Part shown: positions 1 to 64,000 of the stretch, one piece after another | Layout: each line of letters opens with the position of its first letter | Position numbering within the stretch: position 1 is the stretch's first letter | From: Chiloscyllium plagiosum | Lineage: Eukaryota | Reading direction: 5' to 3' | Length of the DNA: 64,000 nt | NCBI RefSeq assembly: GCF_004010195.1 | Contig: NC_057719.1 | Location: 14,072,364 to 14,136,363, forward strand | Program-made: the position numbers and the translations under genes | The notes under the pieces: model-generated | What the model was told of the DNA's origin: nothing | Database searches by the model: none | What the model saw: the letters and a program-made list of their open reading frames with translations, nothing else

Positions 1-19
1 GGGGCTACCGCAGGCTCTG

Positions 20-525
20 TTACAGTGGGAGCAGAAGGTGGTCATGGGAAGGGGTGGGTGGGGGTGTTGGTGTGGCAGCGCGCTCCTTATGATGTTAGCA
101 CCGATTTCCGCTTTTTCCCGATGGCAGGTCTCAAGGTGCTCGACACCTTCTTGGATGCTCCTCCTCCACTTTGGATGGTCTTGGGCCAGTGATTCCCAGG
201 TATCTGTGGGAATGCTGCACTTCCCAAGTGAGGTCTTGGGGCATCCCTGAAGTACTTCCGCTGTCCACCTGGGGCTCGCCTGCCATTTCGGAGCTGGGAG
301 TAGAGCACCTGCTTTGGGGGAGGTCTCAAGTCAGTCATGGTGACAATGTGCCCAGCCCATCACAGCCAATCACAGGGCGGGGTCAGTGCCTCGATGCTGG
401 AGATGTTGGCTTGATCAAGGACGCTCCTGTTGATTCATCTGTCCTCCCAGCGGATTCACAGGACCTTGCACGGGTAGCATTGGTGGGACTGCTCCAGCAC
501 CTTGCGGTGTCTGTTGTAGACAGAT
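20..525 (-). mobile_element. RTE-clade LINE 3' fragment
   Basis: PKQVLYSQLRNGRRAPGGQRKYFRD resembles the C-terminal motif of RTE ORFs; frameshifted. Confidence 0.7.
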
Positions 526-1769
526 AGGGACTACAGCACATGGCTGGCCACCTCTTTCTCAAGGGCAATTACAGATAGGCAATGCACAGGTCTCATGAAT
601 GAGAAATGAAATTAACTACTGAACATATGGCATACAAAAATCTCACATAGAGGAACTGAAACCCTTTCATTTGTGGACAGGCTGAAGTTTGATATCCCAC
701 CACATAATCCATTCAGACATCAATACACAGAGAGACAAAAAAAATAGCACCCTCAGCTGAGAGAAAGTGACAATAACTAAATCAGAAATAATTTACTCCC
801 ATTCGCCGTCCAAAGAATGTGCAATAAAATGCTAATCATAAGATATTGTGGCTGGGACATTCCAAGGTCCAGGGCTACGTGCAGAGGGACTGAGTAAAGT
901 TTGGGGCAGCTGCTGCTGAAGGCAGAGTGGGGAAAGACCACCATCTGAGGGCTTTCTGCCCGAGTTGAGTGGGGGTCTGTTCAGTTATTCGACGCCAAGG
1001 AGCTTCCAGTATCTGTGAATATAATCTTGTACAAGTGAGAAATGGCTTGGGTTTGTTCACCGGTTAGAGTTTGTTCCTTCATATGCCACTGCATAGAACC
1101 AACCTGCTTAAAGATATTTTCATGAATAAATTATATTTTTGAGATTTTAAAAAGTCACCATCGACTGACCATAATTCTACTGTAACATATGGACCGAAGT
1201 AATCATGTGTTTATTTTATCATTAAAACATGGCACTGCTTGTTGTTGTACGTACAGCATTACATCAGCTCTCAGAATGTTTGGCCAGCTTGACCAGTTCC
1301 ATTACAGTGCTCCAGTTTTATTTTATTCATTCACAGGTTATGGGCATTGCTGGCTAGGCCAACATTCATTGCCTATCTCTAATTGCACAGAGGGCAATAG
1401 TCAACCACATTGGTCTGGAGTCACGTGTAGGCCAGACCAGCAAGGATGGCTGATATCCTTCCTAAAAGGACATTAGTGGGCCAGATGGGTTTGTCTGACA
1501 ATTGAGAATGGTTTAATGATCATCATTTGATTCTTAATTTCAAATTCAAATTTCACCATCTGTTGTGGTGAGATTTGGACCCGGAGAGTGGTGTAGAATA
1601 TCTTTTGTTTGGAACAATGTGAACATATAACGTTGTGGAGATGCCAGTGTTGGGCTGGGGTGGGCAAAATCAAAAGCACTCCCCCTGACAAAAGAACAGC
1701 ATTCTGAAAGCTTGTGATTTCAAATAAACCTGTTGGATTGTAACCTGGTGTCGTGTGACTTCTGAACAG

Positions 1770-2420
1770 ATAGAACATAAAACATAGAACAGTACAGCAC
1801 AGCACTTTCGGCCCATGATGTTGTGCTGAGCATTTGTCTTAACCTAAGATCAACCTAACCTACACATCCTTCAATTTACTGCCGTTCCATGTGCTTGTCC
1901 AGCAGCTGCTTATATGTCCCTTGTGTCTCTGACTCTACTATCACCGCTGACAGTGCATTCCGCACACTCACCACTCTCTGTGTAAAGTACTTACTTCTGT
2001 CATCTCGTCCATACCTTCCTTCAATTACTTTAAAATTATGACCTCTTGTGACAGCCATTTCTGCCCTGGGGAAAATTCTCTGGCTATCTACTCTATCTAT
2101 GCCTCTCATTACCTTGTACACCTCTATCAAGTCACCTCTCTGCCTTCTTCTCTCCAGTGTGAAAAGCCCTAGCTCACTCAAACTCTCTTCATAAGACAAG
2201 CTCTCCAACCCAGGCAGCATCCTGGTAAATCTCTTCCGCACCCTCTCTAACACAACTACATCCTTCCTATAACAAGGCAAACAAAACTAGACAAAATATT
2301 CCGAGTGTAGTCTAACCAGAGTTTTATAGAGCTGCAACAAAAACTCATGGCTCTTAAATTCAATCCCCCTGTTAATGAAAGCCAAAATACCATACACCTT
2401 ATTAACAACCCTATTAACCC
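1770..2420 (-). mobile_element. CR1-type LINE 3' end
   Basis: LERVRKRFTRMLPGLESLSYEE..LERRRQRGDLIEVYK; TTCTATG-type tail. Confidence 0.9.
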
Positions 2421-3267
2421 TATCACATATAATGTGAAAAGTCAGTTGATTAATCAAACCAAATCATTCCAACTTCTATTACAAGTTACAGCAGTATGGA
2501 TTTGCCCATTTTCCCAACTATTGCCCCCTTTAAGAATCTAAGCTTCAAATTCTGTGGCATCTGAATATACACCTAGAGTTTATTACTCAAGTGGCTAATC
2601 ACTGTGGAACTTTAATTCACATTTAAATTAAATTTGAAAGGTTTGTATTTAGTGTCTTTCACAATCATTGAATATTCCAAAATAATTTACATTCACTAAA
2701 GAATTAAAAATGCAGTTACCATTATAATGAAGAACATGCAGCAGCATATTGCAGGGTAGCATAATGGTCAGTGGTTAGCACTACTGCCTCACAGCACCAC
2801 AGACCTGAGTTCAATTCCTGCCTTGGGTGACTATCTGTGAAGTTTGCACATTCTCCTTGCTTCTGTGCAGGTTTCCTCCCAAAGACACGTAGGTTAGGTT
2901 GATTGGCCTTGGGAAATATAGAGTAGAAAGGTAAGTCTGGATGGGATGCTCTTCAGCGAGTTGGTTTGGGCTTGAGTGGCTGAATGGCCTGTTTCTACAA
3001 CATTCTATAATTATGTTTACAGCCAGCAAGCTCCCACAGATAAGGTGATAACAAGCAGTTTGTTGAGGCATTGATTGATGATACAAATTGGTCAGCCACA
3101 CCAAATAACTTCCCATTTTGCACTCACCTGAGAGGGCAGACAGCAGGGCCTTCATTGAGCCCCCCATCACTCAGCTCTGCACTGAACATCAAACTATATT
3201 GTTATACTCAGGTTCCCACATGGGACACAAACACACATCCTGTTGACTCATAGGCAAAGAGTGCTGC

Positions 3268-3592
3268 AGCATGGTGGCTCAGTGGTTAGCACTGCTGCCT
3301 CACAGCACCAGGGACCCAGGTTCAATTCTGGCCTCGGGCGACTGTCTGTGTGGAGTTTGCACATTCACCCCGTGTCTGTGTGGGTTTCCTCCAGGTGCTC
3401 CAGTTTCCTCCCACAGTCCAAAGATGTATAGGTCAGGTGAATTGCCCATGATAAATTGCCCATAGTGTCAGGTGCATTAGTCAGGGGTAAATGTAGGGTC
3501 AGGGAATAGGTCTAGGTGGGTTACTCTTCAGAGGGTCAGTGTGGACTTGTTGGGCCGAAGGGCCTGTTTCCATACTGTAGGGTATCTAATCT
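3268..3592 (+). mobile_element. HE1-like tRNA-derived V-SINE (full length)
   Basis: A box TGGCTCAGTGG; B box GGTTCAATTC; V-domain GTGTGGAGTTTGCAC..TTCCTCCCACAGTCCAAAGA; CR1-derived tail. Confidence 0.88.
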
Positions 3593-5883
3593 TTCCCACA
3601 TGGGTCACAGATATCATGGTTCACTCTCTGTACGATAGAGAACAAATCTCAGGTAGAGTTCAAGACAGAACTCCAACATTTAGGGTCTGTTTCCATGCTG
3701 TCCATCTCTGTGACTCTATTTGGGAATCATTCAGAAGACAATTGCTGAATGAGAATCACACAGTTAAAAAATTGGTAGGTTTTAAACATATTTGATGCAA
3801 ATGTATGCAATTAAAATATATTTATAGGCATACACAATTTACAAATATAGATTTGAAATGCTTCCATTTATATTGACCAGTACTCTCTGCTACTATTCCC
3901 TCGCCAGTACCCACTGTTTGCTAAAGAATGACTGCAGTTAAGAGTGTATTGCTGGAAAAGCACAGCAAGTCCGAGGAGCAGGAAAATCGACGTTTTGGGC
4001 CAGAGCCCTTCATCAGGAAAGAATGACTGCAACCTAGTGAAACAGTGAGACTTTTCTGAATGGAACAAGTTTGACTCTGTAGTGGTACCACAGAAATACT
4101 GGGCTACCACATCATTGGACTATTGAGAGGATTGAAAATATGACATACAACAGCACATGACAAACCTCCTCAAATAGCTGTAAGGTGTGTAAGGATTATC
4201 TCGAAAACAAGGAAGCTTCTGAAATGTTGGCTCAGGATCAGATTATACCTCCTGAATCATTCACTGAGCACACTCAGCCATTGCTCCAGGGTGACTGGCC
4301 CCTTGGATAATATTTTCCAGATGTATATTCTGATGCCACAGAATTCGAAAAATTCGGAGAATGGGAGAATCTGTAACTTGTAATAGAAGGAGTGGGTTTG
4401 ATGAATCTGCTGACTTTTCAGGGATAATGCAGTGGTTAGCACTGCTGCCTCACAGTGCCAGGGATCCCGGTTCAATTCCACCCTTTGGATAGTTGCCTGT
4501 GTGGAGTTTGCACATTCTCCATGTGTTTGTATGGGACCCCTCCTATGTTCCTGTTTCCTGCCACAATCCAAAAGATGTGCAACTTAGGTGGATTGGCCTT
4601 GCTTAATTGCCAGTGGTGTCTGGGGATGTCCAGGCTAAGTGGATTAGACATGGGAAATGCAGGGTTATAAGGTAGGGGGCTGGTGGGTCTGGGTGAGATG
4701 TTCTTCTGAGGATCGGTGTAAACTTGAGGGGCCAAATAGCCAGTTCTCACAGTTTAGGGATTCTATGATTGTTAAGATACTTTGGCAGAAAAAAAGACAG
4801 GCTGTCTTTGTTCTTTGTACATTTACGAAACAAATCTTCACTATTTAATTTCATGAATTCTTAACGGTTCAAATACTTGTCCTGCGTGGTTTCTGTCATG
4901 GCGAGGGGTGGGGGTGGGGGTAGCCCAGCTTTCTACAGGAAGGGAAAATGTGACAGTTGAAATGAGATGGCTTATCACACAAAGGGGAGCCCTTTCTGAG
5001 GCTCAGTGTCCCCTATTCTGCCTCCTCCTTGATGAAGGAATATCGTAACCCTCAGTGAGCAAGAGCGCCAACTTGCTGCAGATGCACGCAATTACTCCAA
5101 AGTTGACCCAGGCTTCCTTCCCCAGAAAGTTATCACTTTTTGATTATGATTAGATTAGATACAGTTTGGAAACAGGCCCTTCGGCCCAACAAGTCCACAC
5201 CGACAGGTAGCCCACAGTGCAACTAATATTGTGGAATGAAATGCTGCTCAGTAAATGAGGTGTGTTAAATGCAGGTCACAGCAGCTTCGCAGCGAGTGAG
5301 TCTACAAACAGAACATCAAAAGGAATTTATCCACCGAGCTCAATCTCCCTGGAGGCGTGTGGCTGTGAAGTTCTGACACACCTCTCCATCTCATTAAACT
5401 ACAACCCTGGCACCTTGGCATCTGTGAAGGCCCTCCAGGGCCCATTTGAGGATCCTTGTAAAGGAATTAACTACGTGTTTGACAAAGTTAAAGTGTTAGT
5501 TCATGGAAAATCCTGGAAAGGGAAAGCATCATATCCAGCATTCGAATAACAGCTAGAGAAGCACAGAAATTTGAGAGAGCCCAAGGGTTAGCCAAACCCC
5601 TCTGACCAGTGTGGGAGAAAAATAAACCATTCTGCCTGCCCACTACTTGTTCACAGAAACCATGTCTGTTCTGAGCTAAACAGAGCCTACCCATAATACC
5701 TCAACTTGACCACAAGCAGCTCAGGAACTAAACAGCAAAACAAGACATTACCTAAACAGCTTCCAGACTGAAGGAAAACACTCCTCCGATGATCTGACGA
5801 CAGACTTCTGAACTCACAATAGCATCATCGCTCCTGCAGCCCCGAGGGCATCCCCAGACTTCTCAGGCACTGAAGCTCCACAA

Positions 5884-6060
5884 AAGCGAAAGTGGGTGCT
5901 GCAGATGCTGGAGAGTAGAGTCAACATTTCAGGCCAAAGCCCTTCATCAGGAATAAGCCTCATTCCTGATGAAGGGATTTTGTCCGAAACATCGATTTTC
6001 CTGCTCCTCGGATGCTGCCTGCCCTGCTGTGCTTTTCCAGAACCACTCTAATCTTGACTG
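5884..6060. mobile_element. Short palindromic Penelope-tail insert, family A (others at about 3945-4020, 10167-10340, 19950-20150, 30100-30310, 34783-34875, 36330-36425, 43679-43769, 59637-59765)
   Basis: Recurrent CTGATGAAGGGCTTTTGCCCGAAACGTCGATTTTCCTGCTCCTCGGATGCTGCC...TTCCAGCA, often as inverted pairs; same tail as 16595-16720. Confidence 0.75.
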
Positions 6061-7284
6061 AAGCCCCACAAAGCCAACCCAGACTGAGTGGCACCCAGAT
6101 ACCTGACAAAAATGCACACCATTCTGCAGACCTATTGAAACCAGGATACTGGACATTAGCACCTGCTTTAGCAGAAGAACAGAACCTCCTGTTACAATTA
6201 TTACCTGATTGCTACTACCGGATAACCGATTGTTTTCCATTGAGTGTAATTTAATTCATATTGTCTTGTAATTAACACTACACTACTGTAACACTATTGT
6301 AACACTATAAAAACTGTATGTGCAGCTCAGGGAAGAGAATCCTTGATTTAACTATGCAAAGTGTCCATTTTGTATCAATCCAATCAGTTTCTCTTCCCCA
6401 CCTATTTCGTGTGAAATAAGCCAGTGTTCGTCAATTTCACAAGATCTTTGAGTGGCCTCTACTTGTAATTGGACAATTCTCCGAGAGACAGAAACCAGGC
6501 AGGAGAAGTATTTGAATAGTTAAGAATTCATGAAAGAGTGAAGATTTGTTTTGTAAACATACAAAGAACAAAGATAGCTTGTCTTTTTCTGTCAAAGTCA
6601 GAAATTGAAGGCAACATGTTCAAAAGGGACACACAGATAGAGAATCCTCACTGTACGCCTTTCGGCCCATCAAGTCTGTACCAACTCTCTGAAGAGCATC
6701 TCATCCAGATCTACCCTATCCCACATTTACAATGATTAACCCACCTAGCCTGCACATCCCTAGACACTATGGGTAATTTAGCATGGCCAATCCAACCTAG
6801 CCTGCACATCCCTGGATTGTGGGAGGAAACCAGAGCACCCGGAGGAAACTCACACAGACACGGGGAGAATGCACAAACTCTGTGCACACAATTACCCAGT
6901 GCTCCTGGGTAATGCCTATTCATAAAATCTTATTTAATCCCACTGCAGATCACTCTGTTTTGCCCTTGGCCTAGCCCAAAGCAGTCAATTTCAATAATCC
7001 TGTCCTTTCCCACTCCACTCCACCATCCAATGATACTGATCAATGTCTGAGTCCTAGCTACTCATGATATATACTAATGCTGGGTACAAGAACCAAGTGC
7101 AAATTTTTTGCTGACAACACAAAACTGGGTGGGATTGTGGGTGGTGAGAAGGTACAAGGAAGTTTCAAAGTGATTTAAACAAGTTGAGTGATCCATGGCA
7201 GATACACTGCAGGGTGGTTAAATGTGAGCTTATACACACAGGCATGAATAACAGAAAGGAAGGATATTACTGAAATGGTGATAT

Positions 7285-7841
7285 GAAAACAGAAATTGCT
7301 GGAAAAGCTCAGTAGGTCTGGCAGCCTCCTTGCAGAGAAATCAGAGTTAACATTTCGGGTCAGAACCCATTTTGGGGCGGCACGGTGGCTCACTGGTTAG
7401 CACTGCTGCCTCACAGCGCCAGGGACCCAGGTTCGAGTTCCCACCTCGGGTGACTGTCTGTGTGGAGTTTGCACGTTCTCCCTGTTTCCGTGTGAGTTTT
7501 CCTCCAGGTGCTCAGGTTTCCTCCCACAGTCCAAAGATGTGCAGGTTAGGGTGAATTAGCCATGCTAAATTGCTCACAGTGCTATGTGCTTTAGTCATGG
7601 GTAAAAAAAGGGAAGGGGGGTGGGTCTGGGTGGGTTACTCTTCAGAGGGTCAGTGTGGACATGTTGGCTGAAGGGTCCGGTTCCATTCTGTAGGGAATCT
7701 AATCTTAACTGAGGAAGGTCACTGGACCCAAAACATTAACTGTGATTTCTCTTCACAGATGCTGCCAGGCCTGCTGAGCTTTTCCAGCAATTTCTGTTTT
7801 TGTTTCTGATTTACAGCAGCTGTAATCCTTTTAGTTTTTAT
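7285..7841. mobile_element. Palindromic Penelope-tail-like insert, family B, with a SINE in its centre (others at about 38975-39100, 53355-53455)
   Basis: Inverted arms 7285-7368 and 7709-7805; TSD TGAAATGGT(G/T)ATAT at 7271-7284 and 7842-7855; decayed core CTGAGGA-A-GGTC-actg-GACC. Confidence 0.65.
7375..7706 (+). mobile_element. HE1-like V-SINE (other + copies at about 2757-3010, 4425-4770, 30727-30908, 32560-32705, 48180-48525)
   Basis: Same A/B boxes, V-domain and ATCTA tail. Confidence 0.88.
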
Positions 7842-8584
7842 TGAAATGGTTATATATTGTGAAGTGTGGATGTACGAAGGGATATTGGTGTCCCAAACTG
7901 CAACTAGAGAGGCAGCTGCAGTAAGCATTAGGAAGACAAATAGTACATTGCAAGAGGATTTCAGTTCAGAAGTAGGGATGCCTTACTGCTGTCATATGGA
8001 GACTTGGTGATGATCTGATTGAAACATACAAAATTCTAATAGGGCTGGGCAGATTACATGCAGAGTGGATGTTTTCCCTGGGTCTGGGAGTCCCAATCCT
8101 GAACATAATCTCAGGATACAGGGTAGAGCATTACGATTGAGCTGAGGAACCATTTGTTCACACAATAGGTAGTGAAACTGCAGATATCTCAACCACAGAA
8201 GGCAGTCGAGGCCAACGCACTGAATGTATTCAAGAAAGAGATAGATCATTTTAAAGGCATCTCGGTATAAGGAGAGAAATCAGGAATATGGCTTTGAGAT
8301 AGGGCATCAGTCATTATCATATTGAATAGCACAGCAGGTACAAAGGACTGAATGGCCTGCTGCTGTTCCCAGTTTCTGTGTTTCAATGTCTCTATAAGGT
8401 GGTTCTCCTGAAGTATAGGGATAAGTTTTACGACTCATTTTGGACTCAAAGACATTTATTAAGAGTCTTCCGTTACAATGTTTAGTTTATTGGCTAAATT
8501 GGCATTCACAGCCTCTCATTTTAATCGCTGTCCTTCCCATTTTGCAGTTAGTCTCATTCTCCAAAGGCTGGTTTGTGCTGTCAG

Positions 8585-8945
8585 GTGTGTCGGAGGCTGA
8601 GGGGTGACCTTATAGCGGTTTACAAAATTATGAGGGGCATGGATAGGATAAATAGGCAAAGTCTTTTCCCTGGGGTCGGGGAGTCCAGAACTAGAGGACA
8701 TAGGTTTAGGGTGAGAGGGGAAAGATATAAAAGAGACCTAAGGGGCAACTTTTTCATGCAGCGGGTGGTACGAATACGGAATGAGCTGCCAGAGGAAGTG
8801 GTGGAGGCTGGTACAATTTCAACATTTAAGAGGCATTTGGATGGATATATGAATATTGAGGGTTTGGAGGGGTATGGGCCGGTTGCTGGCAGGTGGGACT
8901 AGATTGGGTTGGACTGAAGGGTCTGTTTCCATGCTGTACATCTCT
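8585..8945 (+). mobile_element. CR1 (HER1-like) LINE 3' end
   Basis: RRLRGDLIAVYKIMRGMDR..TRGHRFRV..FFMQRVV; 3' tail shared with the SINEs. Confidence 0.9.
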
Positions 8946-10008
8946 CAAAAATGCAAGTTGTTGTTGTACTTACAATTACCTTGATATCCTTAAAATACTG
9001 TGTCAACCTGCCGGAAGATAACATACTTATGATAATGACGCCTTCACAGATCACACTGTGCATTGGTAGCATTCTGTACACAAGTAACCTTATAGTTAAA
9101 AATCACACCGAAAGCTAGTGCTTTCAATTAAACCTGTTGGTCTATAACCTGGTGTTGTGTGATTTTTAACTTTGTACACCCCAGTCCAACACCAGAGTCT
9201 CCAAATCTTACAGTTGGCTGCCATCTACTGGACAAACACCAGACAGCACAAATGAGCTGTTGGTGAGTGAGACTGACTCCAAAAAGAGAGTGATAGAATA
9301 CAGAATGGTAATTTATCGCTGTTTTTATTTTTACAAAAAAAAATCAAAGTGTTTAATTTGTGATAGCTATTAAAAGGAGAATCTGCCAATTTAACCAATA
9401 AGTTAAATATTATAAAGGAAAAGTCTTAATAATTGTTTTTGAATCCATAGTGAGTTGTAAAATTTATTTCTATACTTCAACAGAACCACCTCACAGAAAC
9501 ATTAAAACACAAAACTGGGAACAGAAGTAGGCCACTTGACCCTTTGTACCTGCTGTGCTATTCAATGTGATAATGACTGACACCCTATCTCAAAGTTATA
9601 TTCCTGATTTCTCTCCTTATACCTGGATGCCATTAAAATCTAAAAATGCATTGACCTCTTTCTTGAATATGTTCAGTGCGTTGGCCTCCACAACCTTCTG
9701 TGGTCGCGATATCTGCAGTTTCACTCCCCACTGAGAGAAGAAATGGTTCCTCATTGCAGTCCTAATAACAATTTGATCAAAAGTAAAACAGTCAAACTGG
9801 AAGAAGCGAGGTGGGCGCAGTGGTAAGGAGATGGTGCCTATAGAATGGTGATCCCTATGATGGTGGGTCCAGTGCAGACAGTGGCACAAGGGGGTGCAGG
9901 AGGGTTGTCGGTGCAGGTGTTGCTGGTGAGTCGGCTCATGGTGGAGACGGTGGAATGAAGATAGACTCTCTTTCAGCTCTTTCTATTCTTTAACTATTCA
10001 GAAATCAG

Positions 10009-10950
10009 AAAACATTTACAAGGAAGTTGCCAGGATTAGAGGATTTGACCTACAAGGAGAGGCTGACTAGGCTGGAGCTCTTTTCCCTGGAGTGTCGGAG
10101 ACTGAGGGGTGGACTTTATAGAAGTTTATAAAATCATGAGGGGCATGGATAGGGTAAGTAGATAAGGTGGAGAAAGTGAGGACTGCAGATGCTGGAGATC
10201 AGAGTCGAGAGTGGGGTGCTGGAAAAGCACAGCAGGCCAGGCAGCATCTGAGGAAGGGCTCTTACCCGAAAAGTCAATTTTCCTGCTCCTCAGATGCTGC
10301 CTGGCCTGCTGTGCTTTTTCAGCACCCCACTCTCAACTCCAAATAGACAAGATATTTTCCCTGTAGGTCTTTCCCCTCTCACCCTAAACCTATGCCCTCT
10401 AGTTCTGGATTCCCCAACCCCAGGGAAAAGACTTTGCCTATTTACCCTACCAATGCCCCTCATAATTTTGTAAACCTCCGTAAGATCACCCCTCAGCCTC
10501 CGAAAACAGCCCCAGCCTGTTCAGCCTCTCCCTATAGCTCAAATCCTCCAACCCTGGCAACATCCTTGTAAATCTTTTCTCAACCCTTTCAAGTTTCACA
10601 ACATCTTTCCGATAGGAAGGAGACCAGAATTGCATACAATATTCCAAAAGTGGCCCAACCAATGTCCTGTACAGCTGCAACATGACCTCCCAACTCCTGT
10701 ACTCAATACTCTGACCAATAAAGGAAAGCATCCCAAATGCCTTCTTCACTATCCTATCTACCTGTGACTCCACTTTCAAGGAGCTATGAACCCGCACTCC
10801 AAGGTCTCTTTATTCAGATAAGTATATGAATAGGAAATGTTTGGAGGGATGTGGGGCTGGAGCAGGCAGGTGGGGCTAATTTAGATTGGGATTGTGGTCG
10901 GCGTGAACTGGTTGGACCGAAGGGTCTGTTTCCGTGCTGTATGACTCCAT
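10009..10950. mobile_element. Nested CR1 fragments in opposite orientations (+ 10009-10362 and 10820-10950; - 10367-10817)
   Basis: ORF 10486-10797 (LYRTLVGPLLEYCMQFWSP) on - lies inside a + strand copy. Confidence 0.8.
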
Positions 10951-11399
10951 GCTACTGAGCTGTAATGGGGTTTAGTGAGCAGCAAGTTAGCATCACTTAG
11001 CCGAAAAACCTCAAACATCCAAACATGTTAATGGCCCAGTAATTTGGGAGTGTCCATTTTTAATGAAGTCAAAAGCTCCCCTAGTAATGGTAGATTGGAG
11101 CTCATCAATAAAAGGCTCATGTGGTTTCTTCCTCTTGTCTTCACATATACACAGGCTGCCAGAGAGCATTATATTCAAAGGCTTTGCATTTTAACTGGTG
11201 TGATCTCCCCAAATCTTTCTACATGAGTCCTAATAAACTGTGAAGTGTATTTCCGAAGTTAAAATTAAATGATAAATAAATAAATAATATTGACAATTAA
11301 GCACCTGCCAGAGGCAACCTATTGGGGCTTTGGAGAGCACAGCCTGGAAAGCGTATCTAACAGGAGGCAGCTTCACTCTTCGAAAGAAACCTTATCTCC

Positions 11400-11800
11400 T
11401 CATGGAACATAGGAACAGGAGTAGACCATTCAGCCGCATCTGTTCACCATTCAATGAGATCATGGCTGATTTGTGGCCTAACTCCATGTACCTGCCTTTG
11501 GCCCATATCGCTTAACACCTTTGCTGGACAAAAAAAAATCTCAGATTTAACATTTACAACTGACCCTGCATCCACTACAGTTTGTGGAAGAGAATTCCAA
11601 ATACCTAGCATCCTTACTATGTCAGAGTGCTTCTTAACATCTCTCCTGAACGGTCTGGCCCCAATTCTCAGACTATGCCCCAAATTCTAGAATCCTTAAC
11701 AGTTGGAAATAGTTTCTCTTTATCTATCCAGTCTTTTCCAGTTAATATCCTGAATACTTCAGTCAGATCACCTCTTAACCGTCCAAATTCAGGAGAATTT
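11400..11800 (-). mobile_element. CR1 LINE 3' end
   Basis: GHSLRI..IWNSLPQTVVDAGS; CR1 tail. Confidence 0.75.
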
Positions 11801-12889
11801 CAGTACTGGCATTTGCATACTAACCAAGGTAGAAGGCAGGAGACAATTCTTTTCATAGTCCTTTCTCCCCTTATAATTGTAGATTCGTTGAGCTTCCTTA
11901 TATTACTGTTACGTTAACTCTGACTTCTAATTATTTTTAAATAATGCAGTTTTAATTATTAATCCTTTCTTTGTTCATTTTGGCAGACATCAATGTCTTC
12001 TAATCAACCTGTTCAGAAATGTTTCTACATTTGTATTACCCACCTTCTATGCCCTTGAACCCAGACCTCTTGCCTTGAGTAGTCATGACTTTGACATGCA
12101 TACCCAGTCACATCATGTTTTACTGCCCTGGTGACTTTCCCCCTTTCCGATTCTGATCTTTTGACGTAGAAGATAATGTCTTAAATTAGGACATCCATCA
12201 GGGTGATTGATCCAACCCGGGCTATCGAGGGGCACAGACCTGTGGTCATTTCCTGATGTCCATCACAGTTGTCTCTGAGTACATGCTAGCTATGGAAGCA
12301 ATAATATAGCTACATCTTGAAAGACAAGGAGAAAGCACTTTGCGCATAACTCTTGAGGTCATTGTTTAGTTCAGCTGCAGTAGGCAGGGTGTATGCTTGC
12401 TGGGCATATGTCCTAGGATGTTTGTGTGCGTGTGCCTGTTTAATTAGAATTGTCTTTTTTTTTAGAAAAAAGCATAGCAGTGGGAGTCCCTGCGAAAATG
12501 GCCCTTGGTCAGAGTTCTCCTTTCTGTAATCCATGTTCCTACCATAACCTCAGAAGATTGTCCACTTCAGCTGGTTACATTTTAACATAAATATAAATAT
12601 TAGTCATATTTTTCTTTTAAAAAGACAAAGAAAGGTCTTACAGCATGACACAAAATATCAAAAGTGCCTTCCTGGGAGTCATTCTGAGAGTCCACAACAT
12701 TAATTCTAGGTGCCATGAAATCGTATTGCATCAGGTCAAACATGGATATAACCCGAGATTTAAAAGCACATGCAGCCTAAAATTCATGAAGCCATAGATT
12801 CTTTATTCCACTGGAGTCAGGCTACTAGAAACATGAAGAAGAATTAATTTTAAACAAGTAAGATGCAATAATGCCTACATTATAAGGTC

Positions 12890-13650
12890 AGAGGTTAGGA
12901 TGCTTGCTGACGATTATACAATGCTCTGCACCCATTTGTGTTTTCTCAGACAGTGAAGCAGTTCAAGTGCAGCAAGACATAGATAACATCCAGGCTCAGC
13001 TATTGGGGCAAGTAACATCTCTACTTTATAAGTACCATAAAATGATCATCACCTACAGGGAATCTAATCTCAGAGAGAATCTCGCCTAATGTTCAATGAC
13101 ATCGCCATCACGGAATCTACCACAATAAACATCCTGGGAGTTATCATTGACTAAACTAGAGCAACCATGTTAAAATTTTCTGGTCCTAACTGCTCTTGTT
13201 TTTAATGGTGGGCAAGTGTCCTCCTGTTTCCTAATGCCTGACAACCACCTGCAAGACACAAGCCAAGATGGTTATAGAATACTATTCACGAGCCTGAATG
13301 ACAGAAACAGCACTGACAAAACCCCACGTTATACAGGACAAAGCATCCATTTGATTAATAATCACCACCATCAACATTTACTCCCTCTGCCAAAAGGTAC
13401 ACAACAGCAACTCACCCAGGTTCCTTTGACCACATTTCAAACCCGTTAAGCACTTCACCGCCTTGTCTTGAAACTACGCTGCTGTTCCTCACTGCCACCG
13501 GTCAAAATCCTGGAACTTGCTCCCTAACAGTTCTGTGGATGTTCTTACACCCTCAATGGTTCTAGAAGGCAGTACACCAACATCCTCCCAAGGGATGGGA
13601 AATACATGCCAGCCTCATCAGTATGGTCCACATCCCCTGAATAAATTTTT
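12890..13650 (+). mobile_element. Decayed CR1/L2-group LINE 3' part (second family)
   Basis: LADDYT..QQDIDNIQ; similar to 49370-49960; tail matches other copies. Confidence 0.6.
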
Positions 13651-15659
13651 TAAAAGACGTAAGTTACTACTGATAAACCAGCTCTTTGACAATAAAAAAA
13701 ACAGATGTAGAGCCTCAAAGCAAAATTCTAACAAGTATAAGAATCATACAATCCCTACAGCAAAGAAGCAGGCCCATCAGCCCATCAAGTCCACACTGAC
13801 CCTCCAAAGAACCTATGTCCCCTACTCTATCTCTGCAACTCCACCTAACTTGGACATCTCTAACTACTATGGAGCAACTTAGCATGTCCAATTCACCTAA
13901 GTTGCATGTCTTTGGACTATGGCAGGAAACCCATGGGAAAAATGCACAAACTCCACACAGAGAATTGCCCAAGGATAGAATTGAACCCTGTGAGTCAGCA
14001 GTGCGAACCTCTGAGCCACCATGAGATTAGCTTTTTTTTTTAAAAAAGTGACAGTACAGAGGGTGTCCCACACTGTCAGAGGGCCAGTGACAAGGATGTG
14101 TTGTAATGAGGGTCTACAAATCCAGTCTTTCTTCATTCAGTTTTCTGTTCCTGGTTTAACAATGAAAGCAGTGTTTTAACATATAGCTCTTCATTCAAAC
14201 TGAGCATTAATAGTTCAACTTAATTGGTTGAAGTGATACAAGTTACTTGCCCTTTTTACACAGGTTCCATGTTGACAGCCCATGTACATTGACATTAGAG
14301 GGCAAGCTTAAGGAAAATCAAACAGCAAATTCTTGTGCACTGCTCTATCTGCTTTGTGTGACACTCTCATGTTACTGCATTGATCCTCAGCCCAGGTCAT
14401 ATATTCAAGGCTCAGGAACAGGGCTTGAGCAAATAATATCCCAAGTGGCAACACTGCTGCAGCAAATTTAATGTCACATGAAATGAACTCACGGGTGGGG
14501 TATGCCCATTTCATCATTTTCAAAATTACACATGCAGACCTGCTGCATGAATTGCACATTCTGTGCCTTGCTAAGAGTGCAGAAGCTAGTTTGCCCAGAA
14601 CCAGCCGGCATTCTTTCGAGACCTATTAAAATAAGTATGAAGTGTACATTCAATTAACCTTTATTACTGAATAAAAGTATTTACAATTTTACCACTTGTT
14701 ATTATGACAACGACTCATGAATGTTTAAAAAAACTTGTCCCTTTTTCTTTGGAATATTAAAGCACAAATGTTGAACTCTGTCACTGCATTTCTATTCTGC
14801 TTTTGAGATAAAAGGACATGGAAGTGAAGTCCCCTAACATCGAAGACATTAATTTTATTTGAACAAAATTTTGCTTTCTTGAAACACTATATGCTGCTGA
14901 GGGGATAGCAGTCTGGATTTCAACATGTGAATGTACCTACTTGTAACAGAAGGCAGATCATGTACAACAGGTTGTTGCAGGGATGGAAAACTGCATATCA
15001 TCTGCCTGATAGTGAGGTAACTGCAAAAAAAAGGATTAGATTAGATTCCATACAGTGTGGAAACAGGCCCTTCGACCCAACAAGTCCACACCGACCCTCC
15101 GAAGAGCCACCCACCCCAACCCATCTCCCTCTGACTAATGCACCTAACACTGTGGGCAATTTAGCATGGCCAATTCACCTATCCTGTACGTCTTTGGACT
15201 GTGGGAGGAAACCCACACAGACACGAAGAGAATGTGCAAACTCCACACAGTCACTCGAGGCTGGAATTGAACCTGGGTCCCTTGTGCTGTGAGGCTGTAG
15301 TGCTAACCACTGAGCCAGAGGATGACAGAAAATAAAACAGGTAGAGCACTTTTCCCTTTTTCACCACTTTTCTGTCTTGGACTTTTATTTTCTTGCCATG
15401 TGGTATTCATACTCTCTGCAAGTTTTCACTATTAACTAGCTCTCCATTTCTGCAAAAGCATGGTTGTGCTCTTTTCAACTTCTCATCCCTCTTTTGCTCA
15501 AGGTACTCAGCATTCACCCACTGACGCAAAGTGACTGGAGAGCCGAGAGACCGACAGGGTGCAGTGCCAGCGCAATCCACTACTGTCCAAGCCAGTAGAA
15601 GCCACTTCAGGGGTGAGCATACGATCATCGAGACCCTCTGTCTCAGCTCAGTAAGATAG

Positions 15660-16020
15660 GGTAGAAAGGTGAAGATAAATAGAGAGATCTCGGTGTCCAG
15701 GTGCATAAAATCCTGAAAGATGCCATCCACGTTGATAGGGTTGTTAAGAAAGCATATGGTGTGTTGGCATTTATTGGTAGGGGGATTGAGTTTTGGAGAC
15801 ACGAGGTCATGCGTCAGCTGTACAAGACGCTGGCAAGGCCGCACCTGGAGTATTGTGTACAGTTCTGGTCACCACATTATAGAATGTGGAAGCTTTGGAA
15901 AGGGTTTAGAGGAGATTTACTAGGATGTTGTCTGGTTTGGAAGGAAGGTCATATGAGGAAAGGCTGAGGGAGCTGAGGCTGTTTTCATTGGAGAGAATAA
16001 GGTGATTTAATTGAGGCATT
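15660..16020 (+). mobile_element. CR1 LINE fragment
   Basis: [21 protein letters not shown]. Confidence 0.88.
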
Positions 16021-16720
16021 CTTCCCCCGGGCTTCGGGTGGTGAGGAGTGGTGATGGAGGATGTACAGGACTTGCATGTCCTTTGCAGAGTGGAAGGGGG
16101 AGTTGAAATGTTCAGCCACAGGGCAATGGAGTTGATTGGTGCAGGTGTCCCAGAGATGTTCCCCAAAGCGCTGTGAGAAGGTGTCCGATCTCCCAAATGT
16201 AAAGGAGACCGCATCAGGAGCAACGGATACAATAAATGACAGTTGTGGAAGAGCAGGTGAAACTTTGATGGATGTGGAAGGCTCCTCACCTCCATCCAAG
16301 GCCCACAACTTTCCCCTCACCAAGGCCCCAAAGGAGCCTTCCACATCCATCAAAGTTTCACCCTGGAACACTTCAACCCCAAGCATTAATGTGGACTTCA
16401 CCAGTTTCCACATTTCCCCTCCTCCCACCTTACCCTAGTTCCAACCTTCCAGCTCAGCACCATCCTCATGACCTGTCCATCTTCCTTCCACTCCACCCTC
16501 CTCTCTGACCTATCACCTTTACCCCCACCTCCATCCACCTATTGCACCCTTAGTTACCTTCNNNNNNNNNNNNNNNNNNNNTCCAGTCTCATTTCTGACG
16601 AAGAGCTCCAGCCCAGAACATTGATTTTCCTGCTCCTTGGATACTGCCTGACCCGCTGTGCTTTTCCAACACTGCTTTAATCTTGATTCTAAATCTCCAG
16701 CATCTGCAGTCCTCACTTTT
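16021..16720. mobile_element. Penelope-like element (second family) with internal inversion
   Basis: GIY-YIG-region fragment on - (RFGEHLWDT..PVAEHFN); inverted segment about 16256-16286 versus 16333-16362; 3' tail on +. Confidence 0.75.
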
Positions 16721-17489
16721 GCCTAGATTTCTAAACTAGAACAGTCACCAACATGCTGCGTCAGAAAGCAAGGATGCTTCAAAAGGAAGAGGAGAAAACG
16801 TTGGACTTGTTTCTTGCCCTTCGCATTTGCTGCCTGACGTGTTTAAAGTTTCCAGGATTTACAGTTTTTATTTTAGATTTCCAAGCCATACTTCACGTTT
16901 ACATTACTGCTGAAGCTCACCAGATGTGTTAAAAATGACAGACCAAGTGCTGAATACCTTTGATGTCTTAAGAAACTTCAGGATATGTCATGAATTGCCT
17001 ATTTTGAAATACATATAGCCATGGTGAATGTGCAATGAAATCAGGCTGGTGGTCGGGTTCTGAGTCGACACTCTACCCGTGCCATTTTATTGACATCAGT
17101 TGGTATCAAAGTCTGAGTTTCCACCAAAGTTAAACCATATACTTCACATGGTCATTTGCTTTTCTCATGATAGAAAACAGTTACATGTTACTTGGTCCTT
17201 TAAAACAGTCACTGAAACTTCCTTCTTTGGCTAAGTTTTTGTTCATACATCCTAAAATTGGCTTACGTGGCAAGATGCCTTTCTTTTAGAAACCCTTATG
17301 AACATTTTAACATGAAGGGTGATATATAAATGCCAGTTGATACATTATATGCCATTCTAGGCAGAATAAAAACTGTAGATAGATTCAATGAACAATGAAA
17401 TATCACCAAGCTTAGAAATCAGAGAGTAAAAGGGGATTTAAAGTGATGTCAAGTGGGAGGATAAAAACATAATGCAGAAATTAGGTTTT

Positions 17490-19165
17490 AGAACATAGAA
17501 GAATACAGCGCAGTACAGGCCCTTCGGCCCTCGATGTTGTGCCGATCCAAGCCCACCTAACCTACACTAGCCCACTATCCTCCATATGCCTATCCAATGC
17601 CCGCTTAAATGCCCATAAAGAGGGAGAGTCCACCACTGCTACTGCAGGGCATTCCATGAACTCACGACCCGCTGAGTAAAGAACCTACCCCTAACATCTG
17701 CCCTTTACCTACCACCCCTTAATTTAAAGCTATGCCCACTCNNNNNNNNNNNNNNNNNNNNNNNNNNNNNNNNNNNNNNNNNNNNNNNNNNNNNNNNNNN
17801 NNNNNNNNNNNNNNNNNNNNNNNNNNNNNNNNNNNNNNNNNNNNNNNNNNNNNNNNNNNNNNNNNNNNNNNNNNNNNNNNNNNNNNNNNNNNNNNNNNNN
17901 NNNNNNNNNNNNNNNNNNNNNNNNNNNNNNNNNNNNNNNNNNNNNNNNNNNNNNNNNNNNNNNNNNNNNNNNNNNNNNNNNNNNNNNNNNNNNNNNNNNN
18001 NNNNNNNNNNNNNNNNNNNNNNNNNNNNNNNNNNNNNNNNNNNNNNNNNNNNNNNNNNNNNNNNNNNNNNNNNNNNNNNNNNNNNNNNNNNNNNNNNNNN
18101 NNNNNNNNNNNNNNNNNNNNNNNNNNNNNNNNNNNNNNNNNNNNNNNNNNNNNNNNNNNNNNNNNNNNNNNNNNNNNNNNNNNNNNNNNNNNNNNNNNNN
18201 NNNNNNNNNNNNNNNNNNNNNNNNNNNNNNNNNNNNNNNNNNNNNNNNNNNNNNNNNNNNNNNNNNNNNNNNNNNNNNNNNNNNNNNNNNNNNNNNNNNN
18301 NNNNNNNNNNNNNNNNNNTTCAATTTCTCCATTAGTCTACCATGGGAAATCTTATCAAACGCCTTAATAAAGTCCATGTATACCACATCTACCGCTTTCC
18401 CCTCATCAACCTCCTTTGTCACCTTTTCAAAGAATTCAATAAGGTTTGTGAGGCACGACTTGCCCTTCACAAAACCATGCTGACTATCCTTGATCACATT
18501 ATTCCTATCCAGATGTTCATAAATCCTATCCCTTACAATTCTCTCTAAGACTTTGCCCACAACAGAAGTGAGACTCACCGGCCTATAGTTACTAGGGTTA
18601 TCCCTACTCCCCTTCTTGAACAAGGGAACCACATTTGCTATCCTCCAATCTTCTGGCACTACCTCCTGTAGACAACGAGGACATAAAAATCAAGGCCATT
18701 GGCTCTGCAATCTCCTCCCTTGCTTTCCAGAGAATCCTAGGATAAATGCCATCAGGCCCAGGGGACTTATCTATTTTCACCCTTTCCAGAATTTTCAACA
18801 CCTCTTCCCTACATACCTCAAAGCCATTCCTTCTACTTAATTGTGACTCAGTATTCACATTGACAATAATGTCCTGTTCCTGATTGAATACTGACGAAAA
18901 GTATTCATTCAGTGTCTCCCCAATCTCTTCAGCCTCCACACGCAACTTCCCACTACTATCCTTGACTGGACCTATTCCTACCCTAGTCATTCTTTTATTC
19001 CTGACATACCTATAGAAAGCCTTAGGGTTTTCCCTAATCCTACCAACTAAGGACCTTTCATGTCCCCTCCTTGCTGCTCTTAGCTCTCTCTTCAGGTCCT
19101 TCCTGGCTACCTTATAACTCTCAATCGCCCCAATTGAACCTTCACGCCTCATCTTTACATAGGCG
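17490..19165 (-). mobile_element. Young 5'-truncated CR1 LINE (spans gap)
   Basis: RT motifs KSPGPDGIYP, PEDWRIANVVPLFKKG, NYRPVSLTS, QHGF..SCLTNL and VDVVYMDF; 3' tail at about 17490. Confidence 0.95.
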
Positions 19166-20927
19166 TGTAATTATGAATTTAATTTAGAAACATAAATACT
19201 GTAATTATGTTCATTTCTTTTATCCCAGTAATTATTTTTAATTCATTTTCAAATAATGCAAATGACAGGCAGTGACATCAAACTGAGAATTACATATGTC
19301 ACAGGTTAGTTCTGCGTCAGATCATAACCAAATCTTTTATCTGCCATTGTTACCCATTGTCAAACAAAATAGTTGCAAAAATAAGGTCAGGTTTCCCACA
19401 AAAGGCACTTCCTCGGTGACGAACACAGCTGCTGTCAAGCTCAGAATCCAAGCTTCATGTTCTCCTTTTGACACTGACATAATGCTGGGCAAATCAGCTC
19501 AGCATCCTTTTTGCTTTGTTGAAAATTAACAAAACCAAATTTAAAAAAAAGGTAACTATGAAGTTCATTACAATGGTAATCATACCAATTTATTTTTTTA
19601 AAAGTAAGTACTATGTAAATTTAGGCAGGCTGCTTTGGATCACGTTGGAGAAGAAAACAAATATGCCTGACCCTCACACCAGTTATCAACTTCAAATCCA
19701 CAAACTTTTGCTGCAGTGTGATTTCCTCAGTGCCTGTGAGTAATTTCCAATTAGAGTCATTACCTTAAAACAGGAAGCAAATAGTCACACGATTTAACAA
19801 TTTCAACTTGAGTGTTGCTCATCAAATGTTTCACACGGACAAATATAGGGAATGGGGGCAAAGAGGAAGAGACCTAATAGTGGTGTTCAAAACTGAAGGG
19901 TTTTGATAGAGCCAATGGGCAGTAAAAGCCCAAATGGCCAGAGGGTTGATAAATGTGGTGCTGGAAAAGCACAACAGGTCAGGCAGCATCCAAGGAGCAG
20001 GAAAGTCAATGTTTTGGGCAGAAGCCCTTCATCAGGAATGGTGGGCTGATGAAAGGCTTAAGCCCCACATTTCTGTTGAAGAGCTTATGCTTTTCCAGCA
20101 CCGCACTTGTTGACTCTGGCTCTCCAGCATCTGCAGTCCTCACTTTCTCCACGAGGGCTGATAACCAGAGGACACAGAATTAAGGTGATGAAGAGATTTT
20201 TTTTTTTTGAAACTAGTTGCCAAGATTGGCATTCTTTTGTCTGAAATGAAGAAAACAAATTTGGTCGGTCATTTTCAAATTAAACTGTTTGAAAAATGAC
20301 CAAGTTTCTACAACACTCTAAATATTAGTAACAGAATAGTCAAGCAAAACTGAGGAGTGCCACCTAACTTCAAAGATAGTTCTCTCTGTTGGGGAAAAAT
20401 ACCAAAACATGTTCAAGCAGTTAAAGATCTATACAAGCTCGAGATGGGCTAAAATTTGACAGGATATCGCCACCCATGTCAGATCACCAGCAAGCAGCCA
20501 GACACACAGTCATAGATACTTCTCTTCAAAGAGAGAAAAAAAAACACACAATATTTCACTGTCTTTCTTGGGTGTGGCGAGACAATTTAGATTGAATTAT
20601 TTAATTTGCTCACTGCCCTTCACAGTATTATTTAGTTTAGAAGAGGCAAAGGGATATTGTGTTAAGAAAAAATATTTGTACAACTTTTGCTATTACTAGA
20701 ACATTCTGTTTCAAAATATTTGATAGTATCACAACACAAAGCATAAATAATGCAAACTCCAGTGTTCTCTCAGCATTTGCTGTCTTTGCAATATTTAACA
20801 AGGCTACAAGATCACAACATTTTGTTTCAAGCACGGCTGGGTCTTCTCCTGGCCAGGCCATGGCAGATTTCGTGAGCAACGTTTTAATAGAAGTTTGGAG
20901 AAAAACTGCTCCACAACAGGTCCCACT

Positions 20928-21102
20928 TTACAACTTGATGGAAAAGGAACTCCCACAAGAACATCCATGTTCTGCCTGTGGATTGTGGATCACTTGAAAT
21001 GAGCTTCGGATTAGTTCTTCACTGTAATCCACTGTCCCTCCTTTCAGGTACTCCATACTGTCAGAATCAACGACCAGCGAAACTCCATCCTGTTCAAAGA
21101 CT
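20928..21102 (-). CDS. ISCA2: ISCA2 coding exon 4 ([57 protein letters not shown])
   Basis: Translated by hand. CxC motif CSCGSSF; acceptor TTAAG; stop TAA at 20930-20928. Confidence 0.97.
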
Positions 21103-24100
21103 CTTAATTTGTAGAGGAAACCATAAAATTAACATGCAGGTAGTAAAATTAATAATATTTAAGATGCTTCATATTAGACCGTATTTTTACTATTTAAAAT
21201 TATGGGAAGACTGCAGTGTAGTGGTAATATCACTGGTCTCGTAATCCTTGGGAGCAAGCTAATGTTTTGTGGACATGGGTTCAAATCCCTCCAGAGCAGA
21301 TGGTGAAGTTTTATTTCAATTCATGTATCACTAAGTAAAATGTAGTGCAATGATGACCATGAAACGATTGTCAATTCTTGTAAAAACCCACCTGGTACAC
21401 TAATGTTTTTATGGAAGACGTCAGTCTTTCTAAACTGGTCAGGCCTCCAGGGGACTTCAGGCCTTCAACGATGCGGCCAATTCTTAAAAATCCCTCTGAA
21501 ATGACTGAACAAGCCACTAAGTGATTCAATTCAAGTAGGAATGATACAACTCATGATCTATGCTGTTGCAGGTTTCACATATTTTAGGAGGCCATACACT
21601 TTTTGTTTGGAGAATAGTGCAAAACTCCAGAGTGTACCACTGGTATAGTAATGTTGTGTTTAAATTAAGCAATAGCTAGATAGCAATGAAGTTGCATCTT
21701 GATGCAACAACAACAACACTAAACTGAATTTTTTTAAATGCATCTAAGGCATCTAGTTTTGGAATGTCAACTTTACCAGCTATGAAGCACAAGAGGAGCA
21801 CCAGCTGGTTTACTTCTCTAGTTGCCACAACAGGATGGTGCGCTATTCTGGAATAAATTTGTGTTGGACCAGGATTGTGATTGGAATCATTAGCAGGTTT
21901 CGCAAAGTTGAGATTAAAAAACAAACATTCTGTTAGAATCTAATGTTGGGAAGTTAGCTCAATGAACCGATTTTAAACCTTGCTGGCAATCTCTCATTAA
22001 ACTTAGTGATACTTAACATTCTTTAGAAAGTCAATGCAGAGTCAAATGCTGACAGAAAGTAAATTGAAAGGGAGATCCACAGGATTCACAGAAATGCAGT
22101 TTCCTCCTCAAAAGGATTAAAGTTAAATTTAGATAAATAACTCACTGGTTCTAAAATTACGCTGATATCTTTTATATCTTTTCCCCTCTCACCCTAAGCC
22201 TATGCCCTCTAGTTCTGGACTCCCCAATCAAGGGAAAATACCTTGTCTACTTATCCTATCCATGCCCCTCATGATTATATAAATCTCTATAAGATCACTC
22301 CTCTGCCTCCGATGCTCCAGGGAAAACAGCCCCAGCCTGTTCAGCCTCTCCCTATAGTTCAAATCCTCCAACCCTGCCAACATCCTTGTAAATCTTTTCT
22401 CTCAACCCTTTTAAAGTTTCACAACATCCTTCTGATAAGAAAGAGACCAGAATTGCACGCAATATTCCAACAGTGGCCTAACCAATGTCCTGTACAGCTG
22501 CAACATGACCTCCCACTACCCTACTCAATACTCTGACCAATAAAACAAAGCGTACCAAATGCCTTCCTCACTATCCTATCTACCTGCGACTCTACTTTCA
22601 AGGAGCTATGAACCTGCACTCCAAGGTCCCTTTTGTTCAGTAATACTCCCTCAGACTTGATCTGCTAAAATTTGCTTTCCCATATTGCATCACCTCACAT
22701 TTATCTAAATTAAACTCCATCTGCCACTCCTCAGCCCATTAGCTCATCCAATCAAGATCCCGTTGTAATCAAAGGTAACCTTCTTCGCTGTCCACTACAC
22801 CTCCAATTTTGGCGTCATCTGCAAACTTACTAACTGTACCTCTTATGCCCGCATCCAAATCATTGATGTAAATGACAAAACGTGGTAGACCCAGCACCGA
22901 TCCTTGTGGCACTCCACTAGTCAAACAGGCCTCCAGTCTGAAAAACAACAATCCACCACCACCCTCTGTCTTCTACCTTTGAGCCATCCAAATGCATCCA
23001 AATGGCTAGTTCTCCCTGTATTCCATGAGATCTAACCTTGCTAACCAGTCTCCCATTGAGAACCTTGTTGAACGCCTTACTGAAGTCCGTATAAATCACG
23101 TCTACCACTCTGTCCTCATCAATCCTCTGAATTTTTTTTTGAAGAACTAACAATCAAGTTTGTGAGACATGATTTCCCATGCACAAAGCCATGTTGACTA
23201 TCACTAATCAGTCCTTGCTTTCCAAATACATGTACATCTTGTCCCTCAGGGATTCCCTCCAACAATCTGCCCACCACTGACCTGGTTTGTCCTTACCACC
23301 TTTTCTAAAAAGTGGCATCCCATTAGCCAACCTCCAGTCTTCCAGCACCACCTGTGACTATCGATGAAACAAATATCACAACAAGACGCCCCGCAATCAC
23401 TTCCTTAGCTTCCCACAGTTGAAATATCATAGGTACTCTTTATATGATAATTGAAAATGTCCCCTCAAATATCCAATGCATGACTGATACTCAACTTATT
23501 CAGAACCTGAAAGGAAAAAAATCATTATCCATTCCAGTATCAGGTGATAGAAGATCATACACAAAAAAAAACTTGTGTACTTCATAGAACTTTTAGCATA
23601 ACATAGTCTCAAGGTCCTTCGTAAGTACATCTAACAACAAAATCATTATCCATTCCAGTATCAGGTGATAGAAGATCATACAAAAAAAAAACTTGTGTAC
23701 TTCATAGAACTTTTAGCATAATATAGTCTCAAGGTCCTTCATAAGTACATCTAACAACCACATCAGGGTGATATTAGGACAGATGACCAAATGTTTGGTC
23801 AAAGTAGTAAGTTTCATGGAGCATCTTAAAAAAGGTGTAAAAAGAGAAGAAAGACAAAAGTAAATTAGGGAGAGAATTCCAGAAATTAGCTCTTCATCTG
23901 CTGGTGATACAGTGTCAACATTGTCACATTAAAATGTGGAATGCACAAGAGGACAGAGTTGAAGGAACATAGATGTCTGGAAAGGTTGTGGGACTAGAGA
24001 AGATTAAAAAGTAGGGATGCAGAGAATGTTAAAATCAAAGCAGCCAGCGTCAGTTAAGGAGCAGGGGGTGAGGGGAGGAATAGGTGAAATGGGTCTAGCT

Positions 24101-27100
24101 GCAAATTAGGAAATGGTGATTTGATGAACAAGAATATGGTTCTTGTTGATTTCAAACTCATGGTGGGGGGCTGAAATTATCAGATGTCAGACAATCAATT
24201 TGACCATTTACAGACTCTGGTCAGAGGTCGTGCTGAGCTGGGTGTTACCAGCATACACAGGGAAGCTGGATGAAATCACTCCAATGATAACTTCTAAGCT
24301 TAAGTAGCACCAGTATTAATGGCATAAAGTAGGAAGAAAAGCTGCTGTAGGCATTTCTCAAGCTTTTGAAGGAAATTAAGTTAATGCAATCCTAGCAAGC
24401 TGGATGACTATAGAGCAATGGTGTGGTCATCCCCTCAAATGGTAGATGGATTGGTTAACAGCATTAAAGCCTACTGACAGATCAAAGGAAGGATGATGTT
24501 CACCTTATTAAGGAAACATACTGTCTACATTAATACTTCCCCTTTGAAAAGTAAACTGAAATTACCAGGCTAGCAGGGTGGCTTATGACAGCAATCACAA
24601 TCGTGGAATGGCAGATCACAAATGAGCATCCCTTGTCTGTGCAGTGCATCCCACAGGAAAAAGATCGTAACGAATTTTTAAAAATGAACAAAATTACATT
24701 TACATGTGTGATGTTTCTATGGGACAAAAACTATAATAACACCAGTAAACACAACAAGCATTTAAAAAAATATACACACACACACACACACCTGTCATCT
24801 GGGTTTATTGCTGTATCCACAATGAATTTGTACTGGAATCCTGAGCAGCCTCCTCCTTCGACTTGTACCCTTAGGACCTCACCCTTTTCCAAAATCAGCT
24901 GTAGGCGCTGTAACACACATTTTGAATGTAGACTTTAAGCCGTAATAATTTGTAAGCTTCATAAAGTTACTACAAAATACAGAGATCAATTAGCAGGATA
25001 TTTCATGAAATGAATTATATTACATTACATTGTCGGAAATCGCTTGTGCTATGGTTTAGATCGTCACACGGACCCAAGGCTAGAATTCAGAGCAGACCAG
25101 TTGAAAAAATGTCAGGATGCTATCGAGTTTGAGAGGGCTGCAAACAAGTTACTAAGTACCGAGCACAGCAGAAAATTGCTCATATTTCTGTACTAATTGG
25201 CAATGTCATACTATAAACAACATTACAATGATTCAGACTAACAATCCTCTCCTTACCAATTTGGAATTTTGATATCCCCTCAGTAATCAACCATGATAAT
25301 GAGCGTGTTATTGGAATATTCCACTTTTTATTATCTTCCCAAGTCAAATTGTAATGAACACGGATTAATACTATTGAAACAAAAGCAAACAGTGTTATGG
25401 CCAGAATTGGAACTCTGGTTTTGGCCATAATGCTCTAAATATGAAATCAAAACTATTTTTTGGTCCAAATTAGGTGTCTCAGCCAGATTCCACCATGTTA
25501 CTAACTTTACCTTAACACAGCTATCACTGAGGAACACAATATCCTGTGGTGCAGCAGTCTGTGATTCTTGACCAACTGAAAACCATCTTTCAGTTACTCG
25601 TGATTGCCGGGATGATAAGATATGAATTTTGTCAGACAATAACACAGGACGGCTGGGTAAAGAAATGGCCAAACATGGCACCCTGTTAAAAATGTAAAAA
25701 TAAAAGAAATAGTCAGTTGGCAGAAAAGTGTGCAAAATGAAACACCAATTTTTAGATATGATTCAATAAGAATAAGAAAGGAATGCCATAACTGCATCTA
25801 CACTTTAAATATATTTAAACTGGTTGTCCAGTCAACTTGCTTTAATTTGTGAAAGAGGCCACAAAGTCAAATTCCACCATATTTCAGGTCAAATTCGTGC
25901 CATAGCTCCTGCTCGGGATTTGGGGCACAACATACTACAGGAAGTAGGAAAGAAAAAAAACTTTTATTAACACACCGGATCATCAACGCCACACTCACAG
26001 GAATCCGATTCACGAGAGAAGAAGAAAAGGATAGCCAACTCCCATTCCTAGACGTGATGGTACAGAGAACACCAGACGGAGAATTCACTACAAGAGTATA
26101 CAGGAAAGCCACACACACAGACCAAGTCCTAAACTATGAAAGTAACCACCCCAACACACACAAACAAAGCTGCATCANNNNNNNNNNNNNNNNNNNNNNN
26201 NNNNNNNNNNNNNNNNNNNNNNNNNNNNNNNNNNNNNNNNNNNNNNNNNNNNNNNNNNNNNNNNNNNNNNNNNNNNNNNNNNNNNNNNNNNNNNNNNNNN
26301 NNNNNNNNNNNNNNNNNNNNNNNNNNNNNNNNNNNNNNNNNNNNNNNNNNNNNNNNNNNNNNNNNNNNNGCCATGAAACGACACGACCAGCTATCCTTAG
26401 TAGCCACACACGCAGACAACAAGTAACATGAATTCGACTGGGACAACACTACTATCATAGGGCAAGCCGACAGAGAACAGCCAGGGAATTCCTAGAGGCA
26501 TGGCATTCATCCACAAACTCCATCAACAAACACATCAACCTGGACCCAATATACCAACCACTACAGCGAACAGCTGAAACTGACAACCGGAAGCGGCAGG
26601 GACAGACCACTATAAACACCGGAGGAAACATCAAAGAAGCGCTTCACAGGAGGCTCCCAAGAACTGATGATGTTGCCTAGGCAGGGGACGAAACGTTTGC
26701 AACAAAAACTTCCAGCTCGGCGAACAGAACCACAACAAACACTTTTATTAACTGAAATATGTCCAAATCTGAGATTCTTCAAATCTACTGGACTTTGAAA
26801 GTGGTAACATTCTATTCATGATCATCAAGCATTGAAAATTATAATGAAAATTTAAGACCGTTGACCATGTCTTATCAATTGTCTAAACACCAAAAAACTG
26901 ACAGCCATAAGAAATGCATAATGTTGAATTAACCGGTCAGTAATCCTGCCAAACTGAAAAATCTTTGCCAGTCTGTACAAAGTAATTTAGCTCCCTAACT
27001 ATTAGACTCACAGTGATCAATCCCCTGACTATGTCAGCATTTTTGTTAAAAGACTTGAATTAGGAGCTGCATAAGATCAGTGGGTAAGAGGTTTACTCCA

Positions 27101-30100
27101 TTTGAGAGTCAGACCTTGGTAGTCATTATCTTATCAAGTTGGTCAGAGGTGAACAAGGAAGGATTTGTATGTAGTGTCTTTGACACCACTTTGCACAGAG
27201 AATACAAATATTTCCAAAAAAAAAGCAGTCAATGTGTTTTCTATGCAGCAGTTAAGTTACACCTAGGTGCAAAAAAAAAGGTTCATCTGAATTGGTACGG
27301 AGGTGGAAGATAAACTTGGCTTTCCCAATCGAATTGCTCTACTCTTTTTCAGTTAATGCTACAAACTACTTTACACCCACATGAAACAGGTAGGAACTCA
27401 TCTGAAAGATAAGGTGGCTTTGTCTAATTCTTACACAGCAAGAGAGAAACTGTTTGCCCAGCTGAATCATTAAGATGCAAAAAAAACCCTTAAAAATTAA
27501 AAACTAAAGAACTGTGTAGGGACAAAAATTACTTTTGCTCTTCCTTATCACAATGCAACAACTTAATTGCTTTGGCTTTCACTATCAATACTGTTCAGAA
27601 CAGTGTGTTTTGGGTTTTCTCGTACATAGCAACATTTCAACTCCCAAAAAGTAAAATGTAACTGTAAATTGGAGGCATATCACAAATATATGACCTTCCA
27701 ACCTACATCATTACAACAGATGATTTGTTTGTTATCTTGCTATTCTACTTGGGAGCTTGTTGTACGCAAACTGGTTGTTTCATTTCCAAGTCAGTTATCA
27801 AAGGCTTTGGAACATCATAAGTTAGTGAAAGGCACTAATAACAGTTTTGATTTTTATCTTATAATTTCTTTGTCTTTTTTTATCCACTTCAAGTCTTAGT
27901 TTTCACTTCCAGTAACCAATGTTGCACTATAAGCTTGCGTTTTGAAGTATTTTCATTACACCATTAACTCTAAAGCTCTAACATTTGGTGTAATTAATTA
28001 TGTAGGCATAAATTGATAAATCCCAAACTAAAGTTTCCTAAATAGTGATGAATTTGTAAACCATCCATCCAAAATGTCTACTCTGAAGTACACTTAATAT
28101 TCAGAAACCCCCAAAGTAAGTCCTATCCCAAAACAAAGAACAAACTTTGATCGAATTTTTAAAATCATTTGTGAGATGTGACTTCTGTTGTGCCTTTTTT
28201 AATGTCCATCCTAACTGCCCTTCAAAAGCTGGCACTGACATTTTTGTGAACCACTGCAAGTCTATGTTGTGTTGTTGTACACCCACAGTGCTGTTACAAT
28301 GGTCCATTTAGAAATTGGCATCCATTTGGATTTACGCTCAAAATACAGATGCAAACACAGCAGCTTCCTCTCCACTATACCTTACTCACTATGCCCCAAA
28401 ATAAGGCCACAGATAGCTTTCTCCTTTCATTTACCATTCAGACAGTATCTTTTCATATTTCAATGTGAACTAAGATCTGCAAACCTATTGTCAATGGCTT
28501 TACCCTAATAAATTTCTTCAACTGTTACAACCTTAGGTGAAAAGAATCACTTGCACTTAAGTAGAATTCCCACAACCCAGTCTCTACTCCTGTCCTACAC
28601 GATGGGCTGTTTTGCCCATGCTGGTCAGATCCAAGAAGAAATGAACTAAACTAGCTGATTTCCTCTTTACTGGCATAATTTTTTCTTTAACAACTTCTAA
28701 AAGCCCAAATAGTTCCAAGACTTGAGGATTGGAAGTGAATTTTATTGCTCACATTTATTTCTAAAGAGTACAACTTGGAAATTTGAATGACACTTTTCAG
28801 TTAAGTGCACTATGTTTTAAATATTTTGTAACGAAGGAAAAATGAGAGACAATATACCAGAAAAAGGATGTCCCTAGCCATTGACCAGTTGGTCTATTTT
28901 AAAAATCGATATTACCCAGTCTTAGAACTTGTGTTTTTTTTTTGCTATTTGAGTCCTGAAATCTAGACTCTCCTTTCTAAGCATTTTTTTAAAAAAAATG
29001 ATTTTGTTGAATGTGCACAACACCAGCAAGGCTGCACTAACTGTTTATCCCCCAAGACACAAATGGCTGCTGTGACATTTAAGACAGAATGGATACCAAT
29101 GGGATATTAGTTAACCAACTGGATTTTGAAGCAATCTGGCAGGTTTCAAGGATCATTTCTAATGCAACCTCACAAATAGCAAAATTTATTGAATTCAATT
29201 TCACAACTTGCTGATAAGTTGGAATTTGAAGTAACTGAACTTTGCATCACAGTATAATTGCTAGACAATTACAAGACTTGTTTTAAATTTTCCACGAACT
29301 CCAAACATTGAAACTGTCTATTTTCATGGTCATCTGACAACATATAAATTACTTTAAGTTTAGTATCTATTGGTTATCACCTTTTAGTTTACATGCCCTT
29401 TCTCCTGTTAGTTTTATCTTTAATAATGTTCCATTCTCTAGGCAATTGTCCGTTATCTTGGCTTCTTAGATTTAATAAAAAAGGAAATGCTGACTAGTGA
29501 AAGATGGCAGAAATCCTGGAGTTTCAAACATTAACCTTTAGCTCAATGAACATTCATTCAAATGTAAACTCATGGTTAGCAGGTTCACAATGCAATATCC
29601 TACAGGTTTTCAAACTGAAAAAAAAAGTTTTTAGACCATAACAATTAGGAGCAGGAGTAGGCATTTCAGTCACTTGAGCTTGATCTGCCATTTAATATGT
29701 TCATAGCTGATCTCACGGCAGCCTTAACTGCACTTTCCTGCCTGCTCCTGAGAAAGCCTTACACATATACTAAGGAAATGCAGGAAAGCGCTTGACCACA
29801 GTGGCGGGTGGGGGCATTTGTTCAAAATAACTAAGGGCATCTGCTCTTAGCATTAATGGATAGGTGTAAATAAGGTGATAACATTTGTTCACTTGTGGAA
29901 ATGTGTGGCAGTACTTCCTTCTCACCCAGTGGTCTGGAGGCACGCATATTTCACAGTTGAATGTCTGATAACTAAATTTCTGGTTTATAATCAAAGACTC
30001 TTAATAAACTCATACTCCATAGGAGAAGAACTTGTAATTTTATATGCTGAGTGGAATATGCACGTAATAGAACAATCCTGATATATTTTCATGTATAGGC

Positions 30101-33100
30101 AGAAGTGGGTGCTGCAGATGCTAGAGATTAGAGTGGTGCCGGAAAAGCACAGCAGGTCAGGCACCATCAGAGGAGCTGGAAAATCGGTGTTTCGGGGAAA
30201 AGCCTTTCATCGGGAATGATGAAGGGCTTTTGCCAGAAATGTCAATTTTCCTGCTCCTCGGATGCTGCCTGACCTGCTGTGCTTTTCCAGCACCACTTTA
30301 ATCTTGACATTTTCATGTATACCACATTGAGGAAATTTGAATTGATGAAGCTCAGCTTGTTTGCAGCAATAACGGGAGTAGCCCGAGAGAGAGCCCTTGG
30401 AGGTAGGATCTGGTGCCATTATTCTGCTAACGGTTTTAGAAACTTAACTTAAGCCTGGCATATTGGTATGTTATAATGTAACATTGATGCCAACAGTAAA
30501 TAAAAGGTAATAACTTAAACTGAACTGTCTATAAGAGTTTTACATTCCAAACTGCCAGAGTACAGAGTATAATCTCTGGGAGGAACTAAGAGAGGCTTAC
30601 AGGTGGAGTCCATTAGGGGTTCCCTGAGCCGTCTCGAATAGCTACTTTAGCACCCCTCATAATCCTTTAACCGGTTAGTGAAAAATCTGTCTGTTTATCT
30701 CCTCCTTAAATTTAGTGTCTCGGCATCCTCCCACAGTCCAAAGATGTGCAGGTTAGGTGAATCGGTCATGCTAAATTGCCCGTAGTGTTAGGCGAAGGGG
30801 TAAATGTAGGGGAATGGGTCTGGCTGGGTTGCTCTTTGGAGGGTCGGTGTGGACTTGTTGGGCCAAAGGGCCTGTTTCCACACTGTAAGTAATCTAATGT
30901 AATCTAATCCACCTCACTCTAGTGTAGTGAATTCTACAGATTCACAACTCTTGAGAGAGAAGTAATTCCTTCTCAACTGTTTTAAATCTTCCATCCCTCA
31001 GCCTAAGACTATGATCCCTCATTCTAGATTGCTCCATAAGGGGAAATAGCCAATCAGTGACTCCTTTGTCAATCACTGTTAGCATTTTATATACCTCAAT
31101 TAGATCTGCTCTCACCCTTCTAAACTCTAGCAAGTATATTTCTAAACTGCTCAATTTCTCTGAAGACACGTCGGGAAAGAATCTAATAACCAGCCCTTAA
31201 CTTTCTACAATGCAATTACATCATTCCTCTAGTCAGGGAACCTAAACTGTGTGGATTACTCCTGATGTGGTCTCACCATATCCTGTACAGTTACAGCAGC
31301 CCTCCTCTACCTTTATACTACATTTCTTTATTAATTAATGCCCTTTAGTAATTAATATTCCTACAATACCTGCATACTAGCTTTCTGTACTGAAAGACTC
31401 TGAAATTTCTCTTTAAGTTGCCTTTTTATTCTTCCAATATCCCAAATATTGGCCTATTCATCTAACCTATCCATATGTAATTTTCTTACTTTTTCATTGC
31501 AACTTACTTCGACATGATTTTAGTGTCATTTTCAAATTTGGCTAGAGTACATACATCCTATCCCTGCATCCAAGTCATTATTATATATTGTAAATAGTTG
31601 AAACCCTGAGGACTCTCAATAGCACCCAACTAGTTACTGCATGGAACCTGAAAAAGACCCATTTATTCTGACTCTCTACTTTGTTGGATAGCCAACCCTC
31701 ATCCAAGCTAATAAATTATTGTGGCACGATGGTATTGTCCCTACCTCTGAGCAAGGAGGTCCGAGTTCAAGTTTCACCTGCTCCAGAAGTGAGGGATAAC
31801 ATCTGAGCAGGCTATTGTAGAAGTAAATAAATTGACTATACACCCCATGCGATTTTACTTTGTGTATTAACTTTTTGTGTGGCACCTTATAAATGAATCT
31901 ACATATACATCTACAAGGCCCCTTCCCTTATCTACTTTGTTACAACTTTGAAAAATTCTAGCAAATTACTCAAAACATAATTTACCCTTCATAAAACCAT
32001 ATGGAGTCTGATGGGATTGTGTTATCCTGTTATTACTTCCAGATATAGACTAATTGGTCTATATAGTTTCCTACCTTCCGCTTTCCTCCCTTTTTGAATA
32101 AAGTATTATATTAACATTTTTCCGAAACCATCCTAGAAGCCAGAGAATTCTGAAATACTATCACCATTGCATCCACAATCTCTGCTACCACTTCTTTAAT
32201 ACTTTTGAATTCATACATATCTGCACTTTAAGCAGCGTAATTAGATAAAAAAACTACATAAGATGAAATGCAATAAGAATTCAATTCTATACACTCCCAA
32301 ACTCACAGTTGGAAACAAGTGGACAGAAAACTACAATACGATTTTATTTTCCCCTTTACAACAATATTAAACCTACGGGCAGTGGTACAGTACTCCATTG
32401 AGAAGGCATTCTCATACAGTTTGGGTCATGACAATGCATGGCAGCACAACAATGTACGAGCAATGCTTGAGCAAGCCTGAGAGCTGGAACCAATTTAAAT
32501 GCAAATATTAACAATGCGCAAGGATGAGTGTAAATAAGCATTCAAGTAGAAAGACTGTTCCTGGTCAGGTTAGGTGAATTGACCAAGCTAAAACTACCCA
32601 TAGGGTTCAGTAGGTAGGTGCATTAATCAGGGGAATTGGGCTGGGTGGGTTACTCTTTGGAGGGTCAGCGTGGACTTGTTGGGCCGAAGAGCATGTTTCC
32701 ATGGATTCGTGAACTGTGGTTGAAATATTACAGTTTGATTAGGTGAGATTACTTAGTGTGGAAAGAGGACCTTCGGCTCAATAAGTCCACACCGACCTGC
32801 CGAAGCACAACCCACCCGGACCCATTCCCCGACATTTACCTAACACTACGGGCAATTTACATGGCCAATTCACCTAACCCGCACATTTTTGGGCTGTGGG
32901 AGGAAACCGGAGCACCCGGAGGGGACCCACGCAGACATGGGGAGAATGCGCAAACTCCACACAGTCAGTCGCCTGAGGCGGGAATTGAACCCGGGTCTCT
33001 GGGCTAACCACTGTGCCACCGTGGAACCTTTTTAAGGTAAATTTGAACTAAGTTCTTGCAGCTTTTAAAATATCTCATCCCTTTTGACTACATAATGCTG

Positions 33101-36100
33101 AAAACAGATCTATTAAAACTCCGTTTTTTTTAAGCGACTGCAACATTGAGCAACTACACTAAAAATTCAAGTTTGCATTCTTGCATTTGTAGTGTTGAAG
33201 GTCAAGTGATAAAGCTGTGTTAAATGTAAACCAAGGTCAGTTAGGGGTTCCAATTCAGAATATCAAATTTAATGTGCGTCATTTTATCAATTCCAACAAA
33301 TGTTGTGACTTCTTATATTTAAGTGAATGACTTGTAATGCGGAACCATTTAAAAAAAAATTAAAACACTAGTTCATAGTTCACATTGGTTTAAAATTATT
33401 CTTTTGAAATCAGTTGCAAAAATAATCCATGTACATGTATTATTGCTAACATTTGCGATAATGGTTTTATTTTAACAAAAAACATACCAACTATTGTCAA
33501 AGCTCCATCAAACAGGTATAATGGTGACAGAAATGGTCAGACAGATGACTAGTCAGTTTAATTAGAGTTGTAAGGTACTGTCAAACTATTATATGACTTG
33601 TTCAACCAAGATAAATGTATAAACAAGAAATACAAGTTCCGCATGCATTTGATGGATTTGAATCCAAATAGAAATTTGAAATCCTGACTTAGTTCTTTTA
33701 TCAATGATGGCCCATTGAAAACGCTAATACCTAATAGAGGAATATACAGGTGTGGAGGATTTTCACTAAAAAGTCATAGATCGAAAACATTATACAGAAT
33801 TTTGTTGGAGGTGCTGAGGTTCTCTCCAGTGGCTTAGAAAACTGATGAAAACTCCATGTTGTTTCTTCCAAGAAGCCCTTCTGAACCATGTCATCAGGTA
33901 GTGGTGAGGCCACCAGTGGAAACAAGACCTTTGAGATGAGAAGTCCCAACCAGTAAAACCTGCTTGGTGAAATATTAGCAACTTGACCTCAGCAGCTTCA
34001 CGAAACAGGCTGCAGTGCTGACGGAAGACCAACCTCCCCCACAGATACAGGTCTCTGAAGTACCCAGGCCACAGCTAAAGTTAGAATAAAAAGGTTGTCA
34101 GTTGGGAAGTCATGGGGAAAACAAACGAAAAAAGGGTAGTGGAGTCAAAAGCAAGGTTGGTGAGGATTAGCTCCCAGTAGCTGTAACAAACTGAAGGCAG
34201 AATACAACAGTGAGGTTCTGAGAGAGTTATAGGGACAAAGGGCCAGACTTAACAACTGCTGAACAATTCATTCAAGCACTGCTAACAGTTCCCTGTTGCT
34301 TTTATTCACTAGTGTGGTTTGGGCACTGCCAGCCAGCGTTTAGTGACCACCCCTCATTGCCCATGAGAAGGTGGTAGTGAGCTGCCTGCTTGAAACCCTG
34401 CAGCCCATGTGTTGTAGGTTGGCCCACAATATCAATAGGGAGGAAACTACTGGATTTTGAAGCAATGACAGTGAAGCATTGGTGATATATTTCCAAGCCA
34501 TGACAGTGAGTGGCTTGGAGGGAAACTTGCAGGTGGTGGTGTTCCCTAGCACCGCTGCCCTTTCCTTCTTGTTGGAAGTGGTCGTAGATTTAAGGCACAG
34601 TCTAACGACTTTGAGTATTTGAATGTCACCCAACATTCTCTTGTTAATGGCATTGTTGATCCTGCTGTTCATTTTGATGCTGCGCTCTTTGATGAAAGTC
34701 CTTAGAGTGACCTGAGGACACTCATCAAATCGATTAGAAGTTGTTTGACAGCATGAACACAGGCTCTTCAGCTTATGCCCAGCCTGAAGAAGGGCTTATG
34801 CCCGAAACGTCGATTCTCCTGTTCCCTGGATGCTGCCTGACCTGCTGCGCTTTTCCAGCAACACATTTTCAGCACCTATCTACTCTAGTCCCACTTTTCA
34901 GCACTTTTAAAAAAAAAAATTCATTCACAAGAAAAAAGGACACCACTGGTGAGGACAACATTTTAGATGTCCATTTTAGAAGGCAGGTAAAAGTCAAACA
35001 GATTGCTATGTATCTGGAGTCACATGTAGACCAGGTAAAGATGGCAGTTTCCTTAAAGGAAGCATTAGTGAATCAGATGGGGGAAATTTTTTCCCCGCAT
35101 CCAATAATCGACAATGGATTCATGGTCATCATTAGATCTTAATTGCAGATTTTTTTTATTGAATTCAAATTCCACTATCTGTCATGTGGGTTTTGAATAT
35201 TATCTGGGGATCTGGATTAACTGTTTAGATTCCCTACAGTATGGAAACAGGCCCTTCAGCCCAACAAGTCCACACTGACTCTCCGAAGAGCATCCCACCT
35301 AAACCCATTCCCCTACATTTATCCCTGACTAATGCACCTAACACTATGGGAAATTTAGCCTGGCCAATTCACCTGACCTGCACATCTTTGGACTGTGGGA
35401 GGAAACCAGAGCACACGGAGGAAACCCACGCAGACACAGGGAGAATGTGCAAACTCCACACAGACTGTTGCCAGAGGTGGGAATTGAACTCAGTTCCCTG
35501 GCACTGTTCCCTAGCCTTGCATGCAATTTCACTTTAAGTGATCATCTAAATATTTCTGTATTGTGGTGATAGATCCCACTTCTACTTTTTATTTTTTAGG
35601 CAAGGAGTTCCAGATACCCACCAACTTTGGATGAAAAAAAATCCTTAAATCCCCTCTAAACCTTTCTGCCCTTTAATCTTAAATCTATGCTGACTCGTTA
35701 TTGATCTCTAGACAAAAGGGAAATGTTTCTTCCTATCTACCCTGTCTATTCCGTTTGTCATTTTGTAAACTTTAAGTCAGATCCTCCTGTCAGCCTTCCC
35801 TGCTTTGGAGGAAAACATCCCGAAGCTGTTTAGTCCCTCTTCAGATTGAGCCAAGATAACATCTTGCACACTCTAGCGCAATTATAACCTTCCTGTAGTA
35901 AGGTGATCAGTCCTTCACACACTCCTCCCTCTGTGGCTTGACTTAACTTCTCTGCTCTTGTATTCACTAATAAAGACAAGTATCCCATATGCCTTTGTAA
36001 CCTCCTAAATCTACCAAATCTTGCTGCCCTCAAAATCTACAGATGTACACCAAGGTACCTCTCATCCTCTGTACAGGTCATTCTGCTATAACATACGTTT

Positions 36101-39100
36101 CACTAATACACAATTGACGAACTGGGACACAGTTTCTAAAGTGTGAACTTTTAAAGCATGTCCTCATTAGAACATGATTCTAGCCCCATTAATTTAAATG
36201 GCACTGTTTTTACACAATTTTTTAATAAACAGGATTGTACAAGAACACAACTACCATGTTATAGCAGAACTGACTGTACTTCATCGGGTACTACAATCCC
36301 TTGCTTTATTAGGCCTCACAAAATGCATGAGCTGAAAATGTGTTGCTGGAAAAGCGCATCAGGTCAGGCAGCATCCAAGGAACAGGAGAATCGATGTTTC
36401 GGGCATGAGCCCTTCTTCAGGAATCCTCACAAAATGCATCACTAGATAATTTTCAAAATCAAATTCTATTTGCTATTATTCTGAACTTCTGGCCAGCCCA
36501 GCCAAATCATCCTTTCTAGTCTAAGGCTTTCCTCGTTGCTACTTACCACACTACCAATTTTCAAGTTATTTGCAAACATACTAATTAAATCTGTCAGACC
36601 ATGTCTAATTCATTAATCCATACTGCAACAGAAAGGGACCCTTGTGGTATGCCATTTGTCACAAGCTTCCAGTCACAAAAACAACCTTGACCATCAACCC
36701 TGCCTCTAAGCCAATTTTGGATCTAAGCTGCCCTGGATCTATGAGCTCTTCTTGACTAGTCTCCCATGCAAGACCTCATCACAAGCCATACTGAAGTTCA
36801 GGTAGAATACACACTCTGCACAACCCTCGTCCATACATCTAAGTTACCTCCTTGGAAAACTCTTACCAGTTTATTTTTATCAAAACTTGATTGGATAGAA
36901 ATGTTCCAGCACAGTTTCTTCTTCTGGTCATTGAACAGTTTGTCACCAAGGGATGCAAGCAAATACAGCATGCCAGCCTTATCCACTTCACCAGGGCCAG
37001 CCTGCCTTGCCAATGATTTCATGGAGAATTTTATGGACGTCACGAGATTCTTCTTGGCCAATGACACACTCAGGCCACAGTCTCCACCAAACATCTTTCC
37101 TACAAGTCGACATGACTTTAGTATCACTGATTTCATGATATGATGATGCCCTTATGACGTTACCATTTCAACATTTCTTGTCTGGTGGTACATTCTTACC
37201 ATCCTTTGTACTCATGAGTTGGGGGAAGGTACGATGAAGGCAATTGGTGATGAATTTTCACATTGCTTACTGTGCCAATGATGTTGACAGGAAAAACAAC
37301 TTCATGTTTTCAGACACTTCAACAAGGCTGATGAGATAATCTAGGCAGTTCGTTTACAGGAACAATACTTTGAAGGTAATATTTTCAGGCACAATATGCC
37401 CTCCAGGAGGAATGGTATACAGACAACCCTTTTGTTGGGGTAGCCTCTCAATGCCTGTGGTATCCTGGATTGGTATAGCACTAATAGATGACATTTAACA
37501 TTGTTTTGTTTGGTGGGATTACTGTAGGTAGTCAGCTAACATATGACTGCTCCTGGCAATTTTATCTCCTTTTGCAACATTCACTGGGGCACACAATTCC
37601 AAAAAAGTCTCTATTTAATCAACGTTGAGAATTTATTTTGCTGACTAGCCATTTTTTCCAATGATTCCATTCCAATTGAAAGGACATCCATCAACTGCTC
37701 CTATATCAGCACTAGCATGCCTTGTGAGAAAGCTAATGTGTGTACTTTTCCTGAAACAATTGAACCATTCAAGATTAGCAGCGAAACTGACTGGATTCAT
37801 ACACTGCTCATTCGGCAAGATCTTATGCAGGTTTTGTTTTCCTCTGATCACCAAACTAAGATATCTGAATTAGTTTCAACCTTTGATTCAGAAAGCCAAG
37901 AGTCTTTCCACATTCTCCATAATGTTGCTTTCAAACCAACGCACCCCACCAATTTTCTCAGCATTGCCACAAATTGTTCTCACTGTCAGGGACTAGCCCA
38001 GGTCTCTGGCAGGTCATTCTCCTGCTTAAGGCATCTGATGACAGCTAGTCTTACTTTGAGGTATTTGGATTTTCATGATCATTTTGCATCCAGCAGCTTA
38101 GTATCACCACTGGTTAGGTATTTATGGCTCACATTGAAAAGGGATTGCAGCACAAGTTTGGAATAAGGGATTTTAAATTAGCTCTCTGCCTCACTTGTTC
38201 TTCCACTGATTTAAAGTGGCTCCTTGCTCATGTACAGTGGACAAAGCAGCCACCAGAAGAATCATATTTATGTTCTGCACTATAAAGCTTCTTGCTGTAG
38301 AAGATTCTGTGTAATACTAATTGTTCTGTGCAGAAGAAACAACTCAAAAGTCTTCAAATTAAAATGAAGATCTACAAAATGTCACAAAACCTCTATGGTA
38401 CAATGTTCCTTCAAAATGGCAAAACATCACCTTTCACAGGGCCAGACGCGCAAAATCAAAGTTTTGTTGCTGACAGATGTACACAATCGCTTTAAAGTCC
38501 CCGTTACTTTAAAAATAGAGACCGTAACTTTTCTAAAAGAGAAATAGGACCTAAACACAAAAAACTTTGTTAAAATGAAACCAGACAACTTCAAACATGA
38601 AGTACCTGCACACAATGGAACAAGCATTTCCAGGAAGTTCCACAAGTTTTTCTGAGAGACAACTGAAAACAGGCTGCTGTCTCCATTTTCACCCTCTGAA
38701 GGGTTGGGACCAGGTTTCCACAGAAACAGCCACAGCAAGAAATCAAGAACCTTCAATAACTGACATGCATAGCTGCCATTTAAGAGTGAGGTCCAGCAGC
38801 ACCTTTTCAAGAGCAACCAGAGATGGGCAATAAATGTTAGTCAAGTCAGTGATGTCCGCACTTCATGAGTGAATTTATAAAAAAGCACTGTGACTGCACC
38901 AATAAACAAACTAATTTTACTGCTCAAAGACAACCAAAGAACTCTAAGCCATGTTTTATTTTAGGATAAAATAATAAAAGAACTGCAGCTGTTGGAAATC
39001 TGAAACAAAAACAGAAATTGGACTTGATATGTTAACTGTGCTTTTCTTAAAGAAAAATGCTACCAAACCTACTGAATTTCTTCAATTAGTTTTTGTATTA

Positions 39101-41534
39101 CTTTATCCTTCTTGTATTGGACACCATTCCCCTCTAATTTTGCATCTGTGCGAGCAGAAATAACTGCATGAAGGCTATATGCACTTGTATTTGTCAGAGA
39201 AATTTGCCCAATAGGTTAGAGATCACAAAAAACAGCTCGAAGTGAAATTGACAAATAGTTTATTGCAAGCTATATGGCTGGAAGAGAAATTGACCCAGGC
39301 TGACACAGAACTGACAGTCTGTACAGACTGATCAAAGTTAAAAAAAAAAATCACACAACACCAGGTTATAGCCCAACAGGTTTAATTGGAAGCACACTAG
39401 CTTTCAGAGTGACGCTCTGATGAGGGAGCGTCGCTCCGAAAGCTAGTGTGCTTCCAATTAAACCTGTTGGACTATAACCTGGTGTTGTGTGAGTTTTAAC
39501 TTTGTACACCCCAGTCCAACACTGGCATCTCCAAATCAAACAGATCAAATTTCTCTTCACAGAACGGAGGATGACACCAGTTTTATAGTAATGCTGCACA
39601 ATGACACTGATTAAGAAATGGGAAACTACAATGTTTCTGGAAATGGAGTAATTTAGTTGCAAGGATGCTAATTGGAAAATAATTTATCAGATGAATGTCC
39701 TGTTCCTTCACACAATGCAACATTCTGACAGTATCATGATTCCATTCATCTTCACAAGTAGGTGTTAAAGGTATTTTCTGAAGTGGTGAGGTGCTTCCAT
39801 TGTCCTGTGGTGCCTTTCTGTCTGACTTGCTCTTGGTGTGACTTTGGTATTGCTGGGTTATGAAACTGCCCTTAGGGCTTTGAGATCTCTGTCATGTCCA
39901 TGGGAGATTAAAATGTACTCCATTGTCTGCGTGCTGTCTGACCCAGCTTGTGAGTTGCTCATGAATTCTGCGGGTCCTAGTACAATTTGGCTAATTTGCT
40001 TTTGTGAGTGAGCAAATCTTTTTCCACAGTATTCGTAGCAATTAGTTTTGGATATGGTTTGCTCGCTGAGCTGGAAGGTTTGTTTTCAGATGTTTCGTCA
40101 CAATACTAGGTAACATCATCAGTGAGCCTCCGGATGAAGCACTGGTGGCTTGGCCTGCTTTCTATTTATGTATTTAGGTTTCCTTGGGTTGGTGATGTCA
40201 TTTCCTTTTTTTTCCTCAGAGGGGTGGTAAATGGGATCCAAGTCAACGGGTTCCAGGTGGAACTCTTGTGCGTGTCTCTATTTGGCTTGTTGTCCCAGTT
40301 GAAGTGGTGTCCTTCCTCATCTGTATGTAAGGATACTAGTGAGAGTGGGTCATGTCTTTTTGTGGCTAGTTGATGTTCATGTATCCTAGTGGCTAGTTTT
40401 CTGCCTGTTTGTCTAATGTAGTGTTTGTTACAGTTCTTGCAATATATTTTGTAAATGACATTAGTTTTGTCTGTTGCCTGTGTAGGGTCTTTCAAGTTCA
40501 TGAGCTGCTGTTTTAGCATACTAGTGGGTTTGTGGACTACCATGATGCCAAGAGGTCCTAATAATCTAGCAGTCATTTCTGAGATGTCTTTGATGTAGTG
40601 GAGTGTGGCTAGGATTTCTGGACATCACAGGAACCAGGATTCACCCAAGTGGGAGCCTCTGCCAGAGAATTTGTTTCTGAAGACACCGGGTGCAGGCAGA
40701 GACTCCCTGGTGAACATAATCTCCTGGAACAAGAGGCCCTTTGCTGACAGAGACAGCCCATTTGGTGGGCAGCAAAGGAAACCTAAATACATAACTCACC
40801 ACAATCGGCAAGTACGTCATATAAAAATAAACAGCTGCAGATACTGGAGACCTGTAACCGTGAAAAAGAACACACAGAAATTGCTGGAGAAACATGGTCG
40901 ATCTTAGCAGCATTAAGACCGTAAAACATAGGAGCAGAAATTAGGCCATTCAGCCCATCAAGTCTGCTCCACCATTCAATCATAGCTGATAAGTTTCTCA
41001 ACCCCATTCTCCCACTTTCTTTCCATAACCCCTGACATCGAAGAACCTATCTCCATCGATGACCTGGCCTCCACAGCCTTCTATTAGAGAAAAACAATAA
41101 CAACTGCAGAGACTGGTGCTTGTCCACAGCCTTTTGTGATAATGAATTCCAGAGATTGACCGCTCTCTGGCTGAAGAAGTTTCTCCTTATCTCCATTCAA
41201 ATAAAAAAAAAGTCTTCCCTTTACTCCACGGCTGTGCCCTCAGGTCTAGTCTCTCCTACCAATGGAAACATCTTCCCCTACACCTACTCCGTCCAGGTCA
41301 TTCAGTAAATTTCGATTAGATCTTCCCCCCCAACCCCAACCCCAACCCCAATCCTTCTAAACGCCATGGAGTACAGACCCAGAATCCTCAAATATTAGCA
41401 AAAATAAAGTAAACACCACGTGACCCATCTCCTGTGATGATGGACCAATAACTTGCTATTGTGGCTCACCTCCTCCGACAAAGCGAGACAGCAGCTGACA
41501 GTAGGGTTTTCCTCAGAGGCCCAGTCGCTATCAT
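20928..41534 (-). CDS. ISCA2: Iron-sulfur cluster assembly 2, mitochondrial; join(41534..41470,25682..25511,24907..24792,21102..20928), 175 aa
   Basis: Exons of 65+172+116+175=528 nt with consistent phases (2,0,2) and GT-AG introns. A-type carrier motifs [11 protein letters not shown] and GCSCGSSF are present, and the N-terminus is basic and targeting-peptide-like. Confidence 0.95.
21205..21540 (+). mobile_element. Second tRNA-derived SINE family (related pieces at about 1320-1590, 29020-29230, 34915-35220)
   Basis: tRNA-like head GTGTAGTGGTAAT..GGTTCAAATCCC; related copies occur on the - strand. Confidence 0.55.
22170..23420 (-). mobile_element. CR1 LINE RT fragment in ISCA2 intron 3
   Basis: [20 protein letters not shown] and DFSKAF motifs. 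Confidence 0.92.
23518..23758. repeat. 121-bp direct tandem duplication
   Basis: ATCATTATCCATTCCAGTATCAGG... at 23521 and 23642, with 3-4 differences. Confidence 0.95.
24792..24907 (-). CDS. ISCA2: ISCA2 coding exon 3 ([38 protein letters not shown])
   Basis: GGGCSG motif; acceptor TTACAG and donor AG|GTGTGT; 116 nt. Confidence 0.97.
25511..25682 (-). CDS. ISCA2: ISCA2 coding exon 2 (VPCLAISL...[11 protein letters not shown])
   Basis: Acceptor TTTTTAACAG and donor AAG|GTAAAG. Ends in LSDSCVK, like the vertebrate LTDSCVQ. Confidence 0.92.
25972..26740 (+). mobile_element. Penelope-like retroelement, 5'-truncated (RT C-term, gap, 3' end with hammerhead)
   Basis: [18 protein letters not shown]...[19 protein letters not shown]; 12-bp TSD ACTTTTATTAAC at 25960-25971 and 26741-26752. 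Confidence 0.92.
26664..26697 (+). ncRNA. Minimal hammerhead ribozyme core in Penelope 3' end
   Basis: CTGATGA-T-GTTGCCT-aggc-AGGGGAC-GAAA-CGTT. Confidence 0.65.
30660..32200 (-). mobile_element. Old CR1 LINE fragment with nested SINEs
   Basis: [28 protein letters not shown]. Confidence 0.7.
32740..33022 (-). mobile_element. HE1-like V-SINE (other - copies at about 6630-6900, 13745-14020, 15035-15317, 35225-35505, 47278-47525, 55715-56050)
   Basis: Reverse complement of the same SINE. Confidence 0.88.
34784..34811 (+). ncRNA. Minimal hammerhead ribozyme core (Penelope-type)
   Basis: CTGAAGA-A-GGGC-ttat-GCCC-GAAA-CGTC. Confidence 0.7.
35530..36830 (-). mobile_element. Old CR1 LINE fragment with nested MITE and Penelope tail
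   Basis: Decayed similarity to the other CR1 copies in the window. Confidence 0.6.
36074..36276. mobile_element. Tc1/mariner (pogo/Tigger-like) MITE
   Basis: TIRs CAGGTCATTCTGCTATAAC / GTTATAGCAGAACTGACTG, flanked by TA on both sides. Confidence 0.8.
36830..38200 (-). mobile_element. Highly decayed pogo/Tigger-like transposase remnant
   Basis: [21 protein letters not shown] and ILNVD fragments appear in the order expected for CENP-B/pogo transposases; many stops and frameshifts. Confidence 0.5.
39334..39538. mobile_element. Palindromic Penelope-tail-like insert, family D (others at about 1632-1765, 9095-9207, 58050-58210)
   Basis: ~80-bp inverted arms around an intact hammerhead core; shared CCAATTAAACCTGTTGGACTATAACCTGGTGTTGTG. 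Confidence 0.7.
39417..39445 (+). ncRNA. Minimal hammerhead ribozyme core (Penelope-type)
   Basis: CTGATGA-G-GGAGC-gtc-GCTCC-GAAA-GCTA. Confidence 0.7.
40045..40620 (-). mobile_element. Penelope-like retroelement fragment (GIY-YIG endonuclease + 3' end)
   Basis: [29 protein letters not shown]; hammerhead core at 40122-40089. Confidence 0.9.
40089..40122 (-). ncRNA. Minimal hammerhead ribozyme core in Penelope 3' end
   Basis: - strand: CTGATGA-T-GTTAC-ctagtatt-GTGAC-GAAA-CATC. Confidence 0.55.
40920..41390 (-). mobile_element. CR1 LINE 3' end
   Basis: AACATAGGAGCAGAAATTAGGCCATTCAGCCC tail and decayed ORF end. Confidence 0.7.
41470..41534 (-). CDS. ISCA2: ISCA2 coding exon 1 ([21 protein letters not shown])
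   Basis: ATG in context AGGATGA; Arg/Leu/Ser-rich with no acidic residues. Donor AG|GTGAGC is phase 2, matching exon 2. Lies at the edge of a CpG-rich region. Confidence 0.85.
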
Positions 41535-42120
41535 CCTCCCTCTCGGTTACCAGGACACCCCCCCCCTTCCCCCAACAATTTCACCACGTACCGCCCACCG
41601 CTCGCACCCACAGTGGTCCCACCAGCGGCACGCCCACCGCCGTCAGACCGTTTCTATTGGTCGACAGCCACGTCGGTCGGAAACACCCACCAGGGCGACG
41701 CCCCTTCACCCTGAACCCGTGGCGATTGGTGCAGCATGGAAATACGTTCCAAGCGAGAGGGGGGATTGGATAATCCAGCACCGTACGACGCCGTGATTGG
41801 CCCCTTCCGATGTCAATCATATCTAAGGGCGGCGGGTTCGGGGAGGACTTAAATGAAATGTCGAGACGAGTTTTGATTTTTCTTGGACCACACGATGCCA
41901 ACGCTGGGATATCGGAATTGAGTTTGGCTCACCGACGTGTTTTGTGACCGTTAACAGGCAGGCGGGCGCCAACAGCCAACCGACATAAAATGGCGGCTGG
42001 GCGGCAGCAAGGCGAAGGTTCCCGCCTCAGGGAGGTATTTATGCCCCTGCTTCCCCCAACCCCCTGGGGCGGGCAGAGTGGGCGTCAATAACAACAGCAG
42101 CTCCCCTCCCCGTCCACTCA
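41535..42120 (-). promoter_or_regulatory. CpG-rich ISCA2 promoter region
   Basis: High CpG density. Four ATTGG (CCAAT on -) boxes at about 41656, 41724, 41764 and 41796; GC boxes; YY1-type motif AAAATGGCGGC at about 41987-41997. Confidence 0.7.
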
Positions 42121-43681
42121 GACCATGCCCCCACACTCACCCATTTTAATTTGGGTGAGTGTAGGGGTCATTGATAACAACCCCCTCCCCTCACTGTCAC
42201 CAGGGTAGTGTCATTGATATCATCCCCTCGCCTCACTATCCCCAGGGTAGTGTCATTGATAACACCCCCCTCCCCTCACTGTCCCCAGGGTAGTGTCATT
42301 GATAACACCCCCCTCCCCTCACTGTCCCCAGGGTAGTGTCATTGATAACACCCCCCTCCCCTCACTGTCCCCAGGGTAGTGTCATTGATAACACCCCCCT
42401 CCCCTCACTGTCCCCAGGGTAGTGTCATTGATAACACCCCCCTCCCCTCACTGTCCCCAGGGTAGTGTCATTGATAACACCCCCCTCCCCTCACTGTCCC
42501 CAGGGTAGTGTCATTGATAACACCCCCCTCCCCTCACTGTCCCCAGGGTAGTGTCATTGATAACACCCCCCTCCCCTCACTGTCCCCAGGGTAGTGTCAT
42601 TGATAACACCCCCCTCCCCTCACTGTCCCCAGGGTAGTGTCATTGATAACACCCCCCTCCCCTCACTGTCCCCAGGGTAGTGTCATTGATAACACCCCCC
42701 TCCCCTCACTGTCCCCAGGGTAGTGTCATTGATAACACCCCCCTCCCCTCACTGTCCCCAGGGTAGTGTCATTGATAACACTCCCCTCCCCTCACTGTCC
42801 CCACAGTAGTGTCATTGATAACACTCTCCTCCCCTCACTGTCCCCAGGGTAGTGTCATTGATAACACCCCTCACCTCACTGTCCCCACAGTAGTGTCATT
42901 GATAACACTCCCCTCTCCTCACTGTCCCCAGGGTAGTGTCATTGATAATAATCTGCCCCCTCAACTGTGCCCAGGGTAGTGTCATTGATAACACTGCCTC
43001 CCCTCACTGTGCCCAGGGTTGTGTCATTGATAACACACCCCTCCCATCACTGTCCCCATCGTAGTGTCATTGATAACACCCCTCTCCTCACTGTCCCCAG
43101 GGTAGTGTCATTGATAACACTCCCCTCCCCTCACTGTCCCTAAGGTGGTGTCATTGATAACACTCCCCTCCCCTCACTGTCCCTAGGGTGGTGTCATTGA
43201 TAACACCCCCCTCCTGTCACTGTCCCCAGGGTAGTGTCATTGATAATATCCGCCCCTCCCGTCACTGTCCCCAGAGTAGTGTCGTTGATAACATCACCCT
43301 CCTGTCACTGTCTCTAGGGTAGTGTCATTGATAACATCCCCTCTCCTCAATGTCCCCAGGGTAGTGTCATTGATAACACCACCTCCCCTCAATGTCCGCA
43401 GGATATTGTCATTGATAACATCCCCTCCCTTCACTGTTCCCAGGGTATTGTCATTGATAACACACCTCTTTCCTCACTGTCGCCAGGGTAGTGTCATTGA
43501 TAACACACCTCTTTCCTCACTGTCCCCAGGGTAGTGTCATTGATTACATTCCCCTCCCCTCATTGTCCCCAGGGTAATGTCATTGACATCACCCCCCTCT
43601 TCTCACTGTCCCCCACGTAGTGTCATTGATAACACTCCCCTCCCCTAACTGTCGCCAGGCTAGTGTCATTGATAACAATTC

Positions 43682-43709
43682 CTGAAGAAGGGCTAATGCC
43701 CGAAACGTC
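43682..43709 (+). ncRNA. Minimal hammerhead ribozyme core inside the minisatellite
   Basis: CTGAAGA-A-GGGC-taat-GCCC-GAAA-CGTC. Confidence 0.7.
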
Positions 43710-44037
43710 GATTCTCCTGTTCCCTAGATGCTGCCTGACCTGCTGCGCTTCTCCAGCAACACATTTCCATCATTGATAACAACACCCTCCTGTCACTGAA
43801 TCTAGGGTAGTGTAATTGATAACACCCCCCTTTCCTCACTGTCCCCAGGGTAGTGTCATTGATAACACCCCCTCTCCTCACTGTCCCCTGGATAGTGTCA
43901 TTGATAACACCCCACACCCCTCATTGTCCCCAGGGTAGTGTCGTTGATAACATCCCCTCGCCTCACTGTCCCCATTGTAGTGTCATTGATAACACAGCCT
44001 CCCCTCACTGTCGCCAGGGTAGTGTCATTGATAATAC

Positions 44038-44658
44038 TGTTAGAAATGGGGAAAAGTGTTGTTTTTGCAGATATAGCAAAAATATACAGAAAAGGGGTAC
44101 AGCAAGAGAACTATTAACTCTGCAGGTATTTAGGGAAGAGTATCTCTACTTTTCAGTGTATAATTATGGTTAATTAAATACTAACTTTGGTGTGTAATTA
44201 TTAAAGCAAATAAGTTATTTCTAAAAATTATGTTTTCAGCAAAAAACTGAGATAACTGAAATGCTTGGGCTATACAAAATTATACAAGTTAATGAAATGT
44301 CCGAGGATGGAATGTACCAGCAGAATTGATACAAAATGTTAAACCAGATCTTGATGTACTGTCGACAAAATAATGTGTGTCAGCACTTGGAGAGGAAGGT
44401 TGCCAACCTGGGGAAGGGGGAAGTAATAAGGGTGGAGCGCAGTTGGACAGTGGTATGGCACCGTAAGAGAGATTGGGTAATTAGGAGTCTGGAGAGGTAA
44501 CCTCACGCAGCTCAAAAGTATAACTGTGTAGTAGTTTGAATAATCATCACTTCAATTGCTTTCTACAATTGGGGTCCTTTCTTGCAAGATCGTAAAATAA
44601 ATTGTCTTGTTTCCAGCTTTGGTGGTCTCGTATAATTTTATTGAGTTTGTTTCTTACA
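44038..44658 (+). mobile_element. Solo LTR (621 bp)
   Basis: Termini TGTTAGAAA...TTTCTTACA (TG..CA, imperfect inverted repeat). 4-bp TSD ATAC/ATAA; AATAAA at 44596-44601. Cleanly interrupts a minisatellite unit. Confidence 0.75.
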
Positions 44659-45259
44659 ATAACCCCCTCCCCTCACTGTCCCCAGGGTAGTGTCATTGAT
44701 AACACTCCCCTTTCCTCACTGTCCCCAGGATAGTGTCATTGATAACACCCCCTCCCCTCNNNNNNNNNNNNNNNNNNNNNNNNNNNNNNNNNNNNNNNNN
44801 NNNNNNNNNNNNNNNNNNNNNNNNNNNNNNNNNNNNNNNNNNNNNNNNNNNNNNNNNNNNNNNNNNNNNNNNNNNNNNNNNNNNNNNNNNNNNNNNNNNN
44901 NNNNNNNNNNNNNNNNNNNNNNNNNNNNNNNNNNNNNNNNNNNNNNNNNNNNNNNNNNNNNNNNNNNNNNNNNNNNNNNNNNNNNNNNNNNNNNNNNNNN
45001 NNNNNNNNNNNNNNNNNNNNNNNNNNNNNNNNNNNNNNNNNNNNNNNNNNNNNNNNNNNNNNNNNNNNNNNNNNNNNNNNNNNNNNNNNNNNNNNNNNNN
45101 NNNNNNNNNNNNNNNNNNNNNNNNNNNNNNNNNNNNNNNNNNNNNNNNNNNNNNNNNNNNNNNNNNNNNNNNNNNNNNNNNNNNNNNNNNNNNNNNNNNN
45201 NNNNNNNNNNNNNNNNNNNNNNNNNNNNNNNNNNNNNNNNNNNNNNNNNNNNNNNNNNN

Positions 45260-45470
45260 GCCGGCGGTGAACGCTGTGGGCGGGGTGAGTCACGCGCTGA
45301 TTACGCCGAGCGGGTGGGCGGGGTTTGTTGCCGTCGGTGAGCCAATCGTGTGGAGCCGCTGCGGTGGATCATGTGAGCTGGGGCCCGGAAGGTCTTTTCG
45401 GGCTGAGTTTATAAATCCGCTCCCTGACAGCGGGCTGCTCCCTGTTAGTGCTCCTGTCCCTCCGAGCGGG
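45260..45470 (+). promoter_or_regulatory. NPC2 proximal promoter/5'UTR
   Basis: GC boxes GGGCGGGG, CCAAT at 45342-45346, TCATGTGA at 45369-45376 and TATAAA at 45410-45415, all upstream of the ATG at 45471. Confidence 0.7.
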
Positions 45471-45555
45471 ATGGAGAGTCTGTGTCGCCTGTTGGTCCCT
45501 CTCCTGGCCCTGGGGGCCCTGTGTGCGGCTGTGCCTGTCAAATTCCTCCAGTGTG
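45471..45555 (+). CDS. NPC2: NPC2 exon 1 (signal peptide [28 protein letters not shown])
   Basis: GGGATGG Kozak context; hydrophobic signal peptide; donor G|GTGAGT. Confidence 0.93.
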
Positions 45556-48500
45556 GTGAGTGAGTGGGGGGGTTAGCTTCCTGTAATCCATGGATCCAAT
45601 TCCTTTATCTTCCCTGATTCTGTTGTTAAAACACCTCCCTGATTTATTTGTGCAATTCTCCCAGCACCGTTGAAATGTTGGGCCATGGGGCGGTGGGGTT
45701 GATTGGTGCGGGTGTCCCGGAGATGTTCCCTAAAGTGCATTAGGATAATAGAACAGAGCAAAAGATACAATGGCATAGCTGCAGAAGGTGCAGAGAGAGA
45801 TCAGCATTAAACTTAAATTTTGAGGGGTCCATTCAAAAGTGGAATTCAAAAATAAGGGAAGTCAGATAGATTGAAATTCTCCTTCACTGCAGTAAACTAC
45901 AGTAACTTTCATGCCCACCTCCCCCCCACCCCATGTTAAACAACTTTAAGCAAAATGTAAAGTTATGGTGATCTAACTGTCCCACATACTTCCTGTTCAA
46001 ACTTTATACAGTGTACTCAGTCTCTGCGAGGAGACGTCCAGTCTCCCCAATGTAGAGGAGACCGCATCGGGAGCACCGGATGCCATAAATGATATTGGTG
46101 GATGTGCAGGTAAAACTTTGAATGTGGAAGGCTCCTTTAGGGCTTTGGATGGAGGTGTGGGCGCAGGTTTAAAATTCCTGCAGTGGCAGGGGAAGGTTTA
46201 ATAACTAGTCCAGCTATAATATCATGGAGTTTAAGAAAACTATTTGCCTCCCTCCACTCTTTGTCAGGGTATTGTACTGAAAGCAGTCAATTGTGGTGTG
46301 ATGTGGTGTGACTCATGTTCATGTGGGCTTGTTGGTATGTAAAGGGCCAGTTCATTTTATTTTCTGAGAATTGAGTGTATTTAAAAGCATGTGATCCTTT
46401 GAAAGATGTTTCTGTGTGATGGTGCTAATAAGTGCTTTGTGTTGAGCAATTTGAGTTTTCTCTAGAGTTCAGCCGACTGAGTACACTGTATAAAGTTTGA
46501 ACAGGAAGTATGTGGGACAGTTAGATCACCATAACTTTACATTTTGCTTAAAGTTGTTTAACATGGGGTGGGGGGGAGGTGGGCATGAAAGTTACTGTAG
46601 TTTACTGCAGTGAAGGAGAATTTCAATCTATCTGACTTCCCTTATTTTTGAATTCCACTTTTGAATGGACCCCTCAAATTTTAAGTTTAATGCTGATCTC
46701 TCTCTGCACCTTCTGCAGCTATGCCATCGTATCTTTTGCTCTGTTCTATTATCCTAATGCACTTTAGTATGATTTTGCTGAACTGGATGCAAAACAAAAC
46801 TTTTCACTGACTAGGTACACATGACAACAACAAATCAAATCTTAGTTCCTGTTCTATTAAGGCTATTGATTAAGTTAGTCTTTATTGCTGTTGTGCTTGA
46901 ATAGTATCACTTTTTGGGGAGAATTTATTCCATTGCTTACCTTATGAGCAAAGAAGCCTTTGGCTGTAAGTCCACGATCAACCTGATTTGCAGTATTGTT
47001 GCTTTGGATCTATTCTAGACCTTTCTGCCTGTAGCTCCTCTGACCCTCTGGGTGAAGTACTTAAAAGGTGTTCAGTTCAGGCAGCAGCTTTTGGATGAAA
47101 TGTTAAGCAAAGATGGATGTCGAGGATTTTGTGACATAACTTAAAAGGGGTTGGGAGTTACATCGCATATTATGGAACCTGCCTCAGAAGTGTGGTTGAC
47201 TCTCGACTGCCCTCTGGGCAATTGGGGATGGGCAATAAATGCTGTCTTAGACATTGACACCCTCATCCTGTGAATGAATTAGATTAGATTCCCCACAATA
47301 TGGAAACAGGCCCTTCGACCCAACAAGTCCACACCGACCCTTCGAAAAGCAACCCACCCAGACCCATTCCCCTACCCTACATTTACTCCTGACTGATGCA
47401 CCTAACACTACGGGCAATTTAGCATGGCCAATTCACCTGACCACATCTTTGGACTGTGGGAGGAAACCGAAGCACCTAGAGGAAACCCCCGCAGACACAG
47501 GGAGAATGTGCAAATTCTACACAGATGATCACGCTAGTGTTTGTGCAGGCTTGTTCTGCTTATTGCAAAGTCATGATTGTTATATGCTTTGTTTACTTTG
47601 GGTTTGCTGCAATATGTATAAAGTTTCTAGCTACCAAAAGGTGAGGCAAAACAGACATTCAAGTAAAATCCAATTCTCTTTACCTTATTTTAGTTTCTCT
47701 TCCTTATTTTTCTCTCTCCCCATTTTCTATGCAGTTTTGTTTTCAGAACGTAACTGTGCAGAGAAGTGCACTGTACGGTTTGTATTTCAGCTATTATAAT
47801 CCAGACTACAGGAATAAATATCATCCACTGAGGTGCAAAGTACACATTTCTCACCTTTTTCCTGTGTCAATCTGCTGAGGGAAATGTAGGAAAATAGTGC
47901 TTTTGAGCTCATCAGACCAACTCCAAAGACAACTAAAGGTGTTAAATTGAAGGTTGTTTCCACCAGTGTTTTATCACCAAGATGTCCTTGATTCTAGAGA
48001 AGCCATCCAGTTCTCTTAAAAGTACAATTAATTTATACGTATGTATTTGGAAGGTTAGCGAATTTTGAGAAGTTTTGTAGCTCAGGTTGAGATTCTGGAT
48101 ATAGGTTTGCTTGCAGAACCTTCCAGCTCAGCGAGCAAACCTACCTCCAGTAGTTGGAAGGTGGTGTTCCCACTATTTGTGGGCAGCAAGATGGCTCATT
48201 GGTAGCACTGCTGCCTCACAGTGCCAGGGGACCCAAGTTCATTTCCAGCCTCTGATGACTCTGTGAAGTTTGCACGTTCTCCCCAGTCTGTGTAGGTTTC
48301 CTCCAAGGGCTGCAGTTCCCCCCACAGTTAATAGATGTGCAGGTTAGGTGGATTGGCCATGCATAATTACCCATGGTGTCCAGGGGTATGCAGGATAGTT
48401 GGATTAACCATGGGAAATGCAGGGTTATAAGGATAGGATGGGACTGGGTGGGGTGTTCTTCAGCAGTTTGGTGTGGACTTGATGGGCTGAAGGGTCTGCT

Positions 48501-51500
48501 TCTACAACAGGGATTCTGTGATTCTATTTCAAACCATCAGGTCCTCGATGTATGGAGCTATTTGTTAATCTTGGTATCCATAATTATCTTCGCTTTACAT
48601 TGCCCCCTTTTCATCTTGGTCAATGTGTTGATTGGGACCACCCAGTTTCTTCTGCACCCTAAGCCCCTCGCAGCCACAGCACTGCAGGAATTTCAGACTT
48701 CCTTTTACTTCCTGATCTTCCTGCAGGTCAGTGTTCCCCAACAGAAAACACGAGTTAGTTTCAGGCGCTGCTGAAGTCAGTTGTTTTTAAAGACAATACA
48801 GCTAAGTGTTTCACATGTATGTTTAAATCTACTGCCATTTGCGACTGAACTTTGTGCTGTTCCTCTTTATATTAGATGAGATCATGAATTTACCAGGTAC
48901 TGAAGCTTAGTGCGCCTCCTGTGCCTTGGTTCAGAAGTTACAAGAAGGACTTTTACTTCCTCTGTTGAGAATGTTGATTCAGCCTTTCCAGAATATGGCT
49001 GAATGCTGTTTGCCAGTTGCTGTGATGTTCCTTTAGAATTATTGAATGTTGGTTAGACTTAACCTTCTATTGTCCTGAATGAGTTATTCCAGCTGATAAC
49101 TTCCCACTCTGAGCAACATCAAAATTGTTAGTGAGCCAGTTGAGTTTTTGAGGCTTCATATTCACCACTATTGATGCTACCTTTTTTCATTTATTTTGTG
49201 CTCAATTCAAATTCTAAAGCAATGGTGACGTTTGCATTTACTCTATCTGTATTATTAATCCAGGCCACTGGTCAATAGCAATTAGTCATATTTCCATTCT
49301 TAAATGAGCTACCCATGACTTGTTACTATTGAGAAGCATGTTGGTATGAAATCATCTGCAGTCCTCACTTTCTCCTCGATGAAATCATCAGTGAATAATG
49401 TTTGGTACCATTCAGTATCTGAGGAGTCAAATGCTGGCAATCAATTTTCTGGCAAGACCTGAACAGCATCCAACCAGGGCTGATAAGTGGCAAGTAATGT
49501 TTGTGCAACACAATTGCTGGACAATTACTACCTGCCATAAGAGAATCTATAAATCTCCTATTGACAGTAATACCATAATCAGATTTCTGGAGTTTACCAT
49601 TTTCCAGAAGCTGGGCTGCACTGACTATACAAATAAAGTGGCTCCCCAATAAATCAGAGGCAGGAAAACCTGCAGTGAGTAACTCTCCCCTTGACTCCAA
49701 AAAAAACCTTTCCATCATCTGTGTGGCACAAGTCGAGTGGAATAGAATAAGCTTCAGTGGCCCGAGCGAGTGCAGCTCCAACAATGCTCAAAGTTTGGCA
49801 ATGTCCAGGGCAAAGTAACGCAGTTGATTGGCACCCCGCCTTCAGCATTCACCTCTGCCTTGCAGTGTTGGCAATATGTAGGAATTATAATACGTACTGC
49901 TGTGACACTCAGGTTTCTCCCCCGGTATCTTCCAAATGTAGGACCTCTACCACCTAGAAGAACTTTTTAATTTAATAGCGGTTTTAGTCTGTTTTAATCA
50001 ACCAACTATTTTACTTTTTTCATATGTCACCCTGAGTCAATATTCATAACTTTTAATTTCTTCCGTTTCAAGCCTTCATATTTGCGTTTGCCTGTTGTCA
50101 GCCACTATGCTCAGAATTGTTGACAATGTTTATCTCCTCCAAATGATCCCAGACTATAGAAACCAAACCTACGTTCTGATGCCGAAACGCTGTGGAATGA
50201 TAGTTTGCACTATGGTTGTCATGTGTTAAGCGTTGTCTAGGAACCCCAGCAAGGATCAACACATTAATTTTGATTGCATTCTAGCGAACGTGTTAGTTTT
50301 AATTCACCTTTAAATATTGTGTGTTTCTTGTCACAGTGCAGTGGTTCTTCAGCATCCCTTTGCTTTGCAAAGCATGCAAGTCAGATATATGCGACTGGAT
50401 GTCTGTTTCTAAACTGTGGAATTGTCCTAAATTGAACAAATTTGCAAGAGTCATCCACCATTTCCAAAGTTAATCAAGAATATCTGTTTTGTACAATATG
50501 AAGAGTCTGCTTGCCCACTCAATGTCCTCTCCTCTGACAGTTGCGTTATATTGTGCAGACATTTTTTTTTCTAGTGAGGGTGAAATTGTTTTTCTTCACG
50601 TGCTGGGTCCCTAAGTTTGCTCATTTTTACTATGGCTCATCTTCATATGTCCCCAAAGGATTGTCTTTGGTTAATTCATCCCAAAATTGATGCTTTTTTT
50701 GGTACCCTGCTTAACTACTGAGCATCAACTTCCTGGCATGTATCTATAATAACTTGATTGTTTTCTGAGGAGGATTATGAGAAAGTGGTTTAGAATCCAG
50801 TGACTATTAATGTTTCCAGATGGCGATTTCATGTGTTTTGAAACTGCTGTGATGAAATTAGGCATATAAGAAATCTTATTGCTGCAGATTACGTAGAAAG
50901 CAAGATATAAATTAAAACCTGTCATTCTAGTAGTAATCTTTTGCTTTGAATGATTTTATATTGCATTGTTGCAATGTAAAATGTAGCAGTTTATCCATCC
51001 ACTCTGTCAAGCTTCTGTTAATTGTCTGTGCATCTAACTAAGTGACGTGAACTTTCTGTTGTTACAGAATCTACAGCAGAACAAATCATAGTGGATATCA
51101 CTCCCTGCCCCATTCAACCATGTCATCTTCGCAAAGGGCAAACGTACAGTGTGAATGTCACCTTCACTAGCAGTAAGTGAAATGATAAAAGCAAATCTGG
51201 ATTTGAAAGAAGAAAACTTTTACATTGAATGCGTGAGAGTTGTTTTCCTAATCGGTGGGGTGAGCTTTATTATATAATTTTTATTATATATTGTATTATA
51301 TCAGAAAGCACCCCTCTAACATGAGTTAACAGTTTATACTTTCACAACAAGAGGGGAAAAAACATACTCTATCTCATCCTTACCAATTTTCCAGATGCAT
51401 CTATCCATGACAGTATCGTTAAGAATGACCACCACACAGTTTTTGTGGAGACGCAGTTCTGTCCTCGCATTGAGAATAACCTCAATGTTGTGTGGACCTA

Positions 51501-54500
51501 TTACCATACTAAATAGGATCGACTTCAAACAGATCTAGCAGCTCAAGACTGGGCATCCGTGAGGCGCTGTTGGCTATCAGCAGCAGCAGAATTGTATTCC
51601 AGTACAATCTGTAACCACATGGTCCAGCAAATCCCCCACGCAACTATTACCATCAAGCCAGAGAGCAACGCTGGTGCAATGAGGAGTGCAGGAGGGTACC
51701 CCAGGAGCAGTACCAGGCATACCTAAAAGGAGGTGCCAACCTGATGAAGCGACCAAGCAGGATTACTTTTGTGTCAATACCATAAGCAGCAAGTAATAGG
51801 CAAAGCCAAGCGATCCCACAACCAACAGATCAGAATTGAGCTCTGCAGTCCTGGCATGTCCAGTTATGAATGGTGCACAACTAAACCACTGACTGGAGAT
51901 GGAGGCTCCACAAGTATCCCCATTCTCAATGGTGAAAGGCCCAGCACATCAGTGCAAAAGATAAAGGTGAAGCTTTGACAGCAAACTTCACTCGGAAGTG
52001 CCAAGTGGGTGATCTATCTCTGGCTCCTCCAGAGGTCTCCAGCATTAGAGTTACCAGTCTTCAGCCAATTCGGTTCACTCCATGTGACATCAAGAAATGG
52101 TTGGAGAGATTGGATACTGCAAATGCTATAGGGTCTGACATCATTCTGGCATTAATACTGAAGACTTGTGCTTCAGAACTTGCCACTCTCTTCACCAAGC
52201 TGTTCCTTTATAGTTACAACCCTGGCATCTACCTGACAATGTGGAAAATTGCCCAAGTATGTCCTCTATATCAAAAGCAGGACACATTCAACCCAACCAA
52301 TTACCACCCTGTCAGTCTACTCCTGATCATCAGCAAAGTGATGGAAGGTGTAATCAACAGTGCTATCTAGCAGCACCTTCTCAGCAATAACCTGCTCAGT
52401 GACACCCAATTTGGGTTCTGCCAGGCCCACACAGCTCCTGACTTCATTACAGTCTTGGTTCAAACATGGACAAAAGAGCTGAATTCCAGAGGCGAGTGTG
52501 ACAGCACTGACATCCAGGCTGTATTCGATAGTGTGACATCAAGGAGCCCTAGCAAAATGAGAAACAGTAGGTATCGAGAAAAACTGTCATTGTTGGAGTC
52601 ATACATGGCACGATAGATATCCTCGAGGTGAAATGGAGGTCAGCCATTTCACCTCTAGGATATCTCTGCAGGAGTTCCTCAGGGTGGTGCCCCATGCCCA
52701 ACCATCAATGACCTTCCCTCCATCATAAGGTTGGAATTTGGGCAATCATTGGTGAATACCCCCATGTTCAGTTCCATTCATGACTCTCACTGAAGTAGTC
52801 CATTGTGCGTGGTGTGCTGCTACCTAGTCTCCTGAAGGGGAGCAGACTTAACAGAAAACTCCGAGCCCCGGAAGAAATCAATTATCCAAACGAAATAGTG
52901 CCTGCCCATCTCGTTTGGATAATCAAGGTTCCTCTGTATACGTCTAAACTCTCCTCGTAAGACAATCCTGTCATATCCAGGATCAACCAGATGAAGCTGC
53001 TCTGGACTCCCTCCAAAGGCAGTACAGAACAACTTTGATTCACCAAATGAGACTAATGGTGAGTATCTTGTTCAGATAACCGATTGTTCGGATAACTGAT
53101 CTGATCGTAAACAACGGAAGCATTTGTGGGACCTTGAAGTCTTGTTTGAATAATCCAAAAATCGGATAATTGATGTTCAGATAACCATCCTTCCTCACTT
53201 AATTGGAGAAAAGTTGTTTCCAATCCACTGCTTTGTCTGTTCAACTGTTCTTCTCTATCTTTGAACTCTATCCCCACCTATCATTTGCTCTGTCTCCACA
53301 CACACACACACACACACCCCTACCTGTATGTAAACCCACATTATTCTAGCTATCATCAGTTTGGACGAAGGGTCACTGAATCAAAATGTTAACTGATGTC
53401 TCTTCACAGATGCTACCAGACCTGCTGAGCTTTTCCAACAATTTGGTTTTGGTTTGAACTGAGTGATGTTTGTTGTGACACCAGTCATTCTTTTGACGGA
53501 CTACCTTTGTCTTTCCAGCACTTGTTTTGTGAACGCGACATATTGTGTGGTCTTAGAAATGTGACTAAATTACAGGTGAACCAACTGGCATTTATTTCCA
53601 CTTATCACAAAGTTTTTACTATTTATATTGATAGATTATAAAAGCTAATACTGTTTTGCTTTGAATATAACTTGGATCACTGTCACCAAAAGAATCAGAC
53701 TTAGAATTGTATCGACACTGTCTTGATCTTTTTAATCCCTAAAATAAAGTTTAAACCCAGCTCTGGTTGATGGCAGAATCTCCCCTTGCTGTGCTGTTGC
53801 CGAATAAAATTAATTGTCTCCAATTTCTGTCAGTCACAACACAAATAATCAGCAGAGACTTGAAAGATATCCATGATCTCAGGAGGTTAGTTCAATAACA
53901 GTGGGGATTCAGTTGCTTATTCAAATAGAATGCAGCGTCTGACTAAACTAAGGAAGGTCTTGCCCGAATGTGAAAAGTTTCTAAAATGACTTGCTTAAAT
54001 TTTCATTGCTGATGAACTAGGTGAAATGTAGCCAAATGCCATAGCGGACCTGTGTCCTCATCTTTATCTCAAACCAGGTGATGGAACTGGAATTGCAGGC
54101 ACAGTTGTGCATTTTGCTGGTTGGTTCTAACTTTTTTAATGTAGGTTAACCATATTGTAATCTGTTTTCTAGCCACCTTGAGTAAGACCAGTGAAGCCAA
54201 GGTTTTTGGTATCCTAGAAGGGCTTCCAGTTCCTTTTCCTATTCCTAACCCTGATGGTTGTAAATCTGGAATTAAATGCCCCATCCAAAAGAACGTGAAA
54301 TACAGCTACGTCGCTTCACTACCAGTGAAAGAGACCTACCCAAAGGTAAGTGTTTTCATGAAACATTAAAATGCATAATAATATCGCTTTTACTTGATCG
54401 TTTCGTGGCCTGTTTGCTCAGCAAGATTTTGAAAAATTTTGTCGATCAAACAACATACTTTTATTGTCTGACTAAGTGGAATCATTTGGAACAAATCTGA

Positions 54501-55402
54501 TGGTCGAAACCACGCCAGTAGTGAGGGAATTGTCATTGTAACCCTATCTGGCGATTTGTGGCTCAGTGGGAATGGTGTGATGAGGTCATTTTGAGGTGTC
54601 AAATGATGTTTCATATTTTTTTCAGGGAATTAGTGCTCCTGGTTCTTCGTGAATTCCAATTTGATGTCAGTTTCTCTGTTCTTTTTGGGAGCAATGTCAG
54701 TGGAAATTTCTGACCTAACAGATAACTCTGCTTAATTAATCTCTAGCATATGTTCCAAGTTCTGCTCGGTTTGACTGTAAAGATTTGAAGGTTTTTGAGC
54801 AAGTTAGTTGAAATTTGAAATTATAGTAGCTTTATCTCTGAAATTTTTTTGTGCACTAAAACCTAATCAGGCAATTGCTAAGTTGAGCAAGTTGGTTAAT
54901 TTCGGGCAGAGTAAGAGTCAAGAGGTGTTGACTTCAGGCATGGAGTGAGAAGCAATAGCATTATGAGATTTTGCCTCACAAATGGATTGTACCTTTTTTT
55001 GAGAATGTTACCAATGGCAGATTTGAAAAAAAGGGAAGTTGGGCAGTTAAGCTTGGTGGAAAGAGTCAAGGGAGCAGAATGGATTTTATGGCCAAAATGA
55101 GTTGAGGATGGGAGAGAAATGTAACTTGAGGGGAGGTAATTGGAATTTTGAATAGGAGAAAGGAAGTTGTGAAACTGGCTGATCAAATGGTCTTGTTTTT
55201 AAACCAGTCGTAAGCTCCTCACGGATTGAGAGATTTGAATCAGAAAAGTCTGTGTTTTGGAATTCCAGGGTGGTTTGGCAATAGTCAGTGGTTTTTGCAC
55301 GGTCAATGCTTTTTTGTGATCCACTGAGGTCTGATGGTGAATGGTTAATTAGTGTTCTATCCATGCCTTGGATGAAAGGACTTTTAGCTGAATGACTAGT
55401 TT

Positions 55403-55433
<31 letters not shown>

Positions 55434-56377
55434 TTTAATGGCTTCAGAGGCCTGGGCATCAAAAGATGCAGATGTGGGTGTAGATTGGTAGCTGTGGAAA
55501 TGCCAAAGGTGTATGGAGGGCCAAAAGATTGGCAATTAGAATTTTACAGTGAGTTTTCTTGCTGGCTGCAGAGTTGGGAAGCAATAATGAGATGTGGGTG
55601 GGGAGCAATACCAAGAAGTGATAGCTGGTCTGTGGTTGACTTAGTGTGTAGTGAGACCATGTGATGGGAGAGAAATAGCTTTTAAATGCACCAGACCAAT
55701 TTAGAAGAATAGAATGTCTATAGTGTGGAAGCAGGCCCTTCAGCCCCACAAGTCCACACCGACCCTCTGAAGGGTAACCCATCCAAACCCATTCCCCTAC
55801 TCTCTATTTACCCCTGATTAATGCATCTACCCTACACACCCCCGAACACTATGGGCAATTTAGCACGGCCAATTCACCAAACCTGCACATCTTTGGATTG
55901 TGGGAGGAAACCAGAGCACCTGGAAGGAAACCCACACAGACGCAGGGACAATGTGCAAACTCCACACAGACAGTCATCAGAGGCTGGAATCGAACCTGGC
56001 TCTCTGGTGAAGTGAGGCAGCAGTGCCAACTACTGAGCAATTGTATGGCCCCCTTTGTATATAAATTTGTATATAGTTTTGGAAAAGGTGCTATTCCCTT
56101 AATGAGGCTGACTGGAGGTCACTGGTGCAATGAAATCAGTGCCTGAGAATTGTGTTTTGCATGTTAGGTTTTAAATGAATATGGAGTAATTTAACTTTTA
56201 TGCAGGGGATTGTGTGGTTTTACAATGTTTTTAATCTTTTCTGCTTTTATTTTTCTTTTCATTTATCCTTCCCACCACCACCCTACCCAGATTAAGTTGG
56301 AGGTTAAATGGGAACTGAAGGATGCGAACAACACAGATATCTTCTGCTGGAAGATTCCAATCCAGATTACTGACTAA
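45471..56377 (+). CDS. NPC2: NPC intracellular cholesterol transporter 2; join(45471..45555,51068..51172,54173..54345,56291..56377), 149 aa
   Basis: 85+105+173+87=450 nt with phases 1,1,0. Signal peptide, ML domain with six conserved Cys, NVT sequon, and the motifs [19 protein letters not shown] and FCWKIPIQI. Confidence 0.96.
45665..46195 (-). mobile_element. Penelope-like GIY-YIG fragment split by the inverted duplication
   Basis: [23 protein letters not shown] (46090-46022) continues as [22 protein letters not shown] on the other side of the insert. Confidence 0.85.
45730..46767. repeat. 293-bp inverted duplication (45730-46022 / 46475-46767)
   Basis: Reverse-complement match with 2 mismatches found by eye; 452-bp spacer. 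Confidence 0.95.
51068..51172 (+). CDS. NPC2: NPC2 exon 2 ([34 protein letters not shown])
   Basis: Acceptor TTACAG and donor A|GTAAGT; motif PCPxQPCxLxKGQxYSVNVTF. Confidence 0.96.
51500..52800 (+). mobile_element. CR1/L2-group LINE RT fragment in NPC2 intron 2
   Basis: [39 protein letters not shown] and AGVPQG motifs. Confidence 0.85.
52850..53195. mobile_element. Tigger-like MITE fragments
   Basis: End GGATAATCAAGGTTCCTCTG-TA; internal inverted ATTATCCAAACG/CGTTTGGATAAT; repeated TCGGATAA motifs. Confidence 0.5.
54173..54345 (+). CDS. NPC2: NPC2 exon 3 ([57 protein letters not shown])
   Basis: Acceptor TTTTCTAG and donor AAG|GTAAGT; 173 nt. Confidence 0.97.
55403..55428. repeat. (GA)n microsatellite; (CA)n also at about 24774-24791 and 53297-53317
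   Basis: Seen directly. Confidence 0.9.
56291..56377 (+). CDS. NPC2: NPC2 exon 4 ([28 protein letters not shown])
   Basis: Long pyrimidine tract followed by CCCAG acceptor; stop TAA at 56375-56377. Confidence 0.95.
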   Translation: MKLEVKWELKDANNTDIFCWKIPIQITD

Positions 56378-58588
56378 ACCAGATCACGAAATACTAACCC
56401 CAACAAGTGCTCCTTGTATCTGGATACTGTGGATAATTAAGCCAGACTTCTTTGGAAGAGATTTTTTGATATTTTTACAAAATCTTGTAATTTTGGAACA
56501 CAGTTTTTAAAATTTAATTATGAATTGTCCTTTGATTTAATGCTAAGAGTTCTTGTAACTTAACCTTATTAGGCCATTAAAGGCATTAACTACAAGTTGT
56601 GTGTGCTGTTGCTTTAAATTAAGAGAATATAAATGGAGAAAATGAACAAGTTAAATGATTCCTGATTCTGAACCTCTGTTGTTGAGGTGTCATTCAAACT
56701 CTCCCATGGGTAGTCAGTGGTTCTTGGCTTTATTTGTCATTTTCTAAGAGAATGAGCCTAGTTGATGGGGGAAGATTGTTGTTTCCTGTTGCAGTGTTTG
56801 AAAATTGCCTGACCTGGTCCATCTCTCAACTTCCCATCTGCATTGAGTTCTTTCCAGTGTTGAGCAATTCTTGCTTTCCAGTTCCCCTGCTCCGAGCTAT
56901 TTTTGACTTCCTGGCAGACTTCTGTATTCATTCAGGTGATGTGGGCTTTACTGGTTAGGCCAGCATTTATTGCTCATCCTTGGATTCCTAAATTTTGTCT
57001 TTGGCAATGGAGATTGCCTGTCACTTGGTCACCCTGGGCCTGGGTATGGTGCAGATCTTGCTGGACTGCATCAGTATCGAGAGGAATCACTAATCAAAAT
57101 GAACACTGCAATCATCGGGGAATTTCTCTTCTTTGTGGGGCAGAAGGTCATTAATGAAGCAGCTGAAGCTGAATGGGCTAAGGACCATACCTGAGAGAAC
57201 GCATGCAGAAACTTCCTAGATCTCATATGACTGAGCAACAATCACAACTGTGTTTTGTGCTAAATATGACTCTTACCAGCAGAGTTCTCCCCGGTTCCCA
57301 TTGACTCTAGTTTTGCAAGGAATTTAAGTGTGAGCTGCTTCATGCAAGGATGTTGCGAAACTCTTATCTTTCCTGAACTCTTTCAAGGATGTTGCCAGGG
57401 TTGGAGGATTTCACCTATTGGGAGAGGCTGGCTTGTTTTCCCTGGAGCATCAGAGGCTGAGGGGTAACCTTATAGAGGTTTATAAAATCATGATAGGGTA
57501 GTCAAGTCTTTTCCCTGGGGTGGGGGAGTGCAGACCTTGGGGGCATAGGCTCAGGGTGAAGGGAAAGATTTAAAAGGGATCGAAGGAGCAAGGTTTTCAC
57601 ACAGAGTGTGGTGTATGTATGGGATGAGCTGCCAAAGGAAGTGGTGGAGGCTGACAGAATTACAGCATTTTAAAAGGTATCTGGCTGGGTATATGAATAG
57701 GAAGGGTTTGGAGGGCTTTGGGCCAAGTGCTGGCAAATGGGACTAGATTAGGTTAGCATGACGAGTTGGACTGAAGAGTCTATTTCCGTGCTGTACATCT
57801 GAGTCCTCGATTCCACACTTGGTCAGTTGTGGAGTTGCTGTTCATGGCAGTCATGTTCTATTCCTCTGGAGTTTGATTCCTGCCTGAAGTTTGGATCAAG
57901 ATAGGAAAAAGGGTCTATGTGCCACTAATGGAATGTAACTGAGTGACAGTGAGCAGATTATTGCAAAGCAAATGCTGCTTGACAGCTCTGTTGATAACCC
58001 CTTCATCACTTCACTGATGATCAAGGGTAGACTGAGTTGTAAATGGAATGGTGTTGTAATTACAGTTACATCACACTGTAAATTTTTGCTATAAATTCTG
58101 TGCCTTAGAATTGTCCTCCACTATCACCTGATGGAGTGGTGCTCCGAAAGCTAGTGTGCTTCCAATTAAACCTGTTGGACTATAACCTGGTGTTGTGATT
58201 TTTAACTTTGTAAATGGAAGGTTGTATTTGCTTTGTTCTGTGTACAGGAAATTTCTGGGTAATTTTCCAAATTCCTGAGTGGATGTATTGGAACAACCTG
58301 GTTACAGGAGCAGAAAGATTTGGAGCACCAATCTTTAGTACTGTTGGCAGAACATTGTCATGGCCCATCCAATGCAGTCAGCTATTTTCTAAAATCTGGA
58401 ATGAATAAAATTGTCTGCAGACTTCAGATCCCTTGCATCCCAGTCTGTAAAGGAAATTAAAATGGATCATCTACTCCAGTTAAAGATGGCTGCAGAATCG
58501 GTCTTATTTTTTGTGCTAGGCTCCTCCATCATGGAAGGTAGGAATATTTGTGGAGCTGCCTGCTCCCTGGAGTTATTTAATTAACCTC

Positions 58589-58815
58589 AACCACAGATTC
58601 TATCAACAAACACATCGACCTCTACCCAATATACCGACCGCTGCAGCGGACAGCTGGAACTGACAACCGGAAGCGGCTGAGACAAACCGCTATAAATGCC
58701 GGAGGAAACAACACAAGTGCTTCACAGGAGGCTCCCAAGCACTGAAGATGTCACCTAGACAGGGGACGAAATGTCTGCAATACAAATTCCCAGCTTGGTG
58801 AATAGAACCACAACA
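58589..58815 (+). mobile_element. Penelope-like 3' fragment (same family as 25972-26740)
   Basis: Highly similar to 26510-26736; 12-bp TSD TTAATTAACCTC at 58577-58588 and 58816-58827. Confidence 0.9.
58742..58775 (+). ncRNA. Minimal hammerhead ribozyme core in Penelope 3' end
   Basis: CTGAAGA-T-GTCACCT-agac-AGGGGAC-GAAA-TGTC. Confidence 0.6.
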
Positions 58816-59765
58816 TTAATTAACCTCCTCCAATCAGCAGGACTGTGAAGCTTGGATCTGATCAATTTGTTGTTTAAACTGCTTATTCCTGTATGTCACT
58901 TACTGCTTTGGCATGCAAGCAGTCCTGTGTTGGGATATAGCAGATTGATGACTTTTAGGTATATTTGGCACTACTTATGGCATGCCCTCCTGCACTCCCA
59001 TTGAACCAGGGTTGATCCCCTTGCTTGGTCATGATGTTTGAGTTGGAATATGCCAGGCCATGAGGTTGCAATTTGTCTGTCTGCAATTCTGCTGATGGCC
59101 CATCGATGCCTAATGTGTTGAGATCTGTTTGAAATCCATCCCATTAAGTGGTCATTCTATGCAACTTGGTGTCCTCAGACGGCTTTCTCTCCAAAAGGGG
59201 TGAATGGTGGTAACTTCAATTTCTACTATAATAGACAAATGCATATGTGGCAGAGTTTAGTGAGGATCAGGTAAAGTAATTTTTTCTCCAATTGGTTCCA
59301 CTACAGATCTAGTCTAGCATTCAACCAGCTCGTCACTACTGGTAACGCTGAGCCACTCGTTGATAAACACACAGATGCCTCCGGCTCAATACATTCTATA
59401 CCCTTGCCTCCCTCTGTGCTACCGCTGGGTTGGGAGGGGGTGTACAGATGGTGGTTTATGGTAGTCGGTGGTTTCCTTGCCTGTGTTTGAACCAATGCTG
59501 ATTATTGAGGACTGTCAGAGTAACTATCTGTTATCTTCAGCACTGCTGGGCCTGCGCAAGTGGGTCAGTGCATACTCTAGAATACCCAGACCTGCAAACT
59601 CTGATTGCAGTTAAGTTTTATGAATTCAATCACTGAGGAGAAAGTGAGGACCGCAGATGCTGGAGATCAGAGCTGAAAATGTGTTGCTGGAAAGGCGCAG
59701 CACGTCAGGCAGCATCCAAGGAGCAGGAGAATCGACGTTTCGGGCATGAGCCCTTTCTGAAGAAG

Positions 59766-60103
59766 GTTTTCCTTATTGTCAGGTATATTGGGTTACACTT
59801 TTTATCGGGACAATCGCAAGCTGGTCAGAAGGGGGCCTGGTGTACTGTGATGAGACCATTATACCAAGTGCCATCCTCATAGGACTTAAGGTTTATCTCA
59901 AAGCTGCGGTACTGTCCCTGATTATCTACATCCCCACAATTTACTAAGCTGCATACATCAGCGTCTATTACTTGTGGATTATCAGATTCAGGAACTGTTA
60001 ATAATACATATGAAAATGATATTTGACAAAATCCCAATACTAAGAGGGCTAGCATCATAACTCTAAGCATTCCCAGTACTTTAAACAACATGCTGAAGCA
60101 CAA
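59766..60103 (-). pseudogene. env: ERV env N-terminal remnant
   Basis: Hydrophobic signal peptide right after pol; Cys-rich. After an in-frame TGA it continues PACDCPDKKCNPIYLTIRK, resembling the CNP motif of class I SU proteins. Confidence 0.65.
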
Positions 60104-60165
60104 AACGACTTAATATACAATCTTACAGAAATAATCCTGCGCTCGAGTCGCCACTGTATAATCAG

Positions 60166-61234
60166 TTACTCAAAGTCTCTTAGTCTGAGTTTCAGCGGGT
60201 CTTGCGTTGATTCGGCTGTCCAGACTTCTTCCTCCATTGGAGGGTCCACAGGCCCTTTGATCCGAGTGTAATGAGTCCAGCCTTTCTCCGCCGTCTTTAT
60301 TGCCGTTTCAGTAGTCAAGAGAGCCTGGTACGGCCCTTCCCAGTCCAGCTGCAATTTAGTCTCTGTCCATGATTTTACTAAGATCCAATCGCCCGGCCGG
60401 ATGGGATGAACGGTGAATTCAAGGGGTGGAGTCTGTGCCAATAAACCCTGTTTCCTGAGGAAAGACAGAGAGGAGGACAAGCCCAATATATACTTCTTTT
60501 AAAAACAAATCTTTAATTTCGGGAATTGGCAATTCTCCATTCGTTCCCAAGTAAGGTAATCCAAATAAGATTTCATAGGGGGATAGTCCTAAATCTTTCC
60601 TCTGCCAAGGGACAAGCCCAAAAGGCATCCTTTAAATCTATCACACTAAACCATTTGTGGTCATGGGGGATCTTACTTAATCTCTAATCAGTCCCTCGAT
60701 TACTGGCTGCAGTCCTCGTGTACCTTCTATGAAAATGGGATATTGTCGCTCACAGACAATGTCCCCTTTCCTTTTTAAATTTATTTCAAGGGGAGGGATC
60801 TCTAGTCCTCCACGATTCCCTTCCCTAGCCCATACAATACGGTCTATCTCTCTCTCCACATCCTCTGTCAACATTGCCATTTGTACAACTAATTCTTTTT
60901 CCTGAATTCCAATCTCCAGTCCTAATAGGATAATTAAGTCTCTCCCTAGTAAGTTACTTTCTATATCAGGGATATACAGCAGTTCCCCTATGAGCCTATC
61001 CTTAGGACCTTCTATCATCATAGGTTCATATACTGGAACAGTAAATCCTTCCCCTTTTACCCCGGAAACAGTAATTGACCGTGTCGACATTTCTACTTTC
61101 TTTGGTTTAAAATTCAACGATGACCGTGCTGCCCGCGTACCTACTAGGAAGACTACCTCTTCCCTATAGGGTCCCACCTTCAGGTTTATCAAGGGTTCCT
61201 GGTGGGCGCCTGAGGGCAGGAACCCCTGACACCC
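60166..61234 (-). pseudogene. pol: ERV pro-pol with large internal deletions
   Basis: Protease active site decayed to FLVGTRAARS, with NLLGRDL retained. RT start RQYPI; a short RT piece HKWFSVIDLKDAFWACPLAEE is fused directly to the integrase C-terminus. Confidence 0.88.
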
Positions 61235-62290
61235 CTATTCTTCATCAAAATTCATAAGCGGAATTGCCCTTTCTTCCCTTTGTAGATCAGGACACTCCTG
61301 CTTAAAATGTCCTATCTTTCCGCAATAATAGCATCCTGCCTGTGGAGACTTCCATCTCTGCCCCTGTCACTCGAACCCTCTATCAAACGCTCCCCCTTGT
61401 CTTCTCCCTCTCCCTCTCCCTCTCTGTCCTACATGCTGCCACCCGCCGCTCCGGTTGCTCATTATTGGTTCCATTCTTTTCTTAACTACCTCATCAACCG
61501 CAGCTACCATCATTTCACGTTCTGTTTTTGTCTCTCATCCTCTCTCTTTACAAACACTTTCTGTGCCTCTCTTAACAATTCATCTTGTCTCTCATCCTCC
61601 TTTTACAAACACTTTTTCTGTGCCTCTCTTAACAATTCATCTAATGGTTTTTCACTCCACCCTTCTGTCTTCTGTATCTTTCTCTGTATGTCTGGCCATG
61701 CCTTTGTCACAAAATGTGTTTTCAAAAGACCCTGTGCCACTGGGTCCTCAGGGTTCATTCCAGAGTATTTCCACATTGAGTCTCTTAATCTTTGCAAGAA
61801 AGCTGAGGGAGTCTCATCTTTCTCCTGTCTAACTTCAAAGGCTTTAGTCAAATTCTGTGACTTCGGAACTGCCTCTCTTATTCCTTTTAGAATCAGGTCT
61901 TTCAATTCCCTCATTTCTTCTCTGTGCTCCGGGTTTTGGTTTTCCCACTGGGGATCGCTGAGGGGAAACTTTACCTCTCCCTGTCCAGCATCCCCATCTC
62001 CAATCGGGTGTTCCCTGTCCCATATTTAATGGCTGCTCCTCGTATAAGTCCCCTTTCTTCCCCAGTAAATAGTATATTCAAAATAGACATTAACTCAGCC
62101 CATGTATACAGACTGGGCCCCAAATATTGATCAATTTGTTCAGACAACCCCACTGGATCCTCAACCAGGACCTTCATTCCCTTTTTAAATGTTCTGACCT
62201 CCCCACTAGTGAGGGGGGCACTTACAAACCCAATCTCTTTGTCCCCTATTGGTACCTCCAGAAGGGGATAAGTCGTTACGTTCTTCCTTA
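61235..62290 (-). pseudogene. gag: ERV gag (capsid-nucleocapsid), frameshifted
   Basis: YPLLEVPIGDKEIGFVSAPLTSGEVR capsid start; ORF pieces 61971-62177 and 61603-61914; ~57-bp internal tandem duplication at about 61528-61642; CCHC knuckle; TAG at 61237-61235. Confidence 0.85.
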
Positions 62291-64000
62291 TTTTTTTTAA
62301 AGAAATATTGCACTATTTCTAGCTCCCCATAACTTCAAACACCAATTCATGCTTGACTAACTTTTAAAGCCTGTTCCTAACTTGTAAATGTATTTATATA
62401 TTTACGTTCATTTATTCAGTATTTAATATTTAAAATGTAAAATGCATACAGTTCCCAATTTTGAAATCCACTATAATCACCCAGTTTTAGTCCCTTAATT
62501 TAAATCCAAAATTAGTTTTCTTAAGTAGTCCTAACCAATCGTTGCTCAATTACAATACTATAGGTCGTGAAATAATCAGAGCTGCCTTAAAAGAATTTGT
62601 CTATTCAAGTTTAAAAAAAAACTCCTAACGCATGAACAATTACCGAATCCAAGGCCACAGATATTAACCATAGAATTTTGTTTTTACGACAATCTAATTT
62701 GAACTGAAACTTCAACTGTCCTCCATAAATCGCTTTTATGTAAAGATAAAAGAGATTAGTTAGAAACTGATAGTAAGGCAGTCATGATCTATAAAAAGAA
62801 CAGGAGTTATTCTTTTTTCTTCATAATCTCGATAGAATCCTTAACCTTAAAAGAAATCATGTTAAGTTACCATAATAAAAATCAGATTTAAAACAGTCCT
62901 GGAAGTCAAGCTCCAGGGAATAAAACGCAAACATTCAATTACCAACAAACAAATGTTCATTCAAACCAAATCACAAAGGCTTAAACTTTCTACCAGCTGT
63001 ACAGCTCTTTGCATTCTCTCTCTCTCTCATTCAGTGACATATAAATTCAGATATTTACAAACCCAGTCTTCGTCCGACCTGTACTTTGGCCAGAAGACAT
63101 CGGGACGAAGAATGGATTCTGGCCTCACAAGGCTGTTTGACCCCGCTGCAGGTCATTGTTAGGCATATTCTTTCTTCATCAGTATCTACTCTCTCCATCT
63201 GGGCCTCTCCCGAGGCCATTCCGATCCTTATGACCTCTTTAATTGGGGTTTGTTCCTGTGTCTCTGTAAAAGTGGGAAACAGATGTTTATACCTACTGTT
63301 TTTACAGGCGTATCTAGCTTAACTTCATCCCCTCACAACATCTCATCTATTTGCCCATAATATCTACCATTGTTTTGCAATCACGTTTCATGCTGGCATA
63401 CAATTTTAGCTAATACAAAAACAATTATATATTTCCTCCACATCGTTTCCATTCTTGTTGACTCAGCTCTTGGCTAAAACAATTACACACTGGTGCGAGT
63501 TCATTTACTTTTATATAATCAATTAGAATTGCAGAATTGCAGAATTGCAGAAGTAACATTAATTTACCTATATCCCACAGACTTCTGATGCGTGTTTACA
63601 GAGGATGCAGTCAGCATGCTGGACGTCCCCAAGGAAACGCAACACTGAACCTGTATGAGGAAGTCATTATGCTTGTTTTGTTCATGTAGTGAATTCCTAT
63701 TTCACCATTACCACGGTGGGATGCAAACCTATGTCTCCAAAACATTAGTTTGGGTTAATAGTCCCATTACCAATATGCCACCTTTTGTTAAATTTCTAAC
63801 ATGCTGCACAACTCTCTCCTAGCTATCCCTCATCAAATACCCTGTGCACGAGTCCTTTGCATTCTATCCCTTGGCAAATGCAAAGTCCTCAGTGATGCAT
63901 TTCTATGTTTGTATATACGCTTAATGCAGGTAGTCTTTGCAACATTTGGCTTAAGAATGCAGATCTGTGTTAACATAAGTAACTACTACTTGGTATGTGT

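What the first reader, a model, noticed from the sequence alone, without database searches (positions are those of the whole stretch)
39417..39445. Minimal hammerhead ribozyme cores in at least four distinct repeat families
Seen: the order CTGANGA - stem II - GAAA - short segment ending in UH recurs at 39417, 34784, 43682, 26664, 58742 and 40122(-), with decayed copies at 5966, 7709, 16595 and 58128. Stem II differs by family but still pairs: GGAGC/GCTCC, GGGC/GCCC, GTTAC/GTGAC, GGTC/GACC. In the best-preserved copies the bases at GAAA form palindromes (ACGT, AGCT). Established: Penelope-like elements carry minimal type I hammerheads that are thought to cleave as dimers through such palindromes. 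Inference: this genome has a very high density of them (roughly 15-20 copies in 64 kb), and two families (B and D) have no visible coding parent in this window.
Basis: partly seen in the sequence, partly recalled or inferred. Interest (0 to 1): 0.72.

Follow-up and report, generated by a model that had tools for sequence, protein, structure and literature searches.

The report
Penelope retroelement hammerhead ends, mostly decayed
The small self-cutting-RNA motifs are real, but they are the known hammerheads at the ends of Penelope-like jumping genes in shark DNA, mostly broken, although one family's end also seems to work as a site where RNAs get their poly(A) tail.

Summary
The motifs are real: 10 full minimal-hammerhead matches against 0.2 expected, with stems that covary between families. 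They are the minimal type I hammerheads of Penelope-like element (PLE) ends described in 2014, here in carpet-shark-like DNA. The scan has already noted them in this genome and another.

Corrections:
- Only 10 of 23 copies keep all boxes, and 1 also keeps the palindrome and stem I.
- The copy at 39417 lacks stem I and is locked in a fold-back.
- The GGTC family has no intact core and shares its tail with the GGGC family, which has a Neptune-type endonuclease fragment upstream of one copy.
- Only the GGAGC family lacks coding remains here, but reads show it continues upstream.

Two additions:
- In the Poseidon-type family the ORF's start and stop codons both lie in stem-loop II.
- In one poly(A)-primed RNA run, 842 of 2759 laid reads carry poly(A) 12-15 nt after ATTAAA in the GGAGC module, with the hammerhead uncut.

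Known kind, low to moderate interest.

The parts
39417..39445 (+). GGAGC-family (B) minimal hammerhead core at the finding's coordinates; boxes, extra base, 5-bp stem II and AGCT palindrome intact, H17 at 39445; no stem I 5' strand because the copy starts at C3
39346..39416 (-). inverted 5'-truncated partner of the 39417 copy (starts in stem II); with it forms a fold-back that hides the core
39446..39537 (+). B tail with ATTAAA and GU-rich stretch; 7-bp direct repeat at 39330 and 39543
43682..43709 (+). GGGC-family (A) core; the only copy with boxes, palindrome and 2-bp stem I
34784..34811 (+). A core, boxes and ACGT palindrome intact, stem I lost at the 5' junction
36393..36420 (-). A core, boxes intact, palindrome lost by CpG decay; 15-bp target-site duplication
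5966..5993 (+). A core, boxes intact, palindrome lost; head-to-head with the 5950 copy
5923..5950 (-). A core, boxes intact, palindrome lost; inverted partner
10248..10275 (+). A core, boxes intact, no palindrome, no stem I; in a fold-back insertion
15985..16449 (.). Neptune-type GIY-YIG endonuclease fragment (one part inverted on the - strand, C-terminal part on +) upstream of the A copy at 16595
   Evidence: tblastn of P0156
16595..16722 (+). decayed A core plus tail, about 190 nt after the endonuclease end; a 20-N gap (16562-16581) lies between
25949..26680 (+). Poseidon-type RT/endonuclease fragment (N gap 26178-26369); last open frame runs from 26465 to a TAG inside loop II of the hammerhead (26678-26680)
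26664..26697 (+). family C core; ATG at 26670-26672 is A9 + extra U + G10.1; ACGT palindrome kept, stem I broken
58587..58815 (+). family C end: endonuclease C-terminus, TATAAA at -51, core 58742-58775 (3-bp stem I, palindrome lost by CpG decay), tail
40089..40122 (-). family C core of a second subfamily; 5-bp stem II, 3-bp stem I with a compensatory change, palindrome lost
40289..40621 (-). Poseidon-type endonuclease-region fragment upstream of the 40122 core; 86% identical to a Stegostoma RT-bearing protein
58049..58207 (+). B insertion with 12-bp target-site duplication; core 58128-58153 decayed (short deletion), native 3-bp stem I, 71 nt of upstream element sequence
58165..58185 (+). ATTAAA hexamer (58165-58170) and the places (58182, 58185) behind which family-B RNA reads carry poly(A)
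7709..7819 (+). GGTC-family (D) copy; GAAA box broken; tail homologous to family A
53340..53455 (+). decayed D copy inside the ML-domain gene
1636..1765 (.). decayed B copy (core at 1685+) with inverted tail piece; AATAAA form of the hexamer
9085..9207 (+). B copy truncated inside stem II
30103..30308 (.). head-to-head pair of decayed A copies, 13-bp target-site duplication
3945..4022 (-). A copy with GAAA box broken; 14-bp direct repeat at the ends
19951..20040 (-). A copy with GAAA box broken
59640..59770 (-). A copy whose first box is replaced at an inversion junction

Best explanation
The motifs are the minimal type I hammerheads in the terminal repeats (pLTRs) of at least three lineages of endonuclease-bearing Penelope-like retrotransposons: C (Poseidon type), A with its relative D (Neptune type) and B (parent not seen). 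The window holds their 5'-truncated insertions. Shown: motif anatomy, coding fragments upstream of C and A, inverted partners, target-site duplications, decay at CpG sites. Inferred from published work: reverse transcription starts in the tail just downstream of the hammerhead on an uncut read-through RNA and usually stops early, so the hammerhead is the part that almost every stump carries. Selection acted on the ribozyme in the parent elements, which is why stems covary between families, while single copies decay. In the parents the ribozyme probably cuts slowly, as a dimer or with help from the element's protein. In family C the cut would fall 28 nt after the A of the start codon, so it would separate the start codon from the ORF (inference: a protein-triggered off switch or late processing step). 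In family B a poly(A) site about 30 nt after the cut site ends the RNA, and the DNA copies run 25-70 nt beyond it, so their template must have been read-through RNA (inference). The dispersed copies here are almost all inactive as ribozymes.
For: 10 matches against 0.195 expected. 82.3% of cells paired against 61.6% shuffled and 21 against 9.6 double changes on 12 rows. Extra base and G10.1-C11.1 as defined in PMC4209133. RT/endonuclease fragments upstream of 3 of 3 C cores. GIY-YIG fragment matching a protein with a cysteine linker upstream of one A copy. The frame from the ATG in the C core aligns with the N-terminus of an 832-aa RT-endonuclease protein (P0008) and with the tandem junction in P0126, as in the anole element (PMC11167929). 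Direct repeats of 12-15 bp at 5 of 17 insertions tested. Palindrome losses in family A are CpG transitions in 6 of 7 cases. The family C palindrome is intact in most genome-wide copies (113 of 155 RNA reads; about 80% of contig depth). RNA reads run through the cut sites and no begin/end pile-up is listed. An unrelated PLE locus (L013) has the same anatomy with other stems.
Against: No cleavage was measured. No coding sequence was found for B or D in the window or in metagenome contigs. The A-to-endonuclease link crosses a 20-N gap. Family A has only 2 bp of stem I plus a U-U mismatch, and its computed lowest-energy dimer uses a competing palindrome across the cut site, not ACGU. The covariation control does not correct for relatedness, the structure was drawn from these same sequences, and the pair-level count was not above chance (172 of 500 shuffles). 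Rfam has no model that hits these motifs. The N-terminal alignments are short (E 0.007 and 1.6 in a 155-protein set).
Confidence: 0.9

Rival explanations
1. Families B and D (and the many short A copies) are non-autonomous mini-elements or retrozymes with their own short master RNA, copied in trans by PLE proteins.
For: 10 of 11 A copies begin within about 10 nt of C3 (read by eye), which looks like a unit boundary; no coding parent seen for B or D; non-LTR retrozymes derived from PLE ends are reported in vertebrates, one cartilaginous fish among them (10.64898/2026.07.22.740005).
Against: No head-to-tail tandem of cores in the window; copies do not start at the cut site, as a retrozyme monomer would; B extends 71 nt upstream in one copy and further in reads; D shares its tail with A; C copies have 5' ends spread over 150-700 nt.
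Confidence: 0.12
2. The dispersed hammerheads are active host regulatory ribozymes kept by selection.
For: High density; B and C sequences are present in sense-strand poly(A) RNA.
Against: 22 of 23 copies lack a box, the palindrome or stem I; losses follow CpG decay; the RNA reads are uncut; single motifs did not cleave in vitro in PMC4209133.
Confidence: 0.03
3. The motifs are chance matches amplified by repeat copying.
For: The core is short, and copies of one repeat are not independent; Rfam gives no hammerhead hit.
Against: Three families with unrelated tails and an unrelated PLE share the boxes, the extra base and paired stems with different letters; position matches published PLE anatomy.
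Confidence: 0.01

Closest known systems
Minimal hammerheads (min-HHR) in pLTRs of metazoan Penelope-like elements (Cervera and De la Pena 2014, PMC4209133)
   Same: Type I order, no helix III, extra base between A9 and 10.1, G10.1-C11.1, palindromic 15.2-16.2, several consensus families per genome, mostly single truncated copies, some in opposite-strand pairs.
   Different: Stem I is only 2-3 bp and stem II 3-5 bp (Schistosoma forms: 4-5 and 7-8). Density here (10 intact cores in 62.7 kb) is far above the 4,000 and 9,000 motifs given for coelacanth and Xenopus genomes, if this window is typical. No shark term in the supplement text searched (one file not searched).
Poseidon element of Anolis carolinensis, PAc (Frangieh et al. 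2024, PMC11167929)
   Same: Family C: ORF starts at stem II, cut site 26 nt (PAc) or 28 nt (here) after the start; tail downstream of the hammerhead; RNA reads do not end at the cut site.
   Different: Here the upstream unit's ORF also seems to end inside loop II (TAG in 3 of 3 copies); that overlap is not stated in the main text I read. No full-length copy in the window.
EN+ PLE insertion structure: 5' truncation, inverted pLTR, tail, TSD (PMC3846280; PMC8557442)
   Same: Head-to-head inverted partners with palindromic junctions, optional tails, 7-15 bp duplications; Neptune type marked by a cysteine linker.
   Different: Most inserts here are only 80-200 bp.
Non-LTR retrozymes (PMC7229834, listing only; 10.64898/2026.07.22.740005)
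   Same: Type I hammerheads, non-coding, PLE-related.
   Different: Retrozymes are head-to-tail tandems with a hammerhead in each unit; none is in this window.

Membership tests
PLE minimal hammerhead (min-HHR) | CUGANGA and GAAA boxes and UH in type I order around stem II | tested here: met
   10 of 23 copies, in families A, B and C; 0 of 3 in D
PLE minimal hammerhead (min-HHR) | extra base between A9 and 10.1, G10.1-C11.1 pair | tested here: met
   extra base in 10 of 10 intact cores; G-C in 9, G-U in 1
PLE minimal hammerhead (min-HHR) | palindromic 15.1-16.1 without helix III | tested here: met
   4 of 10 intact cores; majority form in family C genome-wide reads
PLE minimal hammerhead (min-HHR) | stem I flanking the core | tested here: inconclusive
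   3 bp in C (2 of 3) and in the one B copy with native flank; 2 bp plus mismatch in A; absent at 39417
PLE minimal hammerhead (min-HHR) | covariation between families | tested here: met
   21 double-change cells against 9.6 shuffled on 12 rows; relatedness not controlled
PLE minimal hammerhead (min-HHR) | self-cleavage as dimer or with protein | not testable with these tools
   no assay; the RNA run shows uncut molecules only and could not capture a short 3' product
EN+ Penelope-like element, Poseidon type (family C) | RT plus C-terminal GIY-YIG ORF directly upstream of the pLTR; ORF start inside the pLTR | tested here: met
   clade label rests on lack of a cysteine linker in P0001/P0008 and on likeness to PAc anatomy, no tree was built
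EN+ Penelope-like element, Neptune type (family A) | GIY-YIG with cysteine linker upstream of the pLTR | tested here: met
   P0156 has RT, linker and GIY-YIG and matches 16054-16449 and 46022-46168; link to the A core crosses a 20-N gap; no tree
EN+ Penelope-like element (families B and D) | RT/GIY-YIG ORF upstream | tested here: inconclusive
   none in the window or metagenome scan; B continues upstream in reads; D tail is homologous to A
EN+ Penelope-like element insertions | 5' truncation, inverted partner, tail, target-site duplication | tested here: met
   12-15 bp repeats at 5 of 17 insertions (one of them inside a tandem repeat)
Non-LTR retrozyme | head-to-tail tandem units each with a hammerhead | tested here: not met
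   nearest same-strand intact cores 3.7 kb apart and of different families; other parts of the genome not available

The most novel reading that the evidence does not exclude
The family B end is a portable polyadenylation cassette: ATTAAA, a cleavage site about 30 nt behind the hammerhead cut site and a GU-rich stretch all fit inside the 100-170 bp stump. At this copy density it would have seeded poly(A) sites into host transcripts across the shark genome, possibly including a long 3' UTR form of the ML-domain (NPC2-like) gene that ends in the copy at 58049-58207. Any copy with a live ribozyme could cut the poly(A) tail off the host RNA. In parallel, family C packs the stop of one ORF, the start of the next and the ribozyme's stem-loop II into about 11 nt.
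Probability: 0.3. Interest if true: 0.55.

Novelty: new member of a known kind. Interest (0 to 1): 0.3.

Why it matters
The main finding adds a host group and a high copy density to a class described in 2014, so it matters little by itself. The role of these hammerheads is still open: cleavage is weak in vitro and not seen in RNA reads. Two details here bear on that question. In family C a cut would remove the start codon from the element's mRNA, which suggests a testable feedback role. In family B a poly(A) site lies just behind an uncut hammerhead and upstream of the end of the DNA copies, which separates the polyadenylated RNA from the template used for copying and could give host genes new 3' ends.

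Tried and rejected
Rfam scan: no hammerhead family; only sub-threshold microRNA models on fold-backs. No whole genome is held, so genome-wide consensus, parent search and orientation bias in genes could not be done. Pfam missed the three candidate PLE fragments and a fourth ORF; they were placed by homologue searches instead. The homologue search with 15988-16434 found nothing; a better frame from a related fragment worked. The ORF at 34340-34795 next to the 34784 core is not PLE-like (no tblastn match). A family B pattern found 0 matches in metagenome contigs. A degenerate core pattern gave 12 viral-contig loci; 1 of 12 (L005) has a paired core at the match; not followed. The PLE profile found 4 metagenome loci; 1 of 4 (L013) has a convincing motif. 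Only 2 of 155 proteins passed my N-terminal pattern and only P0008 is a real match, so a start codon inside the core is not shown to be general. RNA run X22 laid 0 reads: no test. The run search listed no holder on record as RNA, which says nothing on expression. Summed contig depth was not used as a copy number. Dimer folding energies did not return the active dimer for any of 6 motifs and are uninformative for cleavage. No tRNA genes. Literature searches for a PLE poly(A) site (passages of PMC2377424 and the 2026 preprint) and for shark PLE hammerheads showed no such report in listings or passages; the library lacks most subscription papers.
Full report
Setting. The window is animal DNA rich in repeats. 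A coding fragment beside one motif matches RT-bearing proteins of Stegostoma and Chiloscyllium at 66-86% identity, and another matches a Chiloscyllium protein at 89%, so the host is carpet-shark-like. No whole genome is held. The finding does not define its family letters. I use A = GGGC/GCCC stem, B = GGAGC/GCTCC, C = GTYAC stem with long loop, D = GGTC/GACC.

Observation. All six main coordinates carry CTGANGA, a paired stem II, GAAA, two bases and UH. A strict descriptor gave 10 matches in the window against a mean of 0.195 (maximum 2) in 200 block-wise dinucleotide shuffles. Rfam returned no hammerhead family among 13 matches. BLAST with ten window seeds gave 29 pieces; I placed 23 of them at or across the core. 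Of the 23, 10 keep both boxes, UH and at least 3 bp of stem II; 4 of these keep the palindrome, 6 have at least 2 bp of stem I, and 1 (43682) has both. Four rows of that table (30215-, 39420-, 53360+, 7378-) were anchored a few bases off; the alignments show that none has an intact core. All 10 intact cores have an extra base after A9. D has no intact core in 3 copies.

The copy named in the finding. 39417-39445 has intact boxes and the AGCT palindrome, but the insertion starts at C3, so the 5' strand of stem I is missing. An inverted partner (39346-39416) pairs with it in a fold-back of -117.8 kcal/mol, and the computed probability of the first stem II pair is 0.00. This copy is very unlikely to cut.

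Families and covariation. Tails of A, B and C are unrelated (scores 11-14, within shuffles), while A and D share 30 of 33 nt (score 51, shuffle maximum 20). So there are three lineages plus a relative, and C has two subfamilies. I aligned 11 of the 23 window copies that span the core, plus a motif from an unrelated PLE locus L013. On 8 pairs, 82.3% of cells pair against 61.6% shuffled, and 21 cells change on both sides against 9.6 (0 of 500 shuffles each). The number of pairs with such a change, 6 of 8, was not above chance (172 of 500). The control ignores relatedness and the structure came from these sequences, so this is support, not proof. Single copies decay: in 11 A copies the two CpG sites in the core are CG in 6 and 4 copies, and most losses are CA or TG.

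Parents. RT or endonuclease fragments lie directly upstream of 3 of 3 C cores. In the 26664 copy the last frame is open from 26465 to a TAG in loop II. The TAG is present in 3 of 3 copies, and two database proteins read through the motif in the same frame. A9, the extra U and G10.1 spell ATG. The frame from it aligns with the N-terminus of an 832-aa RT protein, P0008 (11 of 22 identical), and with the tandem junction in P0126 (13 of 22). This matches the anole Poseidon element, whose ORF starts at stem II (PMC11167929), and pLTRs that hold the first codons of the ORF (PMC3846280). For A, a GIY-YIG fragment at 15985-16449 lies about 190 nt upstream of the core at 16595 and matches P0156, which has the cysteine linker that marks Neptune elements (PMC8557442). 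A 20-N gap lies between them. No coding fragment was found for B or D. B is still not a free-standing 100-bp unit: the copy at 58049-58207 has 71 nt upstream of the core, and 563 RNA reads and 88 and 86 contigs continue from there in a shared sequence. Inverted partners and direct repeats of 12-15 bp at 5 of 17 insertions are the published PLE insertion marks.

RNA. I laid two poly(A)-primed single-cell runs and two contig sets on 57950-58950. X22 gave no reads. X21 gave 2759 reads, nearly all from other copies of B and C, and mostly in the orientation that means sense RNA. No place of many starts or ends was listed. Reads join the intact B core to the tail (308 and 220 loose ends), and C depth does not fall across the cut site (155 reads at 58772, 141 at 58781). 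So uncut RNA exists, as reported for the anole element. This library could not show a cut product of about 30 nt, so cutting is not excluded. In C, the palindrome lost in the window copy is intact in 113 of 155 reads. Unexpectedly, 360 and 482 reads carry poly(A) behind 58182 and 58185, 12 and 15 nt after ATTAAA (58165-58170). All 5 window copies of B keep ATTAAA or AATAAA and have at most 3 A in the next 20 nt, so priming on genomic A runs is unlikely for such copies. The shown rows of the DNA runs list no A run there, but 972 rows were not shown. The number of source loci is unknown and may be small. This B copy lies 1.8 kb behind the stop codon (56375-56377) of an ML-domain gene on the same strand (the label NPC2-like is my recall). 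Four to eight reads with this locus's letters lie upstream of it and none of that orientation downstream. That is weak, and a nearer ATTAAA exists at 56576.

How it most likely works. Shown: anatomy, parents for C and A, insertion marks, decay, uncut and polyadenylated RNA. Taken from papers: single minimal motifs did not cleave and dimers cleaved weakly (PMC4209133); the anole motif cleaved only with the element protein, and reverse transcription started in the tail on uncut RNA (PMC11167929). Inferred: stumps carry the hammerhead because copying starts just behind it and mostly ends early; the ribozyme is kept in parent elements, not in these copies; cis dimers cannot form here because same-strand intact cores are at least 3.7 kb apart; in C a cut would detach the start codon; in B the polyadenylated RNA is not the template for copies that run past the poly(A) site. 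10 of 11 A copies begin within about 10 nt of C3 (by eye). That is not explained by cleavage, and it keeps the mini-element reading alive at low odds.

Known or new. The class, its anatomy, several families per genome and thousands of single copies were described in 2014. Retrozymes of PLE origin are reported in one cartilaginous fish (2026 preprint). This scan has eight listed notes on the same motifs, seven in this genome; none was returned for the poly(A) or start/stop words. Density is high: 10 intact cores in 62.7 kb, and PLE pieces make up about 7.7% of the window by my interval list; one window may not be typical. I found no report of a PLE poly(A) site behind the hammerhead, a limited search.

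Papers seen. PMC4209133: parts 1-2 of 4 (abstract to start of methods) and a term search of its supplements, one file not searched. PMC11167929: parts 1-2 of 4 (main text). 10.64898/2026.07.22.740005: parts 1-2 of 5 and passages; its supplements are closed and may list shark families. PMC8557442, PMC3846280, PMC6765202, PMC6155905, PMC2377424: passages. PMC7229834: listing only. Lunse et al. (RNA Biol 14:1499): not held; known only through the review PMC6765202.

Verdict. Observation largely right, interpretation right in kind but too generous on function and on parentless families. New member of a known kind; interest 0.3, carried mostly by the poly(A) and start/stop details.

Noticed in passing
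window 58165-58185: Family B reads carry poly(A) 12-15 nt after ATTAAA (842 of 2759 laid reads); possible distal 3' end of the ML-domain gene upstream.
   Followed up: partly
window 45472-56377 (+): ML-domain (NPC2-like) gene: exons near 45472-45558, 51067-51174, 54173-54345 and about 56292-56377; contains a decayed D copy (53340-53455, sense) and an endonuclease fragment.
   Followed up: partly
window 45648-46767: A second Neptune-type GIY-YIG fragment (- strand) is interrupted by a 293-bp sequence that recurs inverted at 46475-46767 with 99% identity: a young insertion or inverted duplication in the first intron.
   Followed up: no
window 26611-26616, 58691-58696, about 40170 (-): TATAAA-like box about 50 nt upstream of the core in the three C copies: candidate pLTR promoter.
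   Followed up: no
window 34835-34860, 7770-7810, 39490-39515: Tails of A, D and B each hold a branch-point-like word, a pyrimidine run and CAG, like a 3' splice site; no spliced joint was tested for A or D and none was listed for B.
   Followed up: no
window 34808-34813 and other A copies: A second self-complementary word overlaps the cut site and gives the lowest-energy dimer, which would compete with the active ACGU pairing.
   Followed up: partly
window 60677-62025 (-): Endogenous retrovirus fragment: Gag p30 domain (E 5e-25) and a protease-like frame. Described only.
   Followed up: no
window 42050-44760: 43-bp tandem repeat array; the best-preserved A copy (43682) is inserted in it.
   Followed up: no
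L013:119-152 (-): A metagenome contig with a distant PLE ORF carries an inverted minimal hammerhead with the U3-A8 core variant described for Schistosoma.
   Followed up: partly
L005:1501-1527 (-): A viral contig has a hammerhead-like core with extra base and 3-bp stem II.
   Followed up: no
window 16443-16458, 40065-40080, 48117-48132: An identical 16-mer is shared between the 3' UTR of the Neptune-type copy and the tail of the second C subfamily; may be chance.
   Followed up: no
window 3277-3593, 15032-15256, 32733-33002, 35216-35507, 47275-47530, 55700-56038 and others: An abundant 300-bp SINE-like repeat family, and CR1-like RT fragments at about 1900-2400, 8600-8800, 10500-10800, 17700-19200 and 22250-22830.
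   Followed up: no
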